Source: Candidatus Harrisonbacteria bacterium (lineage in GTDB: Bacteria > Patescibacteriota > Minisyncoccia > UBA6257 > 02-FULL-45-10c). Taken from it: a stretch of 64,000 nucleotides of DNA. Of the stretch, positions 1 through 64,000 are shown one piece after another. Both the position numbers and the translations under genes were made by a program. The stretch lies in NCBI GenBank assembly GCA_016192685.1, contig JACPTS010000001.1, positions 33,412 to 97,411 of the forward strand. The letters run 5' to 3'. How positions within the stretch are numbered: position 1 is the first letter of the stretch; the number at the start of each line of letters is the position of its first letter. Under the pieces are notes generated by a model. The model was not told the origin of the DNA. It searched no databases and worked only from the letters and a program-made list of their open reading frames with translations.

Positions 1-157
1 CCCTCGCCGTTCACGGTAAAACTCCGAAAAGTTGACGGCTCAACTGACCGCGAATAAATACGGACGTAAGAAAGAACCGACAATGCCAAAGCCGACATTA
101 AAACTAATCCCGCCCAACCCAAATAATTTTTAATTTTTGAATCCATTTTCCTTAACC

Positions 158-403
158 TTAAGCTGCGAATTTATTATAAACCGAAGCCAACAACCAACCG
201 CCCACAAAACCGCCAACCAGATGCATCGCCGTTATCCAAATAGCGCCGTTCCAAGTGTAAGAAAATCCCGGATGCAGGCCGCCGACGGCTTGCACGGTCT
301 GATCTAAAACTCCGGTAGTAAGCGAAAGAGCCATTAATAAAAGCCAAGCGCCGCTCGCAAGAAGGCCGAAAGTAAGTCCCAATGCCTTAGAATTTAATTG
401 CAT
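158..403 (-). CDS. hypothetical small membrane protein (81 aa)
   Basis: ORF with 2-3 hydrophobic helices; no recognisable motif. Confidence 0.35.
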   Translation of the reverse strand: MQLNSKALGLTFGLLASGAWLLLMALSLTTGVLDQTVQAVGGLHPGFSYTWNGAIWITAMHLVGGFVGGWLLASVYNKFAA

Positions 404-457
404 AAAAAATATCAGAATCTATAATTTAAAACGACCTTTTTCTTATTTTTTATTTAA

Positions 458-598
458 ATGTTTCCAAAGAAGGGCGATGACTAAAACCAGTATTGTCCAA
501 ACTAAAAGCGTAGTAATCAAACCCGCGCCCCCGCCAGCCAGCCCATATCCTCTCCAATAGCCGCCGTCCCAGCCCATCATATTGTACATATAACGCAT
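458..598 (-). CDS. possible ~46-aa Gly/Trp/Tyr-rich membrane micro-protein (MRYMYNMMGWDGGYWRGYGLAGGG followed by one TM helix)
   Basis: read by eye in a frame different from the 450..698 track ORF; compact, ends before the next gene. Confidence 0.25.
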
Positions 599-628
599 CA
601 TAAATTTTTATATTTATAATTTTCGACT

Positions 629-1012
629 TTAAGAAAACCATTCCTTCCAATTTCGCGGCCAGCCAATCAGCAATAGAAGCGCAAGCGGCGCGCCCCAATT
701 AGCCCAGCGCTCCACAAAATCCAGCCAGCCTACGCCGACTAAAGGCCTGATCAACGCAGTCCAAAATCCCCAAAAAGCCATCCAAAGCAGCGCCAACCGA
801 ACTGGCCTGGCTAAAACTAAAATTGCTAAAAGCACATCCATTACTCCAATCCAAAAAAGAAGCGTGGTCGCGGTATTCGGGTCAGAAATTCCAAAATTCG
901 CAAACCAGCCGACCCAATCCTTTTTTCCCTGAAGCGCCAGCATTCCATGCCCAATAAACTCTCCGGCCACCGCCACCCGTAAAACCCACCCTATTACTTT
1001 TTTATTTTCCAT
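629..1012 (-). CDS. DoxX-like polytopic membrane protein (127 aa)
   Basis: four hydrophobic helices and overall pattern reminiscent of DoxX family. Confidence 0.4.
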   Translation of the reverse strand: MENKKVIGWVLRVAVAGEFIGHGMLALQGKKDWVGWFANFGISDPNTATTLLFWIGVMDVLLAILVLARPVRLALLWMAFWGFWTALIRPLVGVGWLDFVERWANWGAPLALLLLIGWPRNWKEWFS

Positions 1013-1035
1013 ATATATTCATTATACTCTTTTTA

Positions 1036-1172
1036 TTCTCCGTCGCCAAAAACCACGGACTTTAGTCCGTGAATGAAGGCGCGGAGAACCCTCCGAAGCC
1101 TTGGCGAAGGAGGGTTGAGGCTTTGGAGAATTCCGCTAGAAACCCCGGCCTTTAAGGCCGGGGAGCTTCATT
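1036..1172 (-). repeat. structured intergenic repeat, family 2, copy A (reverse orientation of copy at 39854..39987)
   Basis: reverse complement aligns along its whole length with 39854..39987; nested stems (ccgaagc/gcttcgg, ccctcc/ggaggg) and hairpins with compensatory substitutions. Confidence 0.6.
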
Positions 1173-1566
1173 ACTGAAACCTAATCTGGAAATTATACAT
1201 CCCCATAGAACAAAGTCCCCGCATCGTGCCTCGCGCCTGTTCCGGGGTAATGGCAATTTCTTCAATTCCTGATGGCTGAAGAAATTTTTGGTATGAAAGT
1301 TTTGGAATAACTAAACTGGCTGAACAATCAAAAGTCCCATTTGTCTTTACCCGCAAGGTAGTTGGCAGACCGGCTTTCGCGGAAATTAAGCGCGGCGAAT
1401 AACCGCCTTTGGCGGATACATCAATAATTTGTTTGCCGCCCGCGGCAGAAACAGAAGCTGTATCTCCGGCATTAATGCCCTCGCCAGATTTACCGGAAAC
1501 AAACCAGAGCGCTCCTCCTATCAGGAGTCCGCTTATTATAATAGAAATGATAATTGGCTTATCCAT
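1171..1566 (-). CDS. membrane-anchored secreted protein, possibly cupredoxin-like/metal-binding (Cys/Met-rich C-terminus GLCSMGMY)
   Basis: likely start at internal MDKPIII (track ORF 1171..1647 over-extended into the neighbouring gene); N-terminal TM helix; position next to copA and HMA genes. Confidence 0.4.
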   Translation of the reverse strand: MDKPIIISIIISGLLIGGALWFVSGKSGEGINAGDTASVSAAGGKQIIDVSAKGGYSPRLISAKAGLPTTLRVKTNGTFDCSASLVIPKLSYQKFLQPSGIEEIAITPEQARGTMRGLCSMGMYNFQIRFQ

Positions 1567-1573
1567 CCCTTTT

Positions 1574-2590
1574 TTATAAATTAAATAACGGATTAATAAT
1601 TCCAGCCGCGGCAAGCGTGTTAGCAAGATTGAATAAAGCCAGCGCAATCACAATAATTCCGGCGGTTTTAAAAAATATTCCCTTCCACGATTTATGCGCA
1701 ATGTTAAGCGCGCCAAACGAAAGAAGCGCGAGCATTGGTAAGGTGCCAAGCGCGAAGACAGCCATCGTAAGAGCGCCTTTTATAAAACTTCCAGTGGCGA
1801 GCGTGTAAAGTTGTATGGATTGCGTAAATCCGCAGGGCAGAAAGAAGGTTCCTATTCCAACCAACACCGGCGCTAAGTAATGATCGTGCTTGCTCCCGCG
1901 AACAATATGCTTTGATAGCCGCGCAGGAAGCGTAAATTGTAACCTCTTGGCAAAATGAAATATATCAAGCAAATTAATGCCGAGAATCAACATCGCCAAA
2001 GCAACCATAATACCAAGTACAATATTTGCGTTAAGCCCAAGCTGAAAAGCACTTCCGATTGTTCCGATAGCGCCTCCGAGTACAAAAAATCCACCTAATC
2101 TGCCCGCGTGAAAAAGTGTCTGCGTTCGCCAGGTGCCTCCTTCTTTCGCGGAACTTGCGGAAAGGGATAGAACCAATCCTCCAACAACCGCAAGGCAAGT
2201 AGATACCGAAGCGATAAGCCCGATGATAAATGCTGTTCCGTAACTCACATCGGAAGTAGTAATGAAATTAACCAATCCGGCTTTTTGAAGCGCAAGAAAA
2301 CCCGCAATAAACAATAAAGCGATTGGAAAGGCGTAAGCGAAATCTTCCCACCGAGCGTCTTTTCTGAATTGCTCTAATGAAATAGTATAGCCGTAACTTT
2401 TTACCGACTTCGTTAAATCTTCTGCCAGGGCTTCGGGCAGGCCGGTAAAATCTCCGGTTATCGTTACCTGATTATTCGCAAGCGATGCTTTAACCTGACT
2501 GATATTGGGGAATTCTTTAAAAGTTTCTTCAATCAAAAGAGTGCAGGAGGCGCAGTGCATGCCGTTCACATGAAAAATATATGTTTTCAT
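1574..2590 (-). CDS. HMA-domain protein fused to DsbD_2/CcdA-like permease (heavy-metal transport)
   Basis: N-terminal GMHCASC metal-binding motif; membrane domain with TCLAVVGG and FFLPCGF Cys motifs typical of CcdA/DsbD-type transmembrane domains. Confidence 0.55.
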
Positions 2591-4905
2591 AACTTCTTTA
2601 ATCTTAAAGAATTTAATACTACGGAAAGCGAACTAAAAGCCATTGCCGCTCCGGCAAAAATAGGATTAAGCAAAATCCCCCATACCGGCCAAAAAACTCC
2701 GGCGGCTATCGGAATTAAAAGTATATTATAAAAGAAAGCCCAAAAGAGATTTTGTTTTATATTAGCCAAAGTTTTTCTGCTGATTACGACCGCATTGGCG
2801 ATTCCCAGCGGATCACCGGATACCAGCGTAATATCCGCGGATTCAATAGCAATATCCGTACCAGTGCCGATGGCAATTCCGACATCCGCCTGCGTTAACG
2901 CCGGCGCGTCATTAATCCCGTCACCAACCATTGCCACCATTTTCCCCGAAACTTGCAATTCCTTTATTTTCTCGGCTTTGTCTTGAGGCAAAACTCGCGC
3001 CATTACTTTGTCAATGCCGACAATCTGCGCAATCGCGCGCGCCGTCCGCTCATTATCGCCGGTAATAAGCCACACCTCTAAACCAAGCGAGCGCAATCGC
3101 TGAACAGCTTCTTTAGCGGTTGGTTTAATAGTATCCGCCACGGCAATAATTCCGAGAAGCGTTTGGGCATCGGCAAGAAGTAAAAGAGTTTTTCCGTCAC
3201 TTTCCAATCTTTCAATCAATTCCTGCCTGGCGGAAATATCAATTTTTTTTGATTGCATCAAAGCCGCGTTTCCGAAATAAAGTTTTTTATTGCCCTTCTC
3301 CGCCGCGACATCTCCTTCAATGCCCTGTCCGGGAATAGCTTTAAAATTCGTCACCGCGTAAAGCCGCGCTTTTTCCACGGCGGCTTTCACTGCCCTATCC
3401 AAAGGATGAGACGAAAAAGAACCCAAACTGGCCGCGTAAGCCACAATTGATTGCGCGATCGGATGTTCTGATAATTTTTCCAGAGACGCGGCGTATCGCA
3501 CGACTTTATTTTCACCATTCTCTAAAAATGCGATGACATCAGTTACCGACGGTTCACCCTTGGTAATAGTGCCAGTTTTATCCAAAACAACGGCATTTAC
3601 TTTACCGGCTAATTCCAGCGCTTCCGCGTCGCGGATAATTACTCCGTGTTCCGCCGCCTTGCCAGTGCCAACCATAATGGAAGTCGGAGTAGCCAATCCC
3701 ATAGCGCAAGGGCAAGCCACCACTAAAACCGCGATAGAATTTACTAAAGCAAACGAAAAAGCTGAATCGGTTCCTAATACCATCCAGGCCGCAAAAGTTG
3801 CAACGGAAATGAATAATACAATCGGCACAAAATAAGAAACTACTAAATCCGCCATTTTTTGAATCGGCGCGCGGCTGGCTTGAGCCGCTTCCACCATGGC
3901 GACTATTTGCGACAAAAAAGAATCTTGGCCGACCTTAGTCGCTTTCATTTTAAAGCTGGAAGTTTTATTGATAGTCGCTCCGATTACCGCGCCGCCTTCT
4001 TTTTTATCAACCGGAAGCGATTCGCCGGTAACCATTGATTCATCTAAAGTCGCCACGCCCTCAATAATAATTCCGTCCACCGGAATTTTTTCTCCCGGCT
4101 TCACAAGAAGAACATCGCCAGACACAACTTTTTCAATCGGAACTTCCATTTCGTGCCTGCCTTCATGCAAAAGATGGGCGGTTTTTGCCTGAAGTTTGAG
4201 CAATTTCTTGATTGCTTCTGATGCCGATCCCTTAGCTTTAGCTTCCAAATATTTCCCTAAAATCACTAAAGTAGTAACTACTGCCGCAACATCAAAATAC
4301 ACATCCAATTTTATCTGCGACTTAATTTGGGCAATCTCCAGAAAAGTCACCGCTAATCCGGAAAAATAAGCTACTCCGGTTCCTAAAACCACCAAAGTAT
4401 CCATACTGACATTGAAACGCTTTAATGAAGCCCAAGAACTTACCCAAAACTGCCTGCCAACTATAAATTCAACCGGAGTCGCCAAAACCATCAATAAGAA
4501 AAATCTGGCGCTTTTAGGCAAAAAATCCGATATAAACGGAAAATAATCCGGCAGACTTAAAATTATAATCGCCGCGGATAAAACCGCTCCGGCAAAAAAT
4601 TTCTTCCAAAGCTTTTTAATTTCTTCCTCTTTTAACATTTTGGCATGATCATGCTCGCCCATATCGCCAGACATCCGCATATTTACCATTTGCTCTTCCA
4701 CTAATTCATAACCGGTTTTTTCCTTAACAAAACTTTGAATTTTTTGGCTATCAATATCAGTCTTACTTTCAACCACCGCTTTTTCAGTCGCATAATTCAC
4801 ATTAGCGGATTCTAATTCCGGCATTCCTTTTAATGCCCTCTCAATCGTTAGGGCGCAAGACGCGCAATCCATTCCTCTTACTATGAATGTCTTTTTTTGT
4901 TTCAT
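2587..4905 (-). CDS. copA: copper-translocating P1B-type ATPase
   Basis: N-terminal MDCASC HMA domain; CPC transmembrane motif ([11 protein letters not shown]); DKTGT phosphorylation site; GDGINDAP hinge; 772 aa. Confidence 0.9.
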
Positions 4906-4921
4906 ATTATTTTTCTTTTTA

Positions 4922-5350
4922 TTATACTCCTTTTTTAAAACTTAAAATTAAAAATAACAAAAAAATCGCCGTAGCAGTAAGGGCAGAAACCATGCAATAT
5001 AAGCAAATCGCTTTAATCACAAAAACCTGCAGATAAACAAACCAAAGCGAAGCCAAAAATCCAACAATCGAAATTCGCATTAAGCCACTAAAATGTTTTT
5101 TATTTCCATTCCATAAATACCAAATCACTAAAAACAAAATCAGAAAATAATAAAACACTCCCAAAAGCGCTACCGGGATTCCCCCCAAAGTTGAATAAAT
5201 ACTGGCCGTAACCTTATCGCAGCCTTCTATTATTGAACAAATTACCGGCGCTCCCTGATAATGCTTAATTGCGAGATAAGATGCGTCTAAAAGACCGACT
5301 AAGCTAAGTGCCAGAATAATCCAAGCTAAATTTTTATTATTCTTAAACAT
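4922..5350 (-). CDS. VKOR (vitamin K epoxide reductase) family membrane protein
   Basis: 142 aa, 4 TM helices, loop Cys pair (CSIIEGC) and C-terminal CLYC redox motif. Confidence 0.5.
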
Positions 5351-5428
5351 AATTACTAATAATTCAGAAAACTAAAAAGCCCCCTAAGGAGCAAAATGGC
5401 GAATCTAAAATCAGCTAATAATAGCCGT

Positions 5429-5896
5429 TTAGAAACGCCCCATAAATAAAGCCGGGCTATTTTCCAAAAGCGAAAGCCAGGTTTGTATCGGAATAAGAAG
5501 TAAGCCGTTAGAAAACTGATTTGCTAAAAGATTTAACGGATAAAAATAGCGGTTTTCTTTCCGATTATGCGGAATAATGGAGGGGGTAAGAAAAGCGAGT
5601 AAGACGAGGCTAATAATTATTAGTAAATTTTGCGAGGCCGTAAAATTGGAAAGTACTTTTGCGGCATTAAGATGAAAATTCGCTTCGCTAAAAGGATTAC
5701 TGCCGGCCGGGCATTTTGCTCCCATCATCAAAGCAGCAATGCAACCGGAAAAATGACCTGTTCCCATATCCATTGCCAGCGCCCCCAAAACCGAAAGGCT
5801 CGCAAAACTTATAACCGCCATTAATAAAATCCATCTCATAACGCTTTTATTATAGCTCATAATATACTTAAAATAAAAGAGGCGTTGACGCCTCAA
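5429..5896 (-). CDS. hypothetical membrane protein
   Basis: hydrophobic N- and C-terminal helices; real start probably at internal Met (MSYNK or MRWIL). Confidence 0.35.
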   Translation of the reverse strand: MRRQRLFYFKYIMSYNKSVMRWILLMAVISFASLSVLGALAMDMGTGHFSGCIAALMMGAKCPAGSNPFSEANFHLNAAKVLSNFTASQNLLIIISLVLLAFLTPSIIPHNRKENRYFYPLNLLANQFSNGLLLIPIQTWLSLLENSPALFMGRF

Positions 5897-5900
5897 ACTT

Positions 5901-6317
5901 TTAATTGCTTTTCGGCAATTTAGGCAAAAGGAAACTGACGATGCTTCTGCCGGTCTTAAGATTTTTTTTCATTTCTTCCTGGTCAGGATTTAAGATTAAA
6001 GCCGGCATTTCTAAATTGGTCGTAATGGGTTCTCTTTCGTTATTTAAGGGGATAACCTGAAATTTAAGGCCTTTCGGATTTAATTTTATAAGTTCCACCC
6101 GCATTAAAATAACATCAATACCCTCTTTATCCGCCATTCGCAACTTAGCAATGCTCATGGCATCAATAACGGAACAAATTAACTGGTAAAAAATATCGGC
6201 TAAAGCTTTCGGCTCCTCTACTCCAAGGCATTCAGCCACGTCTTTTGCGAACATTTCCACAAAATCATGCTGAAATTTCCCCGGGTCTTCGCGGTATCCG
6301 GCTTCAACAAATTTCAT
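5901..6317 (-). CDS. hypothetical protein (138 aa)
   Basis: clean ORF, no motif recognised. Confidence 0.35.
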   Translation of the reverse strand: MKFVEAGYREDPGKFQHDFVEMFAKDVAECLGVEEPKALADIFYQLICSVIDAMSIAKLRMADKEGIDVILMRVELIKLNPKGLKFQVIPLNNEREPITTNLEMPALILNPDQEEMKKNLKTGRSIVSFLLPKLPKSN

Positions 6318-6343
6318 TCCCTAATTTTGTTAAGGGACGCTAA

Positions 6344-7066
6344 TTAAAGAGTAACAAAATTATTGCTAAATTTCCAGTTTATTTTATACCAATTCAAGTG
6401 TTCATAGACGCTCGCCCAATATAAACCAAAAAAGAAGGCGAATAGCAGCTCTTCCAGCGGTATTCCAAAAATTAGTTTCCCCGAAATATTAGAAAAATTC
6501 CAAACCGCTTCAACATATCCCGGATACAATAGAATTAAAATCTGAAAATAAATAAAATAGATGCCGAGAAAAATCAAGCCGCTGGCCGCCATCTTTCCTT
6601 TTAAATCCGGCCGGCAATACCAAGCCGCGAAAAAACCGAATATCAATGAAAAAATTGCGCTATAAATCGGATTCATTACATTAGCAAAAATCAAAAATAC
6701 AAAAAGAAATGGCGGTAAAACTACTGCCAGCCAATGAAACCGGTGTTGTTTTCCATTCATTTCTTCAACGCTCATTTTTTCATGCCGCAATGGGAAAATC
6801 AATTCGTAAATTGCGGTCGCAATTCCGCCGATGGCAAAAGAAAAAATAAAGCTCTCCAAATCAAATCCGGTTCTTTGCGCCAAATCAAACAAGGTCGGCG
6901 GATTCCAATATTCCGGAACAAAAAGCGGTTCGGTTAAACCAAGCAAAGAAGTCCAAAAACTCATTTTCAGCATTTCTGACCGGCTCTCTTTTTCTTTGGT
7001 CAAAAAATAAACGATTACCCAGACCGCTAAAAGAATTAAACTCCAAAAAAACCAAGCATAATGCAT
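6344..7066 (-). CDS. hypothetical polytopic membrane protein (240 aa)
   Basis: at least 6 hydrophobic helices. Confidence 0.4.
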   Translation of the reverse strand: MHYAWFFWSLILLAVWVIVYFLTKEKESRSEMLKMSFWTSLLGLTEPLFVPEYWNPPTLFDLAQRTGFDLESFIFSFAIGGIATAIYELIFPLRHEKMSVEEMNGKQHRFHWLAVVLPPFLFVFLIFANVMNPIYSAIFSLIFGFFAAWYCRPDLKGKMAASGLIFLGIYFIYFQILILLYPGYVEAVWNFSNISGKLIFGIPLEELLFAFFFGLYWASVYEHLNWYKINWKFSNNFVTL

Positions 7067-7081
7067 ATTTAATTTCTCAAA

Positions 7082-7858
7082 TCACTTTATTGCCTCTAAA
7101 AACAAAAACAAAGGAATTTCTTTGCGGACGCGATCCTCCGCTTTGGCGCGCGGTCCAGATTCGCTTTTTTTATGGGAACTCCATTCTTCCAGGCGGCTCA
7201 CACAAAACCCGGATTTTTCCAGCGCCTTGAAATAAAACTGAAGCGGCCGATGAAAAGAAATCGTGTATTCGCTCCGCCGACCGCGAATTTGAGCCGAAGG
7301 ATGCATTTCAATTTTTGACCGCGATTCGGAAAGATAGCTGTCAATCCTCCGATACTGGATTTTATTTTTGGCATCCCATTCCCAACCGGAATATTTGGGG
7401 ACCCGAAAAGCCGGGTGGTTTAACACTAAAAATAATTTTCCTTCCGGCTTTAAAACCCGGGCGCATTCCTCAAAAACCCCATTAGCATTCTCTATATTTT
7501 GAATTGTCAGAATTAACACCGCCTTATCCAAGCTTTGGTTTTTTAACATTTTTAAATCATCCGCCGAAGCGGCAAAATAAAGAACCTGGCCCGGCGGATA
7601 GCCGCGGGTATGGCTTTTGGCAGCTTCAACCAGCTCTTTAGAAATATCCACGCCGATTACCTTAGCTCCTTTTTTCAAAAATTCGGCGGCAAAAAATCCC
7701 GGCCCGCAGCCCAAATCCAAAATCACCTCGCCTTTTTTAATGTTTAACAGCCGGAGCAAATTCGGTAAAATCACTTCTTTTTGATAAGTCCTTTCTCCGC
7801 TTAATAAATTTTGGTACCATCCGGCCACTCCTCCCCAGGAGGTTTTTAACTTTTTCAT
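7082..7858 (-). CDS. class I SAM-dependent methyltransferase
   Basis: motif I VILDLGCGPGFFA; motif II-like LKPEGKLFL. Confidence 0.8.
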   Translation of the reverse strand: MKKLKTSWGGVAGWYQNLLSGERTYQKEVILPNLLRLLNIKKGEVILDLGCGPGFFAAEFLKKGAKVIGVDISKELVEAAKSHTRGYPPGQVLYFAASADDLKMLKNQSLDKAVLILTIQNIENANGVFEECARVLKPEGKLFLVLNHPAFRVPKYSGWEWDAKNKIQYRRIDSYLSESRSKIEMHPSAQIRGRRSEYTISFHRPLQFYFKALEKSGFCVSRLEEWSSHKKSESGPRAKAEDRVRKEIPLFLFLEAIK

Positions 7859-7908
7859 AATTTATGCATCCTTTTCATCTCTAACAGTCTTTGCTATTAT
7901 AATATCAT

Positions 7909-7980
7909 TCCGGGATAGCTCAGCGGTAGAGCGGCGCGCTGTTAACGCGACGGTCGCAGGTTCGATCCCTGCTCCCGGAG
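7909..7980 (+). tRNA. tRNA-Asn (anticodon GUU)
   Basis: cloverleaf folded by hand: acceptor TCCGGGA/TCCCGGA, D-stem GCTC/GAGC, anticodon loop CTGTTAA, T-stem GCAGG/CCTGC with TTCGATC loop, discriminator G; CCA not encoded. Confidence 0.8.
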
Positions 7981-9603
7981 CAAAGGGCGTGATTTGGGGT
8001 AGAAATCCCCGAATCGTGCCTTCACTGGGGGCTTTTCCGAGGTTCGAATATTATTTCGAGGTTCGGAGAGCTCCAACGCATGGTTGAAAGGTTCCATGAG
8101 CAATGCACCGCTAAATATGGCGGTGTTTTGCTTTGGTTCGAATTTTTTCCATGCGGGGGTAAACTTTGCGAGTATTTCAAAGGCTTTGCTGTAACCGACG
8201 GTCAGTTCACCGTCTTTTATGGTGAGCGTTGAAAACATCAGGTTCATTAAGAGTCGTTTCTCGTCTATCGTCCGTTTCGGGTTTGAGTAAATCTCTTTGG
8301 CGCGATGCGCGAGATCAATAATACTTGCCCCTAGCTCATAGTATTTGTTACCCGCATTGTCTAGCTTCTTGAGTTCCGAAAGCACTTCCTCTTTTTCTTT
8401 GGTGTATTGATCATATTTCGTTTGATAAAATTCTGGCGTGATTTTGCCGTCAATCTTATCGTCATAAATTGCTTCAAGCCGTTTCTGCACGATCTGATAG
8501 CGGCTATTGAGGTTACTCCTAACGCCTGAACTGTAGGAAATCTCGTCAGCGTGGCTATCATTCAAGGCTTTCTTGATCCACTCAATGAGCCGTTCGTTTT
8601 TAAGGTTTATCTTCTCGAAGTACGGCATCAGGTTTTCCTCTACCTTTTCTTGGCGTATAAATTTGCGCTGGGTGCAATTGCGGTACTTATTGCAATGGCC
8701 GTACCAATGTCCTTTTTGAATTTCCCATGTAACCGATCCGCCACACTCCGAACACTTGATAAGTGCTTTGAAAAGCGGCGTGTGTTTGCGATAACGCGGT
8801 GCGCCATTTCTTTTAATTTTTACCTGTACCGCATTGAATAAGTCCTCGTTGATAAGCGGTTCATGTGCGCCTGCGTGAATTGCGCCGTTGTAGCGAATCT
8901 TGCCGATATAAAAAGGGTCTGTTAGGAGTTCGGCAACGCGGGATTTATAGACCTTGCCGCCACTCGAGCTTTTCAAACCCGCGTCATACAAAACATTCAC
9001 GATGGTCTTGGTTGAGTAATTGCCAGTTGCGTACATCTCAAACATTTTCTTTACGATATGCGCTTTCTCCTCATCGATGACATGAGTCTTGCGCCCTTTT
9101 TCTCCAATGCTCTTGTAGCCAAGCGGCGGTTTTGTCGGCAGCCATCCTTGCCGTAGTTTCTCGCCGAGCCCCTTTTTCACTTCCTCCGAAAGATTATCAA
9201 TATAGTTTTTTGCAAAAAGAATACGAATGCCCCAGTTTAGCTTTTCTTGCGATTTTGAGTTTTTGTGGAGTATCAACGAATCCTTCACGAGGTGTACTTG
9301 TCGTTCCTCATCTTCTTCGAGCCATTCATCAATCGAGACGGCGTCTTTGAAGTTACGGGTGAGACGATCCACTTTCTCGCAGATGATGACTTTGATTCCT
9401 TGCTTAGTTACATACTCCATCATCTGCCCGAAAACCTCTCGTTGTTTCTTGCCGCTTGCAGATTCAGAGATTGAAAAAACCTTGCCGATCTGGAATGTTT
9501 TCCTTTCGGCATATTCTTTGAGGAACTTCTCTTGAGCAGGCAGAGAATAGCCTGTTTCCTCTTGGTCTTTTGATGATACTCTTGCGTAAATTACGGCTTT
9601 CAT
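7942..9603 (-). CDS. large serine recombinase (integrase)
   Basis: N-terminal resolvase domain with catalytic Ser (IYARVSS), recombinase domain, zinc ribbon (CSECGG...CNKYRNC), coiled-coil; 3' end overlaps the tRNA-Asn 3' half. Confidence 0.85.
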   Translation of the reverse strand: MKAVIYARVSSKDQEETGYSLPAQEKFLKEYAERKTFQIGKVFSISESASGKKQREVFGQMMEYVTKQGIKVIICEKVDRLTRNFKDAVSIDEWLEEDEERQVHLVKDSLILHKNSKSQEKLNWGIRILFAKNYIDNLSEEVKKGLGEKLRQGWLPTKPPLGYKSIGEKGRKTHVIDEEKAHIVKKMFEMYATGNYSTKTIVNVLYDAGLKSSSGGKVYKSRVAELLTDPFYIGKIRYNGAIHAGAHEPLINEDLFNAVQVKIKRNGAPRYRKHTPLFKALIKCSECGGSVTWEIQKGHWYGHCNKYRNCTQRKFIRQEKVEENLMPYFEKINLKNERLIEWIKKALNDSHADEISYSSGVRSNLNSRYQIVQKRLEAIYDDKIDGKITPEFYQTKYDQYTKEKEEVLSELKKLDNAGNKYYELGASIIDLAHRAKEIYSNPKRTIDEKRLLMNLMFSTLTIKDGELTVGYSKAFEILAKFTPAWKKFEPKQNTAIFSGALLMEPFNHALELSEPRNNIRTSEKPPVKARFGDFYPKSRPLLREQGSNLRPSR

Positions 9604-9635
9604 TGTGGTTAGTCTGATTATAAATGGTTAACGTT

Positions 9636-9971
9636 TTATATCCAGAAATTTGGGGGAAGCCCCGCCTTGTCTGGGTATTCAAGGATTAGTTGCTTAACTT
9701 TGCGCTTTAATCCCTCAATGTCGTCCAAGACTTCGACGAGACGCCGAAACCAAGCATCGAATTCTGGTTTCTTGTCGATTTTGGCCTTGCTATCAGCGGC
9801 TATCAGATCGCAGGTGCGCCAGAGGAGTTTTGTGGTGTACGCCCTGCTTAAATGATGATCTTTTCTATCGAGTTCTTGCCACAATGCTCGTGCACTAATA
9901 TCAGGACGCTCTTTGAGTATTGTCCTTATTAGTTCTATGTGCAGGTTTTGTTTTTCTTTTGAGTATTTCAT
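9636..9971 (-). CDS. hypothetical protein (111 aa), possible small DNA-binding/directionality factor
   Basis: sits directly upstream of the integrase; basic, helical; no motif recognised. Confidence 0.3.
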   Translation of the reverse strand: MKYSKEKQNLHIELIRTILKERPDISARALWQELDRKDHHLSRAYTTKLLWRTCDLIAADSKAKIDKKPEFDAWFRRLVEVLDDIEGLKRKVKQLILEYPDKAGLPPNFWI

Positions 9972-10192
9972 GGATCGTTATTATTGATTTCACCCTGCTC
10001 CATTCCGCTCTAAGGGAGTTTATATGGTTCGTGATGGATTATTATTTTTGAATCGTTGTGCTGTTTTGCACGGTTTAGGACGGGGGGTGTTGTCGACGAT
10101 GGTTCGTTATGGGTTTTTTTTACAGTTCTTTAATTGTCTTTAAATTTCTTTAGGTTTCTTTACTGCGCGGAGTGTTCAGTCAGTTGAACACC

Positions 10193-10645
10193 TTACTTCG
10201 GAAACCGCTTATCGTAAGCCAATTTTCGCATCTGCCTTTCTAACTCTGTCGGGTCTCGCTGTTTAATTATCTGAACATCTTGTTCAGTCGGCTGAACGCC
10301 CTGTTCAATACGCTGAAGTAGTTGTTCAGCTATGTGAACACGCTCTTGATATATCCACAGATTCTTAACCCTGATTCGCTTCTCTGGCGTCCTCTCAAGA
10401 AGTCCTTTCCGAATCAGGCCACTCGTTCCCATGCTTATTTTCCCGATCGACCAACTTGCTAAATAAAGCCTTTGGATTTCTCGCAGCGATTCTTTTACTG
10501 TGGCAAAACCACTATGTCGTTTATCCCAGTCGGCGAGGCGACGATAAAGCAGCCAAAGTCGAAACTCGGTATCGTTGAGTTGCTTCTCAAGCTCGATTTC
10601 AATTCTGAACAGTTTTATGCAGCCTTTCTTTTTCATGATCGTCAT
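10193..10645 (-). CDS. hypothetical protein (150 aa), possible winged-helix DNA-binding protein
   Basis: contains iteron-like TGTTCAG DNA repeats; followed by a perfect 20-bp palindrome at 10171..10190. Confidence 0.3.
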   Translation of the reverse strand: MTIMKKKGCIKLFRIEIELEKQLNDTEFRLWLLYRRLADWDKRHSGFATVKESLREIQRLYLASWSIGKISMGTSGLIRKGLLERTPEKRIRVKNLWIYQERVHIAEQLLQRIEQGVQPTEQDVQIIKQRDPTELERQMRKLAYDKRFPK

Positions 10646-10812
10646 TGTAATTTTTGTCCTTGAAGTCGAGCCTCATCAGATGGTCAAAGAGTCCTACGAG
10701 TCGTTGGCCAACCTCAAACACTTCCTCGGGCGGCAAATTTTGCCCGAATTCGGCCCGAAGGATTGCAGATAGGTCATTTAGGTGCTCTTTGCTCAACATG
10801 GTGTGACACGGG

Positions 10813-11067
10813 TCAAACAGGCTCGTACAGGCGCGTCTTTAACGCCTTGAGTTGGTCAAAATAAGCGCGAACCTCGACCTTGAGCTCACGATTCCAGAAA
10901 GTCTCAAGGAGCTGGTCGAGCTCTCGAGACTTTCGGAATACAAAGTACGCCCGCCTGCGATCGGTTTTATCTATGGCTTCAATCGGCAAAAACAAAGAGA
11001 CCGCAGCAGCCAGCGCCAGATCTGCGGTTTGATAAAAATCTTTTGATTGCAGTATTTGCGTTGTCAT
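10813..11067 (-). CDS. hypothetical protein (84 aa)
   Basis: ORF only. Confidence 0.25.
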   Translation of the reverse strand: MTTQILQSKDFYQTADLALAAAVSLFLPIEAIDKTDRRRAYFVFRKSRELDQLLETFWNRELKVEVRAYFDQLKALKTRLYEPV

Positions 11068-11150
11068 AGTAATTTTTTTAAACGAAAAAGCAGACTTTTC
11101 TTTAAGTCTGCTCGAAAGGCCGTTGAGTCAATTACGACTCGTATTGTGTT

Positions 11151-11801
11151 TTAGAAATTGCGCTTGATTGTTCTATTTTCCCAAGTAAAAAGCGTATCTT
11201 TGGTGTTGATCACCTCTTTGATTCGGTTGTTTAGAGCATACATGGTGTCCTGAACTGTGCGTTTGTATTTCGCTTCCGCGATATCTTCCTGCCCGCCTGT
11301 CATCTGTCTGTAAACAGCTGACCAGTCAACTGGCTCATTTGGCCTGTATGAAAACATTGCGCGGCAGAAAAAGTGTTCATTCTTGAATGGCGGCAATGAA
11401 CACTTGCGCTTGCCAACGTGAATGGTTGCTTCCTCATCATCAAAATTTATTCTTTCGTCTTTGAGGGATACTGGCTGGTTAGTTTCTAGGGCATCAATTT
11501 TACTAAGATCAAATAAGCGCTGTCGTTCTGCGAGTAATTTTTTCTCTGTAATTCTATCAAGCTTTGGTATCACGTGTTGTGTGCCACCGTTTTGAAATTC
11601 AAAGGTGCGGATAGCGCCCTTCTTTTTCAGGGTTACGAGTAAATCTTCTATCATCTTAATACTGAGCCCATTTTGCGGTAATGATGGTATCTCAAGGATG
11701 TGAAGAGAAATTTCACCACCCCTTTTGGTTGTCTCATTCTTGATAAGAATTGTATCAATTATGTCTATGAGCCGTTGATATGGGCTCTCGGAGATATTCA
11801 T
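11151..11801 (-). CDS. hypothetical protein (216 aa)
   Basis: ORF only. Confidence 0.35.
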   Translation of the reverse strand: MNISESPYQRLIDIIDTILIKNETTKRGGEISLHILEIPSLPQNGLSIKMIEDLLVTLKKKGAIRTFEFQNGGTQHVIPKLDRITEKKLLAERQRLFDLSKIDALETNQPVSLKDERINFDDEEATIHVGKRKCSLPPFKNEHFFCRAMFSYRPNEPVDWSAVYRQMTGGQEDIAEAKYKRTVQDTMYALNNRIKEVINTKDTLFTWENRTIKRNF

Positions 11802-11824
11802 TGTAATTGTAATATCTAGCTTTA

Positions 11825-12148
11825 ATGAACCTCCCCGATTTGCCTCGTTTCTCTAAAAGTTGCACAAAATCCGATAAATGTAAACCAGCCGTGCGTTATT
11901 CACTTTTGCTATCCGGCGATATATTGTGTAAACTGATGTTAAGTCGCATTTTTATGTCGAAACTGAGTAAAAAAGCCAAAGCACTGCCAGAAATCCTAAC
12001 GCTCGCGCAGACGTGTGAAGTTTTAAATTGTCATCCGAATACGCTCCGTAACTGGGATCGCCGCGGAGTTTTAACAGCGATTCGCTTCGGGACACGCAAA
12101 GATCGACGTTACAAGAAGAGCGATGTTTTCAAGTTGATTGAATCTTGA
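11825..12148 (+). CDS. MerR/excisionase-family helix-turn-helix protein (start probably at internal MSKLSKK, about 11954)
   Basis: LTLAQTCEVLNCHPNTLRNWDRRGVLTAIRFGTRKDRRYKKSDV matches the HTH_17/MerR-type excisionase fold. Confidence 0.5.
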   Translation: MNLPDLPRFSKSCTKSDKCKPAVRYSLLLSGDILCKLMLSRIFMSKLSKKAKALPEILTLAQTCEVLNCHPNTLRNWDRRGVLTAIRFGTRKDRRYKKSDVFKLIES

Positions 12149-12163
12149 AATAAAAAGGTTAAA

Positions 12164-13984
12164 ATGACGATGAAAATTAAGGATATACCCAAAATAGAAC
12201 GCCCAAGAGAAAGATTTCTCCAAAAAGGGTCAGAGGCACTTTCAAAAAGTGATCTTTTGGCGATTATACTCGGAAGTGGGATAAAGGGTAAAAATGTTCA
12301 AAAACTCGCCCAGCAAATAATCAAGCAATTCAGCGATAAGTTTTTGGATGTTACTGTGGATGATCTAAAAAATATTTCTGGAATTGGAGAAGCAAAGGCA
12401 CTACAGATTGCAGCAGCTATTTCCTTAGTCAAAAGATTTTATGAAGAAGGCAAAGGAAATGAAGTTGTTATTAAAAATTCGAAAGACGCCCTCTCCCTCG
12501 TTTATGATTTGCGAGATAAAAAAAAGGAGCATCTGATTTGCCTATACTTGAATGCCAGAAATATTCTAATCAAAAAAGAAACAATTAGTATCGGGCTACT
12601 TGATAAAAGTCTTTTACATCCAAGAGAAATATTTTATCCAGCTGTTGAGTCAAATGCAGCAAGTATTATTTTGATTCATAATCATCCCTCAGGAGATCCC
12701 ACTCCAAGCGAAAAAGATATTGCGGTTGTGGAAAAGATAATCCGCGCAGGCGAAATAATGGGAATATCTGTAACAGATTTTCTCATTACTGCAGGTAGCG
12801 GAAATTATAGTTTTTACGAAACCCTAAAGGATAGAGGTACTGATTTTGAGTACGTGTCCGACGGATCACAGGGCGCATTGTTCGATTTATTAGAAACTAA
12901 AAAGGCTGATTATGGAGTAGATGCGGAAAGGATACAAGAAACCTATTTTTATATCCCGCCGATGAAAAAAAATCATCTCCAATTGCAGAATCGTAGATAT
13001 ATTGGGAGTAAACACAAACTGATTGAATGGATTTTTTCTATCATTAATAAAGAATGTAGAGGGGGAAACTCTTTTGCCGACGTTTTTGCTGGGACAGGAG
13101 TTGTATCAGCTGTCGCGGCACGGCATTTTGATGAAATAATACTGAACGATTTTTTATATTCTAATTATGCAATCTACCAAGCCTTTTTTAGTAAAGATGT
13201 GTGGGATAAAAAGAAAATTGATGATGTCATCAAAAACTATAACAACATTAATGGTGAAGATTTAGAAAATAATTACTTTTCTGAGCACTTTGGTGGAAAA
13301 TACTTCAGCCATAATTCCTCAAAGATAATCGGCTTTGTCAGAGAGAATATAGAGGAAAATAAGAATAATTTAACAAATAAAGAATATTACATTCTTATTT
13401 CTTCTTTGCTGTACTCAATCGATAAGATCGCTAATACCGTTGGTCATTATGATGCATATTTTAAGAAAGACCATATTGAAGATGGGTTTTTTATGAGGCC
13501 GATAGACCCCATTGAGGTAAAAAGGGTGACTATTTATAAAGAAGATACAAACTTATTGGCGAAGAAAATTAAAGCGGATGTGGTTTATATTGATCCGCCT
13601 TATAACTCAAGACAATACAGCCGTTTTTACCACGTGCTCGAGACTCTTACCAAATGGGACAAACCAAAGCTATACGGGACAGCACTAAAACCAGAAGAAG
13701 AAAATATGAGCGATTACTGTAAGGTACAAGCCAAAGACAGACTCGCCGAATTAATAAGAGACCTTAATGCTAAATATTTAGTAGTGTCTTACAATAATAC
13801 CTATGATTCAAAAAGCAATTCATCGAAAAATAAAATTACTCTAGAGGAGATAAAAAATATTTTAACAGCAAGGGGCAAGACAAAGATTTTTGAAAAAGAT
13901 TACCGACATTTTAATGCCGGAAATACTGATTTCAAAAATCATAAAGAATACCTTTTTGTAACCACCACTAATAATGCAAAATAA
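12164..13984 (+). CDS. fusion protein: RadC-like JAB domain (N-terminal) + D12-class N6-adenine DNA methyltransferase (C-terminal)
   Basis: N-terminal HhH (ISGIGEAKALQIAAA) and JAB motif ILIHNHPSGDPTPSEKD; C-terminal YIGSKHKL, FAGTGVVS (FxGxG) and VVYIDPPYN (DPPY). Confidence 0.75.
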   Translation: MTMKIKDIPKIERPRERFLQKGSEALSKSDLLAIILGSGIKGKNVQKLAQQIIKQFSDKFLDVTVDDLKNISGIGEAKALQIAAAISLVKRFYEEGKGNEVVIKNSKDALSLVYDLRDKKKEHLICLYLNARNILIKKETISIGLLDKSLLHPREIFYPAVESNAASIILIHNHPSGDPTPSEKDIAVVEKIIRAGEIMGISVTDFLITAGSGNYSFYETLKDRGTDFEYVSDGSQGALFDLLETKKADYGVDAERIQETYFYIPPMKKNHLQLQNRRYIGSKHKLIEWIFSIINKECRGGNSFADVFAGTGVVSAVAARHFDEIILNDFLYSNYAIYQAFFSKDVWDKKKIDDVIKNYNNINGEDLENNYFSEHFGGKYFSHNSSKIIGFVRENIEENKNNLTNKEYYILISSLLYSIDKIANTVGHYDAYFKKDHIEDGFFMRPIDPIEVKRVTIYKEDTNLLAKKIKADVVYIDPPYNSRQYSRFYHVLETLTKWDKPKLYGTALKPEEENMSDYCKVQAKDRLAELIRDLNAKYLVVSYNNTYDSKSNSSKNKITLEEIKNILTARGKTKIFEKDYRHFNAGNTDFKNHKEYLFVTTTNNAK

Positions 13985-14879
13985 AATTAAAAGATCCCCG
14001 TTGTTTTACGTCGGGGATAAATACAAGTTAATGAACCAATTGATTGGTTTATTTCCACGGGAAGTGAGCAATTTTTACGAACCTTTTGTCGGCGGCGGTA
14101 CGGTCTTTTTGAATGTTCAAGCGAACAAATACTATCTGAATGACAATGATAAAAATCTTATTGATATACAGAGATTTTTGATTGGTAGTTCAAGTAACCC
14201 AACCTCATTTTTTAAGAATGTTGAAAAGATAGTAAAAAGATATCATCTATCACGATCTTACAAGGAAGACGTAATCCCTTCTTCGTTAAAAAAGGAGTGG
14301 AAGAAAACCTACTTTGCCAGATTTAATAAAAGGGGTTATGAGAAATTAAGGGCTTGTGTAAATAAAAATATAAAGAATGAACCTTTGATTCTGTATATTT
14401 TGCTGATATACGGATTTAATAGAATGTTAAGATTTAATGGTGGTGGCAAGTTTAATCTGCCGGTTGGTAATGTTGATTTTAACAAAAATGTTGTTAACGC
14501 CTTAAACGGATATTTTGACTTTGTCCAAAATAAAAAAATAATCTTAAGCTCAAAAGATTTTAGAATCTATTTCGTTGGCAGGAAGTATGCAAAAAATGAT
14601 TTTGTCTATCTTGACCCCCCTTATTTAATAACGGCGAGCGAATATAATAAGCGTTGGGACGAAAAAGCTGATGCTGACTTACTGAAAATTATTGATGACC
14701 TGAACGAAAAAGGTGTTAAATTTGCCTTATCAAATGTTACTTATTACAACGGCAATAAAAATAACTTGCTGATCGATTGGATGAAAAAGTATAAGACTCA
14801 TAAGATTGAAAGTAATTATATTAATTACCATGATAACGGCAAAAAGCAGATCAGAGAAGTACTGATCACTAATTATTAA
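13974..14879 (+). CDS. Dam-like (D12 class) N6-adenine DNA methyltransferase
   Basis: YVGDKYKL, EPFVGGGTVFLN (motif I), VYLDPPYL (motif IV); 301 aa. Confidence 0.8.
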   Translation: MQNKIKRSPLFYVGDKYKLMNQLIGLFPREVSNFYEPFVGGGTVFLNVQANKYYLNDNDKNLIDIQRFLIGSSSNPTSFFKNVEKIVKRYHLSRSYKEDVIPSSLKKEWKKTYFARFNKRGYEKLRACVNKNIKNEPLILYILLIYGFNRMLRFNGGGKFNLPVGNVDFNKNVVNALNGYFDFVQNKKIILSSKDFRIYFVGRKYAKNDFVYLDPPYLITASEYNKRWDEKADADLLKIIDDLNEKGVKFALSNVTYYNGNKNNLLIDWMKKYKTHKIESNYINYHDNGKKQIREVLITNY

Positions 14880-14883
14880 GATT

Positions 14884-16410
14884 ATGAAAAAACGCGAATC
14901 AGAATATAAACCATTGTTGTTTACCACAACACTTAGAAATCCAGAACGATTAAAATGGTTTTTAGGTGTGCTTAAAGATTATGACGGACAAGTTCTCAAC
15001 GATACATTGGCTGAAGAAATTGCTGGTGAAATTATTCGAGTAGGCCTTTATAAACCGATCAAAATTAGTTCGACTGTTAAGAAGAAAATAGAAACCAAAG
15101 AGCCTCTGTCTGACAGGGAAGTCCGAATAGTGCTTGCTAATAATCCCCAAAACCATAAAGAAGCCGGTTTTAGTAAGGGCTGGGCTTCTAGATTTGATAC
15201 ATGGTTCAAAATAGCTAAAGAGCTTGGATTCGTTTATTACCAAAATGGCAAAAAAATCAGATTCTCTGAAATAGGGCTCAGGTTGGTTGATAATGAGCAC
15301 CCTGAATTTGAACAGCAGGCCTTTCTCAACGCATTCGTAAAATATCAGAGCAATAGCCCTTTCCGGAGAGTATTAAATGAAAATGCCCCTTTGATTTTAT
15401 TGTTAGGTGTAATTAAGAGAATAAATGCCGATAAGAGGTTTAACGGAACCGGAATTTCAAAGTTAGAATTGCCCTTAGTAATTTTCTGGAAAGATAACAA
15501 CGCAGAAAAGCTATATCAACTTATAAAGAAAATAAGAAAAGAGTACGGCTATAATCCGAGCTGGGAAGTTATCGTAGATATTTGCGTGAATCAAATAATG
15601 GGCGGCGAGTTCAAAAAATTTAACCACAAGTCCATAATGGTGGACTATCCGGATGAATTTATTAGAAAAATGCGATTGACCGGCTTGATCTCTTTAAGAG
15701 GAGCTGGTCGATTTGTTGATATAAATAAAAATGAACAAGCTAAGGTTGATTATGCTTTAGCGAATTATTCTCAATACAAAAAATACGCTTCAGAGGAAGA
15801 ATATTTTGAATACATGTCAATGGTGGATGAGAATCTTCTCTCGTTCGTTGCCAAACCAGTCAGCATTGGAGAACGCGATAAATTCTTGACTAAATGGATA
15901 AGCATTTATTCTTGGCAAAAAATTACTGACGAACTGCTTATTTTAGCTAAAGACAAACTGACAAAAGATGATATTTTGAAGTATTTATCAAGTCCAGTAA
16001 GGTTAGAGTTTCTTGTTGCTTTGGCGGTAAAATCTAAATTCCCCGATGTAAAGGTTATTCCTAACTATCCTTATGACGACGAGGGTTTACCGACGTCAAC
16101 GGCTGGCGGTATCGGTGATAAGGGAGATATTGAATGTTATGAGAGTGTTAATGGAGTACTGATTGAAGTGACTATGTCAGAGGGGAGAATACAAACAGTT
16201 ATGGAGATCTGGCCAATCGCTAGGCATTTAGAGGAGTTCAGTAAAAAAGTTGAACATTCGATGTGTTATTTCGTTGCCCCAAGTATTTTTAGAGATTCTG
16301 TACGGCAGATCGAATTTGTAAAAGAGAAAGACAATCTTTCTATTTTACCCAAGACCATCAAAGACTTTTTGAATCATTTAGAAAGTAGCAAGTCTCTATA
16401 CCCAGCATAA
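14884..16410 (+). CDS. candidate restriction endonuclease partner of the two methyltransferases (508 aa; possibly type IIS, AlwI-like; family not verified)
   Basis: operon position immediately after two adenine MTases; size fits type IIS/nicking enzymes; no unambiguous catalytic motif identified by eye. Confidence 0.35.
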   Translation: MKKRESEYKPLLFTTTLRNPERLKWFLGVLKDYDGQVLNDTLAEEIAGEIIRVGLYKPIKISSTVKKKIETKEPLSDREVRIVLANNPQNHKEAGFSKGWASRFDTWFKIAKELGFVYYQNGKKIRFSEIGLRLVDNEHPEFEQQAFLNAFVKYQSNSPFRRVLNENAPLILLLGVIKRINADKRFNGTGISKLELPLVIFWKDNNAEKLYQLIKKIRKEYGYNPSWEVIVDICVNQIMGGEFKKFNHKSIMVDYPDEFIRKMRLTGLISLRGAGRFVDINKNEQAKVDYALANYSQYKKYASEEEYFEYMSMVDENLLSFVAKPVSIGERDKFLTKWISIYSWQKITDELLILAKDKLTKDDILKYLSSPVRLEFLVALAVKSKFPDVKVIPNYPYDDEGLPTSTAGGIGDKGDIECYESVNGVLIEVTMSEGRIQTVMEIWPIARHLEEFSKKVEHSMCYFVAPSIFRDSVRQIEFVKEKDNLSILPKTIKDFLNHLESSKSLYPA

Positions 16411-16415
16411 ATAAT

Positions 16416-17156
16416 ATGTCTACGCAAAGAGGAAAAATCGTAAGTGCCGTCTTACAGATTCTAAAAGATAAACCAGAGGGCATTAGGTACTCCGAATTAT
16501 TCAGAGCCGTAAAAAATACTCTCCCAGAAGCAAACGACAATACCGTTCACAGCACTATTTGGGATTTGGATAAAAAAGTTGCAGAGATAACTAAACCAGA
16601 AAGGGGAATTTTCATATTGAGGCAATATATCAAGGAGGGGGCTGAAATAAAATTACGAGAGGAAAAAATAAGTAAGGGCATAAGCGAGAGCGCTTTTTAT
16701 GCTTCATTTGCGGATTATTTGGTTAAAGACTTAGGAGAGTGTACCAAGGCCGTTCCGCTTGGGGGCAATAGGTTTGGCGATAGATGGGGAACTCCTGATG
16801 TTTTTGGTGTATATAAATTTTCTGAAACTGACCGAATACGACCGCAACCAGAAATCGTGAGCGCAGAGATTAAGACTGATACAAGTCAAATTATAACAGC
16901 ATTTGGGCAGGCATGTGCCTATAAACTTTTTAGCCACAAGGTCTATCTGGTTATCCCTGAAGATGCCGAACGAGATATAGAAAGGGTAGAATCGCTTTGT
17001 ATGCGTTTCGGTATAGGTTTGATTTTATTTGATAAAAATAATGCTGAAAATCCTAATTGGGCTATCCGTGCTCGCGCCAATAAAAGTGAGCCTGATTTCT
17101 TCTATGTAAATAAATACCTTGAACAGCTCGGAGATGACTTGAAAAATTTATTTTAG
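16416..17156 (+). CDS. Mrr-like nuclease: N-terminal winged helix + PD-(D/E)xK catalytic core
   Basis: N-terminal IVSAVLQILKD...GIRYSELF (Mrr_N-like); TPDVFGV ... VSAEIKTD fits a PD..ExK motif. Confidence 0.5.
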   Translation: MSTQRGKIVSAVLQILKDKPEGIRYSELFRAVKNTLPEANDNTVHSTIWDLDKKVAEITKPERGIFILRQYIKEGAEIKLREEKISKGISESAFYASFADYLVKDLGECTKAVPLGGNRFGDRWGTPDVFGVYKFSETDRIRPQPEIVSAEIKTDTSQIITAFGQACAYKLFSHKVYLVIPEDAERDIERVESLCMRFGIGLILFDKNNAENPNWAIRARANKSEPDFFYVNKYLEQLGDDLKNLF

Positions 17157-17158
17157 AA

Positions 17159-18058
17159 ATGAAAGACGTTAAAGATTTAATAAAACTCGACGACGTAAAA
17201 AAATTAAAGGTTATGAATATTTTTCAAAAAATCATTGAGGTATTAACGGAAATTTTCTTTCGAAAGGACACAGCTCCGCCAAGCGTACCAACGCAGCCGC
17301 ATCAAGTTATTTCGACACCGCCGTCCCCAGATCAATCGCCAGCTCCAGTTCCTCCCTCAGTCGAACCAACAGTGACAGAATCCGCAACGCCCCTAACTCA
17401 AAATCAGGAACAGCCAGTTATTCTTAAAAATGCGGGGTTCTCCATTACTGCTGAACAATTAAAACAAATAGTACCCACGTTGTCAGATAGTAAATGCAAG
17501 GAATACTTGCCACATTTGTTTCAAACAATGACAGAGTTTGAAATAAATACGCCCATTCGTTTAGCTGCATTTATTGCTCAAACCGCACATGAATCAGCCG
17601 GATATTCCGCATTTCTTGAAAATCTAAATTATTCTGCACAAGCCCTTCTCAATACATGGCCAAACCGCTTTACGCCAGAAAGTGCTGCGATTTATGCACG
17701 ACAACCAGAAAAAATCGCAAACCATGTTTATATTAATCGTTTGGGGAATGGAGATGAGGCGAGTGGTGATGGATGGCGATACCGAGGACGAGGAGTAATT
17801 CAGACCACTGGACGCATTAACTACAAAGCATGTGGAGCTGGCCTAGGACTTGATTTGATCACATCTCCAGAATTACTTGAGCAGCCCTTAAACGCTTTTC
17901 GTTCAGCTGGATTGTACTGGAAGAGTCGCAATTGTAATTCTTTTGCCGACAGCGATAATTTCACTGGGCTTACAAAGGCAATTAACGGTGGTCTAAACGG
18001 ATTAGATGATCGAAAAGCTTATTATGCACGTGCAAAATCTGTGCTGGGCATTGTATAG
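17159..18058 (+). CDS. glycoside hydrolase family 19 (phage endolysin/chitinase-like) with Pro-rich N-terminal linker
   Basis: FIAQTAHESAGYS core motif typical of GH19; Pro/Ser/Thr-rich linker PPSVPTQPHQVISTPPSPDQSPAPVPPSVEP. Confidence 0.65.
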   Translation: MKDVKDLIKLDDVKKLKVMNIFQKIIEVLTEIFFRKDTAPPSVPTQPHQVISTPPSPDQSPAPVPPSVEPTVTESATPLTQNQEQPVILKNAGFSITAEQLKQIVPTLSDSKCKEYLPHLFQTMTEFEINTPIRLAAFIAQTAHESAGYSAFLENLNYSAQALLNTWPNRFTPESAAIYARQPEKIANHVYINRLGNGDEASGDGWRYRGRGVIQTTGRINYKACGAGLGLDLITSPELLEQPLNAFRSAGLYWKSRNCNSFADSDNFTGLTKAINGGLNGLDDRKAYYARAKSVLGIV

Positions 18059-18068
18059 TTAAAAAACT

Positions 18069-18611
18069 ATGTTCAATAAAACTGATTTTGAAAACATAGT
18101 TTGGGACTTCCTGTTCACGTACAGGCAGTTTCTGCTCAACGGATATTTACATAAAAGAGTAAACCATGATGTGTATGAAGCAAATACTGCTACTTGGAAT
18201 ACCTTACTTCTCAGCTTAGAATCGGGCGCTTTACTTGGTCTGGCAAAATTACTCGAACGAAAAGACGATTTAGGAAGACCATTTAATGGTGGCTTAGGAA
18301 AGACATTCAATAATGAAGAATTTAATAACGAAGAATTAAATGGAATTTCCGAGAAGATAATAAATCTGAGACATGCCTATATAGCGCATGCTGATTTATC
18401 AAAGATGCGCGATATAAACTCTTTTCTTACCAAAAATCGCTTGACTGGCACCGATATTGTTAAAATGTTTGATGCCCTTAAAAGTAGATTGATACAATAC
18501 CAGAAAAGCTTGAAGCTCGATGTCGATGTGCAAAAATTATTTACGGAAAGTCAAAATAGCGCACTTCACGATCTGAATAGCTGGCTAAAATCTTTTAACG
18601 CAGAGTCATAG
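18069..18611 (+). CDS. hypothetical protein with Rx5H motif (LRHAYIAH), possible HEPN/Abi-like
   Basis: 180 aa, alpha-helical composition, a single R-x5-H motif; weak. Confidence 0.3.
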   Translation: MFNKTDFENIVWDFLFTYRQFLLNGYLHKRVNHDVYEANTATWNTLLLSLESGALLGLAKLLERKDDLGRPFNGGLGKTFNNEEFNNEELNGISEKIINLRHAYIAHADLSKMRDINSFLTKNRLTGTDIVKMFDALKSRLIQYQKSLKLDVDVQKLFTESQNSALHDLNSWLKSFNAES

Positions 18612-18832
18612 TAGCTATTAAGAGCGTGGGGCTAACAGTCCTTGCATCTGATGCAGTGAAGTCTCGGGAAACTCAAATAATTCTTCCCAGCGGATGGTTC
18701 GAAACTCGTTGAAACGTGGGAGCTCAGAGATTATTATTCTTTTAACGAGACAGCCTGTCTACCGGCAGGCAGGTCTCAAGTTTCCTGCCCCCCTTGGAGG
18801 GAATCCCCGCTCCCGGAGCAAAAACAAAACAA

Positions 18833-18857
18833 AAAACGGCTCACTGGGAGCCGCTGG
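18833..18857 (-). terminator. intrinsic terminator for gene 18860..19045
   Basis: minus-strand hairpin cggctc-ccagt-gagccg followed by TTTTTT. Confidence 0.7.
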
Positions 18858-18859
18858 AT

Positions 18860-19045
18860 TTAAACAACATCGGGACCAAGATCAATTACGATGCCGCAAT
18901 GCGGACATTTAAAAAATCTTCCCTCTCCGTCCTCATCTAATGGATAGGCATCCACATGGGTCCAAACTTCATCTTCCTTTCTTTCTCCCGGAAAAGGCCG
19001 ATCTTTCGTGCATTCTTTTCTTATAATAGACTTACCTTTATCCAT
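18860..19045 (-). CDS. hypothetical small protein (61 aa)
   Basis: ORF followed by terminator. Confidence 0.3.
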   Translation of the reverse strand: MDKGKSIIRKECTKDRPFPGERKEDEVWTHVDAYPLDEDGEGRFFKCPHCGIVIDLGPDVV

Positions 19046-19265
19046 CTTTTTTCACCTTCTTTTTAGATCGCGGCGTAGAATATGATTCAACTCGGTCAAA
19101 CACATAAACCAAAAATTCTAAGGTTTCTGGAGCACGATCGCCAAAATTAACCGAGTCATACTTACAGGTTATCACGCAACCCATATCATCTATTTGAGCT
19201 CCACACTCTTTGCATACTAATATTTTCATCTCTTTTATCGGAGGCTTGTTCTTAGCTTCGGGCAT
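19038..19265 (-). CDS. hypothetical zinc-ribbon-like small protein (75 aa)
   Basis: CKECGAQIDDMGCVITCKY Cys cluster. Confidence 0.35.
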   Translation of the reverse strand: MPEAKNKPPIKEMKILVCKECGAQIDDMGCVITCKYDSVNFGDRAPETLEFLVYVFDRVESYSTPRSKKKVKKDG

Positions 19266-19337
19266 CCTATTTATTTTTTAAAAAACTTCTATAAAAATAT
19301 TAACAAAATTATAAAGGCCGCGCAAGCCCGAGGAAAT

Positions 19338-19369
19338 TAAAACAACTATACCCCTAATTCGTACGAATT
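19338..19369. promoter_or_regulatory. 32-bp perfect palindrome tatacccctaattcgtacgaattaggggtata (paralogue of 39485..39522)
   Basis: perfect dyad symmetry; lies between a terminator and the upstream region of gene 19038..19265. Confidence 0.4.
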
Positions 19370-19388
19370 AGGGGTATAAGGAAAAGAA

Positions 19389-19412
19389 AAAACGGCTCAC
19401 TGAGAGCCGCTT
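19389..19412 (-). terminator. intrinsic terminator overlapping stop of 19397..19861 (near-identical to 18833..18857)
   Basis: hairpin ggctc-tcagt-gagcc + TTTTTT on minus strand. Confidence 0.7.
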
Positions 19413-19861
19413 GGCAAATTTTTCTTCGCCTCTTCCTCTTCGAGCACTCTCAAGATCTTTTCCGCATTGGGATGGCGACTGTATTCCTCCATACCCTCAA
19501 TAAATTTTTTAAATTCCTTTGAAGTCAATCCGAGAGACAAAACACGACTTCGAAGTTCATCGCTATTCTCTGGCTCAAACTCAATTATCTCTACTATTTC
19601 TCCAAGATTTTTATATTTATAGCATTGTATAAGACGTTTTAATTGCCTAATTGGACGCCTTAAAAAATGAAAGGTATGCAATAAAGGAGCAAACAAAGCT
19701 AAAAGCACCAAATACCACCATGGAAATTTATTTTGCCTTAAAAATGGTAAATCGTTAATCATTAAATACCACATAGTGACATAATGAAAAACGATAACTA
19801 ATGCAACAAATGCAACAAAAATCCCAATCACGCTTGAAACCACCCAAATCAAGATTCCCAT
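19397..19861 (-). CDS. hypothetical membrane protein (154 aa)
   Basis: two N-terminal TM helices, charged C-terminal tail. Confidence 0.4.
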   Translation of the reverse strand: MGILIWVVSSVIGIFVAFVALVIVFHYVTMWYLMINDLPFLRQNKFPWWYLVLLALFAPLLHTFHFLRRPIRQLKRLIQCYKYKNLGEIVEIIEFEPENSDELRSRVLSLGLTSKEFKKFIEGMEEYSRHPNAEKILRVLEEEEAKKNLPSGSQ

Positions 19862-20007
19862 TCTAAACCCTCTCTAAACGAACTAAATATATTATAGTCT
19901 TTAAAAAATAAATAAGCAAATAAAGTAAAAAGGTCGCAAAGCGACCCACATTATTCCACAACCAACATCTCCAAAAAGAAAACTTTAAAAGGTGGTTTGC
20001 TTGTTTG

Positions 20008-20221
20008 TCGTACGGCAACTACGGAGCTTCATCACTCCCAACCAACAACAATATAAAGAAAAACTCGGATAAAAAAGAAGTCGGCATGCTTCATAGAGCA
20101 ACTACGGAGGCGCTAAAAGCTTGTTCTTTTGCGAAGCAAAAGTTTTAGCGCCGAGGCGTAGATGCGCTCCGCAGCTAGAGCGGAGCGACATCGGTGCTCA
20201 TAGAAGTATGCTGACTTCTTA
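20008..20221 (+). repeat. structured intergenic repeat family 1, copy 1 (complete unit about 20079..20221 plus partial upstream duplication)
   Basis: shares gcaactacggag...tttcgcgaagcaaaag...cgaggcgtag core with 37804..37952 and 63517..63667; copy-specific terminal inverted repeat aagaagtc(g/a)gcat(g/a)cttcatagagc. Confidence 0.6.
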
Positions 20222-20227
20222 AAAAAT

Positions 20228-20668
20228 CTATCCGAGTTTTTCGCGAACCACCCCACTGATCATTTTCCCATCCGCTTTCCCCTTCAACTCTGCCATCACT
20301 GCTTTCATAACAAGTCCCTGATTGCTTTTATCCGCAAGCCCAGCTAAAACTTTTTCCACTGCCGCCACCACTTCTCCCCGAGACATTTGTTTGGGCAAAT
20401 AAACTTCCAAAAGCGCCAGTTCGGATTTTTCTTTCTCCGCCAGCTCCGGACGGCCGCCTTTTTCAAAGGCTTCTACTGACTCTTTGCGTTTTTTTGCTTC
20501 CCGCAATAAAACTTGCATCACTTCCTCATCAGTCAAAACTGCGTCTTTCCCTTTAGCAATGGCTTGATTTTGCAACGCGGCATTAAGCATCCGCAAAACG
20601 CCGACTTTATCGGCATTCCCAGCTTTCATTGCGTCTTTTAAATCTTGAATAAGCTTCTGCTGAAGCAT
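20228..20668 (-). CDS. GatB/YqeY domain protein
   Basis: characteristic LTDEEVMQVLLREAKKRKESVEAFEKGGRPELAEKEKSELALLEVYLP. Confidence 0.7.
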   Translation of the reverse strand: MLQQKLIQDLKDAMKAGNADKVGVLRMLNAALQNQAIAKGKDAVLTDEEVMQVLLREAKKRKESVEAFEKGGRPELAEKEKSELALLEVYLPKQMSRGEVVAAVEKVLAGLADKSNQGLVMKAVMAELKGKADGKMISGVVREKLG

Positions 20669-20679
20669 AAAATAATAAT

Positions 20680-20889
20680 CTACAAAAGCCCAAGCTTTTT
20701 CGCTTTCTCCACTTCTTTTTGCTTTTCCACGCGATAAAGAGCCGCGATTTTTCTTTTTAATCGGTTTTTCGGACGGGCGCGAAATCGCCGCTTTTTTGCT
20801 TCTTTTAAAACTCCGCTTTGCTGAATTTTTTTAGAAAAGCGATACAAAAGCGAACCAGTTGTTTCTCCTTCTTTTTTTCGTACAAACAT
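20680..20889 (-). CDS. rpsU: 30S ribosomal protein S21
   Basis: VRKKEGE...LYRFSKK...GVLKEAKKRRFRARPKNRLKRK pattern. Confidence 0.6.
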   Translation of the reverse strand: MFVRKKEGETTGSLLYRFSKKIQQSGVLKEAKKRRFRARPKNRLKRKIAALYRVEKQKEVEKAKKLGLL

Positions 20890-20914
20890 GTTTTATATAA
20901 TAACAATTAAAAAA

Positions 20915-21274
20915 TTATTTATCAAGACTGGGGTGCGGCAAATGATTCCCTTCATTTTTAGACCAACCGCCAAGCAAATGCAAATGCAAATGGTCAATTA
21001 TCTGTCCGCCTTCCCGGCCGACATTAAAAACCAATTTATAGCCTTTTAATCCCCGCTTTTCCGCCAAGTCTTTAGCAATATAAATAAGAGCGGCCAAAAT
21101 ATCCCGATGATTGCCCTCTAAATGAGCAATGGACTGGATATGTTCTTTTGGCACCACTAAAATATGGACCGGAGCTGAAGGGCGGATATCCTTAAAAGCC
21201 AAGACTTGGCTATCTTCATACAAAAATTCAGTCGGCAATTCTTTTTTAGAAATTTTACAAAAAACGCACTCCAT
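20915..21274 (-). CDS. HIT-family (histidine triad) nucleotide hydrolase
   Basis: HLHLHLLGG histidine triad. Confidence 0.85.
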   Translation of the reverse strand: MECVFCKISKKELPTEFLYEDSQVLAFKDIRPSAPVHILVVPKEHIQSIAHLEGNHRDILAALIYIAKDLAEKRGLKGYKLVFNVGREGGQIIDHLHLHLLGGWSKNEGNHLPHPSLDK

Positions 21275-22599
21275 TATTTTAATCTTTTCTTCACTTCACT
21301 CACCAATTTCCTTAATGGCACAGTTTCTTGAACGCCATTTTTCAAATCCCGGATAATGATTGATTCTTCAAAAGCTTCTTTTTGGCCGAAAATAAGGGTG
21401 TAATCCGAACCCTCCTTGTTAGCGGAACGAAGCTGGGCCCCCAATGAATCTTTGCCAAGCGATTCCTTAACCGGCACTCCTTCGTCCCGCAAAGATTCAA
21501 TGAGTTTCAGGCTTCTTTTTTTGGCCAGTTCACCGATATGGATAAAAAATACTCCCGGCTTTTTACGAAGGCTTAAATTAACTTTGGCCGCTTTCATTAC
21601 CTCTATTAATCTTTCCAGCCCCACTGCTCCGCCTACGCCCGCGTTGGTTCTCGCTCCGAAAAGCTCCATCAGATAATCGTAGCGGCCGCCGCTAGCCAGG
21701 GCAAAATCAAATTTCCGGCCATCCTCCGAAACGGTATTGGTAAAAAATTCAAAAACGGTTTTATTGTAATAATCCAACCCCCGAACCAGCTGATTATCCA
21801 ATACATAAGATAAATCCAATTCCTCCAAAAATTCCAAAACATGCTTCAGGTGCCGGCTGCAGCTGACGCAAAGATTATCCAGAATAATCGGCGCTTCGCT
21901 TTTAAACTTCTGGCAATCTTCATTTTTGCAATCAAGGAGACGAAGCGGATTTTGCTTAAGGCGGTTCCGACAATCCCGGCATAACTTAGCCGCCAGCGGC
22001 CGATAATAAGCAATCAATTTTTTCCGATAATTCGGCCGGCAAATGCGGCAGCCGATGCTGTTGATGTGGAGAGAAATATCTTTAATTTTTAAATTTTCCA
22101 GCAGCCGGAAAATCGCAAGAATGACCTGGGCATCATAGACCGCATCGCTGTCGCCGCCCATAATTTCAAATCCCGCCTGATGGAATTGCCGAAAACGTCC
22201 GGCTTGCGGCTGTTCTTTGCGGAACATCGGGCCCAAATAAAAAAGTTTTAGCGGCTGGCCAAGATGGCTTAACCCATGCTGGACATAAGCCCGGACGATT
22301 CCGGCCGTTCCCTCCGGTCGGAGCACAAACCTATCGCCGGAAGTGCTTTTTAACACAAACATCTCTTTCTCCACGATATCAGAAGTTTCGCCCAAAGATT
22401 TTTCAAAAATCTCCGCTCTTTCCATCAGCACCGTGTCAATCCTATGGAAATTGTAATAATCGGCAATATAATCAATTTCCTGGCGGATTTTATCCCACCA
22501 CGGCTGATCTTGAGGCAAGATATCATGCATTCCCTTTGGGGAATGTAAATTTTGTAATTTAGATTTACTCATAAACTTTATGGACTTTATGACTTTCAA
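21274..22599 (-). CDS. hisS: histidine--tRNA ligase
   Basis: class II aaRS motifs (RPEGTAGIVRAY), HisS-like N-terminus GMHDILP, anticodon-binding C-terminus; 441 aa. Confidence 0.85.
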   Translation of the reverse strand: MKVIKSIKFMSKSKLQNLHSPKGMHDILPQDQPWWDKIRQEIDYIADYYNFHRIDTVLMERAEIFEKSLGETSDIVEKEMFVLKSTSGDRFVLRPEGTAGIVRAYVQHGLSHLGQPLKLFYLGPMFRKEQPQAGRFRQFHQAGFEIMGGDSDAVYDAQVILAIFRLLENLKIKDISLHINSIGCRICRPNYRKKLIAYYRPLAAKLCRDCRNRLKQNPLRLLDCKNEDCQKFKSEAPIILDNLCVSCSRHLKHVLEFLEELDLSYVLDNQLVRGLDYYNKTVFEFFTNTVSEDGRKFDFALASGGRYDYLMELFGARTNAGVGGAVGLERLIEVMKAAKVNLSLRKKPGVFFIHIGELAKKRSLKLIESLRDEGVPVKESLGKDSLGAQLRSANKEGSDYTLIFGQKEAFEESIIIRDLKNGVQETVPLRKLVSEVKKRLK

Positions 22600-23139
22600 C
22601 TAATACGAGAACGCTTGCGCTTTATTAATCGGCAATAGCCTTAATCTGGCTATGCCAATTATATATTTTTTATCCAGCGGCCCCCAGCTTCTTGAATCAT
22701 AACTATAATTACGATTATCTCCTAACACAAAATATTCGTTATCGCTTAAAATCTTAGTAAGATTGCCGGAAGTAAGCCGCCCCGGCGACAAATAATCTTC
22801 TGGCAACGCCAAGCCGTCAGGAAATTCTTGATTAGAAATAGTAACCTTGCCCTGCTGAATAACTACTTTTTCTCCGGGCAATCCGACAATTCTCTTAATA
22901 TAATAAGTAGAAGGGTTATTCGGGTACCTGAAAACTATCACCTCTCCTCTTTTCGGCTCGCGAAACTGATAAGTAACCTCATCAATAATCAGATAATTGC
23001 CGGTGCTGAAAGTCGGATCCATGCTGGCGCCGCTGACCAGAAACGGCTGGATTAAAAAAGTTCTAATCACAAAAACCGTTGCCACCGCAACTATGACTAC
23101 TTCCAATACTTCCCAAACGGCTAATAAAAAAGATTTCAT
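22600..23139 (-). CDS. lepB: signal peptidase I
   Basis: GASMDPTF (Ser box), KRIVGLPGE (Lys box), VLGDNRNYSYDSRSWG. Confidence 0.85.
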   Translation of the reverse strand: MKSFLLAVWEVLEVVIVAVATVFVIRTFLIQPFLVSGASMDPTFSTGNYLIIDEVTYQFREPKRGEVIVFRYPNNPSTYYIKRIVGLPGEKVVIQQGKVTISNQEFPDGLALPEDYLSPGRLTSGNLTKILSDNEYFVLGDNRNYSYDSRSWGPLDKKYIIGIARLRLLPINKAQAFSY

Positions 23140-23173
23140 GGCTGAATAGCATTTATTTTACTATAATAAAAAG

Positions 23174-23671
23174 ATGGATACAAGCAAACCGAATTTTGAG
23201 CTAATCATTGGCCTAGGAAATCCTGATAAAAAATATGAAAATACCTACCATAATGTCGGGCATCTTTTTGCAGACTACTTAAGCAGTCACATGTCACATG
23301 TCACGTGTCACATGTTAAAATCGGATGTCTACATGAACGAATCCGGAGCTTTTGTTAAAAAAATGCTTAAAAAATATGGCGCCAAACCAGAAGAGCTGCT
23401 GATTGCCCACGATGATAGTGACATTACTCTTGGAGACTATAAATTTTCTTTCGGCCGCGGAGCCGCCGGCCATCATGGCATAGAGAATATCCAAGCCGTC
23501 CTCAAAACAAAAAACTTCTGGCGGCTTCGCATTGGCATAAGACCTATAAGTCCAATAGGACTTATAAAATTAAAACGCCTCAAAGCGGGAAAATTCGTGC
23601 TTAAAAAAATCACCGCTGCCGATAAAAAAATCCTGGGAGAAATTTTTAAGCAGATAGATAGTAAACTATAA
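23174..23671 (+). CDS. pth: peptidyl-tRNA hydrolase
   Basis: LIIGLGNPDKKYENTYHNVG N-terminal signature; contains heptamer tandem repeat at 23287..23314. Confidence 0.85.
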   Translation: MDTSKPNFELIIGLGNPDKKYENTYHNVGHLFADYLSSHMSHVTCHMLKSDVYMNESGAFVKKMLKKYGAKPEELLIAHDDSDITLGDYKFSFGRGAAGHHGIENIQAVLKTKNFWRLRIGIRPISPIGLIKLKRLKAGKFVLKKITAADKKILGEIFKQIDSKL

Positions 23672-25171
23672 CTTGAAGGTAATCGTGAAGGAGACGCTCT
23701 TATCTAAATTAGCAACAATATTGGAAAGCGGCAGAGTAACGCCCCGAAAGCCTTCTTTAATCAAGGCATTTTTAAAAGCGAGAGCCGCCGCTTCGTTGTC
23801 CGCCCGGCCGCTCAATAGCGCGCTGGCCTGCTGAGAATCCATCAAAATCCGCTCCAGCGAAATGCCGCGGCCCGCCAAAACGATAATTTTAGAAAACAAC
23901 GGAGAGCGGCCAACGCTTTGTTCTTTAGCAACGGAAGCTTTATCCACTAATTGATTAAATTGCCTGGCTTTCGCCTGAAGCTCCGCCACTTCCGCTCCTC
24001 CCGGTTCTCGGACTACTACCCGCAATTGCTTCCCCAAATTAACGGAGGTTTGATAAATAACGCTGTCCGCCAAAATAAAAAGTAAAACTAAAAATCCCAG
24101 AGTGGCAATAAAAACATTACGCCAAATTTTGATAAAAAATTGAATCTGTGAATACCAGTATTCTTTTTCCGTGCCCACTGCCGTTAAACTGATTAATTTA
24201 TCCTCGGAACGCGGAATTTTTCCGCGAAGCGCGCTGCCAATAACCCCAAACCAGCCAGCCTCCAAATTCGGCAGCCCCTCCAATTTAAGATCTGCCACCT
24301 CAAATTGAAAATTTTCTTTGATAAAATTGGAAATTTCGGCATTTAAAGCCTGGGTAATTAAAATTAGCCTCCCCAGCCTCCCCTCCCAATGGCTGCCGTA
24401 AAAAGTAACCACCTTTTTAATTTCTCGGATAACGGTATCTTTAAATTCCGAAAATGGTATTTCCGAACTAAGTTCTCCGTCTGCCGGAATCAGCTTCCAG
24501 GGACTAAAGTAATGGAAATATAAATTGCCGCGGCGAAGAACCATAAAATCAATGCCGTCGCTGGCAACATTAAAAACCACCTGCGGCTTTTCAATGTCAA
24601 TTCCAACCGCCAGCGCTTGGATTGCCCGGCTGATTGCCAAAGCCGGAAACTCCACCGCTACGGCCGCGAATCCGGCCGATTCCAAACATTGCTGGTAATC
24701 ATCAATGGCGGCGCGATCGGCAAAAGCCGCCAAAACTTCCAGTTTCCCGTCTTTTTCCTGAAGGCCGATCTCCTGCCAATCGGCATATCCAGCCCCAAGA
24801 TCAATCGGAGAAATGCTTTTTAAATTCAAATTTGCCGCCTCCTCCAGGCTTTGCCCGGATAAAAGCGGCGTATTAAACACTTGAGTATAAACATTAGCCG
24901 AAGGAACGCTTAAAATAGCCAGCACTTTTTCTTTAGAACCGGCAAATTCAGCCTGCAAACGTTTTAAGCCGGCAATTAAACGGGCTTTGTCTTTAACCCG
25001 GCCGCCCCCAATAACGCCCGGCTCCAAAGTAACGGCTGCCTTTTTTAATAAGCCGTCCTGAAATTGGGCGATTCTCAAAACGGTATCTTTAATCTCCAAA
25101 CCGGCAATATTAGTTTTCGGAAAAAGCAATCCCTTGCTAAATTCTAAAAATTTTTTAAATGAAAAGACCAT
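23666..25171 (-). CDS. type IV pilus assembly PilM (actin-like ATPase) fused to PilN-like membrane/periplasmic domain
   Basis: N-terminal PilM-like domain (IAGLEIKDTVLRIAQF...), central TM helix, C-terminal PilN-like region; sits in the pilus locus. Confidence 0.55.
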   Translation of the reverse strand: MVFSFKKFLEFSKGLLFPKTNIAGLEIKDTVLRIAQFQDGLLKKAAVTLEPGVIGGGRVKDKARLIAGLKRLQAEFAGSKEKVLAILSVPSANVYTQVFNTPLLSGQSLEEAANLNLKSISPIDLGAGYADWQEIGLQEKDGKLEVLAAFADRAAIDDYQQCLESAGFAAVAVEFPALAISRAIQALAVGIDIEKPQVVFNVASDGIDFMVLRRGNLYFHYFSPWKLIPADGELSSEIPFSEFKDTVIREIKKVVTFYGSHWEGRLGRLILITQALNAEISNFIKENFQFEVADLKLEGLPNLEAGWFGVIGSALRGKIPRSEDKLISLTAVGTEKEYWYSQIQFFIKIWRNVFIATLGFLVLLFILADSVIYQTSVNLGKQLRVVVREPGGAEVAELQAKARQFNQLVDKASVAKEQSVGRSPLFSKIIVLAGRGISLERILMDSQQASALLSGRADNEAAALAFKNALIKEGFRGVTLPLSNIVANLDKSVSFTITFKL

Positions 25172-25178
25172 GAATATC

Positions 25179-25616
25179 TTATAATGATACCTCTTTTAAA
25201 GACTCTAATCTAACTTCACCGGTAGTAGAATCAACATTTAAAATTACCTCTAAACTGCGCCTTCTGGTCTGCGCCTTACCGACAGAAATTATCTTATGCT
25301 TCCCAATCGCAATACAGGGTAATTCCCGGCAGACCGAAACATCAGCGGAATAATTCCCTACCGCCAAAGTAGTGGTAGCGCTGGTATAAGTTTTATCCCT
25401 AACCAACTTCAGGATGGCATCTGCCGCGCCGGCTTTGGCCGCCAGCATCGCATCCGCGGATAATTTATTGCCAAACTCCGATTCAATAAAAATATACGAA
25501 GTAGCTGTAATCGCAATAATGATTTCCGCCACTAAACCGCCAAGAATTAAAATCGTCGGCAAAGCCGCTACTCCCTTATTTTGACACTTGATACTTGACA
25601 CTTGACACTTAAACAT
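25179..25616 (-). CDS. pilus-associated single-TM protein (PilO/minor-pilin-like?), 145 aa
   Basis: N-terminal TM helix, context between pilM/N and pilin-like genes; N-terminus encoded by heptamer repeat 25581..25608. Confidence 0.3.
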   Translation of the reverse strand: MFKCQVSSIKCQNKGVAALPTILILGGLVAEIIIAITATSYIFIESEFGNKLSADAMLAAKAGAADAILKLVRDKTYTSATTTLAVGNYSADVSVCRELPCIAIGKHKIISVGKAQTRRRSLEVILNVDSTTGEVRLESLKEVSL

Positions 25617-25618
25617 AA

Positions 25619-27445
25619 TTAACGGGACCAGTTAATAATTACGTCATCAACCCGCGGCAAACTCGCGCCAGCCGCGTCAAAAAACGCCTTATACCTGAAA
25701 TAACGCTTGTTATTATGGTCAGCCGAACGGACTTTCGCCTGAACATTCGGGCCAGCCGGCGCGTAATAACCTGCGCCAGAGCCATCGGAACCCAAATAAT
25801 TCCACGGGCCGGAACTGCTGTTGGAAGAAGCAATCTGGAATTTCACCGCCGTTCCGGACGGCTGGTTGCCCTGCCACATAATGCTATTTAAAGCCGCGCC
25901 GCCGGAAACGCCGGTATCAAACACGCTGGAAATCAAAATACAATTGCTATCGCAACTGGCCGGGATATATTCCAACCCCTGAGGATGCTTAAACTGCCCG
26001 TTACCGGTGCCGTTAGTCCCCCACTTGGTAACAAAAATCCCGAAACCGTCAAATTTCTGGACACGGTCATTATCGCCGTCGGAAACATAAATATTATTTG
26101 CCTGATCGGCAGTCACGCTTTGCGGTTTATTAAACTGCCCGTTACCGGTGCCGTTGGTTCCCCATTTCAGAAGAAAATTACCATTGGAGTCAAATTTCTG
26201 GATTCTGTCATTCCCAAGATCGGCAACAAAAATATTGTTTAAATTATCAACGCCAACGCCTTGCGGGAATTTAAACTGCCCGTTCCCGGTGCCGTTAGTT
26301 CCCCACTTCAAAAGAAAATTCCCGCTGGAGTCAAATTTCTGGACGCGGTCATTATCACGGTCAGCGACATAAACATTATTGGCGCTATCCACTGCCACAT
26401 CCTGCGGCTTTTTGAATTTTCCGTCACTGGAACCGTTAGAACCCCACTCCAGAAGAAAATTGCCGCTGGAATTGAATTTTTGAATCCGGTCATTATCTAA
26501 ATCAGCGATATAAATATTATTAGCGCTGTCTATCGCAATCCCCTGGGGATGCCCAAATTCTCCGGGGTCATTTCCGCTGGTACCCCACTTCAAAAGAAAA
26601 TTCCCGCTGGAGTCAAATTTCTGGACGCGGTCATTGTCTTTATCCGTAACATAAACATTATTCAGGCTGTCAATCGCCACTCCATACGGTTTTTTAAACT
26701 GCCCGTTACCGGTGCCGTTAGTCCCCCACTTGGTAACAAAAATCCCGAAACCGTCAAATTTCTGGACACGGTCATTATCGCGGTCAGCGACATAAATATT
26801 GACTAAATTATTAGTAACCGGCGTAATAGAGCCGGACGTGGTGGTAAAATCAACATTGGTCTGGGAAGTAAATTTATTATTTACTGAAGTTATCGGGCCT
26901 TCCTGTCCGGCGCCGCCGGACCAATCGGTCTGGCGGAAAACTTCATTTGGCCAGCGAGTTAAATAAACTTCTGACGTAACAATTGGCGAAGAACCGCTGA
27001 TTGACCAACTCGCCGCTCCGGTAATTTTTTGGGTGGAAGGGTCATCATTTAAAGCATTATAAACCGATTCAATATTGCCGCTGGCATTCCGGGAAACATT
27101 TTCAATATAAAAATAAACCGTATAAACATTGTTATTGACGTTCGTCTGCTGGTCACCGCTCTCAATCGCCAGCTGACCGGTAGAAGTGGCGACATAATAA
27201 TGATTAGCTGAACCTTTATTCAAGCCATAAAGATTTTGCCAATTCTTTCCTCCTAAAGCAGCGACATTATCAGCCATGGAATTAATCAAAGACGAAGCAA
27301 TTTCATATTGCTGGGACAGCTGGCTGGAACGGAGCACTAAAAATAAAGCTCCGGAAGCAACTCCAAGCATGGTTACGCCAACGCCTAAAGCAACGACTAG
27401 CTCAATTAAAGATTGGCCGCGAACCGAATTTCTGTCCCAAGACAT
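25619..27445 (-). CDS. pilin-like (type IV prepilin N-terminus) protein with six-bladed NHL-repeat beta-propeller
   Basis: N-terminal GQSLIELVVALGVGV prepilin-type helix; six ~47-aa NHL repeats (DRDNDRVQKFD..G.F...WGT.GTGNGQF..P.GV.VD..NN.YV.D). Confidence 0.6.
   Translation of the reverse strand: MSWDRNSVRGQSLIELVVALGVGVTMLGVASGALFLVLRSSQLSQQYEIASSLINSMADNVAALGGKNWQNLYGLNKGSANHYYVATSTGQLAIESGDQQTNVNNNVYTVYFYIENVSRNASGNIESVYNALNDDPSTQKITGAASWSISGSSPIVTSEVYLTRWPNEVFRQTDWSGGAGQEGPITSVNNKFTSQTNVDFTTTSGSITPVTNNLVNIYVADRDNDRVQKFDGFGIFVTKWGTNGTGNGQFKKPYGVAIDSLNNVYVTDKDNDRVQKFDSSGNFLLKWGTSGNDPGEFGHPQGIAIDSANNIYIADLDNDRIQKFNSSGNFLLEWGSNGSSDGKFKKPQDVAVDSANNVYVADRDNDRVQKFDSSGNFLLKWGTNGTGNGQFKFPQGVGVDNLNNIFVADLGNDRIQKFDSNGNFLLKWGTNGTGNGQFNKPQSVTADQANNIYVSDGDNDRVQKFDGFGIFVTKWGTNGTGNGQFKHPQGLEYIPASCDSNCILISSVFDTGVSGGAALNSIMWQGNQPSGTAVKFQIASSNSSSGPWNYLGSDGSGAGYYAPAGPNVQAKVRSADHNNKRYFRYKAFFDAAGASLPRVDDVIINWSR
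25960..26815. repeat. six near-identical ~141-bp tandem coding repeats (NHL units)
   Basis: first and last units nearly identical at DNA level; explains spurious plus-strand ORFs 25985..26806. Confidence 0.8.
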
Positions 27446-27462
27446 ATTTTAATTTTATCACA

Positions 27463-27705
27463 CTAAAAAGGGGCAGTCAGACTATTAAGAATTTTAGTTT
27501 TTTGCTGGGGAGTTAAAGTTTCTTTATGCTTGGCATTTAAAGTGGATAAAATCCGTGCTTTTTCCTCCGCGCTTAAAGCCGGCGGCGAAAAAACCGGACT
27601 GGTCCCGGCTGGACTTAAAAATCGGCCGCTGTTAAGCGAACTATACCAAATCAAAAACGCCAAAACCGCCACGGAAAAAATTATGATTAAATATTTATTA
27701 TTCAT
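27463..27705 (-). CDS. small membrane-anchored protein (80 aa)
   Basis: N-terminal TM helix. Confidence 0.3.
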   Translation of the reverse strand: MNNKYLIIIFSVAVLAFLIWYSSLNSGRFLSPAGTSPVFSPPALSAEEKARILSTLNAKHKETLTPQQKTKILNSLTAPF

Positions 27706-27713
27706 AATTCAAG

Positions 27714-28316
27714 TTATCGAAAGCAGGAGAACGTGCAAGAACTGAAACTTTGGGCCCGACCCTGAACCGACGCGGAATTTTGGTTCTCCACACTGCAAAC
27801 TTGGCCTGCAAAAGAGCTTGGTAGCATGATTCGCTCTCCGGCATTGCACTTGCATGTCGGATTATTATAAGGAAAATCTTCAGCCACCACTCCGCAAGTA
27901 CCGACATAAGAGCTGCTCAGCGTGGTAAGTGCCCAGGCCGCGTTGCCGTTCACGTCCGAGGCAGTCAGCACCTTGTTTGCCTCCGGGCTTCCGCCGCGGA
28001 TGCGAAGCTGGCCGTTAACGTCAAGTTTTTGCGAAGGGTCAGCCGCGCCAATGCCGACGTTGCCTGTCATCAGCAAAATAGGAGACGCATCCATCCTCAA
28101 CTTTACATACCCGCCTTGATACGCTGACAGCGAGGCATCATTTGCAACTGAATCCCATGTCAGCGAGACGCGGCCATCCACGTCTGAAGCCGTCCCTTCA
28201 CCCGAAGCAAATCCGCCTATGACAGATAACGTCCGATTTGGATTCGCCGTCCCAATGCCAACATTGCCGCTGGAAACAATTAAGCCGTTAACAGCGCCGC
28301 CGGTGTTTAAAATCAA
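27714..28316 (-). CDS. fibre-like secreted protein, paralogue A (TTG start; GNVGIGT(A/T)NP motif; Cys-rich C-terminus)
   Basis: first 23 codons and ~120 bp upstream identical to paralogue B; upstream ATG-initiated signal peptide lies in the +1 frame. Confidence 0.4.
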   Translation of the reverse strand: MILNTGGAVNGLIVSSGNVGIGTANPNRTLSVIGGFASGEGTASDVDGRVSLTWDSVANDASLSAYQGGYVKLRMDASPILLMTGNVGIGAADPSQKLDVNGQLRIRGGSPEANKVLTASDVNGNAAWALTTLSSSYVGTCGVVAEDFPYNNPTCKCNAGERIMLPSSFAGQVCSVENQNSASVQGRAQSFSSCTFSCFR

Positions 28317-28488
28317 GCCGCCAGTTTTAGACTGGCCGGTAGAGCCGGTATTAAGAGGCGCGGCCGCGTTGCCGCCGGGCGGAGCAACTATAAACCGATA
28401 GCAAAACCACTATGCTAAGAATGATGACTTTTAAGGAATCTTTAATTATGTAGGTCATAAATATCTTAATTATATCATATATTATTTC

Positions 28489-28989
28489 TCATTGGTTGCC
28501 GATCGCCATAACCGTTACCACGCCCGAGTCTAACGGATTGCCGTCATAATTGCCACAGCCGACATAGGCCTTGTCACTAGTAAAAGGATAGAAAATTGTA
28601 CCTCTACCCAGCTGAAACATGATCGAAGCTGCTGCTGTATCAGTTCTCTGGCAGGCACCCGTGACAGCGTAGTTTACATTCCCGAATGGTGTCTTCCAAT
28701 AGACCGAGTAGGAACCTGTACCCTCACGTATGACCCTGAGGACATTGAAAGATTCCCGGATGGCGCAATTAGTGCTTGGGCAGCCAGCGGACGTTCCGTC
28801 AAAGTTCACCCACGCCTTAAAGATATTCTCTTTTGTGATTGTATTCGCGGCAGGCGTAGCGGGCGCAGAGCCCGTGACCTTAACCGCGCCTGAAACCTCT
28901 AAGGCCTGAGTAGGATTTGTTGTCCCAATGCCAACATTGCCGCTGGAAACAATTAAGCCGTTAACAGCGCCGCCGGTGTTTAAAATCAA
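28489..28989 (-). CDS. fibre-like secreted protein, paralogue B (same N-terminal module, different C-terminal domain)
   Basis: as above. Confidence 0.4.
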   Translation of the reverse strand: MILNTGGAVNGLIVSSGNVGIGTTNPTQALEVSGAVKVTGSAPATPAANTITKENIFKAWVNFDGTSAGCPSTNCAIRESFNVLRVIREGTGSYSVYWKTPFGNVNYAVTGACQRTDTAAASIMFQLGRGTIFYPFTSDKAYVGCGNYDGNPLDSGVVTVMAIGNQ

Positions 28990-29165
28990 GCCGCCAGTTT
29001 TAGACTGGCCGGTAGAGCCGGTATTAAGAGGCGCGGCCGCGTTGCCGCCGGGCGGAGCAACTTGTCGGCTCTACCCAGCCGCCTTGCGCCAGCACTAAAT
29101 AAACCGATAGCAAAACCACTATGCTAAGAATGATGACTTTTAAGGAATCTTTGATAAGGTGGAAC
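28990..29165. repeat. duplicated 5' module (copy 2; copy 1 at 28317..28440) with 36-nt indel
   Basis: direct comparison of the two upstream regions. Confidence 0.8.
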
Positions 29166-29186
29166 ATAAATTTAAATAATTACTAA

Positions 29187-30695
29187 CTACCAATTCCCCT
29201 GAACACCGTACAAAACATCTTTCCAATGGACCCAGCCGACCGCCTCGGGTTCCCATGACCATCCGGAAAAATTTTTATCCGACCCAAGCTGGACGCCATA
29301 AGCATTGCTGTCTTGCGTAGTGCCATTTAAACGCAGCCATCCGCCGGACGACAAAACTTTTGCCCACCCGGTGACATTTTTCGGAAAACTGCCGGATAAT
29401 CCGCCGCTGACTCTAGCCTCGCAAGTTCCCGACGGGCAACCGCTCAAATCAGAGCTGTTAAAACTGAGCCAGCCGATATTTTCCGACCAGGCATATCCGG
29501 ACATTAAGCCGGAACCAAAATCCACACTCACCCCATAACTAACCGCGCCGCAACTGGAAGTATTGCCGCAATTAAAACTGAGCCAGCCGATATTTTCCGA
29601 CCAAGCCCAGCCGGAAACATTATAAGCAGATGGAATAACGCTTATTTCATTGCTTAAAGCACCCACCCCGACTGCATTTTCAGCCGCTACCTTATAATAG
29701 TAAGTTGTGCCATTAGTAAGTCCGCTATTAGTATAAGTCAAAACATTTCCGGCATTGGTATAAAAAGTTTCTCCGCCGGAAGATAAACCGCGATAAACTT
29801 TATAATTGGTTATTGGGGAGCCGCCACTAAAAGCCGGCGCTTGCCAGTTTAAAGTCGCTTGATTATTGCCGGCAGCGGCAGTTAAATTAACCGGCGCGTC
29901 CGGAACCGCCAGCGCGTTAACCGTTAAATTAAAATTAGCGGTTTTCACTAAAGTGCCGCTGGTAGCCGAAACAGAAATAGCGCTGGTCCCGGCCGGCGTA
30001 GAACCGGAAGTGGCAATCGTCATTTGAGAAGAGCAAGTCGGAGTGCAGCTTACCGGACTAAACAAAGCGCCCGTTCCGGCCGGTAAATTAGATACCGAAA
30101 AATCGGACGGTTGGGAAACGCCGGACAAAAGAGAAACATTTACCGCGGCATTCACTGAACCGCCCTGATAAACCGTACCCGAATTGGGCGAAAGGGAAAT
30201 AAAAAGATCCAGCGGCGGAGGCGCCACAGCCAACGATACCACCCCTTGGTTATTCAAAGTAAAATATTGCGCCGATGCTGAACCGGTTAATCCCAGAACC
30301 AGGCTATTGGCCGATGTTTCCCCGGTAACCTTAGCGAAATAAATATTCTCGGCAGTTCCCGGCGCCGGATCGGTAAATTGGATATTCGGCGGCAAGACAA
30401 TAGTTTTTACGATCGTTCCGGAAGAATAATCGGCGCCGTAAAATAGCTGATAAAAATCATTGCCGGCCGCGGAAGCATCAATATGAATTCCCCATTGCTC
30501 TCCCGATTCTTGAGTAATGGATTTTTGCTGGGCATCGCGAAGATTATTCACCAATTCTTTAGCAAAAAGATCTAATTCTTTTTCGGATTTAAATCCATAA
30601 ATATTTAAAGTCCCCACGCTCCCGAGAATGGCTAAGATTCCCATAATGACCATTGTTTCTAATAAGGTAAACCCGCGCATATTAAAATTATACAC
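29187..30695 (-). CDS. large pilin-like protein (prepilin N-terminus MRGFTLLE) with fibronectin-III domain and GW.WSENIGWLSFN repeats
   Basis: class III signal peptide-like GFTLLETMVIMGILA; FN3-like NYKVYRG...YYYKV; likely start at second Met (about 30680). Confidence 0.6.
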   Translation of the reverse strand: MYNFNMRGFTLLETMVIMGILAILGSVGTLNIYGFKSEKELDLFAKELVNNLRDAQQKSITQESGEQWGIHIDASAAGNDFYQLFYGADYSSGTIVKTIVLPPNIQFTDPAPGTAENIYFAKVTGETSANSLVLGLTGSASAQYFTLNNQGVVSLAVAPPPLDLFISLSPNSGTVYQGGSVNAAVNVSLLSGVSQPSDFSVSNLPAGTGALFSPVSCTPTCSSQMTIATSGSTPAGTSAISVSATSGTLVKTANFNLTVNALAVPDAPVNLTAAAGNNQATLNWQAPAFSGGSPITNYKVYRGLSSGGETFYTNAGNVLTYTNSGLTNGTTYYYKVAAENAVGVGALSNEISVIPSAYNVSGWAWSENIGWLSFNCGNTSSCGAVSYGVSVDFGSGLMSGYAWSENIGWLSFNSSDLSGCPSGTCEARVSGGLSGSFPKNVTGWAKVLSSGGWLRLNGTTQDSNAYGVQLGSDKNFSGWSWEPEAVGWVHWKDVLYGVQGNW

Positions 30696-30698
30696 AAT

Positions 30699-31904
30699 TT
30701 AAATTCCTCCAACTAATTGGTAAATCGGTACAATCACGGAAACCGCGATGGTGCCAATCATAACTCCGATAAAAAGAAGCAGTATCGGCTCTATGAAAGC
30801 CACCAGTACTTTTAAGGCTGAATCAACTTCTGATTCATAAAAAAGCGAAAGGGTTTTTAAAATTTCCTCAATATGGCCGGCTCTTTCGGAAACCGCGATT
30901 AAATTAGTCACCACCAGAGGAAATTCCGGCTCCCTGCGGAAAGCTTCACCGATAGTCAAACCCTTGGCAATTCCCTCCCGCGCGATTCGACGGAGACTAT
31001 CCCGCATTTTTTCCGAACCAACGGCATCAGCGGTAATTTCCAAAGACTCAATAATCGGCAGGCCGGATTTCATTAAAGAAGCAAGGGTGCTCGTAAAACG
31101 CTGGAGCGCCAATTGCTTGGAAACATTCTTAATTACCGGCAAACGGGCGCTTAAAAAGGAAAGAGTTTTTTTCCCCAAGTAAGAATTTATAAAATACCAC
31201 CCGCCTACCGCGACTGCCGCCAATAAAGGAAAAATTATCAGCGCATTGGCATTTAAAAATAAGCCGACGCCGAAAACAATCCGGGAAAAAATCGGCGGCC
31301 GGATGCCGCTGGAAATAAAAATATTGGCGATTTTCGGCAAAGCAAAAGTCACCAAAAGAATCAGCATCAAAAATGACATTACCAGCAAAATAATCGGATA
31401 GATTAACGCTCCCTGAACTTTATTCTTCAATTCTTGCTCCTTGCCGAGGGAAACGCTTAAATTATCCAGCACTTCGGTTAAATTCCCGGAGGCTTCTCCG
31501 GCCTTGATTAAATTCACAAAAGTTACGGAAAAATATTTTGGGTATTTGGCAAAAGTAGTGTAAAAAGGATTGCCCTTTTCCAGATTAGTCTTAATTTCTA
31601 TCAGCAAAGCTTTTAGAATGGGCTTGTCAAAATCATTGATTAAAATATCAATCGCCCGGAAAAGGTCGGTGCCGGCTTTCAGCATTAGCGCTAAATACCG
31701 GGATAAAAAAACTTTGTCGGAAATGGAAATAGTCTGGCCAAAAACTTTAGTGCCGCCGATATCATAAGCTTTAAGGACTTTAATAGAAACCGGCCGCCAG
31801 CCTTTACCGGCTAAAAATTGCAAGACTTCCGCCGAACCCCGCGCTTCTAGCTCTCCTTCGGTTACTCTGCCGTCTGCTTGCGATGCGATGTAGTGAAATT
31901 TCAT
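30699..31904 (-). CDS. pilC: type IV pilus assembly platform protein PilC (GspF family)
   Basis: two GspF-type repeats, 3 TM segments, 401 aa. Confidence 0.85.
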   Translation of the reverse strand: MKFHYIASQADGRVTEGELEARGSAEVLQFLAGKGWRPVSIKVLKAYDIGGTKVFGQTISISDKVFLSRYLALMLKAGTDLFRAIDILINDFDKPILKALLIEIKTNLEKGNPFYTTFAKYPKYFSVTFVNLIKAGEASGNLTEVLDNLSVSLGKEQELKNKVQGALIYPIILLVMSFLMLILLVTFALPKIANIFISSGIRPPIFSRIVFGVGLFLNANALIIFPLLAAVAVGGWYFINSYLGKKTLSFLSARLPVIKNVSKQLALQRFTSTLASLMKSGLPIIESLEITADAVGSEKMRDSLRRIAREGIAKGLTIGEAFRREPEFPLVVTNLIAVSERAGHIEEILKTLSLFYESEVDSALKVLVAFIEPILLLFIGVMIGTIAVSVIVPIYQLVGGI

Positions 31905-31905
31905 A

Positions 31906-33654
31906 TTATTCCCTGATAACTCTTAATACTTCCTCAATGGTCGTCATTCCACGCTCTACTTTCCGAAGGCCGTCTTCAAACATGGCCAGCATGCCTTTTT
32001 GGCGGGCTGATTTTCGCAATTCATCCAAAGAAAAATCAGGAGCGGCGATATATTTTCCGATTTCCTCATCAACCGAAAGCATCTCAAAAATCCCAATCCG
32101 GCCCTTTAATCCGCTCTGGCCGCAGGAACTGCAGCCTTTGCCGCGATAAAAAATTTTCGCCGGTTTGTAAACTTCTTCCAAGCCCAATTCCTTCATTTGC
32201 TTCTTAACTAATTCTAACAAATGGCTGTCCGGTTTGTAAGACTCAATGCAATGAACGCAAATTTTTCCGACTAATCTTTGAGCAATCACCAAATTCAATA
32301 CGGCAGAAATTAAAAAAGGAGGAACTTTCATATCAATAAGCCGGGGAATCGCGGTCGGGGCGTCATTAGTATGCACGGTGGAGAGGACTAAATGGCCGGT
32401 TAAAGCGGCATTAACCGAAATTTCCGCGGTCTCTTCATCTCTGATTTCTCCCACCAAAATAATATTCGGGTCCTGCCGAAGGAGCGACCGGAGAGCGCTC
32501 GCGAAAGTAATTCCCGCGGCCGGATTAATCTGGGTTTGATTTACATATTTAATGTTGTATTCCACCGGGTCCTCAACCGTCACAATGTTCACTTCCGGCT
32601 TATTTAAAGTATTCAAAACTGAATATAGCGTGGTGGTTTTGCCGGAACCGGTCGGCCCGGAAACCAGCACCATTCCAAAAGTTTTTTTGATATTGTCCTG
32701 CAAAATTTTTACGTGGTCTTCCAGCATTCCGATTTCTTCAAAAGAAGGCGGGGTTTGGCTGGCGGAAAGCAAACGCATTTCGGATTTTTCTCCGTAAAAC
32801 GTCGGGATAATAGAAACCCGGATATCAATATAATCCTTGCCTAACCGCTGGCGGAAGCGGCCGTCCTGCGGGCGATTATGTTCGTCCAGCTTAAGGCCGG
32901 CCAGCAGCTTGATGCGGGCGGTAATCGCCGGATGGACTTCTTTCGGCAAACGCATAATTTCTCTTAATACTCCGTCAATCCGATACCTTGCCAAAATTCC
33001 GTCTTCTAAAATCTCCAGATGAATATCCGAAGCCCGCAAAGAACTCGCGTAAGCGACCAAATTGTCCACTACCGCCACGATCGGCAATTCCTCCGCCGCT
33101 TCTTTTTCTCCCGAAACCCGCGAACGAAGAGACGCGGAAACATTTTCTTCAATGATGCGGCGAAAATCTTCCACTTCTCCCTTGGAATAAAGCGACAATC
33201 CAACATTTAAATCTTCTTTAGAGGCCAGATAAGGCTTGATTTCCGCGCCCAAATATCTGTGCAAAAATTCAATAATTTCCAGATTGCTCGGGTCCTCCAT
33301 TGCCACCCCGAAAGAGCCGTCTTCTTCTTTCTTAAAAACTACCGCCCTTTTTTCTTTTGATATTTCTTCCGGCAAAAGATGAAGAATCTTCTCATCCGCG
33401 GATTGAGAAAATAAATTGGCTTTGCCGACCCCGAAATACCTCGCCAGCAGCTCGTCAAGATAAGATTTGGTGATAATGCCTCGGGAAATTAAAGTTTGGG
33501 GCAAATCATGCCCTAAACGGGCCGCTTCCGCCACGACGACGTCAAAAGCTTCCGGCGCGATTAAGCCGTCACTGATTAAAGCTTCTTTTAATTTTTCGTT
33601 GGGAATCTGCATTAAAATTTTAAAGTTTGCCACCACGGCAATGCTGCCAGCCAC
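31906..33654 (-). CDS. pilB: type IV pilus assembly ATPase PilB (GspE family)
   Basis: Walker A GPTGSGKTTT, Asp box, His box, tetracysteine CVHC...CSSC. Confidence 0.9.
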   Translation of the reverse strand: MAGSIAVVANFKILMQIPNEKLKEALISDGLIAPEAFDVVVAEAARLGHDLPQTLISRGIITKSYLDELLARYFGVGKANLFSQSADEKILHLLPEEISKEKRAVVFKKEEDGSFGVAMEDPSNLEIIEFLHRYLGAEIKPYLASKEDLNVGLSLYSKGEVEDFRRIIEENVSASLRSRVSGEKEAAEELPIVAVVDNLVAYASSLRASDIHLEILEDGILARYRIDGVLREIMRLPKEVHPAITARIKLLAGLKLDEHNRPQDGRFRQRLGKDYIDIRVSIIPTFYGEKSEMRLLSASQTPPSFEEIGMLEDHVKILQDNIKKTFGMVLVSGPTGSGKTTTLYSVLNTLNKPEVNIVTVEDPVEYNIKYVNQTQINPAAGITFASALRSLLRQDPNIILVGEIRDEETAEISVNAALTGHLVLSTVHTNDAPTAIPRLIDMKVPPFLISAVLNLVIAQRLVGKICVHCIESYKPDSHLLELVKKQMKELGLEEVYKPAKIFYRGKGCSSCGQSGLKGRIGIFEMLSVDEEIGKYIAAPDFSLDELRKSARQKGMLAMFEDGLRKVERGMTTIEEVLRVIRE

Positions 33655-34205
33655 TTACTTATAAGTATAGTGGAAATCGCCGCAGGCAGCCAAAAGTAAT
33701 AGAATGAAATCCTATAGGACTTATCAGACTTATTGGTCCTATAAAATTTATATGTCAAATAAGAATTCCCGGCCAAAGCCGCGATTAAAAAAATAATTAA
33801 ATAAAATAGCCACAGCGGGTGGCCGACAACAAAAAATGCCGTAGCCAGAAGATACGGCTCAATCGGCTCAAAAAACCGCTCTTGGTATTTTTTATTGAAA
33901 TATTTCGCGGCCGCCAAAAAAACTAAAGCAGCGGCTAAAGACAAAAAATAGGGATTAAAAAACCGGGTGCGCGCGAAAAAAACAAAATAATCCCAATTCT
34001 GATAAGGCGGCAAAAATAACTTGCCTAAATCATTGCTCTTCCAAGTCAGATATTGCTGCCAAGATTGATAAACGGAAAAACCAAAAATAGCTAAAATGGG
34101 CAGGACAAGGACAAGCATACCAAAAAGCCCCCGCCTGGCAGGGGTTTTGGGGATAATCAATTGAACCGCGAAAGTAATCGCTAAAATAATTAGCGGCGCG
34201 CTCAT
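33612..34205 (-). CDS. hypothetical polytopic membrane protein (197 aa)
   Basis: hydrophobic; contains 9-bp gacttat-type DNA repeats at 33700..33745. Confidence 0.3.
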   Translation of the reverse strand: MSAPLIILAITFAVQLIIPKTPARRGLFGMLVLVLPILAIFGFSVYQSWQQYLTWKSNDLGKLFLPPYQNWDYFVFFARTRFFNPYFLSLAAALVFLAAAKYFNKKYQERFFEPIEPYLLATAFFVVGHPLWLFYLIIFLIAALAGNSYLTYKFYRTNKSDKSYRISFYYFWLPAAISTILISKWLAALPWWQTLKF

Positions 34206-34214
34206 TCTTAAAAA

Positions 34215-34802
34215 TTAAAGGTCTAAGCCGGCATCGGTGCCAACTTCATAAATACTATCGGCATTGCCGCCATCTTTCGTATTAGTTTCTTTATCATCAG
34301 CGCCGCCAGAGGCATAGCGAGTGCTCTCCATATTGGCATTTAATTCATAGGTCTTGGCAGTATTGTCGCAAGCATAAGAATAGAAATAATTGGTATCATT
34401 AGTCGGGTCAATCGGCAAAACTGAAAGTGCCGGACCGCCTGGAACTGCTCCAAAGTTGACCGGCACCCAGCCAGTGCCGTCCACTACTCTAGCGGCAGTA
34501 GCATCAGTAACCCTAGCCGCCGCGTGGCGGCCGGCGCAGTTAGCTGACATTCCGCCGGTCTGCACAAAACACATAGTCGCGCAAGCTTTAACGCCCGGAC
34601 CATCCAAGTCCGGGGAAGATAAAGTGGAAACATAAAGCGCCAGCGCGTTCCTTAACACGCCCATATCCTCAATTCTGGTGGTATCCCGAGCTTGGGCAAA
34701 AAGCTGGGCCGGATTTAATACTAAAACCGACACCGCGCCTAATACCGCGAGAATGCCGATAACAATGACTAATTCTAATAAGGTAAAACCTTTGGTTTTC
34801 AT
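34215..34802 (-). CDS. type IV pilin (major pilin candidate)
   Basis: MKTKGFTLLELVIVIGILAVLGAV prepilin cleavage/methylation motif; 195 aa. Confidence 0.85.
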   Translation of the reverse strand: MKTKGFTLLELVIVIGILAVLGAVSVLVLNPAQLFAQARDTTRIEDMGVLRNALALYVSTLSSPDLDGPGVKACATMCFVQTGGMSANCAGRHAAARVTDATAARVVDGTGWVPVNFGAVPGGPALSVLPIDPTNDTNYFYSYACDNTAKTYELNANMESTRYASGGADDKETNTKDGGNADSIYEVGTDAGLDL

Positions 34803-34886
34803 ATATATAATTTTAGACCTGTTGCGACTTATTAAAATTAATTATAATACAATAACGCTTAAGCGTAAAAATACGGCTGTGGATAA

Positions 34887-35255
34887 CTATTTTAGATATT
34901 CTTTAATCTTTTTCACCAAATCATCAATGGAAACCTGGGCTTTGACAATATATTCCACCACTCCCAGTTCCCGCCCCTTTTCAATATCAAGAGCCTGCCC
35001 CAAGTTGGAAATAATCATTACTGGAATTTTAGCTACTTGCGGGTCTGATTTTATTTCTTCCAGCACTTCAAAACCGGATTTGCCCGGCAGAATAATATCC
35101 AAAAGCACTAAATCCGGATTGCTGGCTTTTAAAAGCTTATTGGCCTCACTGCCGCTTTTTATGCCCACCAATTCAAAGCCTTCTTTTTTCAGCCGGTTCC
35201 CCAAAAGCGAAGACAAAAACGGGTCGTCTTCAATAAGTAAAATTTTCTTTGTCAT
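34887..35255 (-). CDS. single-domain response regulator (CheY-like receiver)
   Basis: KKILLIEDDP ... LVLLDIILPGKSG ... conserved Asp/Lys positions. Confidence 0.85.
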   Translation of the reverse strand: MTKKILLIEDDPFLSSLLGNRLKKEGFELVGIKSGSEANKLLKASNPDLVLLDIILPGKSGFEVLEEIKSDPQVAKIPVMIISNLGQALDIEKGRELGVVEYIVKAQVSIDDLVKKIKEYLK

Positions 35256-35348
35256 GTTTTTTAAATTATATAACAGAAAAGATTTTCAGACAATTAAAAA
35301 ATCCCGAATGGTCGGGATAATGATTATTAAATATTTTTCTCATTCTAA

Positions 35349-35522
35349 AATTTTTCCATTGCGTTTCTAAAGTCGTCCCCCACTTTTTTCCAGTCGGAAG
35401 CAAGGCGCTCTTCATCAGTTCCAAACTGTTCCTCATAAGTCTTATAGCTTGGAAAAAGGTTAAATATATTTCCCATTCCCTTAAGAAATGCCTGCCAATT
35501 AATTTTCATCTCCATTTCTTAT
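35349..35522 (-). CDS. possible 57-aa small protein (MEMKINWQAFLKGMGNIF...)
   Basis: found by eye; below the track length cut-off. Confidence 0.2.
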
Positions 35523-35591
35523 AGCCATTAAAATACTACTTATACATTAATATAAAATATCAAAATCTTCAACTATTCAATTTTTGAGCTA

Positions 35592-35619
35592 TTGACAAAC
35601 TTTAATTGATTGGTATAAT
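35592..35619 (+). promoter_or_regulatory. consensus sigma70-type promoter (TTGACA-16 nt-TATAAT)
   Basis: exact hexamers at 35592..35597 and 35614..35619. Confidence 0.55.
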
Positions 35620-35625
35620 GTAATT

Positions 35626-35713
35626 AATGCGGTTGGGCAACGCAGGGTGTTACCCCCATCTATCCCTGAATTATTCTAGAGTAATTCAGGATCATAGATG
35701 GGGGTCTTTTTTT
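35626..35713 (+). ncRNA. candidate ~85-nt small RNA ending in an intrinsic terminator (nested palindrome cccccatctat...atagatggggg + T8)
   Basis: promoter immediately upstream; strong hairpin 35653..35704 followed by tcttttttt; no ORF. Confidence 0.35.
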
Positions 35714-35754
35714 ATTTCAAAATCCAACTCCCGCTCCACCAAAATAAAAATAAA

Positions 35755-35950
35755 CTGATATATTTCGTAGAAAAAATAAGCGAAGATTGTTTCTTGTGCG
35801 GAAACTGTCGCAGGCAAATCGGCTTGGTGTCCCGCGAAGCGGGACCGATTTGCCGAGACAGTAGCGGTGCTTGCGAGCCGCCGGAGCGAGCGGACAACCC
35901 GGTTCCGCAAAGAAATAATCTGAGCAATTTCGTAGAAATATATCAGTTCA
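35755..35950 (-). terminator. large compound hairpin followed by U-rich tract on the minus strand: probable 16S rRNA transcription terminator/processing structure
   Basis: inverted repeats 35755..35773 / 35928..35946, inner GC-rich palindromes (caaatcgg...ccgatttg, gtcccgcgaagcgggac); on minus strand followed by TTTATTTTTATTTT. Confidence 0.4.
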
Positions 35951-36265
35951 TTTTTAAAGAAAACTTTCTAGTTATCCCAACCTTATGCGGCCCGAATTTA
36001 ATCGGACAAGCAAATCGAGACTTGAGGCTCCTCGATCAAAACCTTTGCCTGCATTTTTCAATGCAGTATCGTACTCCATCAAATATAAATATTTGATTTT
36101 TGTTTAATTGATCCACGCACAGCTTCCGCTACGCGTGCCTTGTTACGACTTCTTCCATGTCACCGAATCTACCTTTATCCCGCCGAAGCGGAATTTCAGA
36201 TATCCCCGGCTCCCCTGAAGTGACGGGCGGTGAGTACAGGACTCGAGAACGTATTCACCGCGGCG

Positions 36266-36304
<39 letters not shown>

Positions 36305-36701
36305 GCGAGTTTCAGCCTCCAATCTGAACTGGGGCCATTTTTGATGGGATTAGCTCCGCCTTGCGGCTTGGCAACCCATTGTAATGGCCATTGTAGCACG
36401 AGTGTAGCCCAGGGCATCAGAGGGCCATGCGGATTTGACGTCATCCTCTCCTTCCTCCCCCAAAAAGAGGGCAGTCCCCGATGACACATATAACATCAGG
36501 TAAGGGTTGCGCTCGTTACCCCACTTAAGGGAACGTTTCAAAATACGAGCTGACGACAACCATGCAGCACCTGTCCAGCCGTTCCTTGAGAGAACATCCC
36601 ACGTTTCTGCGGGATTTCGTCTGGATTTCAAGCCCTGGTAAGGTTTCTCGCTTACTGTCGAATTGAACCTCATGCTCCACCGCTTGTGCGAGTCCCCGTC
36701 T

Positions 36702-36733
<32 letters not shown>

Positions 36734-37195
36734 TCCCAGGCGGCCTACTTAACGCGTTAGCTTCGCCACCCCGAGGGTCGATACTCGAGATAGCCAGTAG
36801 GCATCGTTTAGGGCGTGGACTACAAGGGTATCTACAATTTTGTTGCTTCGCAAAACTTTTATACTCGCTATGCTATTCTCGCTCATACTGCTGCGCGCTG
36901 GACAAAACTAATTCGCTCATAGCGGAAATTTATCACCCTAGTCGCATTCGCTCCTGGGTATCCCGATAAATTTCCTATTCGCTCAAAGTTTTGTAACCAT
37001 CGCTCCGCAACATTCGCTCAAACAGCATAACTCGTTTAATAATAGTTTTGCGTGACACAGACATTTCTGCTGTGTTCTCTGTGTTGCCATAGAGTTCGGA
37101 CTATATCATTCTCGCGCTTTGAAAAACGAATATCAATCATCTTGATACTCGTAGATCAAAGAGCGAGAATCGGCGTATAGTCTCTGAGGGGTTAA

Positions 37196-37450
37196 TTATT
37201 TTCCTTTTAATTTTTTGAGGTGTTTTTTCACGGTACGATCAACTAATTTAAACTCCGGTTCTTCCAAAATATCATGCGTTGTATATCCATATCTCTTACG
37301 GTCATTGGTTTTCCAAATTGCTTCAATAGACGGCAATCCTCTGCTTTTCAGTTCTTCATTCACGGTTTCTAGAACAGCTTTTAATTTCTTATTTGATTTG
37401 CTTGTGCAAACGATTTCTACAAACCTAAATTTTGAGTCAGGCCTTGACAT
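37196..37450 (-). CDS. intron-encoded small basic protein (84 aa from MSRPDSK), function unknown (no LAGLIDADG/GIY-YIG motif seen)
   Basis: preceded by a perfect Shine-Dalgarno AAGGAGGTG 7 nt upstream of ATG; embedded in the rRNA insertion. Confidence 0.35.
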   Translation of the reverse strand: MSRPDSKFRFVEIVCTSKSNKKLKAVLETVNEELKSRGLPSIEAIWKTNDRKRYGYTTHDILEEPEFKLVDRTVKKHLKKLKGK

Positions 37451-37803
37451 CGTCCACCTCCTTTTTAAATTAACTTCCCTGCTGGTTGTCCGCACCGACG
37501 CGTTTTCACCAGCGATTTGTTTTTGAAATTTCAAAAACAAATCGCTGGTAGCGTCGGATACGCCGGATTTTCCAGCATATAGCCGATTTTACATTCCAGT
37601 GTTGCCACTGAAAGGGACCATATGCGTCTCCGGAAAATTCCGGAGTCACTTCTTTATACCCTAAAGAGAGTGAGATTATTTTTGCGAACCAATAAAATTA
37701 TATTTGCTTCACTTATTTATCTATTTATCGTGCGGCAACATTTATTTTAATTTCTTGCCGAACTGCCGAGTTATCATAGAGAAACTTTATACAATCTAAA
37801 CGA

Positions 37804-37952
37804 GCTCTGCCTGTGTTTCGTGCGGCAACTACGGAGCTCCGAAATGCTTGGCTTTCGCGAAGCGAAAATTTCGGAGCGAGGCGTAGACGCGTTTCGCCGC
37901 AGGAGCGAAACGACGCCGGTGCCGTCAGAAATACAGGCGGAGCGAGTAAAAC
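37804..37952 (+). repeat. structured repeat family 1, copy 2 (inside the rRNA insertion)
   Basis: core identical to copies at 20079..20221 and 63517..63667; own terminal inverted repeat c(t/c)gcctgt(g/a)tttc. Confidence 0.6.
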
Positions 37953-38170
37953 TCATAGACAATTCGGCGGAGCGGCATTTTCAAAATGAATGCCGATGCC
38001 GGTAGACAAATAAGTGAAGCAAATGAGTTCGTAAAAATAACCGAACGATCCTTTTTGCTCCCCACGCTTTCGTGCAATGAGAGTCAGTAATGCGCCAGCC
38101 AAATGCTTTCGCCTTTGGTATTCCCCACGATATCAACGGATTTCACCCCTACACCGTGAGTTCTATTGGC

Positions 38171-38459
38171 CTCTCGCACACTCTAGACAAGTCCCCTCTG
38201 TACAAATGTTTCCACTAAATTGAAATCATTGATTTTGTATCAAGTTCAAGGCGCGAGGAGGAAATCGTAGGGTTACCTACCTTTCCGACTCGCAACGCAG
38301 AAATTGATCAAAATCAAGATTCCCGAAGGGTAAGGAAATTTTTGTCAGCTTCTTCGTTAGTCGTCGCTAGTGTATCTAAAGATACACTTCGCTCCTCCTG
38401 CCTTGAATTTAACTCAAAATTTCCTTATCAATTAGTGAAAATATTTGTACAGAGGGGAC
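38171..38459 (-). other. ~290-nt intervening sequence (IVS) in 16S helix region ~E. coli 650, bounded by a perfect 33-bp inverted repeat
   Basis: gtcccctctgtacaaatgtttccactaaattga ... tcaattagtgaaaatatttgtacagaggggac; flanks align to 16S; core homologous to 61408..61678. Confidence 0.7.
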
Positions 38460-38989
38460 AGCAGTTTTTGCTGCAGCCTCGAAGTTGAGCCCCGAGATTT
38501 AACAGCAAACTTGCTGGTCCTCCTACGCACTCTTTACGCCCAATAAATCCGGATAACGCTTGGAGCCCTCGTATTACCGCGGCTGCTGGCACGAGGTTAG
38601 CAGCTCCTTATTCCTCTGGTACTATCAGCCTTGCGGCTTTCTCCCAGAGAAAAGCAGTTTACAATCCTTAGACCTTCATCCTGCACGCGGCGTCGCTCGA
38701 TCAGGCTTTCGCCCATTGTCGAATATTCTCGACTGCTGCCACCCGTAGGTGTACGAGCCGTGTCTCAGTCTCGTCGTTGGGGAACACCCTCTCAGGCCCC
38801 CTACTGGTCATAGCCTTGGTAGGCCATTACCCTACCAACTAGCTGATCAGACCTAGGCCGCTCCCAAAGCCCCTTGCGGGTTTTAATCCGAATGTTGCAT
38901 CGGATGCTATCGGGCATTACCCCGCCTTTCGGCGAGCTGTGCCCGTCTTTAGGGTACGTACCAAGGTGTTACTAACTCGTTCGCCGCTC

Positions 38990-39075
38990 GCCTTCGGCTC
39001 GGACAAATAACTTTTAACAAATAACTAATAACGAAATTGTTAATAGTTATAAGTTATTTAGTTATTAGTCCGAGC
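38990..39075 (-). other. expanded V1 helix of 16S (~60-nt AT-rich palindromic extension)
   Basis: ggactaataactaaataacttataactattaacaatttcgttattagttatttgttaaaagttatttgtccgag between conserved GCAAGTCG and GGCGAACG. Confidence 0.5.
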
Positions 39076-39448
39076 TAAAAGCTCGCACGACTTGCATGCC
39101 TTATCCACGCCGCCAGCGTTCATCCTGGACCAGGATCAAATCCTCTAAATAAAAGTCAGTTGCACAGAACCCTCGAACGAGTTCCTAGCAACTAACCTTC
39201 GTATTGGGACAACTAGAAAATTTTCTTTTTTACTTGTAATTTTACTAAATTACTAAATTTTATATATTTAGTTATCAAGCCAGCATGTATTATCTTTAAT
39301 TAGTAAAAATAATACACCTATCTTGCGGTTCGTGGTTTTCACCGAGTCAAACTCGGCTTCACACCAGCGGCAAGATAGATGCATTTAGAACCTATCTAGT
39401 AATCTATGAAATTTTTAAATAAAAACTTATTTCATTAAGGTAGTTCTA

Positions 39449-39476
39449 ATTATATTCATAAACAAAATCATGTCAA
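39449..39476 (-). promoter_or_regulatory. consensus promoter for the 16S rRNA gene (TTGACA-16-TATAAT on minus strand)
   Basis: minus-strand TTGACA at 39476..39471, TATAAT at 39454..39449, ~310 nt upstream of mature 5' end. Confidence 0.55.
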
Positions 39477-39484
39477 GAGCCTAT

Positions 39485-39522
39485 CCCCATACCCCTTATT
39501 CGTACGAATAAGGGGTATGGGG
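39485..39522. promoter_or_regulatory. 38-bp perfect palindrome ccccataccccttattcgtacgaataaggggtatgggg just upstream of the rRNA promoter
   Basis: perfect dyad; paralogue with compensatory changes at 19338..19369. Confidence 0.4.
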
Positions 39523-39525
39523 CAA

Positions 39526-39558
39526 ACAAAAAACTGACAAATGTCAGTTTTTTGTTTT
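39526..39558. terminator. bidirectional intrinsic terminator (A8-ctgacaaatgtcag-T7)
   Basis: hairpin flanked by A-run and T-run; downstream of 39584..39805. Confidence 0.65.
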
Positions 39559-39583
39559 GATGAAAATTCTCGAGAATTTTCTT

Positions 39584-39805
39584 TTAAGCTGCGTTACAAG
39601 TACCGCAGTCCTTGCAGTCAAGTTTAACCGGCACTGAAAGCGTAGCTAAGACTAAAGCGTTCCAATACCAGGCCAGCGGTTCAAGGCCTAATACTAAATT
39701 CTTCAGATAAACCGCTGTCCAGGCCATTACCAAAGACAATGCTCCGGCAGTCCAAAGCGCTTTCCAAAGCAAACATTTCGCAGAATGACTAAGTAAACTT
39801 TTCAT
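39584..39805 (-). CDS. small 2-TM membrane protein with C-terminal CxxCGxC motif (paralogue of 61681..61929)
   Basis: shared block LGLEPLAWYWNALVL and C-terminal C(K/G)(D/N)CG(T/M)C with the paralogue. Confidence 0.45.
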   Translation of the reverse strand: MKSLLSHSAKCLLWKALWTAGALSLVMAWTAVYLKNLVLGLEPLAWYWNALVLATLSVPVKLDCKDCGTCNAA

Positions 39806-39853
39806 ATTTTAATAAAAATAATTTCCGACCTTTTGTTAATTTTATTATAGCAT

Positions 39854-39987
39854 ATGAAGCTCCACGGCCTTACGGCCGTGGTTTCTCAGCGGAATTCTCC
39901 GAAGCCAACCCTCCTTCGCATAAAGCTTCGGAGGGTTCTCCTCGCCTTCATCCAACGGCCTTACGGCCGTGGTTTTCGGCGAAGGAG
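39854..39987 (+). repeat. structured repeat family 2, copy B
   Basis: see 1036..1172. Confidence 0.6.
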
Positions 39988-40315
39988 AATAAAAAATAAA
40001 AACCTGACCGAAGTCAGGGCAAGCAAATCTCGCGAATTTCTAAAAGTTTCGGATTTTCAATTGTCTTGTCATCCGCGTTATTTTTCTTCCATTGCTCAAA
40101 TTCTTGTTTAGCTTCTGCTAAACTTTGCGCCGATAAACGCTGTTCTTCCCCAAATACCACTCCTCCTCCGCCCGAAAGCAATTTTAATCTGCCAAAATGA
40201 ACCCGGTAAGAAAGAATCATGGCGCTTATCCGCGGTTTACAAACATCACTATCAAAATAGTAATCCGGCTAATCCAACTTGTCAAACAAAAAAATATCCT
40301 ATATAATATCTAAAT

Positions 40316-40573
40316 ATGAAAACCGATATTCACCCGCAATATTTTCCAAAAGCAAAAGTAAAATGCGCCTGCGGCACGATTTTTGAGGTTGGCTCAACCA
40401 AAGCCGAACTTCAGGTAGAAATCTGTTCTAACTGCCATCCGTTCTTTACCGGTAAAGAAAAGCTGATTGACACCGCCGGAAAAGTGGAGAAGTTCAAAGC
40501 ACGCCGCGCCAAAGCCGCGGAAAAACCAAAAGCGCAGAAAAAGCCGAGAGTGAAGAAACAGAAAAAATCTTAA
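40316..40573 (+). CDS. rpmE: 50S ribosomal protein L31
   Basis: MKTDIHPQY...CACG...[11 protein letters not shown] signature; Lys-rich tail. Confidence 0.9.
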
Positions 40574-40653
40574 TTTTTTCAAATAACGAATCATGAATAA
40601 TGAATCATGGGAAATTTTTTATCCCTAATTCATAATTCCTAATTCATAATTCC

Positions 40654-41376
40654 ATGATCCAGAAGATTATCTTAGAAATCCGTGCCGGCGCCGGGGGCGA
40701 TGAAGCCTCAATTTTTGCCGGCGACCTGGCCAGAATGTACCAGCGCTACGCCGCCACTCGCGGCTGGAAATTTTCTATTTTAGATACCAGTCCCGGAACC
40801 ATCGGCGGCTATAAAACTTTTATAAGCCGGGCGGAAGGTGAAGGAATTTATGATGCCTTAAAACAAGAATCCGGAGTGCATCGGGTGCAAAGAATTCCAG
40901 CGACCGAAAAAGCCGGCCGGGTTCACACTTCCACCGCCACCGTAGCCATTCTGCCGGTGGTAGAGCCAAAAGAAGTAAATATTAACCAGGGCGACTTGGA
41001 AATTACTTTTTCCCGCGCCGGCGGCCCGGGCGGACAGAATGTAAATAAAATTGAATCCGCAGTGCGGATTTTACATAAACCCACCGGCATTGTCGTTTCC
41101 TGCCGGCAAGAGCGAAATCAGCACGCCAACCGCGAACGGGCAATGGAAGTTCTCCGCGCGAAACTTTATGAAATCCAGCAATCAAAAGAGGTTGGCGATA
41201 TTACCGCCGCCCGCCGCGAACAAGTCGGCAGTGCCGACCGCTCGGAAAAAATCCGGACTTATAATTTCCCAGACGACCGCATAACCGACCACCGATTTAA
41301 CGTTAAAGTGCATAACATAGAAAAGGTTTTGGAAGGAGATCTGGACGCGCTTTTAAAGAAAATAAATAAAATCTAG
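40654..41376 (+). CDS. class I peptide chain release factor, RF1-type (PAT motif), lacking N-terminal domain 1 (240 aa)
   Basis: GGQ motif (AGGPGGQNVNK), PAT tripeptide (RIPATEKAG), starts at the domain-2 block EIRAGAGGDEA. Confidence 0.75.
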   Translation: MIQKIILEIRAGAGGDEASIFAGDLARMYQRYAATRGWKFSILDTSPGTIGGYKTFISRAEGEGIYDALKQESGVHRVQRIPATEKAGRVHTSTATVAILPVVEPKEVNINQGDLEITFSRAGGPGGQNVNKIESAVRILHKPTGIVVSCRQERNQHANRERAMEVLRAKLYEIQQSKEVGDITAARREQVGSADRSEKIRTYNFPDDRITDHRFNVKVHNIEKVLEGDLDALLKKINKI

Positions 41377-42797
41377 CTATTAAGTATGTCTATATCTTTC
41401 TGAAATCTCTCCGCTTGCGTTACTACCCGGTCGCCGTAAGTCCACAAATAAGTCCGCCAGCGGCCGCCGGCATAATACCGCGCCGCGGCAATTCGTTCAT
41501 TGGCAAGCGAAGCATTGGCCGCTCCGGAATCTTTAAGATATAAAGCTGTTCCCATAAAAGCGTCAGAATTCCGCCAGGGAGAAGGTGGGTTGCTTCCGGT
41601 CACTTCCGCGATTTTAGGCGAATAAAGTTTCCAGGTAGACGGAATAAATTGCGCCGGGCCCATGGCGCCGCCATAAAGGCCGTCGCGGTTCGGACAGGAA
41701 ACTGTTACTGTTTCCGGTTTAATGCCTAATTCGCTAATTAATGCCAAAAATATTGGCACATCTCGCGTCGGGTGCATAGCTTTTTGATAGGTGCAACGGC
41801 CAACATTCTGGCCAAGCGCCGATTCTTTGTCCAATACCGCCAAAGTCAAAGCTGCCCGCACGCCGGTTGCCTGCTCGGCGAATTTGGCAAATTCATAGGC
41901 CTCCTCAAAAGTAAGTTCGCCGCCGCCTAAAAATTCAAAAATCCGGCTGCGAATTTGAGCGGCGGTTTTCTGAGTTTCTTTCAAAAGCGCTTGATATTTT
42001 TGCTCATTGCCCTTAGTGGTTTTTAGCACTTCCGCCTTATCGCCTTTGACGGAATTTAAAGCCGCGCGCTGGGAATCCTGGTAAGCTTTCAACTGTTCGG
42101 TGTCATTCTTTTTAATTGCCAGCGTTTCTTTTTTGTCCAGCAAATCCTCACGCAGCCGAACCACTTTCTCCAAAGTTACCCGCAAACTTTCCTGAATATT
42201 GATTAAATCATTAACATTGGCGAAAAAATCGGAAAGCCGCGGCTGGCGAAGCAAAATTTCCGCCATACTGATACTTTCATTTTCATAAATATTTTGAAGC
42301 GAGCGGGTGAGAACGGCTTTATTTTGTTCAATTTTTTGCTCGGTGGTTAAAATTTGACTTTTATTAACCGTGATTTCTTTATCTAATTTTTGAAGCGATA
42401 AATTAACCGCCTTAATCTGCAAGGTTAATTTATTAATTTGGGCGTTCAATCGGTTAATTTCCGATTGCAAACTTTTCCCTTGAGTTTTGTATTTATCTAC
42501 CGTAGCTTGATATTCATCAATTTGTTTTTCCAGCTCCTCCAGCTGCTTTTCCAATTGCTGGCGTTCTTCATCGCTTTGAGCGGCCAGCGATAACTGATTC
42601 TGGCTGACCGGCGCCAGCGCCGAACCGAATACCAAATAAGAAAAAACGCCGAAAATAACCAGCGCTTTTGAAATAGTAATAAAAGGCAGCCGCAAAATCC
42701 GGTTTTGGTTAAGATTAACTATTTTGTTCAAATTTAAAAGCCGGCCCCGGCTCCCTATTGAATACAAATCCCGCAAAACTTTAGGCTTTGGTCTCAT
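41373..42797 (-). CDS. coiled-coil protein with C-terminal MltB-like lytic transglycosylase domain (likely start at MRPKPK)
   Basis: long heptad-rich region; C-terminal LDKESALGQN ... GPAQFIPSTW similar to MltB/SLT_2; the first 29 codons of track ORF lie in a repeat element. Confidence 0.5.
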   Translation of the reverse strand: MRPKPKVLRDLYSIGSRGRLLNLNKIVNLNQNRILRLPFITISKALVIFGVFSYLVFGSALAPVSQNQLSLAAQSDEERQQLEKQLEELEKQIDEYQATVDKYKTQGKSLQSEINRLNAQINKLTLQIKAVNLSLQKLDKEITVNKSQILTTEQKIEQNKAVLTRSLQNIYENESISMAEILLRQPRLSDFFANVNDLINIQESLRVTLEKVVRLREDLLDKKETLAIKKNDTEQLKAYQDSQRAALNSVKGDKAEVLKTTKGNEQKYQALLKETQKTAAQIRSRIFEFLGGGELTFEEAYEFAKFAEQATGVRAALTLAVLDKESALGQNVGRCTYQKAMHPTRDVPIFLALISELGIKPETVTVSCPNRDGLYGGAMGPAQFIPSTWKLYSPKIAEVTGSNPPSPWRNSDAFMGTALYLKDSGAANASLANERIAAARYYAGGRWRTYLWTYGDRVVTQAERFQKDIDILNS

Positions 42798-42824
42798 ATA
42801 ATAATTATAACTTAAAGCTCTGCC

Positions 42825-42905
42825 TCTCTGCCTACCGGCATCGGAGTCCGCTTGCCGCTGGAGCGAGCGAACCGCGGTTCTCATAGAAATATACTGGCTG
42901 GTTTT
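42825..42905. repeat. partial copy of repeat family 1 (3' stem module ggagtccgcttgccgctggagcgagcg)
   Basis: matches the 63600..63650 module. Confidence 0.45.
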
Positions 42906-42910
42906 CTAAA

Positions 42911-43654
42911 TTATTTTTTAGATTGTTCTTTAGCAGTAGTCTTGGAAGCTTCTTTTGCTGGCGCGGATTTTGCTTCGGCGGCCGGAGTGGCTGCTTCGCC
43001 AGTGGCCGCTTTCCCAGCTTCCCTTTCAGCTTTCTTTTCTTCCGTCTCCACTTTCAAACCTTCCACTCCGGCGGTAGCGGCTTGCTGCATCGCCAGCTCT
43101 TCTTCTTCAGTAACTTTCGCAGTCGCAGTCACAACCACGGTTTCCGGATTAACCAAAACTTTCACGCCAGCCGGCACGGCTAAATCTTTTACATAAATAC
43201 TCTGGCCGATATCCGCCAATTTAGAAATATCCACGGTGAGATGGTGCGGCAAATCAACGGGTAAAGCTTCCACTTCTAATTCCTGAAGCGCTTTTACCAA
43301 AAGCCCGTTTTTTTCTTTCACTGCCGGCGCCACGCCGACAAATTCCATCGGCACTTTCACTTTTAATTTTTCGTCCATCCGCACCTGATATAAATCCACG
43401 CTCTGCATTTCATCGGTAACCGGATCATAAGAAACATCCTGTATTAAAACCGGATGTTTTTTGCCTTCCAATAAAACTTGCACCACGGTATTTTCTCCGG
43501 CAGCTTTAAAAACTTTCCGGAATTCTTTTAATGGCACGCTTAAATGAAGATTTTCCAATCCCCTGCCATAAAGCTCCGCCGGCACTAAACCATCATTCCG
43601 AAGCGCTTTCACGCCGCGGCCCAATTTTCCCCGTTTTTGTACACTAAGTTCCAT
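42911..43654 (-). CDS. rplY: 50S ribosomal protein L25 / general stress protein Ctc form
   Basis: MELSVQKRGKLGRGVKALRNDGLVPAELYG... N-terminal L25 domain + C-terminal extension and Ala/Lys/Glu-rich tail. Confidence 0.85.
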   Translation of the reverse strand: MELSVQKRGKLGRGVKALRNDGLVPAELYGRGLENLHLSVPLKEFRKVFKAAGENTVVQVLLEGKKHPVLIQDVSYDPVTDEMQSVDLYQVRMDEKLKVKVPMEFVGVAPAVKEKNGLLVKALQELEVEALPVDLPHHLTVDISKLADIGQSIYVKDLAVPAGVKVLVNPETVVVTATAKVTEEEELAMQQAATAGVEGLKVETEEKKAEREAGKAATGEAATPAAEAKSAPAKEASKTTAKEQSKK

Positions 43655-43700
43655 AAAGAATATTGAATAATAATAACAAATCTGCCCGATAAGTCAATAA

Positions 43701-44225
43701 TTAGTAAGTAATTAAAGAACGGATGGGATAATCTCTCAGCTGTTTCCGGCCGCCCAATCCGCCAATTTCCAGCAAAAATCCCAGGCCGACTATCTCACCG
43801 CCAAGCTGATTTACCATCCGGACTGCCGCGCCAGCAGTGCCGCCGGTTGCCAAAACATCATCAATAATAATAACCCGCTCTCCCTTTTTAATAGCGTCAA
43901 TATGTATTTCCATTTTGGTTCTTCCGTATTCTAAATCAAATTCTTCAACAATAGTTTGGTGAGGCAATTTCCCTTTTTTTCTCATAATTGCTTGTCCGGC
44001 TCCCAGAAGATAAGCTACCGGCGCCGCCAGCAAAAAACCCCTGGCATCAATGCCCACTACTTTATCAACTTTTTCATCTTTAAAAAAAGCCGTTAACTCG
44101 TCAATAATTTCTCTGAATGCCTTCTGGTCTTCCAGCAATGGCGTGATATCCCTGAATTTCACCCCTGGGATAGGAAAATTATCCACCTCTCGGATTTTAG
44201 CTTTGTATTTATTTAAATCCATCAC
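43701..44225 (-). CDS. apt: adenine phosphoribosyltransferase
   Basis: VVGIDARGF ... VIIIDDVLATGGTAGA PRPP-binding motif. Confidence 0.85.
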   Translation of the reverse strand: MMDLNKYKAKIREVDNFPIPGVKFRDITPLLEDQKAFREIIDELTAFFKDEKVDKVVGIDARGFLLAAPVAYLLGAGQAIMRKKGKLPHQTIVEEFDLEYGRTKMEIHIDAIKKGERVIIIDDVLATGGTAGAAVRMVNQLGGEIVGLGFLLEIGGLGGRKQLRDYPIRSLITY

Positions 44226-44228
44226 CTT

Positions 44229-45095
44229 TTATTTCTTATTAAAAAGCTTCAATCTAGTTTTTACTGCCTCTTTAACGTCTAAAACCGATTTTGCCAATAA
44301 TCTATACGGCGCAATTTCTTCGGGATTTTCTTTTAATTCTTGCTCTAAACCATTTCTCCAAGCCACCCGAAGTTCAGTGCTGATATGAATAATACTCACC
44401 CCGGCATCAATCGCCGCCAGAAAATCTTCATCAGTATTTCCGGAGCCGCCGTGTAAAACTAATGGCACGCCAGCCGCTTTCCGGATGGCACGGATTCTTT
44501 CAATATCTAATCGCGGCTCTGGAGCATCTTTAAACATACCATGCAGGTTCCCTACTGCCGGCGCCAGCATATCCACGCCGGTTTCTTTCACGAACCACGC
44601 CGCATCTTCCGGCTTAGTTAAGTCCTCGGGTTTAATTGCCGCGCCTTTTGGCAATTCTTTTCTAATTATTGAACCACTGCCGATATTGCCAAGCTCGCCC
44701 TCAACTAAAATTTTCGGGTTTTTAGATTTTACGTACTGAACCACCTTTTTAGTCTGTTTGATATTTTCTGCAAGCGGCAAAGTACCGCCGTCAAAAAGAA
44801 TAGCGTCATAGCCGGTAGCCACGGCTTTTTTTATTTCCTCAAAAGATTTGGTATGGTCAGAATTCAAAAAAATCGGAAATTTATATTCCTCCCGCAGACT
44901 TTTCACCAACGCTACCGCTTGTTTCCGGCCTAAAAATCCAGCCTCGCCTTCCGAAGTACCAATAATTACCGGTACACCTAAATCTTTGGCCACCTCAAAA
45001 ATCGCCTTTAATTGCGATGTCTCGGCAACATTAAAATGCCCGATTGCTACTTTCTTTTTTTCTGTTTCTTTTAAAAGTTTTTTCAAAGTTTTCAT
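44229..45095 (-). CDS. fba: class II fructose-bisphosphate (ketose-bisphosphate) aldolase
   Basis: FNVAETSQLKAIFEVA..., SDHTKS, LVLHGGSGNTDEDF motifs. Confidence 0.8.
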   Translation of the reverse strand: MKTLKKLLKETEKKKVAIGHFNVAETSQLKAIFEVAKDLGVPVIIGTSEGEAGFLGRKQAVALVKSLREEYKFPIFLNSDHTKSFEEIKKAVATGYDAILFDGGTLPLAENIKQTKKVVQYVKSKNPKILVEGELGNIGSGSIIRKELPKGAAIKPEDLTKPEDAAWFVKETGVDMLAPAVGNLHGMFKDAPEPRLDIERIRAIRKAAGVPLVLHGGSGNTDEDFLAAIDAGVSIIHISTELRVAWRNGLEQELKENPEEIAPYRLLAKSVLDVKEAVKTRLKLFNKK

Positions 45096-45139
45096 ATCGT
45101 TAATAATAACAAAATTATCCGCATTATTAAAATAAGTAA

Positions 45140-46525
45140 TTATTTTTTATTTCTATCAGAAATATCTTTTATAATTTTTCGTAAAGATTTTTCCGCGGCT
45201 TCCAATTCTTTCATAATTTTCCTCAACAAATCCCTTTCTTCATCAACCAGCATGCGGTTAAGAGTTAATTCTTCCAATCTTTCAAATTGCTTTTCAAAAG
45301 TTTCGCTTAAATCATCGAAAATTTTATCCGCCTGCTTTTCCGCTTCTAAAACTTTATGCTGGATTTTTCTCCTTGTTTGATTCCAAATTATAAACGCAAA
45401 AAGGATTAAAATTACAGCCATCGCTATTGCGATTCTTAAGTAATTCCAGTGCCGGGATTTTATAATCAAAAGATCGCTTACTTCAATTGAATTACCAGCC
45501 CTATCAAAAACTTTTACGATAATTTGATGCTCTCCGGTCGGCTGCGGCGGCAAGACATAAAAACCTTTATTCTGTTTTAATTTTTGGGCATTAAAGAAAT
45601 TTCCTTCGTCTATTTTTATTTCATAGCGGTCAACTCCGCAAAGAGCGTCCGTAGTTGAAAAACCGATGCGCGGCTCTGATTCAAAAGTTTCCCGGCCATC
45701 CGGAAATTGAATTATAAAAGATTCCGGCGGTACCGTATCAATTTGAACGCGATAATGCCCCGCCTTCCCCCAGCCTCGCGCGTTTCTAAACTGAACGTGA
45801 AAATACCATACGCCGTCCTGGACGCCGCCAAGCTCTCTTTCAAAAATCGGAGGTTCATAAACTAAAATCGGCTGGGTATCTGAAAACTGGTCATAAAGCA
45901 CCTTTACCGCAGTCACGTCTTTGGGAAGTTCCCAGATGAATTTCGGATTATTATTTGAATACCAAGAATTTTGATCCGGATGAGTTAAGGAAGTAATGGC
46001 TGGCTTGATTGGCAAAGCCAGCGGCGCCAGTGCCGGTTTTGACGGTAAAATAGGCGGAATAAATCTCCAATTGGCGCCTAAAGCGCCGCCAAAAATATTG
46101 GTTCCCAAACCATCGGCAAGAAGAATTCTCGCGCTGCTGAAATTTAAAGCTCCCTCCCCTGCCTGTTTTACGTGAAAAGTAACAGATAAAACTTCGCCTT
46201 GCGAGCCGGAAAAAGGAGTGGTGTTGCCGCCGGCAAAAGTAATAAGGCCCTTTGAATTATCAAAAGCCGGCTCTACCGGCCAAAGCGAAAATATGGAACC
46301 GGACCTCGCAATGGAAGCCACCCGCAAATAGGATGCCGGAAAATTAATGGTCGCTTCCGCCGCGTTAATGGCATTGCCTCCGGAATGGACATAAACCGAA
46401 GTTTTAATAGTTTGTCCCACGCTGAATTCGCCGCTAGCCGGCGATATGCTATAGGTGCCGCCGGCGGCCAAAACCATTTCAAAAATTAAAAGGAAGGATG
46501 TTGCTGAAAAAATCAATTTTTTCAT
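45140..46525 (-). CDS. cohesin-like domain surface protein with TM anchor and cytoplasmic coiled-coil tail
   Basis: signal peptide; cohesin-like INAAEATINFPASYLRVASI...GEVLSVTFHVKQAGEGALNF; TM VILILFAFII; 461 aa. Confidence 0.45.
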   Translation of the reverse strand: MKKLIFSATSFLLIFEMVLAAGGTYSISPASGEFSVGQTIKTSVYVHSGGNAINAAEATINFPASYLRVASIARSGSIFSLWPVEPAFDNSKGLITFAGGNTTPFSGSQGEVLSVTFHVKQAGEGALNFSSARILLADGLGTNIFGGALGANWRFIPPILPSKPALAPLALPIKPAITSLTHPDQNSWYSNNNPKFIWELPKDVTAVKVLYDQFSDTQPILVYEPPIFERELGGVQDGVWYFHVQFRNARGWGKAGHYRVQIDTVPPESFIIQFPDGRETFESEPRIGFSTTDALCGVDRYEIKIDEGNFFNAQKLKQNKGFYVLPPQPTGEHQIIVKVFDRAGNSIEVSDLLIIKSRHWNYLRIAIAMAVILILFAFIIWNQTRRKIQHKVLEAEKQADKIFDDLSETFEKQFERLEELTLNRMLVDEERDLLRKIMKELEAAEKSLRKIIKDISDRNKK

Positions 46526-47391
46526 AATTTGCGGACAATAAAAATTGCTGCCAAAATAACTAAGAAAATAATCAAGTAAAATAAGTATGGGCTTTCAATT
46601 TGCACCGCGGCTTCTCCAATGGTTTCATTACCGGCCTTATCTATTGCTTTTACTTGTATTAAAATATCGCCTTTTTGATTTTCCAATACATAAGGACTGG
46701 TAACAATTTTCCAGCCCCCCGCCTTCCCATCTGCTATTTCCCGCAATTCATAACGCTCCAACCCCGATTCGCGGTCTTCAGTTAAAAAAGACACGAAATA
46801 TTTTCCGTCAAAAGCCAACGGGGTCCGGCTGATAATGGGTGAAAAGGCGTCCGGCGGGGCAACATCTTTCGGAAGCGCGAAAATTTTTGGTTTTGTTCCA
46901 ACTGGCGCCAAATTTATTTTAAAAGTAAGAGCTTTCAAACTAAGCTCCGCTTCGTCTCCAGACCCATTATTTAAAAGCATTTTTGAAGTGGAAAGAAATT
47001 TTAAAGTCGCTTCGCCGATATTTTTTGCCCTAAAATATATTTTAGTAATAAGGCCGTTTTGACCCTGAAATCCTGGATTAGGCAGTCCTCCTGCCATAGA
47101 AATAGTTCCCAAGACATTGGAAAATGACGGTTCTTTCGGCCACAAACTTAAAATTGAACCGACTTTATCAAATGTGACAACCTCCAATAAATTAGCTGGG
47201 AAATTAAGGTCCGCTTGAACCGCGTTAATTGCTTCGCCGAAACTTCTAATTCGGATTTCCGCTGGGAAAACATCATTTTGGTAAATTGGCTGGCTGGGCA
47301 ACTGAATATAAAGCTCCGCGGCTTGAACTAAATTTAAACCAAAAGCGGCAGAGAAAAACATAATTAAAAATTGTATTTTCATATTTTTCAT
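46522..47391 (-). CDS. cohesin-like domain surface protein with C-terminal TM anchor
   Basis: signal peptide; INAVQADLNFPANLLEVVTF...GLITKIYFRAKNIGEATLKF; C-terminal TM. Confidence 0.45.
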   Translation of the reverse strand: MKNMKIQFLIMFFSAAFGLNLVQAAELYIQLPSQPIYQNDVFPAEIRIRSFGEAINAVQADLNFPANLLEVVTFDKVGSILSLWPKEPSFSNVLGTISMAGGLPNPGFQGQNGLITKIYFRAKNIGEATLKFLSTSKMLLNNGSGDEAELSLKALTFKINLAPVGTKPKIFALPKDVAPPDAFSPIISRTPLAFDGKYFVSFLTEDRESGLERYELREIADGKAGGWKIVTSPYVLENQKGDILIQVKAIDKAGNETIGEAAVQIESPYLFYLIIFLVILAAIFIVRKL

Positions 47392-47395
47392 GATT

Positions 47396-48241
47396 TTAAC
47401 CGGTCCACCAATAAAGCATTATGCTGAAATCTATTAAATCCACCTTTCCGTCTTTATTAAAATCTGTCGCCGGATTTTTTGGAATCCCCCAGTTAAATAA
47501 TAAAATACTAAAATCTGTAAGGTCCACGCGACCATCCGAATTTAAATTACCAACTCTTCTTGAAATTGCTGGCGATGGCACTATCGGAAAAAGCCCGCCA
47601 TCTCCTCCACCACCACCTCCTCCGCCAGATGGCGCTGGAGCCGGCGCGGGAGCAGGGGCCGGCGCGGTCGGAGCTGGTTTTTTCGCGGAAACCTCTATCG
47701 GCGCAATGATTGCCACCATAGCATCATCTTCGTCTAAAGTTGCGTTAGAACTATTTTTTGTAGTAACGCGAATTTTGTAAGACCCCGCGGAAGCTGAATT
47801 GGTAATTTGCTTATCGCCGGTTACTCCAAATACAGCGTTAGTTCCGATTCGCACAATAATGGAACTGCCTCCGGAAATCGCATCACTGTCGTTTAAGACA
47901 TAGGTCAACGAACCGCTGGTTCCGGAAACCGCCGTAAATCCAATGGCACTGCCGGCGCCTGACCCGGCGGACGCGGCAAGAGTTTTTTGAGAATTATTAA
48001 TGAGCAAATCAACATCAGTAAAATCAAGGCCAGGAGGAATATTGAAAGCTCCGGATTGCGGAGTAATAATTATTTTTCCGGAAACCGGAACAACTGTTAT
48101 GGTTGTAAATTTAATAGTGTGATTGGCGGCGATTCCCGGTCCGGAATCAAACAATGTATCACTGACTAAATTAAGAGTAGCGGCTTTTACCGCGGCAGTT
48201 AAAAATAATAACGCTATTATTAAAATTTTTTTAAGATTCAT
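47396..48241 (-). CDS. secreted protein with (PA)n/Gly linker and C-terminal dockerin-like duplicated Ca-binding repeat
   Basis: NSDGRVDLTDFSILLFNW and NKDGKVDLIDFSIMLYWW (DxDGxVDxxDxxxL x2); PAPTAPAPAPAPAPAPSGGGGGGGG linker; signal peptide. Confidence 0.55.
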   Translation of the reverse strand: MNLKKILIIALLFLTAAVKAATLNLVSDTLFDSGPGIAANHTIKFTTITVVPVSGKIIITPQSGAFNIPPGLDFTDVDLLINNSQKTLAASAGSGAGSAIGFTAVSGTSGSLTYVLNDSDAISGGSSIIVRIGTNAVFGVTGDKQITNSASAGSYKIRVTTKNSSNATLDEDDAMVAIIAPIEVSAKKPAPTAPAPAPAPAPAPSGGGGGGGGDGGLFPIVPSPAISRRVGNLNSDGRVDLTDFSILLFNWGIPKNPATDFNKDGKVDLIDFSIMLYWWTG

Positions 48242-48488
48242 CCTTTATTCTATGCCGATAATCCAAATAAAAGTTTAAAAGAACCAGCGCCAATATAATT
48301 CCCCCGCCGATAAAAATTTGCTTATCCATTTCCGCTTCTTTTTTAAGAAGCTTAGTTTCTTTTTCCTGCAGTTGCTTATTAAGCGTATTGATTGGGTTTG
48401 GGGGTATATCAGTATTTACCCCCACAGCGCTTGCCTTAGAAAATAAAATTAATAAACCGGCTAATATCAGCAATAAATAATTTTTCAT
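48231..48488 (-). CDS. small bitopic membrane protein (85 aa)
   Basis: signal peptide + C-terminal TM. Confidence 0.3.
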   Translation of the reverse strand: MKNYLLLILAGLLILFSKASAVGVNTDIPPNPINTLNKQLQEKETKLLKKEAEMDKQIFIGGGIILALVLLNFYLDYRHRIKDES

Positions 48489-49582
48489 GCAAAAAGTAAA
48501 AATAACAGCGTCAATAAAAGCAAAATCAGCATAAGAAGCGTTATTAAAGCGAACGCCGGCAATAAAGCGGATGATTTTTTATCGCGATTTACCGGAATGC
48601 TGCCGGTATTTTTAATAATTTGCCGAACTCTTTTTCTCACTTGAAAACGGATAAATAAGATTACGCCGATAATCATCGCCAGCAGGGCTCCAAAAACCGG
48701 CAAAATAATATTTAAAGGAACAATCCAAAAAGTTGTCTCATCAGAAAGGCTCTGCCGGCCTTCTTCGCCGTAAGTCAAGCTAAGAATAGCTTTATAATTC
48801 CCAAACAGCAATTTATCGCTTTCCCAAAGAATTCTAAATTCCCGGATAGTTTTAGGGAATACTGAAGCGGATTCTTCATTAACATTTAATGCCGCTTCTT
48901 GCCGGCCAAGAGGGTCAATGATTTCCAAAATACCGTGCGGCCTGACTAAAACATTCCCAAGATTTTCTATTTTGGCGGAAAAATTCACTTTCGGCCGGAT
49001 ATAAATTAATTTATCCAGAGAAAAACCTCTTAACTGCGCTTCTTCAAAAATTTCTCCGGAAACTCTAAAATTAATAATGGTGCCAACTTGATAACCAATG
49101 CCGATGCCGGTTGTTTCCGGACGCTTAGGCGCGAGAGCCACAAAAATTCCTCCGAAATGGCCTCCGGGAGGAGCATTGGGCGGAACAACAATCGCAAAAG
49201 GAATTTCTTTGGTCTGGCCGGCGCCAAGATTTATAGATTTATCAGTTATTTTAATCCAGGAACTTATTTCAAAACCAGTCGGTTCGCCTTCTACGGCAAA
49301 TATCGGGGATCCTTGCTCGGAAAGGGACTTGATATCACGGGTAATTACGTAAAAAGTTTTATTCTCCGAACTTAAATTAGTTACTTTAATTTTAGAATTA
49401 AAAGTTTGGCCCGGGTCAATTCTCTGTTCAATTATTGCCGGCTGGATTTTTACGCCCGAAACCTCTTGCGCCTTTACAAATGAAAATTCTGGCAGGTGAA
49501 AACCTGCCAGAATTAACGCCGCCAGAAAGAAAATCTTAGAAGGTCGGCGTAGCAATATAATTAAGCGCTTGAGTATAATCAT
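48485..49582 (-). CDS. cell-surface protein with signal peptide and C-terminal TM anchor (DUF916-like architecture)
   Basis: 365 aa; WIVPLNIILPVFGALLAMIIGVILFI anchor followed by basic tail. Confidence 0.4.
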   Translation of the reverse strand: MIILKRLIILLRRPSKIFFLAALILAGFHLPEFSFVKAQEVSGVKIQPAIIEQRIDPGQTFNSKIKVTNLSSENKTFYVITRDIKSLSEQGSPIFAVEGEPTGFEISSWIKITDKSINLGAGQTKEIPFAIVVPPNAPPGGHFGGIFVALAPKRPETTGIGIGYQVGTIINFRVSGEIFEEAQLRGFSLDKLIYIRPKVNFSAKIENLGNVLVRPHGILEIIDPLGRQEAALNVNEESASVFPKTIREFRILWESDKLLFGNYKAILSLTYGEEGRQSLSDETTFWIVPLNIILPVFGALLAMIIGVILFIRFQVRKRVRQIIKNTGSIPVNRDKKSSALLPAFALITLLMLILLLLTLLFLLFA

Positions 49583-50705
49583 CGGCTGCTTCTTGTAAGG
49601 TGGAAATTTCTATCTTAAAGCCAATCTTAGTTCTGCCTTTATCAATAGTAGTGCCGTTAGCCGGTCCGGTATGAGCGAATATCTCAATCGGGGCGGACTG
49701 GCTGCCGATTCCGCTGTATAAAGCGGTGCCGAAAGTATCCCCGGCGGTTAAAGTGCTGTCCTCGCTGGTAATACCTTGCCAGCCCCAAGTGTTCTCATCA
49801 TCAATATCAGCTGTCGGCGAAGACCAGGCAACCGCGGTGGAAGTGGCGGTTTGCTGGAAATTATCAATATCCGAACCGTCACCGCTGGTCAAATTCTGGT
49901 CTTTCCAGATAGTTACGGAGAAGCCGTTTTTGGCATTAGTGCTGACGGTCAAATCTTGACGCGCCCGTTTAGCAGTATCAATAGTTAATTCTCCCCAGGG
50001 AATAGCGGTAGCGGTGGTAGTGACATCAGTTGTTCCACCTTCGCCGTTAGCTGTCGTTGTTGCCGAAGCAACACCAGCCACAGTAAAGGTGAAGTTGGTT
50101 GCGACCGTGGCAGTTACCGTAACATCAGGAACAATGGCAACTCGGGTACTCGCGGAATCAGCAGCCGGGGCAGTAATGCTGATAACATAAGAACCGGAAC
50201 TAGGAGGATTTACCAATTGGCTGTCGCCGGTCCCGCCAATTGTGGCATTAGTGCCGATTTTTACCGTAATCGGGGCGCTGGCCGCGACTGCCGCCGTGCC
50301 ATTGCAATGGGTAAAAGTGAAAACATTGCTAGTAGAAGTGGAGGTAATTTCAAAACCGGCGGTAGCGCCTGTTCCCGGACAAGCTCCAGCGGCAAAAAGA
50401 TTGAGGTCAGTGGTGGAAGATGCTATATCATAATCAGTCGCGTCAGTTGTGGAAAAAACCGGGGTGCTGGTCCCCTGAAATTGGTCAGCAAAATCAATTA
50501 CTATCGTTGAGCTCGCGGTAATCGGACTTTTAAGAGTAAATTTAATCGTGTGATTGGCTTTGACTGCCGGCTCAGAATCGCTTAAAGTATCAGAAACTGA
50601 CGTTAATTTGGCCGCCAAAGCGTAATTAACCAATAAAACTAAAGTTAAAGTTACTAAGATAAACAGCCAGTTTTTAGAATATCCCGATACCTTAAACTTA
50701 AACAT
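49536..50705 (-). CDS. secreted Thr/Ser-rich surface protein with WxL-like C-terminal tail
   Basis: N-terminal VSDTLSDSEPAVKANHTIKFT shared with 47396..48241; C-terminal ...DDYTQALNYIATPTF similar to the 53288..54610 C-terminus. Confidence 0.4.
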   Translation of the reverse strand: MFKFKVSGYSKNWLFILVTLTLVLLVNYALAAKLTSVSDTLSDSEPAVKANHTIKFTLKSPITASSTIVIDFADQFQGTSTPVFSTTDATDYDIASSTTDLNLFAAGACPGTGATAGFEITSTSTSNVFTFTHCNGTAAVAASAPITVKIGTNATIGGTGDSQLVNPPSSGSYVISITAPAADSASTRVAIVPDVTVTATVATNFTFTVAGVASATTTANGEGGTTDVTTTATAIPWGELTIDTAKRARQDLTVSTNAKNGFSVTIWKDQNLTSGDGSDIDNFQQTATSTAVAWSSPTADIDDENTWGWQGITSEDSTLTAGDTFGTALYSGIGSQSAPIEIFAHTGPANGTTIDKGRTKIGFKIEISTLQEAADDYTQALNYIATPTF

Positions 50706-50764
50706 ACTTTTATTATAGCAGGTTAAGTTTTAGTCCTAAGAGACGGCTGTGGATAACTTTTTTA

Positions 50765-52390
50765 TTAAGGAATTGCTCCCAACGATTTTAATGCCAATTT
50801 AAAACCATCAAAACTCGCGCTTATTACCAAATATTCATTAAAGAGACCATAATTAAAAGCTGAACCGGGACGGGAACCAATGGCATATCGAGTTTTTATG
50901 CCCAAAACCGATCCGTCTTTAAATTCGCCGAGGGTTTCCGGCGAAATGTAAAATCTTGCGGCATAATTTTCTAAAATCGGCGCGATAACCGGAGCCAAAA
51001 CCTGGGAATCTTTGATTTTCGCGACATAACCGGGCCAAGAGCCGTTGGCGTCATAATATCGGAAAGCGGTAAAATCATCATTAAAAGTTTGGCTCAAAAA
51101 ATCTTTATCAAAAACCGGCAAAAACCGCCGGAATAATTCCGGTAAAGACATTTGCCCGCCGTCTTCTTTTAAAATTTCCACTTCATTAAAACGATTGTCA
51201 GTTTCCGACGCGGAAAGGAAATAAGTTTGGTGGATTATTGAAGCGGTTTGTTTTAGCGCCAATTCCGGAGCGCCAACAAATAATGATTTGCGCGATTCTA
51301 CCGCGTATCTTACTCCTGCGCCGGCGCTGACCGACAATAAGCCAATTACCATTATTATCATTAATGGATTCCAAGCGGAAATCACGGGAACTGGCTGATA
51401 ATTTTTCACCGGAGGCAAATCGGAAACAGGAAATTCTCCTTCCATAACTTTATGGACATAAGCCCTAATGGTTTTTCCGGCAAAAAATAAGAAAAGCGGC
51501 AATAAAAATAAAAGGCTTATAATTCCAAAAATAAAATTAATCGGCATTATCCAAAAATAAGTTTCCTTAACGATATTTTGAGCCGGATTCCCAAAAGTTA
51601 AAACTGCCGCCGCTTTGTATCTTCCCATTCCGCTTCCGGATTTTTCCCTCTCCCAATTAAAAATAAATTCACGGCTTTTACCCGGTAAAACCGCTAACGC
51701 TTCAGCCGATAAAATAATATCCCCTTTTTCTTCGCCTTGATAATTAAAAATTTTAATTTTACCCGATGGATTTAAATTTACATTGCCGGTATTTTCAAAA
51801 TTAAGCGAAAATTTGACTTTCAACTCACGGTAAAAATTATTTTCCGCGATAAAAGATTTAATGGCGCCGCCAACCCGTTTTTCTCCGCTGACCCGCACCG
51901 ATAAAATTGAAGAAATAAATCCGGCGGATTTTAATTCTTGAGTTTTTCCGCTTAACGGCTGGGTGCCGATAAGAATCGCGGCCGCGTGGCTACCCGGCGG
52001 AGCGTCAGCCGGCAATTGCAAAGAAAATGGCAGAAATACGCTTTGCTTCCCCAATATCGTTACTGCGTTATCCTTGAATTTTACCCATTTAGCCAGCGAA
52101 TGTCCGTAAATTTCCGAATCCTCATTTAAAATCGGAACCGATTTATCGCTTAAATTAACGGCTGAAACATAAACCGTCAGGTCAGTTGAATTATTGTTGA
52201 AGATTTTTAACCCGCTGTTCCAATTTTCTCCGGGACTAAGATTAATTTCCAATAAAGAAGGCGTAACCGTAAAAGCAATCGATTCGCTTCCAAGAGTTAA
52301 AGAGACGGAAAAAATTCCAAGCAAAGCTGCGAAAATAACTATTTCATTTATTTTAAAAATAAATAGATTGTTAAAATTGTCATGGCGCAT
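50765..52390 (-). CDS. surface/membrane protein (541 aa) with extracellular domain, central TM and C-terminal domain
   Basis: signal peptide; WIMPINFIFGIISLLFLLPLFLFFAG TM. Confidence 0.4.
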   Translation of the reverse strand: MRHDNFNNLFIFKINEIVIFAALLGIFSVSLTLGSESIAFTVTPSLLEINLSPGENWNSGLKIFNNNSTDLTVYVSAVNLSDKSVPILNEDSEIYGHSLAKWVKFKDNAVTILGKQSVFLPFSLQLPADAPPGSHAAAILIGTQPLSGKTQELKSAGFISSILSVRVSGEKRVGGAIKSFIAENNFYRELKVKFSLNFENTGNVNLNPSGKIKIFNYQGEEKGDIILSAEALAVLPGKSREFIFNWEREKSGSGMGRYKAAAVLTFGNPAQNIVKETYFWIMPINFIFGIISLLFLLPLFLFFAGKTIRAYVHKVMEGEFPVSDLPPVKNYQPVPVISAWNPLMIIMVIGLLSVSAGAGVRYAVESRKSLFVGAPELALKQTASIIHQTYFLSASETDNRFNEVEILKEDGGQMSLPELFRRFLPVFDKDFLSQTFNDDFTAFRYYDANGSWPGYVAKIKDSQVLAPVIAPILENYAARFYISPETLGEFKDGSVLGIKTRYAIGSRPGSAFNYGLFNEYLVISASFDGFKLALKSLGAIP

Positions 52391-53355
52391 ATAATTAAAA
52401 TTAATCCCGCCAAGATCGGCCGGGAAATTACCCAGAAAAAAGCCGTATCTTGAACCACTTGTCCGTTTTCGGATTTCAAAGATAAAATCGCTTTATATCT
52501 TCCGAAATCTTTATTAAATTCCGACAAATTTGCCAGAGCGCCAGCCAAGTCTGACTTGGCGCCGCCGAAATTCCTTGATTCCCGATGGGGAGAAACCGCC
52601 AACTGACCGCTGAATTTTTCCGCGTTTATTTCGCTAATCGGCACCAATCCCGCTTCTTCGCCTCTCCGATTAAAAATCATCAGCTCTCCCTTGAGTTTTA
52701 TCGGCTTAACTCCGCTATTTTCCAATTCATAAGTAAAAGAAACCGGAAATCCCAATGAAAAAGTTTTATCGGCCGCGAACTTTTTTAAACGCAAAAATTC
52801 ATCATTCTTTTCCGCGATTTCCACATTGACCAAAACCTCCGGCCCGGCCATTCTTTTTTCCGCTTCTATTCTATCCGATCCTTCATAAAAAGCAATGCTG
52901 GCGTGATAAATTCCCGGCACTGCTCTTGGCCCCGCTTTAATCAAAAAATCAATGCTTTTTTTCTCTCCCGGCAGAAGCTGAATCACTCCCCTGTTAATTT
53001 CAATCCAATTTGCTAGTGATTTGGTGAGGTCCGCCTGCGCCGGGCCGTAAAATTCCTGCTCTCCTTCTTTTGTGTCTAAATTATGCACGGTGGCATAAAT
53101 ATTTGTTTTATAATTTGCATCGTTAGTTAAAATTATGGTTTCCTCAAAAATTTCTCTTGGATTTCCTTTCTCGTCTATAATTGCCGGTTCAATTTTTAAA
53201 TAGCCGGCATGAATATTGGCAAAAACTAAAAACAATCCGGCAACAATAAGAACCAATCTTAAATTAATTTTTAATGGATTAAACATTTTAAAAAACCGGA
53301 ACAATAATATACCCGACACTGCTTTGATAATCCTCCGGCGGCTGTTCCGGCCCAA
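52348..53355 (-). CDS. cell-surface protein with C-terminal TM anchor (paralogous architecture to 48485..49582)
   Basis: 335 aa; WVISRPILAGLILIICAMTILTIYLFLK. Confidence 0.4.
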   Translation of the reverse strand: MGRNSRRRIIKAVSGILLFRFFKMFNPLKINLRLVLIVAGLFLVFANIHAGYLKIEPAIIDEKGNPREIFEETIILTNDANYKTNIYATVHNLDTKEGEQEFYGPAQADLTKSLANWIEINRGVIQLLPGEKKSIDFLIKAGPRAVPGIYHASIAFYEGSDRIEAEKRMAGPEVLVNVEIAEKNDEFLRLKKFAADKTFSLGFPVSFTYELENSGVKPIKLKGELMIFNRRGEEAGLVPISEINAEKFSGQLAVSPHRESRNFGGAKSDLAGALANLSEFNKDFGRYKAILSLKSENGQVVQDTAFFWVISRPILAGLILIICAMTILTIYLFLK

Positions 53356-54610
53356 TCTGGGCTTTAAAAATTATATCCACTGATTCATTGGCTACCGGGG
53401 TAGGGCTAAAAGCCGTTTCTTTTGGGGAATTTTCCAGCTTGGCATAAGTATCATTGGCGGCAAAACGGCCGGCATTTCCAGAAAGGGTGTCGTCTCCGGA
53501 ATGATAACCATAACATCCCATATCCAATACCGGACAAGCAGCCGACCAATTTAAAGGAGTTTCATTAGTGCTATTAATCGGCGCGATTTCCGAACCACCG
53601 TCTCCTAATAATCCTTGTCTTTGAAATATAAAAATCCGGTAGCCATCCGTCCCATTAGTGGTAACGGTTAATCTTTGCGCCACTTCCGTCTCTAATCCTG
53701 GATTTAATGAACTAAAAGAAATATTTAACGGCGTGGTTGCCGCGTCGGTAATTATGCCTTCAGTCGCAGTTCCGGAAGGCAAACCGCTGATTGAAAAAGT
53801 TAGTTTTGCCGCTTCTGTTGCCAGACTGGGATAAGATGCGCCGGGCTTAAGTACAACCGGTTTATTATTTCCAAGATCAAAAACCCGGAAAAAATACACG
53901 GCATTGGCCCTTGCTCCGGCATGTTTAACGGTAAATTCATATTCCGAAGCCGCATTCCTGATATATATAAAGGTAGAAGTACTGGACCCAAATTCATTAT
54001 GAGTGCCGCAGCCATTTCCTATTCCGCTAAGACAAGAATCGGCATCAGATAAAGTTTTATTTTGAATTAAAGCATTATCTGATCCGGCGCCGTCCGCGTA
54101 ACACCAAAGCGAATTATCCGCGCAATCCGACGTTTCCACCACATCCTGGACATCGCGGGAAAAATCCGAATACTCGGAAAACTGAAGTCGGAATTTAGTA
54201 TTTTTATTTCCTATGCCGCCTAATTCCTTAATAGTTAAACGGAGTTTTATAATATTTTGATTTACGATATTAATAGGCGCGGCATTTTCATTCGCGAGCG
54301 CGACACCGGGAGTTTCATTGGTTTCATCGTCATACCAGCGCCAGTTTTGGCTGGCCGGAGTAAAATCGTTGAAATATAAAAATCCGGATAATACTACGAA
54401 ATTTGTGCTGGTTGATTCTCCGAGAGCGTTTTGGCCGCCGACAATTCCCTGCTGAAAACTGCTGGAGGTGGCAACTCCGCCAAATACGTCAATAACCGGA
54501 TCCCGAAAAATAAAATTCGGGCTGGTAAAATCCGCGGCAAAAACTAAAGCCGCGGAAAATAAAATCGCCGGTAAAATTAGATTAATTAGAATTTTGAGTC
54601 GTAGTTGCAT
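53288..54610 (-). CDS. secreted surface protein with WxL-like C-terminal tail
   Basis: signal peptide; C-terminal ...DYQSSVGYIIVPVF. Confidence 0.4.
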   Translation of the reverse strand: MQLRLKILINLILPAILFSAALVFAADFTSPNFIFRDPVIDVFGGVATSSSFQQGIVGGQNALGESTSTNFVVLSGFLYFNDFTPASQNWRWYDDETNETPGVALANENAAPINIVNQNIIKLRLTIKELGGIGNKNTKFRLQFSEYSDFSRDVQDVVETSDCADNSLWCYADGAGSDNALIQNKTLSDADSCLSGIGNGCGTHNEFGSSTSTFIYIRNAASEYEFTVKHAGARANAVYFFRVFDLGNNKPVVLKPGASYPSLATEAAKLTFSISGLPSGTATEGIITDAATTPLNISFSSLNPGLETEVAQRLTVTTNGTDGYRIFIFQRQGLLGDGGSEIAPINSTNETPLNWSAACPVLDMGCYGYHSGDDTLSGNAGRFAANDTYAKLENSPKETAFSPTPVANESVDIIFKAQIGPEQPPEDYQSSVGYIIVPVF

Positions 54611-56969
54611 TTTTATTAATTACAAAATTCGTTGTTGTTGAATTACTGACTGAAATATTTTCGCAGGTTCCCAAAACTTTTTTCCATTCTCCATTTTCCA
54701 GCCAAGTGCAATAAAATTCATTGGTAGCTTGGTCACGCAATTGAATTTTTTCTGAAATATCCAAATTCTGGATTCGCGCTGATTTGATAATCGCTTTTTC
54801 CGCGATAAATTCCTGAAACTTAGCAATTCCATTTTCAATAAATAAACCGAGTGAATTTAATGTCTGTCTTATTATGTCGCCTAGACCGCTGTCTGGCACT
54901 TCCGCGGTTTGAATTTCGCTAATAGGATTATCTTCGCTTGTCGTTGCCATTTCTCCGCTTGTTCCCTCCGGCGGGTCGTCAATCCAAACCTTAATAGATT
55001 CTACGTCCAGATTTTTTACCGCATCGGCGGTTGTTATTAAAGCGTTACCGACTGAAAATCCTAAATCGGCAGTAGGAATATTTAAACTGATTGTAGCAAC
55101 TAAAACGCCGCCAATAAAAAAGCGGGTGTTAACGCTGCCATTTATTTCAACGCGAAGTTCCTGAAAATTCGCGGTAGAAATCGCAACACCGGTATCAACA
55201 ACTGAACCAACTTCTGAACCGCCGGCGCGGTTTACCGCTATCCAATTTGACGAAGCAGGTGTGGCGCGAAAATATACTCCGTTGGTATCGGCCGCTATAT
55301 CGCCGTTTAACGCCCTGACAGCAAACCCCGCTTCAATTCGGTGATTGGTCAAAGTTAGCGGCATTACCCTTGCTTCCATTACCGGATTATTATCCCTGTT
55401 CATCGGCAACGGGCCGCCAGACCCCAAAATCGCCCCCTCCCCAACCGCTAAACTTCCGGCAGTGCTTGCCCGGAGCCGAATCGCGGAACTACCGGCAACT
55501 TTTGCTATAACTGCTCCGTCAGCGTCTTCGTCAAAAACTAATCCGCAAATATCGGCTGTATCAGCGACTATAACGGCTAATGGAGCGCAGGTTGCCAGCC
55601 ATTCTCTTTGATAACCCCGCCAGGAACTGTTAATCCGGCCATAAACATAAAGCTGGTCCTCCTTAGTTGGCCCGCCGACTGTTACTCTGGAAAAATCAAG
55701 ATTGCCGATTCCGCTTTGCGTAATTGAAAAAAGAGTGGCGGTTGAAGAACCAACCACAAAAGCCGGCCCGTTTATTCCGTCAGGATTCACCGAAAGAAGC
55801 CCCAGAGGGGAAGTGGTGCCAATGCCCACGTTGCCATTATTAAAAATAATCTTATCATCTTGGAACTCGGCAGCTGTTACTTCCCCGGATGGACCGGCAG
55901 TGCCGGTGTTAGCCCGAATTTGAACAACGCCATTTGATGTCCTGTTGGCCAATGCTACAATGTCACTTCCCGGGAAGATAAGGCCGAACCTTCTCTTGCT
56001 GGCTGAATCAAGATATTGTATTCCCTCGCTTGCGCCGCCAGCAGTGCCAATAAAGGATATGATAGACCCTGCCCCGCCAATACCGACTTTCGTCCCCGGA
56101 TCCGCCGTCCCGATGCCGATGTCGCCGCTTCCCTGCTGAACCACAAACTGCGACGCTCCAACCGTAAACCCCTGGCCGCTGGCGATAGTAGAAGTTCCGG
56201 AAGCGCCGATTAAAGATAAATTACCGGTAGCCGTGATATCCGCCACCGAAGTGATATTTCCCAAAAACAAAGCATTTCCATGCACGGAAAGCAATTGAGA
56301 AGGAGAAGTGGTGCCAATACCGACAAATCCGCTTAAAGGATTTAAAAGCAGATTTCCGCTAAGAGCATTTCCCTGAATCGTTAACGAATTTGAGGAAGTG
56401 GCGTTAATCTGCGGCGTCAATGCTCCTAAAAACAAATTTCCGCCGGTTAAAACCGGAATCTGATTTCCGCTTGCCGACGGCGCGGCATGAAAACCATCCA
56501 AAGTATCGGAATTAATTGAATAGCCGGACGAAACAACGCGCTGCCGTGGAGATAAATTTTCAAAAACTTCCGCCCCGTCGCCCGGCGCGCAAGTCACGCC
56601 GACTTTTTGGGCAACTTCCGTATTTACGTATATTTCATCCTGCGATTGGAAATCAAAATCTAAAATATCTCCTCCGCTTAAAGTATCGCCTATTCCGGCA
56701 TCAAAAACGCCATTTTTAACTAAAACTGTCATTGTTGATGGAGCGCCAGCCGGCCAAAGTTTATTATCCGGAGCCCCGACTGCCGCGTCATCATAAAAAG
56801 AAAATTTAAAACAAAATTCTGTTCCGGATTCGCCCAGCAAAATCCCAGAAGCGTCCAGCAATCTTCCTTGGTAATTTAAAATTCTGGGGACGCCGGCTGC
56901 GGCAAAAATTTTAGTACCGGCAATTAATCCCAGCGCCACCATTAAAATTTTTAGAAACGTCTTCTTCAT
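54582..56969 (-). CDS. large secreted fibre-like protein (795 aa) with repeated G(N/D)(V/I)GIGT(T/A)xP motifs
   Basis: signal peptide; GFVGIGTTSPSQLL, GDIGIGTADPGTKV, GNVGIGTTSPLGLL; same motif as in paralogues 27714..28316 / 28489..28989. Confidence 0.5.
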   Translation of the reverse strand: MKKTFLKILMVALGLIAGTKIFAAAGVPRILNYQGRLLDASGILLGESGTEFCFKFSFYDDAAVGAPDNKLWPAGAPSTMTVLVKNGVFDAGIGDTLSGGDILDFDFQSQDEIYVNTEVAQKVGVTCAPGDGAEVFENLSPRQRVVSSGYSINSDTLDGFHAAPSASGNQIPVLTGGNLFLGALTPQINATSSNSLTIQGNALSGNLLLNPLSGFVGIGTTSPSQLLSVHGNALFLGNITSVADITATGNLSLIGASGTSTIASGQGFTVGASQFVVQQGSGDIGIGTADPGTKVGIGGAGSIISFIGTAGGASEGIQYLDSASKRRFGLIFPGSDIVALANRTSNGVVQIRANTGTAGPSGEVTAAEFQDDKIIFNNGNVGIGTTSPLGLLSVNPDGINGPAFVVGSSTATLFSITQSGIGNLDFSRVTVGGPTKEDQLYVYGRINSSWRGYQREWLATCAPLAVIVADTADICGLVFDEDADGAVIAKVAGSSAIRLRASTAGSLAVGEGAILGSGGPLPMNRDNNPVMEARVMPLTLTNHRIEAGFAVRALNGDIAADTNGVYFRATPASSNWIAVNRAGGSEVGSVVDTGVAISTANFQELRVEINGSVNTRFFIGGVLVATISLNIPTADLGFSVGNALITTADAVKNLDVESIKVWIDDPPEGTSGEMATTSEDNPISEIQTAEVPDSGLGDIIRQTLNSLGLFIENGIAKFQEFIAEKAIIKSARIQNLDISEKIQLRDQATNEFYCTWLENGEWKKVLGTCENISVSNSTTTNFVINKNATTTQNSN

Positions 56970-57087
56970 AAAAATTGAACATAAAAAAAATCCCCCCGAA
57001 TCCGGTAGGCCGTAGAACTACCTAAATCTCCTTATTATATTTAATATAACGAAAAATTCATTGGAATAAAATGATTGTAAAAAAAAT

Positions 57088-57300
57088 CTAAAATTTATAA
57101 TTTTCAACTAATATCTCGGGCACTTTTTCTCCGGATTTTAAAATTATTTTTATTAAAAGAAGTTTTTTGCAATGCTGGCAATACATTACAAAAGAAATGC
57201 CCGAACCTTCTTGACTGGGCTCCAAACTTTTTATAATAACTCCTCTGCAATTCGGGCAATGAACTATCGCCCCATCGCCTTTGTGAACATATTTATCCAT
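57088..57300 (-). CDS. zinc-ribbon small protein (70 aa)
   Basis: CPNC ... CQHC. Confidence 0.35.
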   Translation of the reverse strand: MDKYVHKGDGAIVHCPNCRGVIIKSLEPSQEGSGISFVMYCQHCKKLLLIKIILKSGEKVPEILVENYKF

Positions 57301-57331
57301 ACAATTTTATCCATACAATTTAATATACCAT

Positions 57332-58591
57332 TTAAATTTCAAAATATCCCTGAAGCAAATACTCTTTAGAAAATTTTTCCAGTTCTTCGCGATTGAAATA
57401 TTCCGTAAAAATTTTGTTCCAAAGCGCTTCCTGATGGTGATAAAGATATTTAATAAGCTCTTTTTGCTTCACCAAGCTCATAACCGTATCCACTAAATCA
57501 AAACTAACCAATATGTCGTTCCCGACCTCATCCTTAAAATAATCGCCTACCCAGCCTAAATTATGCCAAAACTCCAATTCCTTATTTAATTGGGGATATA
57601 AGCCGCTTAATTTAATTAAATCTTCTTCGGCTTTTAACCAATGCAGGGCTTCCGGATTGATCCGGGGGACAAAAAGCCGCCAATCATTTTCATCATCTTT
57701 GGCAAGGTAACGCTGGACCACCAAAAAAAGCGCCCGTTCATTTTCCGGCAGATGCCGCTCCATCACATCGCCGCGCAAAAGAGAGATTAAATTTTCCGAA
57801 AAAGTTTCCGGCACTTCCGCGATTTTCTTAAAAATATCGGAATAAAACGGCACCTCGTGCAAGTAATGCGCCACCAAACTCATCATCCGCAAAAGTTCTC
57901 CGGATATTCCAAGCGAAATCGGAATAACAAAGACCACTCCCAATTCCTTAAGGTGGCTGATATTATGCCACTTTTTCATCACGAATTTCTTCGTTATCTC
58001 ATTCCATTTTTCACTCAAAGCATGGACTACAATCTTCCTTTTTTCAAAATCATCCGGCGTCAAATCTTCATATTGCTTAAAAAACACGTCATTTAACCAC
58101 TCATTTCCCTCAAGAAAACGGAGAGCGCTATAAACTTCCAAAAGATTTTCTTTCGCAAGCATCTCATCAATAGAGCTATATCCTAAAAATTCCATCACTT
58201 TTTTCGGCGGTTCTTTTTTTAATAATTGCTTCGCGACTTCCTGTTTTAAAAAGAAACCGTGATTTATTTCCGCAACTTTTTTTATCGTTTCCAGAATATT
58301 ACGGCAGTCCTTTTGGCTATTGCAGACTCTGCCGCCAAGGGCATTAAAAATTAAATTATCATCGGCTTCTATCTTAGAAATTAAGGCGTCATATACCTCC
58401 TTAGCGGTGGCAGCGCGGGAAATTCCGAGAGTCAACAAAACTTCTTTAACCTTAGTTTCGTTTTCTTCGGCTATTTTTTCAAAAATGCCGCTTTTTCCGG
58501 TTACATGATTTAATCGGTCTTCAATTTTATAAAGAGCGTTTTTGTCTGCCCTCAATATTTTTGCCAATTTATCGGTTGCCAGTCTTTCCAT
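57332..58591 (-). CDS. hypothetical protein (419 aa)
   Basis: long clean ORF, no motif recognised. Confidence 0.45.
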   Translation of the reverse strand: MERLATDKLAKILRADKNALYKIEDRLNHVTGKSGIFEKIAEENETKVKEVLLTLGISRAATAKEVYDALISKIEADDNLIFNALGGRVCNSQKDCRNILETIKKVAEINHGFFLKQEVAKQLLKKEPPKKVMEFLGYSSIDEMLAKENLLEVYSALRFLEGNEWLNDVFFKQYEDLTPDDFEKRKIVVHALSEKWNEITKKFVMKKWHNISHLKELGVVFVIPISLGISGELLRMMSLVAHYLHEVPFYSDIFKKIAEVPETFSENLISLLRGDVMERHLPENERALFLVVQRYLAKDDENDWRLFVPRINPEALHWLKAEEDLIKLSGLYPQLNKELEFWHNLGWVGDYFKDEVGNDILVSFDLVDTVMSLVKQKELIKYLYHHQEALWNKIFTEYFNREELEKFSKEYLLQGYFEI

Positions 58592-58593
58592 AT

Positions 58594-59631
58594 TTATAAT
58601 TTTTTAATTTCTATTTTAAATTTATGCCATCTCGGATTTTCAAATTCACGCTTAGTTAAAATGCCCTCCGTGGCGCCGATATGTTCCACTACTGAAGTCG
58701 CATTGGCGCTGGCCAATCTTATCGCGTATTTAATCGCCTCAGACGAATAAGTCCTATCAGTCCTATCAGACTTATCTGTCCTATTGGGCTTATCCGCCCG
58801 ACTCATCAAGCCAGCCACAAATCCGGAGCCGAAAGAATCACCGGCGCCGGTGCGGTCCGCAACTCGTCTTTCTTTAAAAATTCCGGCTTTATATAAATAT
58901 TTTCCGTCAGAAACCGTAACGCCATTCGGGCCGTCGGTCACCGCCACAATGCCGGGAGTTAATTTATCCAGTTTTTTAAAAACTTCTTTTTCTTTATTAA
59001 ATGGAATCCCGACCAAATCCGCGGCTTCACCGGCGTTTAAAACCAAAAAAGCCAGATCTTTTAAATGAGCAAGAATTTCTTTTCTTTTATGCTGAATATG
59101 ATGCCCGCTCGGGTTAAAAGCCACCTTAATTTTATTTTTTCGCGCAAAAGCAAGGAGGATTCCTAAAAGTTTATCCGACTCGCCGGCCAGCGATAAATAC
59201 CACCAGCTAGCTTTTAATTTGCTCCAGGGAATATCTTCTTTAATCAGAGTATCGGAAGCGCCATGGTGCCCCAAAATCGTCCGTTCGCCTTTTTCCAATA
59301 AAAGAACCGAATAGGCAGTGGACTTTTCTTTTGACTTAGAAAATAACGACTGGACTTTTTCTTTTTTTAATCTTTCCGCGATTTCCCTGCCGGCCAAATC
59401 CTCTCCAACTTTTCCAAAACAAGCGGTTCGCAAATCTTGCCTCGCAAAAGTAACGCTGGCATTGGCAGAATTGCCGCCGATAGTTGAATAAACTTTTTTT
59501 ACTTCCAGCTTTTCACCGAATGGCAAAGCTATGGCTTTTCCGGAAGGCGCGCCGGAGTCATTGATAATCGGAAAATCCGATTCTAAAAAATTATCTCTGG
59601 TTACTGAACCAATAGTTATTACATCAAACAT
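58594..59631 (-). CDS. PfkB-family carbohydrate/nucleoside kinase
   Basis: GG motif (STIGGNSANA), DRTGAGDSFGSGFVAGL; contains 9-bp tandem repeats encoding DKPNRTDKSDRTDRT. Confidence 0.8.
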   Translation of the reverse strand: MFDVITIGSVTRDNFLESDFPIINDSGAPSGKAIALPFGEKLEVKKVYSTIGGNSANASVTFARQDLRTACFGKVGEDLAGREIAERLKKEKVQSLFSKSKEKSTAYSVLLLEKGERTILGHHGASDTLIKEDIPWSKLKASWWYLSLAGESDKLLGILLAFARKNKIKVAFNPSGHHIQHKRKEILAHLKDLAFLVLNAGEAADLVGIPFNKEKEVFKKLDKLTPGIVAVTDGPNGVTVSDGKYLYKAGIFKERRVADRTGAGDSFGSGFVAGLMSRADKPNRTDKSDRTDRTYSSEAIKYAIRLASANATSVVEHIGATEGILTKREFENPRWHKFKIEIKKL

Positions 59632-59666
59632 AGTCTAATAATAACACAAATAAAAAATCCGCTTTA

Positions 59667-60251
59667 TTATAAGCGGACGCCAGTTAAGGCAAAAAACAGC
59701 ATTCTAACTAAAGGAATAATCGGCAGGAGCGGTAAAATTATAAAGAGCAGCGCCATATAAAGCAGCGCGTTCGCCTCAATCTGCCAACGGACATTTTCCG
59801 GCAGCCATATGCCCCAAATCCTCCAGCCATCAAGCGGCGGAACCGGCAATAAGTTAAATACCCCAAGCATAAGATTAATAAAAACAATGTAGGTAATCAC
59901 TGCCGGAAGATATCCGCTCCCTAACGGCAAAAGCCTGAGCGCCAAACCGGCAGCCGTCGCCATCAGAAAATTAACCGCCACTCCCGCCAAGCTTACATAA
60001 ATAGTTTCTTTTTCATTCAATCTATCAAAATCCACCGGCACCGGCTTTGCCCAGCCGATAATCATTCCTCCCAGCAACATTCCCATTACCGGAATTAAAA
60101 TTGAACCGATAAGGTCAATGTGCGGAAGAGGATTTAAAGTCAAACGGCCGGCTCTTTGCGCGGTATCGTCGCCGAATTTCAAAGCCATCAATCCATGCGC
60201 CACCTCATGAAGAACAATTGAGAAAATAAAAATCGGAAGCAGAACCAGCAT
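59667..60251 (-). CDS. site-2 protease family (peptidase M50) membrane metalloprotease
   Basis: HEVAHG zinc motif, NLLPVPPLDG motif; 194 aa. Confidence 0.8.
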   Translation of the reverse strand: MLVLLPIFIFSIVLHEVAHGLMALKFGDDTAQRAGRLTLNPLPHIDLIGSILIPVMGMLLGGMIIGWAKPVPVDFDRLNEKETIYVSLAGVAVNFLMATAAGLALRLLPLGSGYLPAVITYIVFINLMLGVFNLLPVPPLDGWRIWGIWLPENVRWQIEANALLYMALLFIILPLLPIIPLVRMLFFALTGVRL

Positions 60252-60327
60252 TCTGGCCCCTTATTCAATTTTGCAATAGCTATAAAAAGCTTAAATTTTT
60301 AACCGCCGATTGTCAAACCCCGTCAAA

Positions 60328-61359
60328 CTACTTCTTTCTTTTTAAAACTTTTTTTACCGCGGCTTTTATATCTTTCACTCCCATGCCGTATTTTTCTATC
60401 AAATCCTTCGGCGGCCCGGATTCGCCAAAAATATTCTGCAGGCCGATAAATTCCATCGGCACGGGTAAATTTTTCGCCAGCAGCTCGGCAACGGCGCCGC
60501 CAAGCCCTCCCAAAACCTGATGCTCCTCCACCGTAACTGCCGCGCCGCAAGTTTCCGCAACTTCCAAAATAGTTTTTTCGTCTAAAGGTTTAATCGTATG
60601 GCAATTAACCACATAAGCGCCGATTCCTTCTTCATCCAGTTCTTTTGCGGCCAGAAGCGCGTAATGCACTAACGAACCGCAGCCGATTATCGCCACTTGC
60701 GGATTTTTCTTACGGCTGCCCTTTCCGGCCGACTCCCAAAAAATTTCCGCTTTTCCCGGCGTAAAAGGCGTTTCTTCCGTAGTAAGTACCGGCATTTTCT
60801 CGCGGCCGAATCGCAGATAAACCGGACCCCAAATTTTAGCGGCGGCCATAGTGGCTTTTTTCGCTTCAATCGCGTCGCAAGGAACAATTACTTTCATATT
60901 CGCCATCACCCGCATCGTGGCAATATCCTCAATCGCCTGATGAGTGGCTCCATCCGGGCCAACGGAAATTCCGGCATGGGCGCCGGCAATTTTCACATTA
61001 GAATCGTTGTAGGAAATAGTAGTCCGAATCTGTTCCCAGTTCCGGCCAGGGGAAAAAGTCGCGTAAGAAGAAATAAACGGAATTTTCCCGCTTACTCCCA
61101 AACCAGAAGCAATCGTCGCCAAATTTTGTTCCGCGACTCCGACTTCAAAAAACCGTTCGGGAAATTTTTTAGAAAAAGCTTCCGAACGGGTAGATTCAGT
61201 TAAATCTGCGCAAAGCACTACTACATTAGAATTTTGGTCTCCGGCAATTACTAAACCTTCGCCATAACCGTCACGAGTCGCCCGCTGTTCAATATCTTTA
61301 TCAAAAATTTTAGAACTTAACTTTACTTTAGAATTAAGCATGCTCAAAAATTTACTCAT
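60328..61359 (-). CDS. transketolase, C-terminal (pyrimidine-binding) subunit
   Basis: FEVGVAEQNLATIASGL, HAGISVGPDGATHQAIEDIA. Confidence 0.85.
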   Translation of the reverse strand: MSKFLSMLNSKVKLSSKIFDKDIEQRATRDGYGEGLVIAGDQNSNVVVLCADLTESTRSEAFSKKFPERFFEVGVAEQNLATIASGLGVSGKIPFISSYATFSPGRNWEQIRTTISYNDSNVKIAGAHAGISVGPDGATHQAIEDIATMRVMANMKVIVPCDAIEAKKATMAAAKIWGPVYLRFGREKMPVLTTEETPFTPGKAEIFWESAGKGSRKKNPQVAIIGCGSLVHYALLAAKELDEEGIGAYVVNCHTIKPLDEKTILEVAETCGAAVTVEEHQVLGGLGGAVAELLAKNLPVPMEFIGLQNIFGESGPPKDLIEKYGMGVKDIKAAVKKVLKRKK

Positions 61360-61407
61360 AGGTCCAATAAGACTTATCAGACCTATTATGAAAATTCTCG
61401 AGAATTA

Positions 61408-61678
61408 GGAATCTATTTTAATAATAATTCCCTAACGCGATACTAGCCAATTTTGGCTAGGACAAGGCGCAAGGAGGAAATCGCAGCTTAAGCTGCCTTT
61501 CCGACGAGCAACGCAGTCATAGACAAAATTGGCTGTATCCCTTTGGGTTGTCGCTAAAATGAATTATCTCTGTGTCGTTCCTCCTCGAGGTAGCTATGGC
61601 TACGATCTCGTCGTCACTCCTTGAGCTAATTCATTTTAGCTGACAACGCGTTGGTGAATTTTTATTAAAATAGATTCC
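61408..61678. repeat. ~270-bp TIR-bounded structured element, paralogue of the 16S IVS (38171..38459)
   Basis: terminal inverted repeats ggaatctattttaataa / ttattaaaatagattcc; core caaggcgcaaggaggaaatcgcag...cctttccgacgagcaacgcag matches the IVS core with compensatory hairpin changes. Confidence 0.6.
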
Positions 61679-61680
61679 CC

Positions 61681-61929
61681 CTACATTCCTCCTTTTTCTT
61701 CTGCCGAACACATTCCGCAGTTGCCGCAATGGGATTTTTTACCTAAAGCAAGGACGCCCAAAACTAAAGCGTTCCAATACCAGGCAAGCGGCTCAAGGCC
61801 CCAAACTAAATTTTTCTGCCATACTGCTAACCAAGCCAGCGCAAGTGATGCCGCCGCCGCCAGCCATAAAACATGGCCAAGAAGCGGCCGCCAGCAGCAA
61901 TGCCAGTGCCATTTTCCGTGATTCATCAT
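61681..61929 (-). CDS. small membrane protein with C-terminal CGNCGMC motif (paralogue of 39584..39805)
   Basis: LVWGLEPLAWYWNALVLGVL block; stop codon abuts the TIR element. Confidence 0.45.
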   Translation of the reverse strand: MMNHGKWHWHCCWRPLLGHVLWLAAAASLALAWLAVWQKNLVWGLEPLAWYWNALVLGVLALGKKSHCGNCGMCSAEEKGGM

Positions 61930-62006
61930 AAAAAAATTATAAAATCTTAATTTTTACGACCTTTTTCGTCAACAAAATAACTAATTATTATTATAACAAA
62001 TCTGCT

Positions 62007-62870
62007 TTATTGATGCTCGCTTTTAATCTGCCCGCCAAGCGTCCGCAATTCCACCAGCGCCTTTTTTGCCTCATCTGGTGTTGGCGGTTTGCCATGCCAT
62101 TCAAAACGATTTTCCATAAAACTGACTCCTTTCCCGGGAACTGTATGCGCGATAATCACGGTTGGTTTTTCATAAATGGCTTTTGCTTCATTCACTGCGG
62201 AAATAAAAGCGGCAATGTCATGACCGCCAACTTCAATCACGTGCCAATTAAAAGATTCATATTTTTCCCGCAATGGCTCAAGCGGCATTACTTCTTCGGT
62301 AAAACCGTCAATCTGGATATTATTCCGGTCCATAATTACGGTAAGATTATTTAATTTGGATTTTTGCTTGCCGGCAAACATAATCGCTTCCCAAGTATTA
62401 CCCTCTTCATGTTCACCGTCAGAAGTAAGGCAATACACGCGGGATTTTTTCTTATCCAGCCGAGCGGCGAGCGCCATACCGATAGCTTGCGAAATCCCGG
62501 AGCCGAGCGGCCCGGAAGTAGTTTCCAAACCTGGTAGAGAATTTCGGTGGGGGTGCCCCTGCAGCCGAGAATTTATTTTCCGAAGCGTAAAAAGTTCTTC
62601 CATCGGAAAATATCCGGCATTGGCAAGCGCCGCGTAAAGCACCGGGCAAATATGGCCGTTGGAAACCACTACTCTGTCCCTATCCGGCCAGCCGGGGTTT
62701 TTCGGGTCGTGATTTAAAATATGAAAGTAAAGCGCGGTAAAAATATCCGCCATCCCAAGCGGTCCGGCTGAATGCCCGGATTTTGCCTCAACCAGCATCT
62801 CAATAATATCTTGTCTAATCTTGTTAGACATCTCCTCTAAAAACTGCAATTTTTTCTCGTGAAGCTCCAT
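62007..62870 (-). CDS. transketolase, N-terminal (TPP-binding) subunit
   Basis: GHSAGPLGMADIFTALYF, TSDGEHEEGNTWEA. Confidence 0.85.
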   Translation of the reverse strand: MELHEKKLQFLEEMSNKIRQDIIEMLVEAKSGHSAGPLGMADIFTALYFHILNHDPKNPGWPDRDRVVVSNGHICPVLYAALANAGYFPMEELFTLRKINSRLQGHPHRNSLPGLETTSGPLGSGISQAIGMALAARLDKKKSRVYCLTSDGEHEEGNTWEAIMFAGKQKSKLNNLTVIMDRNNIQIDGFTEEVMPLEPLREKYESFNWHVIEVGGHDIAAFISAVNEAKAIYEKPTVIIAHTVPGKGVSFMENRFEWHGKPPTPDEAKKALVELRTLGGQIKSEHQ

Positions 62871-63499
62871 TAAATATTTTTTAATTTAAGATACGCCTCT
62901 TTTGGATTTTTACTCCCCCAAATATACGACGCTGAAACTAATATATCCGCACCCACTTCTTTTATCTTTAAAGCATTTTCTAAATTCACTCCGCCGTCTA
63001 CTTCTATTTTAACATCTGGGAATTTTTGCCGCAAAGCTCTTATTTTTTCCAACTGATTTTCCTTAAATTTTTGGCCGGCCAGTCCCGGATTCACCGCTAA
63101 AATTAAAAAGCCGCTGGCATCGCCGGCATAACTAAACAAGCGCTCCACCGGCGTGTCCGGCTTAATCGCAAGAAAAAGTTCCGTGCCAAAAGCCACGCAT
63201 TTCATTTTCATAACATCTAAATCTCTCACTGATTCCAAATGAACAATAGCTCGTTTAACTTTAGCATCCAGCCACGCATCCAAAACCTCATCCGGATTTT
63301 GAACCATTAAATGAACTTCAAAATTTAGCTTGTAGCTTGAAGCTTGTAGCTCTTTAGAGTTATTCCACAGCTGATTTCGCGTAAATTGGCCGTTGGAAAC
63401 ATCAAGATGAGCCCATTCCGCGCCAAAATCCTGCGCAGTTTTTATTCTTTTCTCCACTTCTTTAAAATCGGTTTCGTTGATTGCTGGGATTACTTGCAT
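62870..63499 (-). CDS. rpe: ribulose-phosphate 3-epimerase
   Basis: HLDVSNGQF ... EVHLMV ... GGVN barrel motifs; contains heptamer repeat 63327..63354. Confidence 0.8.
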   Translation of the reverse strand: MQVIPAINETDFKEVEKRIKTAQDFGAEWAHLDVSNGQFTRNQLWNNSKELQASSYKLNFEVHLMVQNPDEVLDAWLDAKVKRAIVHLESVRDLDVMKMKCVAFGTELFLAIKPDTPVERLFSYAGDASGFLILAVNPGLAGQKFKENQLEKIRALRQKFPDVKIEVDGGVNLENALKIKEVGADILVSASYIWGSKNPKEAYLKLKNI

Positions 63500-63516
63500 A
63501 AATAAATTTTAACATA

Positions 63517-63667
63517 AAAGCGGGTAACTATCTTTCGTACGGCAACTACGGAGCTCCGAAAAGATTGGTTTTTCGCGAAGCGAAAATTTTCGGAGCGAGG
63601 CGTAGGAGCCGCTTGCCGCTGGAGCAAGCGGACTCCGGTGCCGATAGGAAGATGGTTACCCGCTTTT
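63517..63667 (+). repeat. structured repeat family 1, copy 3 (complete, with ~21-bp terminal inverted repeats aaagcgggtaac(t/c)atctt)
   Basis: cgtacggcaactacggagctccgaaaag...tttcgcgaagcgaaaattttcggagcgaggcgtag... Confidence 0.65.
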
Positions 63668-63676
63668 TTATAGCAA

Positions 63677-63699
63677 ATAAAAAACCCCGCAATTGCGGG
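63677..63699 (-). terminator. intrinsic terminator after gene 63701..63985
   Basis: cccgcaattgcggg hairpin followed by U-run on minus strand. Confidence 0.6.
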
Positions 63700-63700
63700 A

Positions 63701-63985
63701 TTAATAAAAAACTTTATTTGTAAATTCCAGCTTGGCGTCTCCAAAGCAATTCATCGTATAAACCGTTACCGAAGAATTCCGGGGGTTATTATGTTCAATC
63801 TCGTAATTAGCGCGCTCATAATCCCAACCTTCCAAAAGATACCGCAAGCCAATAATTGCCCGGCCATGGGAAACCACCGCAATTTTCACCGGCCCCAATT
63901 CACAGGGGAGTTCTCGAACTTTTTTTAAAAATAAACTCAATCTCCCTTCGGCTATCTGCAGAATGCTTTCGCCGCCAATCGGCAC
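63701..63985 (-). CDS. histidine-phosphatase (phosphoglycerate-mutase-like) family protein, C-terminal part (start beyond window end)
   Basis: VVSHGRAIIGL motif. Confidence 0.45.
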   Translation of the reverse strand: MPIGGESILQIAEGRLSLFLKKVRELPCELGPVKIAVVSHGRAIIGLRYLLEGWDYERANYEIEHNNPRNSSVTVYTMNCFGDAKLEFTNKVFY

Positions 63986-64000
63986 TCGTTCTAAAATCGG

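Follow-up and report, generated by a model that had tools for sequence, protein, structure and literature searches.

The window, a 64,000-nt stretch of a Candidatus Harrisonbacteria contig (JACPTS010000001.1), carries on its plus strand a compact unit made of a consensus promoter, a short segment, and a long hairpin followed by a T tract, with a type IV pilus operon on one side and the 16S 3′ end on the other (Table 1). Read along the minus strand, the order is 16S gene, conserved trailer, repeat element, the hairpin and promoter (on the opposite strand), a 56-aa ORF, a single-domain response regulator (RR), pilin, PilB, and PilC; the unit converges on the 16S gene and diverges from the pilus operon. 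Plus-strand genes are absent upstream of the unit, and downstream of it as far as the 16S gene. Rfam, which delimits the split 16S gene, also identifies one tRNA in the window. The 16S gene ends in GGAUCAAUUAAAC, which lacks CCUCC, and it has no anti-SD. Among homologues of the 56-aa ORF there is only one distant relative (60%), on a 500-nt contig with an unrelated context. The family to which the GC-rich repeat element belongs shows covariation.

Table 1. Coordinates of the promoter–terminator unit and of the neighboring features within the 64-kb window
Feature	Position	Strand	Basis or remark
Divergent 56-aa ORF, lineage-specific	35345–35515	−	trpR-like gene occupies this place in relatives
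Conserved promoter block AATTTTTGAGCTATTGACAAA, including the −35 hexamer	35579–35599	+	21/21 nt identity with L015/L022
−35 hexamer TTGACA	35592–35597	+	Sequence, promoter scan
Extended −10 TGgTATAAT (TG at 35611–35612, i.e. −15/−14; TATAAT at 35614–35619)	35611–35619	+	16-nt spacer after −35; 12/12 consensus match
Insert between −10 and T tract, 87 nt	35620–35706	+	
Inferred transcription start, A 7–8 nt past −10	35626–35627	+	Inference from −10 spacing
43-codon frame through the terminator (ATG at 35627, stop at 35756–35758)	35627–35758	+	ORF list; judged non-coding or pseudogene
5′ segment of predicted RNA, weak 4-bp hairpin (35628–35631 with 35641–35644)	35627–35651	+	RNAfold
12-nt match to the 277-aa gene, GGTTGGGCAACG	35631–35642	+	12/12 nt identical
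Two-tier terminator hairpin, loop CUAG	35652–35705	+	RNAfold
Outer stem, 12 bp	35652–35663 with 35694–35705	+	RNAfold of 35626–35713
Inner stem, 11 bp	35665–35675 with 35680–35690	+	RNAfold of 35626–35713
T7 tract (35707–35713) and conserved tail ATTTCAAAATCCAA	35707–35727	+	Tail motif common to relatives' gene ends
GC-rich structured repeat element, 29-nt terminal inverted repeats	35745–35956	+	Directly downstream of the terminator
Conserved 16S 3′ trailer, ~140 nt	35960–36100	−	Conservation in relatives
16S gene, split by insertions into 36101–36924 and 37940–39151	36101–39151	−	Rfam
Second perfect consensus promoter, ~300 nt upstream of the 16S gene	39476–39449	−	16S promoter

Sigma-70-type promoters have their two hexamers 16–18 nt apart, with an optional TG before the −10, and the site in the window has this form throughout. 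The original prediction had read the hexamers and their spacer exactly, and its remark that so perfect a consensus is rare by chance is confirmed: sites of the form TTGACA-N15–18-TATAAT occur twice in the 64-kb window, against 0.07 expected from shuffles. Since the only other such site drives the 16S gene, perfect consensus promoters here appear to mark very strongly transcribed units.

The hairpin comprises two tiers of paired sequence, and the fold of 35626–35713 has a predicted free energy of −37.5 kcal/mol (z = −4.6), with none of 200 shuffled sequences as stable. The U7 tract starts 2 nt past the stem. What distinguishes an intrinsic terminator, a stable GC-containing stem-loop directly before a U tract, is found here, and in relatives the corresponding position is the end of a unit. 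The strong terminator that had been proposed is thus upheld by its stability and its U tract, with the correction that the run is T7 preceded by TC rather than T8. The nested perfect palindrome of the original prediction likewise exists as a two-tier dyad, but it is imperfect: the inner stem contains one U·G (T/G) pair, and the tiers join asymmetrically, with 1 nt on one side vs 3 nt on the other. A simple terminator scan of the window did not list this hairpin, presumably because of its interior loop, and we found no copy of it elsewhere in the 64-kb window. On the minus-strand side of the hairpin UAACACCC comes next, with no U tract; we therefore rejected a bidirectional terminator that would also serve the 16S gene.

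From sequence and fold prediction, the unit, in the order promoter, 5′ tail of ∼26 nt, hairpin, and U tract, would yield a plus-strand RNA of 85–88 nt. RNA polymerase with the housekeeping sigma factor would bind the consensus −35 and the extended −10, begin transcription at about A35626/27, and continue for ∼85–88 nt, at which point the nascent RNA would fold into the 23-bp two-tier hairpin ahead of U7 and the polymerase would be released. The product would be short and mostly double-stranded, with a 26-nt 5′ tail, and termination would keep antisense transcription from a strong promoter out of the repeat element and the 16S gene. We regard this as a real mini transcription unit that is probably transcribed. 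Its RNA had been described as antisense to the 16S trailer, yet with a predicted end at ∼35713 it stops 32 nt short of the repeat element, ∼250 nt short of the conserved trailer, and 388 nt from the 16S 3′ end. The simple terminator scan found no minus-strand terminator between 36100 and 35713, so any overlap of the predicted RNA with a pre-16S transcript would depend on the extent of read-through.

Related loci were gathered in three ways: GTDB species genomes were scanned by PilB, JGI metagenomes were scanned for a conserved 26-mer of the 16S trailer, and homologues of the RR and of a 277-aa protein discussed below were looked up. The comparison covers eight related lineages and 172 kb of loci. 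Six contigs with identical neighbor proteins proved 100% identical over the locus and therefore hold no population or compensatory-change information. Gene order from 16S through RR to the pilus operon is shared by L007/L014, L015/L022, L029, L031, and, at greater distance, L009/L010; in L029, as in the window, RF, L31, and a small ORF also lie ahead of the 16S gene. What separates the RR from the 16S trailer, on the other hand, is different in each lineage. Five lineages have protein genes at the place of the insert, encoding a 277-aa DGR-target protein and ORFs of 82, 35, 52+112, and ∼70 aa, and three lack any unit there.

In plus-strand orientation, L015/L022 (RR 84%) have a trpR-like gene, a hairpin, the promoter CTCAAATTTTTGAGCTATTGACAAA...TATGAT, the sequence AAAGGAGG, the 82-aa ORF, and a hairpin followed by T8 ATTTAAAAATCCAA. 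L007/L014 have a SemiSWEET-like gene, a trpR-like gene, the promoter TTGACT-17-TATAAT, a 150-nt leader, the 277-aa gene, and a hairpin with T7 ATTTCAAAATCCAA. The promoter AAATTTTTGAATTGTTGACA...TATAAT of L024 (RR 81%) precedes a 35-aa hydrophobic peptide; L027/28 (RR 78%) encode the 52-aa peptide, followed by terminator and tail, a degenerate promoter block, and a DUF5317 gene with its own terminator and tail; and in L029 (RR 73%) TTGACG...TATTAT is followed by an ORF of ∼70 aa, again with terminator and tail. The closest lineage by RR, L031 (RR 89%), has only repeat debris of ∼170 nt, in which promoter, hairpin, and tail are all missing, and L009/L010 have ∼215 nt with one small hairpin.

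Two parts of the window unit recur in these relatives. Near variants of the promoter block are present in L024, L007, and L027, where they lie upstream of protein-coding cargo genes, and sites orthologous to the window promoter precede the cargo genes of L015/L022, L024, and L007. At the other end, L015, L007, L027 (twice), and L029 have the tail motif T7–8 ATT[TC]AAAA(A)TC[CT]AA after their last plus-strand gene. The hairpin before this T7–8 ATTYAAAAATCCAA tail is different in each lineage (−10 to −44 kcal/mol), so that the position of the window hairpin is orthologous to those of unrelated hairpins. By sequence comparison, then, promoter and terminator of the window are orthologous to the promoter and terminator positions of the relatives. 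The lineages without plus-strand promoter or cargo (L031 and L009/L010) are also without a strong hairpin and tail; because the hairpin is absent where the cargo is absent, it belongs with the plus-strand unit and not with the 16S gene.

What lies between promoter and T tract has no such counterpart. The original prediction had made conservation of the promoter–hairpin unit near 16S in related genomes its own test, and on that count a functional, conserved sRNA fails: the 87-nt insert is in none of the eight lineages, and neither the 172 kb of fetched loci nor the remainder of the window holds a homologue; its 5′ segment has no second copy within the 64-kb window either. Rfam, applied to the whole window at gathering thresholds, returned no family matching the predicted RNA, and a permissive search of both strands of 35300–36150 (E up to 10) gave only chance-level snoRNA, miRNA, and “toxic sRNA” models at 14–21 bits, with no E below 0.9. 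No homologue turned up in IMG/VR for the inner palindrome, the outer arms, or the 5′ segment, and two of these queries came back empty. A single 19-mer match in IMG/VR sits inside a high-GC phage ORF and was judged to be chance, as was a 14-nt match to L011, where there is no hairpin.

These comparisons lead us to consider it moderately likely that this promoter and terminator belong to a hypervariable accessory-gene slot, located between the pilus operon and the 16S gene of Harrisonbacteria and here holding no protein-coding cargo. Rather than a conserved regulator, the predicted RNA is most likely an incidental product of a gene having been lost or replaced; the slot would have been emptied, as opposed to never filled, and its transcript would lack a function. 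Running against an emptied slot are the perfect consensus promoter and the nearly perfect hairpin, which are surprising in a decaying relic; their intact state could reflect selection, or simply a recent event.

The lost cargo was possibly a DGR-target gene whose last variable-region codons survive in the insert. All 12 nt of a stretch in the 5′ segment recur at the 3′ end of the L007/L014 277-aa gene, with strand and frame in agreement. The window reads ATG CGG TTG GGC AAC GCA GGG where L007 reads TTC AGG TTG GGC AAC GTT GGC, so that M-R-L-G-N-A-G corresponds to F-R-L-G-N-V-G, with RLGN(A/V)G in common and CGG/AGG synonymous. The matched codons are the last hypervariable codons of the DGR variable region (VR), and they lie ∼65 nt upstream of the shared T tract in the window vs ∼100 nt in L007. 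DGRs are reportedly abundant in CPR. The 277-aa family, found widely in Parcubacteria, is a DGR target: its member in L017 has a template repeat (TR), bAvd, and a reverse transcriptase (RT) downstream, in that order, and the TR is 81.5% identical to the 3′ end of the homologous gene, with the differences at TR adenines. By BLAST the 12-nt match has E = 0.88 over the 172 kb of fetched loci; with a positional prior (same slot, strand, and end), applied post hoc, our own estimate of its chance occurrence is ∼0.005–0.02. Outside the 12 nt the insert, hairpin included, is unlike the 277-aa cassette, which has its own conserved hairpin in L007, L017, and L018, and one simple deletion therefore fails to explain the insert. 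Searches of the 64-kb window by tblastn with the three L007 cargo proteins gave nothing significant, and no homologue of the 277-aa protein is present there. A DGR variable region would be expected to have its cognate TR and RT/Avd nearby; the window yielded no RT or Avd (tblastn with those of L017) and no TR, and 35627–35651 is not repeated in it. Given the weak E value and the unmatched remainder, a deletion relic of a DGR-target gene is a plausible detail of the emptied slot, not an established one.

The statement that no ORF follows the promoter needs amending, as ATG 35627, 7 nt past the −10, opens a 43-codon frame that runs across the hairpin and the T run. Its start has the spacing of a leaderless mRNA, in which the start codon lies near the transcription start (here itself inferred), and ribosomes may therefore load on the transcript. 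Such starts are not isolated in this genome: a −10-like hexamer lies 6–9 nt before the ATG at 11 of the 55 long ORFs in the window, and an SD-like core precedes one of the 36 ORFs of at least 200 aa. These figures suggest that leaderless mRNAs are common, and the near absence of SD motifs, together with a 16S that has no anti-SD, makes leaderless initiation probably a common mode. A leaderless mRNA should also contain a complete ORF with a conserved product; in this case the stop codon is beyond the terminator, and a comparison with 1.84 billion representative proteins gave no homologue of the 43-aa product. Because the frame crosses both the terminator and a tail that is non-coding in relatives, ends past the T tract, and has no homologue, we judge it to be non-coding or a pseudogene.

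The most substantial rival to an emptied slot is a young, lineage-specific sRNA gene, whose 26-nt 5′ tail would pair with targets in trans or, in cis, with pre-16S or pilus read-through transcripts; we hold this to be unlikely. Small RNA genes have their own promoter and terminator around a non-coding transcript of 50–300 nt, and here a strong promoter and a terminator enclose a predicted RNA of canonical size. Cargo in this slot is freely exchanged, so an RNA gene could be one more cargo, and the main argument in its favor is that intact consensus elements speak against long neutral decay. Such genes are also expected to be conserved in relatives or to belong to a described family, however, and neither was found in the eight related lineages, the window, IMG/VR, or Rfam. 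The 5′ tail resembles coding-sequence debris, and the best complementarity of the predicted RNA to either strand of the 64-kb window is 12–13 nt with a mismatch (E at least 4.8), which is not above chance. Of the ∼85-nt sRNA originally predicted, then, the architecture stands, and a functional, conserved sRNA is unsupported. Also slim is the chance that the debris of a DGR target has recently given rise to a functional RNA element, be it an sRNA acting in trans or in cis from one of the region's two strongest promoters or an attenuator coupled to translation from a leaderless AUG. The attenuator by itself, in which translation through the hairpin would suppress termination and let transcription run to 35758 and beyond, antisense to 16S, strikes us as very improbable. 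The position of the ATG, the probable leaderless habit of the genome, and a frame that spans the terminator would all suit it; an ATG at 6–9 nt is nonetheless expected by chance in ∼7% of cases by our own estimate, the product is without homologues, the frame crosses a tail conserved as non-coding, the arrangement is unconserved, and RNAfold gives no evident alternative antiterminator pairing. We rejected outright a riboswitch or attenuator for a downstream gene, as no plus-strand gene follows the unit and no antiterminator alternative is visible.

The hairpin could instead serve the minus strand, in forming or processing the 16S 3′ end or as a roadblock, while interference from the convergent promoter shields the pilus operon from rRNA read-through. 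The lack of a canonical minus-strand terminator between the 16S 3′ end and the hairpin would leave room for such a role, in all relatives the pilus operon adjoins the 16S gene and runs in the same direction, and a hairpin occupies this spot in every relative with plus-strand cargo. Yet in every case the T tract lies on the plus-strand side, the minus-strand continuation UAACACCC offers no U's, and L031 and L009/L010 have the same 16S-to-RR arrangement with no comparable hairpin; we find a minus-strand role improbable. The original prediction had offered a protein-binding dyad as its alternative, and the palindrome might on that account be a DNA operator or cruciform, for example a DGR target-recognition hairpin left with a VR remnant. 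The dyad is long, the 12-nt match to a DGR variable region flanks it, and the variable regions of DGRs in Bordetella phage and Legionella have hairpin or cruciform elements downstream. Operator dyads, though, have near-exact symmetry and usually recur, features that this one does not share: a T/G combination in the inner arms pairs only as RNA, the tiers are out of register (1 vs 3 nt), and the sequence is single-copy in the window. With no RT, Avd, or TR in the 64 kb, and with T7 directly after the palindrome as in the orthologous terminators, we see hardly any likelihood in a DNA-level role.

As a candidate sRNA the unit matters little: it lacks conservation and most likely came about through the loss of cargo at a variable locus. 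Its interest is that it illustrates how a promoter–terminator pair may persist as the fixed borders of a small, fast-exchanged gene slot in reduced CPR genomes, and how such a slot, when emptied, could yield an sRNA-like unit and thereby raw material for sRNA birth. Should the RNA turn out to be abundant and functional, it would be among the first sRNAs of traceable origin in a Patescibacteria genome; should the attenuator be real, read-through antisense into 16S would couple ribosome availability to transcription of the rRNA or the pilus operon. The covarying repeat family, the 16S without an anti-SD, and the apparently common leaderless genes are more unusual than the promoter–terminator unit itself.

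Set beside known systems, the unit has ordinary parts, a sigma-70 promoter and an intrinsic terminator, and as a whole belongs to no described RNA family. In being GC-clamped, ahead of a U tract, and orthologous to the gene-end terminators of relatives, its hairpin is like a canonical Rho-independent terminator or attenuator; unlike these, its stem is unusually long and two-tiered (23 bp), with a leader of only 26 nt, and, unlike an attenuator, the unit has neither a downstream gene nor an antiterminator alternative. The likeness to the 3′ end of a DGR target of the 277-aa family consists of six in-frame codons, RLGN-A/V-G, that match L007 and are followed by a hairpin; the window differs in having no TR, RT, Avd, GxxASRKF end, stop codon, or hairpin of the cassette, and the match is short and only suggestive.

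Conserved flanks (the promoter block and the T-tract tail) around a different cargo in each of six lineages recall variable genomic islets, although the slot is very small (0.09–2.5 kb), shows no integrase, att sites, or mobility genes, and is effectively empty here. The birth of sRNAs from pseudogenes or gene remnants, by promoter capture, and from transcriptional noise is known from the literature on sRNA evolution. Like the young orphan sRNA units described there, the window unit stands alone and is lineage-specific, with a sigma-70 promoter and an intrinsic terminator ∼85 nt apart, an interior resembling coding-sequence debris, and no counterpart in sister genomes; unlike sRNAs derived from noise, the promoter and terminator around its predicted transcript form the conserved borders of a cargo slot. 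By analogy, the whole resembles the lineage-specific, sRNA-like products of gene decay or promoter capture, set in this case within a small cargo hotspot with conserved flanks.

The 16S gene of the window is ∼3.05 kb long and carries two insertions, a larger one (∼1 kb) that holds a 114-aa ORF and one copy of a GC-rich repeat, and a smaller one (∼274 nt) that is bordered by 28-nt inverted repeats and whose interior is found again elsewhere in the window. The fetched loci of relatives (handles beginning with L) have 16S insertions of other kinds: L031 carries a LAGLIDADG gene, and in L029 there is a match to a group II intron domain. The ∼140–170 nt lying 3' of the 16S gene are ∼87–90% conserved across Harrisonbacteria, equal to the rRNA itself, and variation in the small hairpins of this trailer is confined to loops; it may be a stem used in processing or a 3' extension that is retained.

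The 16S 3' end in the window, GGAUCAAUUAAAC, lacks the CCUCC anti-Shine-Dalgarno (anti-SD) sequence, which is likewise absent from the 16S 3' ends in L007, L029, L031, and L009/L010, and an SD-like core precedes 1 of the 36 window ORFs of at least 200 aa. Because −10-like hexamers occur 6–9 nt upstream of the ATG in ∼11 of 55 long ORFs of the window, its sequence suggests that leaderless mRNAs are widespread in this genome. An oddity is the perfect AAAGGAGG found ahead of the ATG in the cargo genes of relatives, i.e. the differing protein genes that lie between the conserved promoter block and the T-tract tail in the slot separating the type IV pilus operon from the 16S 3' end.

One such cargo gene, in L007, belongs to a 277-aa “hypothetical” family (entries P0003-P0122), frequent in Parcubacteria and without a Pfam domain. 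This family is a target of the DGR system: in L017, the variable region (VR) and template repeat (TR) are 81.5% identical with mismatches at TR adenines, and the pair adjoins bAvd and a reverse transcriptase (RT) gene. The C-terminal pattern of the family is RVxVGxFxxxGLxVxxxWDDxRxxxxGLAASRKF, and the majority of its members (e.g. in L007 and L019-21) are distant from any RT.

Several palindromic elements may have regulatory roles. The 16S promoter has a perfect palindrome of 38 nt, CCCCATACCCCTTATTCGTACGAATAAGGGGTATGGGG, 8 nt upstream of its −35 element. This palindrome is not followed by a T tract, and a related one, ATACCCCTAATTCGTACGAATTAGGGGTAT, occurs elsewhere in the window; either is possibly a regulator binding site. 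In genomes with an adjoining trpR-like gene, a CTCAAA-TT-TTTGAG inverted repeat abuts the upstream side of the slot promoter −35, where it may serve the TrpR-like regulator as its operator; in the window, which has no trpR-like gene, it is degraded to TTCAATTTTTGAG.

Coordinates of the features in the window and in loci of relatives
Feature	Sequence	Positions
16S gene	window	36101-39151 (minus)
16S 3' end	window	36101-36115 (minus)
∼1-kb 16S insertion	window	36925-37939
114-aa ORF	window	37196-37540
∼274-nt 16S insertion	window	38190-38463
Second occurrence of its interior	window	61463-61528
Conserved 16S trailer	window	35960-36100 (minus)
	L007	640-800
	L015	6290-6430
	L029, L031	
GC-rich repeat	window	20085-20215; 35786-35914; 37811-37933; 63516-63667
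GC-rich repeat, partial	window	42838-42895
Long hairpin that contains copy 35786-35914	window	35745-35956
GC-rich repeat	L007	800-931; 3748-3897
	L015	6062-6284
	L017	1252-1415; 11599-11735
	L027	97-243
	L029	5310-5456
∼140-nt inverted pair	window	1030-1171; 39854-39995
Tandem 141-nt units	window	25989-26803
38-nt palindrome	window	39485-39522
Related palindrome	window	19348-19377
CTCAAA-TT-TTTGAG	L015	5626-5639
Equivalents	L007, L027	
Degraded form	window	35575-35588
277-aa family loci	L017	6001-8701
	L007	1121-1954
VR	L017	6558-6676
TR	L017	7093-7211

Three kinds of longer repeat are also present. A ∼140-nt sequence forms an inverted pair whose copies are 38 kb apart (79–91% identity), one of them directly upstream of the 16S region. 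Five 141-nt units in tandem (65–76% identity) presumably make up a repeat-containing coding region. The GC-rich repeats are structured elements of ∼130–150 nt dispersed in the AT-rich Harrisonbacteria genomes, and in several lineages copies sit directly downstream of the 16S gene. From 10 copies, RNAalifold predicts a consensus fold of 44 pairs, 38 of them preserved through double (compensatory) changes, and GCAACTACGGAG, GCTTGG, CGAGGCGTAG, and GGAGC..GAC..CCGGTGC are conserved as unpaired motifs. Comparison with Rfam gave no family match; the repeats could represent a MITE whose hairpin is under selection or, alternatively, an undescribed structured RNA.

Follow-up and report, generated by a model that had tools for sequence, protein, structure and literature searches.

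The 64-kb stretch of DNA analysed here, referred to below as the window, derives from Candidatus Harrisonbacteria (Parcubacteria/Paceibacteria, CPR) and carries a solitary 16S rRNA gene on its minus strand, with no 23S, 5S or spacer tRNA gene within the 64 kb; the sole tRNA gene of the window, for tRNA-Asn, lies at 7909-7981. The 16S gene is preceded by an rRNA promoter of the form TTGACA-16 nt-TATAAT (39449-39476, minus strand; 12/12 matches), and is matched by the Rfam model RF00177 in two pieces, 39151->37940 (575 bits) and 36924->36101 (653.5 bits), which between them cover model positions 1-1533 of a complete bacterial 16S. Exon 1 (38048-39151) and exon 2 (36101-36834, from E. coli position ~789 to the 3′ end) flank an intervening sequence of ~1213 nt at 36835-38047, corresponding to the E. 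coli ~788 site. Exon 1 contains two expansions. One is a 294-nt segment at ~38197-38571, at model positions ~600-621, closed by a 28-nt stem (93% complementary; inverted repeat 38191-38218 / 38432-38459), and the other is a 73-nt segment near 38997-39070.

The flanks of the gene can form a stem, with a 25-nt arm in the 5′ leader (39204-39228) that is 92% complementary to an arm in the 3′ trailer (35956-35980). Pairing of leader and trailer is the usual pre-16S processing stem, and the position of the trailer arm means that transcription continues for at least 120 nt past the 16S tail and that processing generates the mature 3′ end. Other structured elements lie close by on the same strand. Directly after the trailer arm is a very stable 231-nt hairpin (35735-35965; MFE -92 kcal/mol versus a shuffle average of -54, z=-8.9) with a G+C-rich core between 29-nt arms (35745-35773 / 35928-35956); it has no Rfam match, and may represent a structured RNA that is co-transcribed, or else a large terminator or insulator. 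Within the trailer itself is a 36-nt hairpin (~35995-36030, AAGGUUUUGAUCGAGGAGCCUYAAGUCUCGAUUUG) that is 94-97% identical in two other Patescibacteria (loci L116 and L007) with different 16S tails, and a GUGUCGAYU-like motif 15-30 nt past GAUCA is common to many relatives. Both may be processing signals, and an Rfam search of the trailer elements returned nothing at E<=1.

The gene looks functional, as judged from its sequence. That it is instead a decaying pseudogene or an assembly artefact might be suspected from the insertions it carries (three, of 1213, 294 and 73 nt) and from its being reported by Rfam in two pieces, but this is scarcely credible. The universal cores are all intact, among them the 530 loop, the 1400 region, the 1492 region and the GGAA-capped helix 45; the promoter is a 12/12 match and the leader/trailer stem is present; the intervening sequence obeys group I splice-site rules; and about 20 species, assembled independently, have the same 3′ tail.

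The intervening sequence is a predicted group I intron. The Intron_gpI model (RF00028) matches over its full length (1-253) at 37657->37077 with 42.5 bits (E=5e-9), short of the gathering score of 50, and the splice-site nucleotides fit group I rules: the last base of the 5′ exon (AGGAU) is U at 38048 and that of the intron is G at 36835, with UAGAUACCC opening exon 2 at 36834. The intron carries an 84-aa ORF (37196-37463, minus strand, including its upstream signal; ATG at 37450-37448, stop ending at 37196) but no recognisable homing endonuclease. The ORF has no Pfam match, its only match among 5.8 billion proteins is itself (NCBI 'hypothetical protein HYY86_00400', Candidatus Harrisonbacteria bacterium), and neither the ORF nor the intron has a tblastn or blastn match in 120 related loci. 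The sequence AAGGAGGUG stands 4 nt from its ATG, and the Shine-Dalgarno (SD)-like AAGGAGGTG within 37463->37455 is confirmed. The original prediction, made from the sequence of the window alone, held this SD to be hard to reconcile with the host ribosome. That difficulty falls away, as GGAGG is found at -16..-5 before 7 of 1561 ATGs in the window (0.45%) by chance, and AAGGAGG is not enriched (12 copies versus 8.0 expected). An SD-dependent gene was considered and rejected, the ORF having no Pfam domain, homologue or related-locus match, and a single ORF preceded by GGAGG being at the chance level. The SD-like site is consistent with chance and carries no weight as evidence.

Bacterial 16S rRNA usually ends in GAUCA-CCUCCUUA, which contains the anti-SD. 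The terminus of the window gene reads GGAAGCUGUGCGUG-GAUCA-AUUAAACA (36113->36101, minus strand). When the last 230 nt were re-aligned separately to the Rfam SSU_rRNA_bacteria covariance model (RF00177), the final model position, 1533, was reached at 36101, with an aligned end of AAGUCGUAACAAGG-CACGCGUAGC-GGAA-GCUGUGCGUG-GAUCA-AUUAAACA against a consensus of GAUCA-CCUCCUUu. Helix 45 with its GGAA loop and the conserved GAUCA (36109-36137) are intact (posterior asterisk), and only the anti-SD tail differs, with AUUAAACA occupying 36101-36108 (model positions 1526-1533) in place of CCUCCUUA. This alignment, which the original prediction had proposed as a check of the terminus, bears out its claim that the 16S 3′ end lacks CCUCC. 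It had also noted that CCTCC does not occur in the next 500 nt, and the absence extends over the 3 kb searched downstream of the gene (36200 to 33000, minus strand). A nearby 3′ exon supplying CCTCCTT, which the prediction had named as the counter-evidence to look for, is therefore excluded within 3 kb. Since the tail is 8 nt long, the same length as the CCUCCUUA of E. coli, the mature 3′ end probably coincides in position with that of E. coli.

The replacement tail is not peculiar to this gene. The window's exact helix 45 is present in at least 24 GTDB species representatives, and in a set of 24 such species loci (from among the matches listed) plus the window the tail is A-U-U-A-A-A-C-U-(A), that is, AUUAAACU(A), with conservation of 0.76-1.0 per position over 8-9 nt; downstream of this the sequences are unrelated, as if random. 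ATTAAAC is identical in at least 20 species in separate assemblies, and other clades have recurrent tails of their own, including UUUAUUU, UUUUUUUAAAAA, AUUCCAAUUUGGA and AUUAUUU. A survey of one genome per GTDB species, using the pattern GTCGTAACAAGG-N10-GGAA-N10-GATCA followed by any base but C, matched at least 120 species, nearly all of them Patescibacteria, with Paceibacterota, Minisyncoccia, Staskawicz-, Nealson-, Lipton- and Harrisonbacteria among the matches listed. At least 109 species lack a CUCC-like tail (109 of the 120 among the matches listed), including the cultured Minisyncoccus archaeiphilus, and CCTCC is absent within 600 nt of the 16S in most relatives too. The best 16S matches of the window gene are Patescibacteria MAGs, and the tail trait is common to the relatives of this Harrisonbacterium.

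Loss of the anti-SD in a subgroup of Parcubacteria is already published, and the window is a clear new example and not a new phenomenon. According to Tsurumaki et al. (2022, RNA 28:1041, PMC9297842), just 48% of Parcubacteria have a detectable motif, those without it overlap a group lacking uL1, and SD helices are presumably not formed there; Harrisonbacteria are unnamed in the main text of that paper. Likewise, a PLoS One 2024 study (PMC10783764) classes Campbellbacteria and Wolfebacteria as SD-scarce without CCUCC (class iv). The Parcubacteria described in these two papers resemble the present case in belonging to the same phylum-level lineage and in having a full-length 16S without CCUCC(U) and few SD sites. 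As far as their available text goes, they differ in reporting motif presence or absence only, with no account of tails, promoter geometry, or SD use in lineages that keep the anti-SD.

The conservation of the tail raises the question of whether AUUAAACU is a new anti-SD that pairs with A/U-rich AGUUUAAU near start codons. About 20 species have the tail in common over 8-9 nt, after which their sequences diverge, start regions are A/U-rich, and k-mers complementary to the tail rank 2nd to 4th among same-composition permutations in the +4..+33 interval, all of which would suit such a role. However, upstream pairing with the real tail, AUCAAUUAAACA, has a mean dG of -1.02 against -0.90 and -1.14 for controls, and upstream GTTTAAT sub-words are mid-table among permutations of the same composition. 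In a cross-clade comparison, mRNAs of the ATTAAAC clade match the tail like those of other clades (0.38 versus 0.35 for 5-mers, 0.11 versus 0.09 for 6-mers), and the mild +4..+33 excess of GTTTAAT words vanishes. Upstream complementarity to the variant tail above background, the defining property of class iii in PMC10783764, is thus lacking in the window. With duplex energies, permutation ranks (both upstream and in early coding sequence) and the cross-clade test all negative or control-like, pairing between tail and mRNA was rejected, and a new anti-SD is improbable. We infer instead that the mature tail is 8-9 nt long and kept for a function that does not involve mRNA.

The genes of the window make little use of SD sequences. 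A simple longest-ORF script called 63 ORFs of at least 80 aa, and an SD core was scored as GGAG, GAGG or AGGA in the interval -20..-3, with -60..-43 as the control interval and duplex dG computed with ACCUCCUUA. The caller erred at least once, reporting 34678-35370 (+) where Pfam gives a response regulator at 34887-35255 (-), with a pilin-like gene at 34215-34802 (-); the miscalled ORF is kept in the statistics, to which one or two genes make no difference. An SD core precedes 4.8% of the 63 genes in both the SD and the control interval, and the mean dG is -0.57 kcal/mol. The same script applied as a positive control to 49 kb of E. coli K-12 (59 genes) returns an SD core in 50.8%, with 10.2% in the control interval and a mean dG of -5.26. 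The G frequency at -12..-4 is 7-15% in the window and 37-45% at -11..-7 in E. coli, and internal ATGs of the window have an SD core more often (12.3%) than the real starts (4.8%). The original prediction, from the start codons inspected, that genes here lack SD sequences therefore holds for the full set, and the free-energy comparison it had suggested, run here on the 63 ORFs, is in agreement. The same is true of the restriction-modification genes at 12000-18100 (+), which are likewise without SD. This block differs from the rest of the window in G+C content (0.34-0.40 versus about 0.44) and has a GC skew opposite to its surroundings, which suggests an acquired island.

Low SD use is not confined to species without the anti-SD. 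Across 109 CPR loci without the anti-SD (370 genes) an SD core precedes 13.2% of genes, with 9.7% in the control interval and a mean dG of -1.63, and across CPR-type loci that keep GGATCACCTCCTT (384 genes) the corresponding values are 14.8%, 9.6% and -1.65. The latter are metagenome contigs (loci L125-L244) that were picked by their CPR-type helix 45 alone and are taxonomically unclassified; they retain GGAUCACCUCCUU, and their SD use is essentially equal to that of the loci that lack the anti-SD. Because these relatives with CCUCCUU use SD as little, SD independence is broader than anti-SD loss, and the loss looks like a consequence of relaxed constraint rather than its cause.

These data also bear on whether the mature rRNA has an anti-SD after all, encoded elsewhere, either in a further 3′ exon or in a second rRNA operon with a normal tail. 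The 16S gene already holds a group I intron, its primary transcript continues at least 120 nt past the tail, and the window is 64 kb of the genome, so there is room for such an arrangement. We nonetheless consider it very improbable. CCTCC is missing for 3 kb in the window and within 600 nt in most relatives, the tail is conserved in both length and sequence like a real terminus, and the loss has been reported independently for the lineage in PMC9297842 and PMC10783764. Moreover, with an anti-SD on the ribosomes the loss of SD sequences would be pointless, an argument that Bacteroidetes show to be less than absolute. A second 16S copy of normal type is unlikely in particular, given the lack of SD use and the occurrence of the same loss in more than 100 related species.

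A second feature of gene starts in the window is the presence of -10-like boxes with a short, constant spacing to the start codon. A box was defined as TAnnnT with at least 5/6 matches to TATAAT, and the spacer was counted from the box to the start codon. There are several aspects to the pattern. First, boxes with a spacer of exactly 6 nt occur in 7 genes of the window, versus a mean of 1.05 at other spacers (Poisson P=1e-4), and 4 of them are exact TATAAT; in the 370 genes of the 109 related species the count at spacer 6 is 32 versus a mean of 5.2 (P=2e-15). Second, the peak is one position wide, with ordinary counts at neighbouring spacers. Third, in the pooled set of 39 spacer-6 genes (7 from the window and 32 from related species) TGn directly precedes the box in 54%, versus 4% of controls, and TGnTAnnnT occurs 25 times at spacer 6, 3, 6 and 3 times at 7, 8 and 9 nt, respectively, and 0.6-0.8 times per position elsewhere in the window and related loci. 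Fourth, in the same loci a -35-like hexamer (at least 4/6 matches) is present in 31% versus 15% (P=0.006), and the start codon is ATG in 38/39 spacer-6 genes versus 367/433 overall. Finally, E. coli run through the identical procedure has no spacer-6 peak, and in the relatives that retain the anti-SD the near-start promoter peak is weaker and broader, at 6-9 nt.

The window genes with a spacer of 6 nt are pth (TATAAT; 23162-23176, plus strand), in which residue 10 corresponds to position 1 of the Pfam Pept_tRNA_hydro profile, and six on the minus strand: a gene for an NHL-repeat protein (TGaTAAAAT, 27443-27460, from the spacer scan), a pilin-like gene (TATAAT, 30678-30692) whose product begins with a prepilin sequence, MRG/FTLLE, and which has an alternative GTG 15 nt upstream, a gene for a 389-aa protein (TGcTATAAT, 50703-50720), a pfkB-family kinase gene (TGtTATTAT, 59629-59646), a gene for an 82-aa protein (TATAAT, 61927-61941), and rpe (TGtTAAAAT, 63497-63514; residue 3 is Pfam profile position 2). 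The window also contains a tandem duplication (28214-28462 and 28887-29171, 92% identity) spanning the 5′ ends and upstream regions of the adjacent ORFs 27714-28316 (-) and 28489-28989 (-), which have identical sequence over the 45 nt upstream of each. Slightly longer spacers are seen at rpmE (TTGTCA-17 nt-TATAAT, 8 nt; 40279-40318, plus strand), where L31 profile positions 1-63 correspond to residues 1-63, and at the response-regulator gene (TATAAT, 9 nt; 35253-35270, minus strand). These two spacers imply putative leaders of about 1-3 nt, with about 1-2 nt predicted for rpmE. The N-termini of rpmE, rpe and pth agree with the starts of the Pfam profiles. Downstream of rpmE, the release factor 1 gene (40654-41376, plus strand) encodes only 240 aa, which align to positions 104-338 of 347 in the prfA profile, N-terminal domain 1 being missing; this is not a miscalled start, as only 80 nt separate rpmE from release factor 1.

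A hexamer at -12..-7 from the A of ATG is positioned so that transcription begins at the start codon itself, and the spacer-6 boxes are consistent with a signature of leaderless transcripts. TGn defines an extended -10 promoter and carries no A/U bias, so its enrichment indicates that the boxes are real promoters and not A/U-rich filler. An alternative view is that TATAAT-6 nt-ATG is no promoter but a by-product of A/U-richness or of miscalled starts, and that the mRNAs have unstructured, A-rich leaders and depend on S1 in the manner of Bacteroidetes. Start regions here are indeed 70% A+T, starts were called heuristically, and most genes are without the pattern; A is at 42-52% over -11..-3 and reaches about 50% at -3, -9 and -11, which recalls the Kozak-like signal of Flavobacterium (PMC6847099). 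Set against this are the single-position peak, the excess of TGn (54% versus 4%) and of -35-like hexamers (31% versus 15%), the lack of a peak in E. coli and the agreement of three N-termini with Pfam profiles, and we regard it as unlikely that the boxes are not promoters. To our knowledge, a promoter peak at spacer 6 is not a described feature of Bacteroidetes.

Placement of -10 boxes at start codons, as proposed in the original prediction, is thus real, although the mode is exactly 6 nt and the examples it gave, rpmE and the response regulator, are at 8 and 9 nt. Its conclusion that the mRNAs are leaderless is likewise supported by the spacer-6 peak, but for a subset of genes: about 11% of window genes have a box at exactly 6 nt and 13/62 (about 21%) have a -10-like box 5-9 nt upstream. 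Genes outside this subset are closely packed or overlapping cistrons; 30 window genes are operon-internal, separated from the preceding gene by -47 to +27 nt, and 11 of these 30 overlap it. The mRNAs are least structured around their start codons (40-nt MFE of -2.8 versus -6.5 to -7 kcal/mol in gene bodies).

We propose an account in which these features are joined, and give it a probability of roughly 0.85: a functional 16S without an anti-SD, initiation independent of SD, leaderless mRNAs for promoter-proximal genes and coupling for downstream cistrons, as a trait of the lineage. A 30S subunit with AUUAAACA instead of CCUCCUUA would be unable to form an SD:anti-SD helix, and with no such helix possible translation initiation would be SD-independent. 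Promoter-proximal genes would be transcribed leaderless or with a leader of 1-3 nt, as their (TGn)TAnnnT -10 elements 6 nt upstream of ATG suggest. Leaderless initiation at a 5′-terminal AUG requires neither anti-SD nor S1, and here the ribosome with fMet-tRNA/IF2 would recognise that AUG directly. Downstream cistrons would start by coupling or re-initiation over overlaps or very short gaps, perhaps assisted by A/U-rich, unstructured start regions. The loss of the anti-SD would be a lineage trait and the end point of relaxed constraint.

A wider version of this account, which we put forward tentatively and at a little under even odds, extends it to a large branch of Parcubacteria, with leaderless initiation as the main mode for promoter-proximal genes, SD independence arising before anti-SD loss, and the tails of the clades under selection. 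Of the extended -10 promoters that can be detected, about half or more may be placed to start transcription at the A of AUG. That SD independence came first is suggested by the relatives with CCUCCUU, which use SD equally little. Each clade may have fixed its own 8-9 nt tail (AUUAAACU, UUUAUUU, AUUCCAAUUUGGA and others), and these tails may be selected for 3′-end processing, exonuclease protection or binding of a platform protein, and not for mRNA pairing.

Each element of the joint account has parallels in known systems. Prokaryotes rich in leaderless mRNAs, such as Mycobacterium (Actinobacteria), Deinococcus and many Archaea including Nanoarchaeota, also have a -10 or TATA element at a fixed short distance, prefer AUG strongly and do not need SD. 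Nanoarchaeia are also without CCUCC, according to PMC10783764. Actinobacteria and Deinococcus differ in keeping the anti-SD, and SD on leadered genes, whereas both are gone here, SD being absent from leadered or internal genes as well, and the leaderless mRNAs are predicted from sequence. Bacteroidetes/Flavobacteriia (Baez et al. 2019, PMC6847099; Jha et al. 2021) are similar in that SD is nearly absent and starts are A-rich and unstructured with A at -3, and the A-rich, weakly structured start region is found in the window too. Most Bacteroidetes, though, retain but sequester the anti-SD in their 16S, whereas here CCUCC is absent, having itself been replaced. The endosymbionts Carsonella, Hodgkinia and Nasuia have small genomes that have lost both CCUCC and SD, as listed in PMC10783764; they are unrelated, with extreme A+T and decaying genomes, whereas here G+C stands at about 43% and clade members share a conserved, uneroded tail. 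In the literature searched, which excludes most papers in subscription journals, no report was found of leaderless mRNAs in CPR, including Parcubacteria, Patescibacteria and Saccharibacteria, nor were a lineage-wide leaderless promoter geometry, a clade-conserved 8-9 nt replacement tail (AUUAAACU), or SD use that is just as low in CPR-type relatives with CCUCCUU.

As the loss of the anti-SD was already known, the value of the present case lies in mechanistic detail and not in discovery, and the parts worth pursuing are the lineage-wide leaderless geometry, the clade-specific tails and the low SD use of relatives that keep the anti-SD. In the textbook view bacterial start sites are selected by SD:anti-SD pairing, on which gene finders depend, such that a well-documented lineage with neither SD nor anti-SD, and with promoters positioned to yield leaderless mRNAs, bears on the annotation of start codons in CPR genomes, of which there are thousands. 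It also accounts for the inability of anti-SD-dependent autoregulatory devices to work here. Finally, the lineage provides a natural system for SD-free, possibly 70S-type, initiation in Bacteria, and the trait is present in a cultured member, Minisyncoccus archaeiphilus.

Follow-up and report, generated by a model that had tools for sequence, protein, structure and literature searches.

The 16S rRNA gene, the transketolase spacer, and the two copies

The window (the whole 64,000-nucleotide stretch of DNA analyzed here) carries on its minus strand a bacterial 16S rRNA gene that holds three extra pieces, namely (i) a helix 6 hairpin, (ii) an insert of ~270 nt, and (iii) a group-I-like intron of ~1.2 kb. 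The ~270-nt insert is an intervening sequence (IVS) and constitutes copy 1 of the element described below. The gene and the parts of copy 1 are arranged as follows.

36101-39151, minus strand: bacterial 16S rRNA gene (Rfam RF00177)
38460-39151, minus strand: 16S 5' segment, upstream of the IVS (RF00177; blastn against the 16S genes of relatives)
38191-38459, minus strand: element copy 1, the IVS in the 16S gene, subfamily A, 269 nt (covariance model R1, 205.6 bits; nhmmer, 184 bits)
38432-38459, minus strand: copy 1 closing stem, 5' arm, a terminal inverted repeat (repeat search; MFE structure agrees)
38349-38407, minus strand: copy 1 purine-rich arm, variant 1 (family alignment; helix counts)
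38322-38330, minus strand: copy 1 central hairpin at the four-way junction, CCC-UUC-GGG in the RNA sense (MFE and alignment)
38247-38300, minus strand: copy 1 invariant core arm, CUGCGUUGCGAGUCGGAAAGG-(GUAGG..CCUAC)-CGAUUUCCUCCUCGCGCCUUG (blastn/nhmmer match to copy 2; columns invariant in 30 copies)
38191-38218, minus strand: copy 1 closing stem, 3' arm, a terminal inverted repeat (repeat search; MFE structure)
38048-38190, minus strand: 16S segment between the IVS and the group I intron (Rfam alignment; blastn to relatives)
36835-38047, minus strand: group-I-like intron in the 16S gene, ~1213 nt (RF00028, 42.5 bits, under the curated cut-off)
36101-36834, minus strand: 16S 3' segment

The helix 6 hairpin of this 16S gene is about 65-73 nt longer than that of relatives.

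The bounds of copy 1 are those of the covariance model; the Rfam SSU alignment gives an insertion of ~294 nt. An earlier note on this DNA had placed the insert at 38171-38459, and an insert does lie there, but a start at 38171 takes in ~20 nt of genuine 16S sequence, the insert itself running from 38191. Copy 1 is located between ..CAGCAAAAACUG and CUAGAGUG, at the base of helix 21 on its 3' strand, just before helix 22 and at no helix tip, which corresponds roughly to E. coli 16S position 645-650. It folds at -118.8 kcal/mol (z -11.8), and its terminal arms comprise 28 nt at 93% complementarity, the stem running to >40 bp in the MFE structure. In its purine-rich arm, GGAGGAGCGA and AGCGACGAC flank an inner hairpin and form tandem G.A pairs with G-C pairs between them; this arm (variant 1) is a true inverted copy of the core arm. 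All anatomy is given in the element sense, which is the 16S sense.

Copy 2 resides outside rRNA and fills the spacer that separates a small ORF from the gene for the C-terminal part of transketolase (TktC).

61681-61929: small ORF next to copy 2
61408-61678, minus strand: element copy 2, subfamily B, 271 nt (covariance model R1, 279.6 bits; nhmmer, 245 bits)
61647-61678, minus strand: copy 2 closing stem, 5' arm, with the family-typical end R-GAAyCUAU (blastn self-match; termini aligned across copies)
61568-61625, minus strand: copy 2 purine-rich arm, variant 2 (family alignment; pair flips)
61539-61547, minus strand: copy 2 central hairpin, CCC-AAA-GGG (MFE and alignment)
61463-61516, minus strand: copy 2 invariant core arm, CUGCGUUGCUCGUCGGAAAGG-(GCAGC..GCUGC)-CGAUUUCCUCCUUGCGCCUUG (blastn/nhmmer and alignment)
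61408-61439, minus strand: copy 2 closing stem, 3' arm, ..AUAGrUUC-Y (blastn self-match; termini aligned)
61393-61406, no strand assigned: remnant of the spacer palindrome GAAAATTCTCGAGAATTTTC (comparison of filled and empty sites)
60328-61359: TktC gene

The fold of copy 2 (-118.8 kcal/mol, z -12.1) is closed by terminal arms of 32 nt at 91% (blastn self-match), and its purine-rich arm, GACGACGAG..hairpin..CGAGGAGGA, forms the same G.A/G-C helix as in copy 1 with the strands swapped.

The kinship of the two copies, which the earlier note had proposed, is real. Positions 61463-61516 repeat the 54-nt core of copy 1 (38247-38300) within a blastn match of 68 nt (81% identity, E 3e-9), and nhmmer relates copy 1 to copy 2 within the 64-kb window at E 1.5e-10. 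A search of the window with covariance model R1 recovers both copies, so that the similarity holds under proper statistics; with filters off, its next match scores 22 bits, and the window contains no third copy. Both copies are AT-rich long hairpins, which are able to inflate weak matches, and on that ground the similarity might be put down to chance, or copy 2 to a decayed rRNA fragment. This reading has no support left after testing, and we regard its probability as negligible, given the two E-values, covariance-model scores of 206 and 280 bits where the next match reaches 22, 44 homologous copies elsewhere, and the position of copy 2 between the small ORF and the TktC gene, where it yields no rRNA match in Rfam.

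Fold and extent of the family

The element comprises ~270 nt and consists of a long closing stem and a four-way junction, whose interior is made up of two inverted modules of ~55 nt, each with its own small hairpin, plus a short central hairpin; by virtue of the inverted modules and the central hairpin, either single strand folds as a four-way junction. The closing stem ends in R-GAAyCUAUC...GAUAGrUUC-Y in subfamily B and in GUCCCCUCUGUACAAAUA... in subfamily A. The purine-rich arm contains GACGACGAG and CGAGGAGGA as the strands of G-C-spaced G.A tandems around a variable hairpin; the central hairpin has the consensus ACCC-loop-GGGAUAC, with loops that are UUCG- or GNRA-like; and the pyrimidine-rich arm holds the invariant core, GUCGGAAAGG-hairpin-CGAUUUCCUCCUCGCGCC, also written GUCGGAAAGG-hairpin-CGAUUUCCUCCUCGCGCCUUG. 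In both arms, the inverted modules carry TTCAAGGCG...GAGGAGGAAATCG-hairpin-CCTTTCCGACGAG on the purine-rich strand.

An alignment of 30 copies contains 41 invariant columns. In a consensus of 106 pairs, 84.5% of cells hold standard pairs, compared with 36-42% when the 3' partners are slid; both sides change in 83 of these 106 pairs, and such values were attained in 0 of 500 column shuffles. RNAalifold, run independently, finds compensatory changes in 34 of 47 pairs. The inner hairpin of the core arm, which the earlier note had described as compensatorily changed, bears this out, with GUAGG/CCUAC in copy 1 versus GCAGC/GCUGC in copy 2 and covariation over 30 members (one pair is UA in 19 and CG in 10). 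The purine-rich helix exists in two strand-swapped versions, namely the IVS type, GGAGGAGCGA...AGCGACGAC, and the majority type, GACGACGAG...CGAGGAGGA, between which C-G and G-C flip at pairs 73-138 and 76-135. A long-range combination of CAAGG in the left arm and CCUUG in the right arm is pairable in most copies, but the pair is retained in only about half of the sequence variants; the two motifs may be inverted copies of one site.

A scan of species-representative genomes with the pattern TCGGAAAGG-N10-18-CGATTTCCTCC yielded 89 loci, of which ~45 are true members, with the extended core and the flanks. All of these lie in candidate phyla radiation (CPR)/Patescibacteria assemblies, their hosts being several Ca. 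Harrisonbacteria, members of the "Parcubacteria group," and unclassified groundwater bins; the other pattern loci are unrelated, mostly coding matches. An nhmmer profile built from 31 copies finds 44 copies at ≥60 bits in 14 CPR assemblies plus the window, at 1 to 9 copies per assembly; these numbers are minima, as fetching was restricted to loci that match the core exactly. The same profile also finds the single-arm remnants L030 and L068. In an alignment of copies with their flanks, similarity drops out exactly at both ends of the element, which marks it as a discrete unit. Neither window copy wholly contains an ORF of >31 aa.

At least four subfamilies can be distinguished, chiefly by their outer stems. 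The IVS copy groups with L010, L049, L062, L013, and L029, and copy 2 groups with L006, L025, L005, and others. The difference in sequence between the terminal inverted repeats of the two window copies, pointed out in the earlier note, thus stands, although the repeats measure 28 nt and 32 nt and not the 33 and 17 bp given there; they are unlike, with a conserved interior, since each copy represents a different subfamily, and both subfamilies recur in other genomes. What had been described as a changed closing stem therefore reflects two old subfamilies rather than free variation of the stem. The subfamilies are common to several genomes, and identity within a genome (63%) is close to that between genomes (61%). 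The highest identity between copies of one genome is 89%; with no near-identical copies within a genome and with low copy numbers, nothing points to a recent burst.

Searches of Rfam 15 with both copies, at the gathering threshold and at E-values of ≤1 and ≤5, returned no family, only chance matches of the miRNA/snoRNA hairpin type, and a search over 45 family loci likewise returned no family for the element. GenBank phages, PLSDB plasmids, and IMG/VR viral contigs contain nothing that matches it, and a literature search found no description. The palindromic repeat family is previously undescribed.

Insertion sites, strand symmetry, and the mode of spread

The gene order around copy 2 (His_Phos, Rpe, TktN, small ORF, TktC, M50 peptidase, PfkB) is kept in relatives, in which the spacer between the small ORF and TktC is as follows.

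L090: TktC identity 89%; spacer 66 nt; no family match
L092/L093: TktC identity 88%; spacer 80 nt; no family match
L091: TktC identity 91%; spacer 183 nt; no family match

All of these empty spacers carry the conserved palindrome GAAAATTCTCGAGAATTTTC, which is also present in full at 39562-39581 of the window. At the filled site, a truncated GAAAATTCTCGAGAATTTTC palindrome directly adjoins the 3' end of copy 2 and marks the insertion point relative to the relatives' empty sites; the site reads ...TGTAGGG, then the element, then TAATTCTCGAGAATTTTCA, and its flanking bases show no duplication. For the 16S gene, 80 metagenome loci were fetched via the neighboring release-factor gene, and the relevant 16S segment is present in eight of them (L096-L098, L100, L102, L110, L126, and L133). 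In all eight, the sequences that flank the IVS are contiguous, with no insert (for example, ...GCAGCAAAUACUGAAAAUCUAGAGUG... in L102), and the 16S flanks are ~87% to 96% identical to those of the window (94-96% in L096-L098, L100, and L102). Relatives whose 16S lacks the IVS, for which the earlier note had called, therefore exist, and a comparison of filled and empty sequences identifies both window copies as insertions.

In L038, a more distant relative, the transketolase site is filled as well, with a copy of only 70% identity, and the nearest relatives of copy 2 (86%) occupy unrelated sites in other genomes. The occupancy in L038 at 70% identity requires either a site preference or loss in the intermediate lineages, and together these observations suggest site preference or repeated gain and loss. 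No target-site duplication was found in the flanks of ~30 copies, nor between the filled and empty transketolase sites. An apparent "TA" duplication was rejected, as it arises from a terminal pairing extended by one covarying R-Y pair, plus AT-rich flanks.

Further members lie within rRNA genes. L004 has a member in the rRNA sense that interrupts a 23S gene of Parcubacteria ~350 nt past the gene's 5' end; in L110, which is related to the window organism, 16S helix 17 holds a member of 266 nt, antisense to the rRNA (covariance model, 119 bits); and in L133 a member (98.6 bits) is nested in a group-II-like insertion of ~1.1 kb near position 1400 of the 16S. The L102 16S likewise carries an insert in helix 17, of 313 nt, which is not a family member. 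Seven copies are adjacent to tRNAs, at 6-122 nt, and six of the seven lie on the tRNA strand, which is a trend only. The remaining copies are found in short spacers, often a few bases past a stop codon, so that the family tends to settle in spacers and in genes for stable RNAs. In five genomes, a copy occupies the position directly downstream of an M23-peptidase/LysM gene, with the opposite orientation in one, and an orthologous pair of copies is 96% identical, versus 87% and 70% for the flanking genes. By Pfam, the flanking ORFs encode housekeeping functions (M23 peptidase/LysM, RecG-like helicase, and DoxX), with no transposase among them. An apparent inversion between L036 and L089 was discounted, the adjacent tRNA arrangement being unfit for a simple inversion.

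The two strands of the element are alike in folding. The folding energy of the sense minus that of the antisense strand averages 0.0 kcal/mol over 30 copies, with the sense strand more stable in 16 of them, and ~80% of the paired cells are Watson-Crick, with wobble pairs at ~4% on either strand. An apparent sense-strand bias in G-U pairs (45 vs 25 by hand count; 143 vs 102 with a sense-derived structure) proved to be an artifact, as it is reversed with an antisense-derived structure (129 vs 112). Relative to co-directional neighbor genes, ~9 copies are in sense and 7 in antisense orientation. The likeness of the strands, the member lying antisense in an rRNA gene, and the pattern of filled and empty sites argue for complementarity being kept at the DNA level, as in REPINs, and against selection acting on a single RNA strand. 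Strong covariation alone is no proof of function at the RNA level; here, where both strands are equally structured, it means that hairpin formation matters, in ssDNA or in any transcript, and it does not thereby identify an RNA gene.

With a probability of roughly 70%, we consider both copies to be non-coding palindromic mobile DNA elements of ~270 bp, from different subfamilies of a family spread in Ca. Harrisonbacteria and neighboring Parcubacteria/Patescibacteria. Strands that fold alike, rare wobble pairs, and unbiased orientation argue for mobility at the DNA level, and we read the element as resembling a MITE or a REPIN and, where it lies in rRNA, a classical IVS. Transposition itself we infer from presence/absence and dispersal. 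The earlier note's view of a mobile, stem-closed element of ~270-280 nt rather than a one-off rRNA expansion gains support from a family of at least 44 copies, from the empty sites, and from the further rRNA-associated members; its wording of a "transposable structured RNA or IVS" calls for a refinement, as the evidence favors a transposable palindrome at the DNA level over a structured RNA: both strands fold alike, G-U pairs are in excess on neither, and both orientations occur, one copy lying antisense in a 16S gene.

The element would be moved at the DNA level by a trans-acting enzyme encoded elsewhere, which probably recognizes the conserved pair of inverted modules, most likely in the form of folded ssDNA, in the manner of HUH/RAYT-type or IS110-type systems. 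It possibly prefers targets that form hairpins; operator palindromes, terminators, and genes for rRNA or tRNA would be examples. In the 16S, the transcript of the element would close on itself through a stem of 28 nt to >40 bp, joining the rRNA flanks and restoring the local fold, and we propose that the element is tolerated in rRNA because this stem closes. The closing stem should also be a good RNase III substrate, and the insert is probably cut out without ligation, which would give a two-piece 16S rRNA. A position at the base of helix 21, rather than at a helix tip, is unusual for classical IVSs. In the ~1.3 Mb of fetched loci, no autonomous parent element or IS with matching ends was found, and a phmmer search of 6157 ORFs from these loci with three Y1/HUH transposase queries, which is a weak test, gave no match.

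Several observations weigh against the mobile-element reading. The 41 invariant columns and the 96% identical orthologous pair fit a host-useful or RNA function as well as they fit a transposase-binding requirement, and neither a transposase, nor a parent element, nor a target-site duplication was found in the fetched loci and flanks. The element could instead be a REP-like sequence retained by the host, acting as a bidirectional terminator or insulator, or as a stabilizer of mRNA or tRNA 3' or 5' ends, its rRNA copies being accidental. The copies directly past stop codons and beside tRNAs, the M23-peptidase downstream site filled in five genomes, and the orthologous pair that is better conserved than its flanks all agree with this, as do the terminator-like GC hairpins followed by T-runs at some subfamily-A ends (L010 and L052) and a symmetric fold suited to two-way action. 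However, close relatives lack the element at the orthologous spacer, the 16S, 23S, and intron insertions have no terminator role, and a 270-nt four-way junction with an invariant core is superfluous for a terminator; we therefore think this explanation unlikely. It overlaps with that of a mobile element, since a mobile element can be co-opted. A more far-reaching proposal, which we hold to be distinctly unlikely, is that the four-way junction forms the active part of a hairpin-guided mobility system, as folded ssDNA or RNA, that targets rRNA helices, terminators, operators, and tRNA flanks, and that might excise itself cleanly from rRNA. If this were true, much of the "uncharacterized" load of CPR rRNA insertions would represent one new class of element, with a partner enzyme or an intrinsic catalysis.

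Two explanations place the selection on RNA. A strand-specific structured RNA, regulatory or scaffolding and with a protein partner, whose core and junction are selected as RNA, would account for the strong covariation, the 41 invariant columns, the UUCG- and GNRA-like central loops, the survival of the G.A/G-C helix through the strand swap, and the co-orientation of six of seven tRNA-adjacent copies and two of three rRNA copies with the stable RNA. It is made quite improbable by the lack of strand asymmetry in stability and in wobble use (G-U pairs at ~4%), by the occurrence of both orientations relative to genes and of the antisense copy in the L110 16S, by presence/absence among close relatives, and by the lack of an Rfam family at E ≤ 1-5. 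An ORF-less self-excising intron or ribozyme of a new kind, leaving the rRNA with or without ligation, would explain why an insert is tolerated at the base of helix 21, which is a core position of the 16S, and would fit the conserved junction and core. CPR rRNA insertions are, moreover, reportedly absent from transcripts, having been removed from them, according to a passage of PMC11270868 that cites Brown et al. Yet Rfam reveals no likeness to introns of group I or II or to any known self-cleaving ribozyme, a member lies antisense in the L110 16S, intergenic copies occur in both orientations, and strand symmetry would be unexpected for a ribozyme, which renders this explanation very improbable. 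On our reading as a mobile palindromic DNA element, these genomes of ~0.6 Mb, in which one would expect little selfish DNA, harbor a non-autonomous mobile element of unusual structure.

Relation to known mobile palindromes and rRNA insertions

Among bacterial MITEs, which include the Correia elements of Neisseria, RUP, ERIC, and the Rickettsia palindromic elements, the Correia elements are RNase III targets, Correia elements and RUP duplicate TA, and the Rickettsia palindromic elements also land in genes. The present family resembles them in being short, non-coding, and dispersed, with terminal inverted repeats and insertion polymorphism, and in forming a hairpin when co-transcribed, but it has no target-site duplication, and its most conserved part is internal rather than the terminal repeat. 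We know of no parent IS whose ends match those of the element.

REPINs are REP doublets that form hairpins and are mobilized by RAYT tyrosine transposases (Bertels & Rainey 2011, PMC3116915). The element shares with them (i) a non-coding, non-autonomous nature; (ii) two inverted, hairpin-bearing modules that make the whole unit one long hairpin; (iii) compensatory changes that keep the pairing; (iv) the lack of an obvious target-site duplication; and (v) persistence across species at low turnover, and its single-arm remnants, L030 and L068, are comparable to REP singlets. It differs from REPINs in length (~270 bp vs ~70-110 bp), with an extra outer stem and a central hairpin that create the four-way junction; in its modules, which span ~55 nt without a GTAG-type signature, whereas REP units span ~20-40 nt with a conserved GTAG-like tetranucleotide; and in copy number, with 1-9 copies seen per assembly versus tens to hundreds. 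Further, no RAYT was found in the fetched loci (a weak test), and the element occurs in CPR bacteria and inside rRNA genes.

Mitochondrial GC clusters and double-hairpin elements are small mobile palindromes of variable rRNA regions and intergenic DNA. They differ from the present element in being organellar, much shorter, and GC-rich, and they bear no sequence relation to it. Such mobile elements are described from fungal and algal mitochondria (e.g., PMC4478555).

A survey of CPR rRNA genes described ORF-less inserts that are neither group I nor group II introns and left them "uncharacterized," while suggesting RNase III-type IVSs as the nature of some of them (Tsurumaki et al. 2024, PMC11270868). 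The host group and the phenomenon are the same as here, with the difference that one insert is now assigned to a sequence and structure family that lives also outside rRNA. This family accounts for at least some of the survey's ORF-less non-intron insertions, and it supplies a name and a searchable model for part of the unclassified CPR rRNA insertions; the element also bears on 16S-based surveys and on the assembly of the host organisms.

The origin of IVSs has been an open question since 1990. In Salmonella, Leptospira, and Coxiella, RNase III excises rRNA IVSs, whose stems of ~28 bp are its substrates, and a remnant of transposition is one standing hypothesis for their origin (PMC4990558). 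Copy 1 is like these classical IVSs in interrupting an rRNA gene, in its complementary ends (a stem of ~28 bp), and in its sporadic occurrence among relatives. It differs in that it lies in the 16S and not in the 23S, nor at helices 9, 25, or 45, and in that it occupies one strand at the base of helix 21, replaces no tetraloop, and contains no ORF. Copy 1 also has clear paralogues outside rRNA, which classical IVSs lack. An IVS whose paralogues lie between genes, in a different 16S helix, in a 23S gene, and within an intron, together with empty sites in close relatives, makes a transposition origin directly testable here and offers a concrete case for the transposon origin of rRNA intervening sequences.

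Inserts in the 16S rRNA gene

Besides copy 1 of the ∼270-nt palindromic repeat, the 16S rRNA gene of the window (36101-39151, minus strand) carries a larger insert:

36835-38047: group-I-like intron of ∼1213 nt, in the 16S gene (scored at 42.5 bits by RF00028, short of the cut-off)

The intron contains an ORF (37196-37540; 114 aa) that had no Pfam match. Three relatives (L098, L102, and L133) lack it; in a fourth, L110, the matching 16S site is occupied by an insert of 434 nt. In helix 6 of the window gene (38990-39082), an AT-rich hairpin is ∼65-73 nt longer than in relatives.

Helix 17 is occupied by a member of the ∼270-nt family in L110, whereas L102 (16S gene at 4358-6143 of the locus) carries there a 313-nt insert closed by a stem of 22-25 bp; these two inserts differ in type, and rRNA sites are thus common to different types of insert. 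The L102 insert falls outside the ∼270-nt family; on visual inspection, a putative small coding stretch of GIY-YIG-like type seemed to be present in it.

Other structured repeats and terminator-like ends

The window also contains another family of structured repeats, with no relation to the ∼270-nt one, represented by two intergenic elements of ∼150 nt (63516-63667 and 20077-20218). In each, a long stem closes the element and encloses two hairpins; the folding energies are -87 and -84 kcal/mol, and both elements share the motifs GCAACTACGGAG..CGAGGCGTAG..CGGTGCnCATAGrAAG; neither reached an Rfam gathering score.

Among copies of the ∼270-nt family with the outer stem of copy 1 (subfamily A), some, namely L010 2227-2490 and L052 217-461, have a GC-hairpin followed by a T-run at both ends, resembling intrinsic terminators. 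In L052, the entire ∼30-bp terminator palindrome lies on either side of the element.

The transketolase locus and its spacer

Two further features of the window are as follows:

60328-62870: split transketolase, N- and C-terminal genes
39562-39581: perfect palindrome GAAAATTCTCGAGAATTTTC, upstream of the 16S gene

Between the two transketolase genes lies a conserved, cysteine-rich small ORF of 81-87 aa, which had no Pfam match; this arrangement is kept in all relatives examined. The palindrome, probably an operator or promoter-associated site, is also kept in L090, L091, and L092, in the spacer preceding the transketolase C-terminal gene, and a truncated form (61393-61406) adjoins copy 2 (61408-61678) in the window. 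In other relatives' loci, the same spacer holds different palindromic inserts, unrelated to the ∼270-nt family (L091, about 1950-2075; L094/L095, about 2860-2960), which suggests that several families of hairpin-forming repeats are present in these small genomes.

Follow-up and report, generated by a model that had tools for sequence, protein, structure and literature searches.

The window analysed here, 64 kb (64,000 nt) of Harrisonbacteria DNA, contains two copies of a 135-nt repeat. Copy B occupies 39854-39988, on the + strand in the orientation of an earlier note on this DNA, and copy A lies in the reverse orientation at 1037-1171. That note had described two intergenic copies of ~135 bp that run in opposite directions and align end to end, and we recovered both at nearly the coordinates it gave, with 86-87% identity over an end-to-end alignment. 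Both copies are intergenic; base 1171 of copy A is also part of the stop codon of ORF 1171-1647(-), an overlap of one base. In the orientation of the note, ATAA directly follows each copy (39989-39992 for B, 1033-1036 for A). Exact 14-17-mers of the element occur in the window only at copies A and B, with ~0.1-0.4 expected by chance, and a covariance model run across the 64-kb window with filters off returned only copies A and B, at 157 and 132 bits, the next match scoring 19 bits. The GC content of the element is 0.55 vs 0.43 for the window, and both strands fold far more stably than shuffled sequences (z about -7).

Copy B is situated between a terminator (hairpin 40003-40018, then a T-run) and the next gene. 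Copy A offers a hairpin followed by a T5 run in the direction of the gene, and a 10/12 promoter-like site across the element end. Scans for terminators and promoters around copies A and B gave chance-level results, and side effects on neighbouring genes, for example through the hairpin with its T5 run or the hybrid -35/-10 beside copy A, are speculation. A small coding gene (ATG...TAA) was considered and rejected, since indels between the copies put the reading frame out of register and copy A runs into a stop early on. Throughout the window GC skew stays uniformly negative, with no switch between the oppositely oriented copies, and so lends no support from replication-strand bias. IS200/IS605 elements favour the lagging-strand template, and the opposite orientation of the two copies under a uniform skew is a poor fit to a simple lagging-strand insertion bias, with n=2. 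Separately, we observed that the 16S rRNA gene of this Harrisonbacteria window has large insertions.

Many further copies exist beyond the two from which the earlier note had worked, and this indicates a mobile DNA element rather than an RNA gene. The full unit gave 117 matches, which represent 82 distinct insertion sites and 77 distinct sequences. A pattern specific for the whole unit was found on 112 metagenome contigs from groundwater, sediments and hypersaline mats, and had no match in viral contigs; complete units are also present in one Nitrospira MAG, one Nitrospirales MAG and one Desulfobacteraceae MAG. In the orientation of the note every copy starts with RTGAAGCT, ends with GGCGAAGGAGA and is followed by RTAA. 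The ends are sharp and the flanks unrelated among the 82 sites. There are no terminal inverted repeats, the RTGAAGCT start and the GGCGAAGGAGA end not being inverted copies of each other, and no target-site duplication, the left and right flanks of the 82 distinct insertions being uncorrelated. Two types can be told apart: type 1 starts ATGAAG and ends AATAA, and takes in the window copies and those of Nitrospira; type 2 starts GTGAAG and ends AGTAA. The gene neighbourhoods of the copies are unrelated, some copies lie inside ORFs, and the orientation relative to flanking genes is random (14/13/11/10 for the four configurations in a crude ORF census of 54 sites). The family also includes one-hairpin 'terminal-only' derivatives (L143, L207) and 30-42-nt modules nested in hairpin loops or in box 1, and the solo end found in L172 proved to be a copy that is truncated and lacks a neighbouring transposase. 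A literature search with strings of the element sequence returned only primer noise, and this family, present in a CPR bacterium of tiny genome as well as in Nitrospira and in sulfate reducers, seems to be hitherto undescribed.

The strand on which the parts of the element make sense (the top strand) is the complement of that read in the note; it corresponds to window + in copy A and to window - in copy B. Across the family it runs TTAY, cut, a 12-13-nt linker, a 4-nt guide, a hairpin, ATGAA and box 2, followed by the central hairpin, box 1, a second 4-nt guide, a second hairpin, AGCTTCAY and the other cut. In the window copies this becomes TTAT / TCTCCKTCGCC-N-AAAA-hairpin-ATGAA-GGCGMGGAGAA-central hairpin-box 1-GAAA-hairpin-AGCTTCAT.

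In copy B, with features on the - strand except for the central hairpin and box 1, to which no strand is assigned, the target and left cleavage tetranucleotide CL is TTAT (39989-39992; ATAA on +), outside the element and within the T-tract of the terminator. Next come the left-end linker TCTCCTTCGCCG (39977-39988), which pairs with box 2 to form helix 4, and the guide GL, AAAA (39973-39976), so that the distance from cut to hairpin foot is 16 nt (39973-39988). The left subterminal hairpin IPL (39952-39972), the second flanking hairpin of the note, has one bulged A, and 8/8 of its pairs covary. It is followed 3' of its foot by ATGAA (39947-39951), identical to the ATGAA 3' of the left-end hairpin of the L194 IS200 described below, and by box 2, GGCGAGGAGAA on the top strand (39936-39946), the complement of the left-end linker. 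The central hairpin, CCCTCC-TTC-GC-loop-GC-TTC-GGAGGG (39909-39935), shows a GAA/GAA internal loop on the other strand. The note had placed here the block order CCGAAGC-CCCTCC-GCTTCGG-GGAGGG, read as two interleaved stems S1 and S2 (S1a-S2a-S1b-S2b); the central hairpin comprises S2 and part of S1b, and box 1, GCGGAATTCTCCGAAGCC (39889-39906), includes S1a and is an alternative partner of the left-end linker. The right end (39854-39885) consists of the guide GR, GAAA (39882-39885), the hairpin IPR (39862-39881; 8/8 pairs covary in the family) and the 8-nt tail AGCTTCAT, which ends at 39854 and whose last four bases form the right cleavage site CR, TCAT (39854-39857).

Copy A repeats this arrangement on the + strand (again with no strand assigned to the central hairpin and box 1). 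Outside the element lies CL, TTAT (1033-1036), and the left end contains the linker TCTCCGTCGCCA (1037-1048), GL AAAA (1049-1052), IPL (1053-1072, from sequence and folding), ATGAA (1073-1077) and box 2, GGCGCGGAGAA (1078-1088). Between the copies, one linker/box-2 pair changes from T-A to G-C. The central hairpin (1089-1114, from sequence and the covariance model) and box 1, CTCCAAAGCC (1119-1136), precede the right end (1139-1171), made up of GR GAAA (1139-1142), IPR (1143-1163) and the tail AGCTTCAT (1164-1171) with CR TCAT at 1168-1171. The block order of the note is intact in copy B only; in copy A the first block reads CCAAAGC, a mismatch in S1 that falls in box 1.

The flanks and guides of the 82 insertions follow a simple rule. 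On the top strand, copies sit 3' of a nearly invariant TTAY (TTAC or TTAT at the large majority of the 82 sites), and the base following the right cut is T in 69/82. The 4-nt guide 5' of each hairpin foot is complementary to the cleavage tetranucleotide of its end: the CL/GL pairs are TTAT/AATA or TTAC/AATG, and the CR/GR pairs are TCAT/GATA or TCAC/GATG. The fourth positions CL4:GL4 are C:G in 47 cases and T:A in 19, with 3 exceptions, and CR4:GR4 are C:G in 48 and T:A in 16. Two natural hybrids join a type-1 left end to a type-2 right end, and pairing is kept within each end. The window copies, with TTAT/AAAA on the left and TCAT/GAAA on the right, obey the rule. Cut and foot are 16-17 nt apart at the left end; at the right end 8 nt separate them.

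The two subterminal hairpins are of one design (CCCCG..CGGGG-YAT) and resemble each other more within a copy (identity 0.75) than between copies (0.67). The note had reported compensatory base changes between the window copies in these flanking hairpins; they are indeed present, as A-T to C-G in hairpin 1 and C-G to A-T in hairpin 2. We extended the comparison to 88 distinct sequences aligned to the covariance model, an alignment that is itself fitted to that model. Double, compensatory changes were found in 16/16 pairs of the subterminal hairpins, in 7/11 pairs of the linker:box-2 stem (helix 4) and in 26/35 model pairs overall. In the same model-fitted alignment 95.8% of cells in the model helices are paired, vs 86% for shuffles and 44-57% for slid controls. 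The left-end linker has a complement in box 1 as well as in box 2, and one position covaries in all three; the pairing of box 1 with the 3' box has one covarying pair, and a pairing of 5' TGAAG with CTTCA has no covariation across the family. Box 1 and box 2 may serve to bring the element ends together.

Hairpins on the top strand, guides and a TTAY flank in this layout identify an IS200/IS605 architecture, for which IS608 of Helicobacter pylori is the paradigm. IS608 inserts 3' of a TTAC that does not become part of the IS and lies 5' of the left hairpin, at a distance of 19 nt, and its right cleavage site, with the sequence TCAA, sits ~10 nt 3' of the right hairpin; the guides GL (AAAG) and GR (GAAT) are found 5' of the respective hairpin feet, A+16 pairs with T-3 and A+17 with T-4, and the A and T 3' of the left hairpin engage in triplets (PMC3201880; PMC5934647). 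Our family shares with IS608 a TTAC-like target that stays outside, subterminal hairpins at both ends of one strand, the G1:C2, G2:C1 and G4:C4 complementarity of guide and cleavage site, an exact match at positions 1-2 (left end AA/TT, right end GA/TC) and 'AT' 3' of the left hairpin foot. Unlike IS608, the element has neither tnpA nor tnpB and uses TTAT as well as TTAC; at the third guide position most members have T (the window copies have A), whereas the A of IS608 inserts into the protein; and the cut-to-foot distances are 16-17 and 8 nt rather than 19 and 10. The IS608 model does not explain the function of box 1, box 2 or the central hairpin.

A motif screen of the collected DNA yielded one Y1 transposase, on metagenome contig L194 (Ga0184629_10025086). 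The protein has 143 aa and matches Pfam Y1_Tnp with E=2.6e-41; against NCBIfam it scores 153 bits with the IS200 equivalog (cutoff 55) and 31 bits with the RAYT model (cutoff 80). Its element reads TTAC, cut, 19 nt ending in AATG, hairpin CCCCGCCCGGAAGGGCGGGG, ATGAA, tnpA, AAAG, the same hairpin, CTCTTTAC and cut, and directly after its right-end TTAC lies a truncated small element. The L194 IS200 and IS200 copies of Nitrospira (P0041, L233-L239) have in common with the small elements the hairpin CCCCGCCC-GGAA-GGGCGGGG, TTAC as target with AATG as left guide, ATGAA 3' of the foot and an 8-nt right tail. The ends of a Nitrospira copy are designed alike, with TCAC/..GATG-hairpin and AAAG-hairpin-TTCTTTAC. 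The L194 IS200 differs from the small elements in encoding a Y1 transposase, in its linker sequence and in its right guide and cleavage site, AAAG/TTAC instead of GATG/TCAC. Its hairpin, GL and foot are those of the type-2 subfamily, not those of the window's subtype, for which (hairpins CCACGGCC.., guides AAAA/GAAA) no autonomous partner was found; nor did tblastn find a transposase gene in the 64-kb window. Close homologues of this TnpA number in the thousands, mostly on short contigs.

In view of these features we consider it highly probable that the element is a PATE (palindrome-associated transposable element), a gene-less 135-nt derivative of IS200/IS605 that TnpA would move in trans. 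PATEs have been described as lacking inverted terminal repeats, carrying similar palindromes near their termini and causing no target duplication; as being too short to encode a transposase; as having palindromes set farther in from the 5' terminus than from the 3' terminus; and as giving rise to ~52-bp 'terminal-only' derivatives by deletion between the palindromes and to forms with small repeats in the palindromes (PMC3119063). All of these traits are found in the present family. The type of element is therefore already known, from Haloquadratum walsbyi and Geobacillus stearothermophilus (PMC3119063; PMC10055086), and the sequence family is a new addition to it. Like the published PATEs, it has ends in common with IS200/IS605 transposons; unlike them, it belongs to another sequence family, its hosts are bacteria of the CPR (Harrisonbacteria), Nitrospira and Desulfobacteraceae, and its interior contains two linker-pairing boxes and a widely dispersed GAA/GAA hairpin module.

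Comparison with related genomes bears on whether the window copies are insertions. In the sister Harrisonbacteria L251 and L252 (RF1 95% identical) and L249 (92%), the element is absent at the site orthologous to that of copy B, and the 73-aa gene and its upstream region are kept. Homology with the window is lost at the element boundary, ...TATAGCAT, and picks up again at the AATAAAAA-CCTGAC..GTCAGG terminator, placing copy B 3' of TTAT in the T-tract of the terminator; these are different species with a diverged spacer, so that a base-perfect TTAT junction is not seen. All public contigs of the same organism have the element, and hence provide no empty site within the species. The genes around copy A are 158 nt apart (135 + 23), compared with gaps of 9-36 nt in homologous operons of relatives. 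Two other candidates were set aside. L029, considered as a filled/empty pair, has the element directly next to a truncated HigA-like gene, but they meet at a rearrangement junction rather than through a clean insertion; the paralogue of the 73-aa gene at 61.7 kb, considered as an empty site, has an unrelated upstream region.

By analogy with IS608, a Y1 (HUH) TnpA supplied in trans would move the element as single-stranded DNA ('peel and paste'). The two subterminal hairpins are the predicted transposase binding sites, and the 4 nt 5' of their feet would act as DNA 'guides', pairing with TTAT (the left site and target, which the element does not include) and with TCAT (the final four bases of the element). 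Re-insertion of the excised circle would follow 3' of another TTAT in single-stranded DNA. Mobilisation by TnpA is what we infer from the architecture, and this Harrisonbacteria genome may or may not still encode a matching enzyme. Since they share 86% identity, copies A and B may be old relics.

The interior could have a role of its own. PATEs often encode omega RNAs (PMC10055086), and the element might thus be a PATE that also carries a functional RNA, for instance an omega-RNA-like scaffold for TnpB or IscB acting in trans, a proposal that is compatible with the PATE assignment. Besides the literature, it draws on the interior (box 1, central hairpin and box 2), which is more conserved than the transposase-binding hairpins, and on the top strand, which folds better in 70/76 copies, a weak effect that depends on the energy parameters and is partly due to RNA tetraloop parameters. 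Against it, an unsystematic look saw no tnpB or iscB beside any copy, the sole autonomous relative found is tnpA-only, and there is neither an Rfam match nor a clear strand-specific wobble signal. Moreover, the central hairpin behaves as an independent module: its 22-base core is present on >120 genome contigs from many phyla, most of which have that hairpin alone, and stand-alone versions of 26-28 nt also occur in-frame in CPR genes such as infA. We therefore regard an additional RNA function of this kind as rather improbable. A broader proposal, in which the interior is active either as such a scaffold (interior plus right end, with TnpB or IscB in trans) or as an ultra-small mobile central hairpin, has a small but real chance of being right; in the latter case, the central hairpin would invade mobile elements and coding sequences across phyla in the manner of RPEs.

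Could the family instead consist of REP/REPIN-type repeats kept by a domesticated RAYT transposase? REPs are hairpin repeats handled by Y1 HUH enzymes. Like our element, REP/BIME sequences are short, intergenic and often near terminators; one of the TnpA homologues is labelled 'REP-associated tyrosine transposase' by JGI, the Nitrospira tnpA P0041 occupies one conserved locus in several assemblies, and box 1 and the nested modules contain G[T/A]AG motifs. However, the associated TnpA is an IS200 enzyme by its profile scores, exceeding the equivalog cutoff and falling well below that of RAYT, and the L194 gene lies between classical left and right ends with a TTAC target. The small elements have distinct left and right ends on one strand rather than an inverted REP doublet, and no conserved GTAG is found 5' of the hairpins, where the 4 nt are AATR, GATR, AAAA or GAAA. 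The REP/RAYT explanation is accordingly very unlikely.

The earlier note, with its pseudoknot-like nested stems, points to a structured RNA, either non-coding or cis-regulatory. The stability of both strands and the covariation of the helices would suit an RNA, as would the AAGGAG of the 3' box, which is held within a stem and has an ATG after it in a few copies (L029, L094). Pairing is, as described, kept across the family in the flanking hairpins, but this does not extend to S1 (CCGAAGC:GCTTCGG): S1 shows no covariation, the two pairs at its centre are disrupted in 32/84 and 54/83 members, and shuffles give an equal paired fraction. In addition, GCTTCGG (S1b) and GGAGGG (S2b) have two G residues in common and no loop between them, so that, judged from the sequence and general pseudoknot geometry, the S1 and S2 helices would be mutually exclusive rather than form an H-type knot. 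On the strand read in the note the wobble pairs of the flanking hairpins number 43 G.T vs 48 A.C and so give no clear sign of selection on one RNA strand, and Rfam has nothing at the element, either at the gathering threshold or at E<=10. Random orientation relative to genes and the copies in ORFs also speak against an RNA gene, in which one would not expect a conserved TTAY beside the element, sharply defined ends, insertion at many unrelated sites or kinship with an IS that bears a transposase. We consider the RNA proposal largely refuted and its chance of being correct slight. The kinship that the note suggested with a second repeat in the window, its family 1, also lacks support: the covariance model does not match family 1, the architecture differs, and only the CGAAG/CTTCG idiom is common to both. 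Finally, the element might primarily be a regulatory hairpin of the host, acting as terminator, attenuator or mRNA stabiliser and repeated only incidentally. This view could invoke the hairpin, T5 run and promoter-like site of copy A and the position of copy B between a terminator and a gene, but is scarcely credible given scans at chance level, random orientation across 54 sites and full units in unrelated phyla and contexts.

The PATE assignment replaces a candidate 'novel structured RNA' with a concrete mobile-element annotation. This is useful in practice, as such elements break assemblies and yield spurious ORFs and 'structured RNA' calls. Natural variation over ~80 insertions recovers the guide/cleavage rule of IS608 and supplies ready-made retargeted ends. 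A non-autonomous IS200/IS605 element has crossed between Harrisonbacteria, Nitrospira and Desulfobacteraceae of groundwater and sediments, which bears on gene flow into the CPR.

Several of the PATEs (135-nt, gene-less IS200/IS605-type palindrome-associated transposable elements) carry smaller hairpins within them. A 35-nt hairpin module (TCCATCCTCCGTAGCAGGCTACTGCGGAGGACGGG) is inserted in the central loop, and two contigs with an identical left flank, L127 and L211, differ in that only L127 has it. A 42-nt hairpin module interrupts the GC|AAGC loop in one or other of the flanking hairpins (L029:2011-2190, L131 and L153), and one of ~30 nt in box 1 (L136 and L226). These tiny nested modules are comparable to the SMR-A repeats of Haloquadratum, which target PATE palindromes. 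Shortened, 'terminal-only' derivatives also occur (L143:8714-8747, minus strand; L207:5847-5940, plus strand). Excluding nested inserts they measure ~62 nt and retain a single, chimeric hairpin between the linker of the left end and the tail of the right end, as expected of a deletion between the two similar hairpins of the element.

In the metagenome contig L194, which carries an autonomous IS200, a truncated PATE (1173-1243) begins immediately 3' of the right-end TTAC of the IS200 and stops at a TTAC that has arisen in its own central-hairpin loop. This arrangement suggests a tandem insertion in which a pseudo right cleavage site was used. In L181, the same PATE is flanked on the left as in L144 and on the right as in L161, which means that either copies have recombined or the assembly is chimeric at this repeat.

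In the window, we also examined the surroundings of copy A of the PATE (1037-1171). At 1021-1072 (minus strand), an element hairpin followed by TTTTT scans as terminator-like in the direction of the copper-resistance operon, and directly upstream of the ORF at 629-1012 there is a promoter-like site, matching at 10/12 positions, whose -35 is supplied by the end of the element and whose -10, TATAAT, by the flank; overall, the scan that gave both sites performed at chance level.

The earlier note had proposed that a second window repeat, 'family 1' (20001-20209; 37811-37934; 42827-42892, reverse; 63528-63653), might be related to the PATE. The covariance model of the PATE gave no match to these copies, and they form a distinct ~115-nt repeat, in which a conserved ...GGAGCTCCGAAA..TTTCGGAGCGAGGCGTAG segment precedes a variable compensated hairpin and then GGTGCC. 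Its GTAG plus hairpin resembles REP sequences, and this family too may be a mobile element with hairpin ends. The 16S rRNA gene (36101-39151, minus strand) is split by a ~1 kb insertion (about 36925-37939), within which the copy at 37811-37934 lies, and has a second insertion of ~0.3 kb near 38200-38570.

The window holds further repeats. A perfect hairpin, ATACCCCTWATTCGTACGAATWAGGGGTAT, with an A-rich run after it is common to 19348-19393 and 39489-39534 and may be a terminator-type repeat; it accounts for the weak 19-bit match of the PATE model at 39481-39616. Five tandem copies with a 141-nt period (25989-26803; 65-76% identity) are probably a repeat-domain coding region, and a local duplication of ~250 nt (28214-28462 and 28887-29171) has 92% identity at a spacing of 673-709 nt.

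The central hairpin of the PATE (window 39909-39935 in copy B, 1089-1114 in copy A) is also a module in its own right. CCCTCC-TTCGC-YRAR-GCTTCGG-AGGG, or on the other strand CCCTCC-GAA-GC-loop-GC-GAA-GGAGGG, whose GAA/GAA internal loop is symmetric, occurs without the rest of the element in >120 genome contigs from many phyla (L001-L120; e.g. L006:1909-1934, L007:5456-5481, L025:6926-6953, L113, and four times in L055). Its right flank frequently starts with CARGC. Lone copies adjoin tRNA 3' ends, lie in alphaproteobacterial repeat clusters and sit inside what, judging by eye from the flanks, looks like RNase P RNA. In a Minisyncoccia (CPR) MAG, the 27-nt module is in-frame within an IF-1-like ORF (L012:5278-5304), giving the peptide ...VQLKN-PPSLEASEG-EKEILAYLGGKMR..., and copies in further Patescibacteria (L004, L009, L011, L028, L032, L034, L046 and L085) look as if they too fall within coding sequence. 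This in-ORF placement in Patescibacteria is reminiscent of the Rickettsia palindromic elements.
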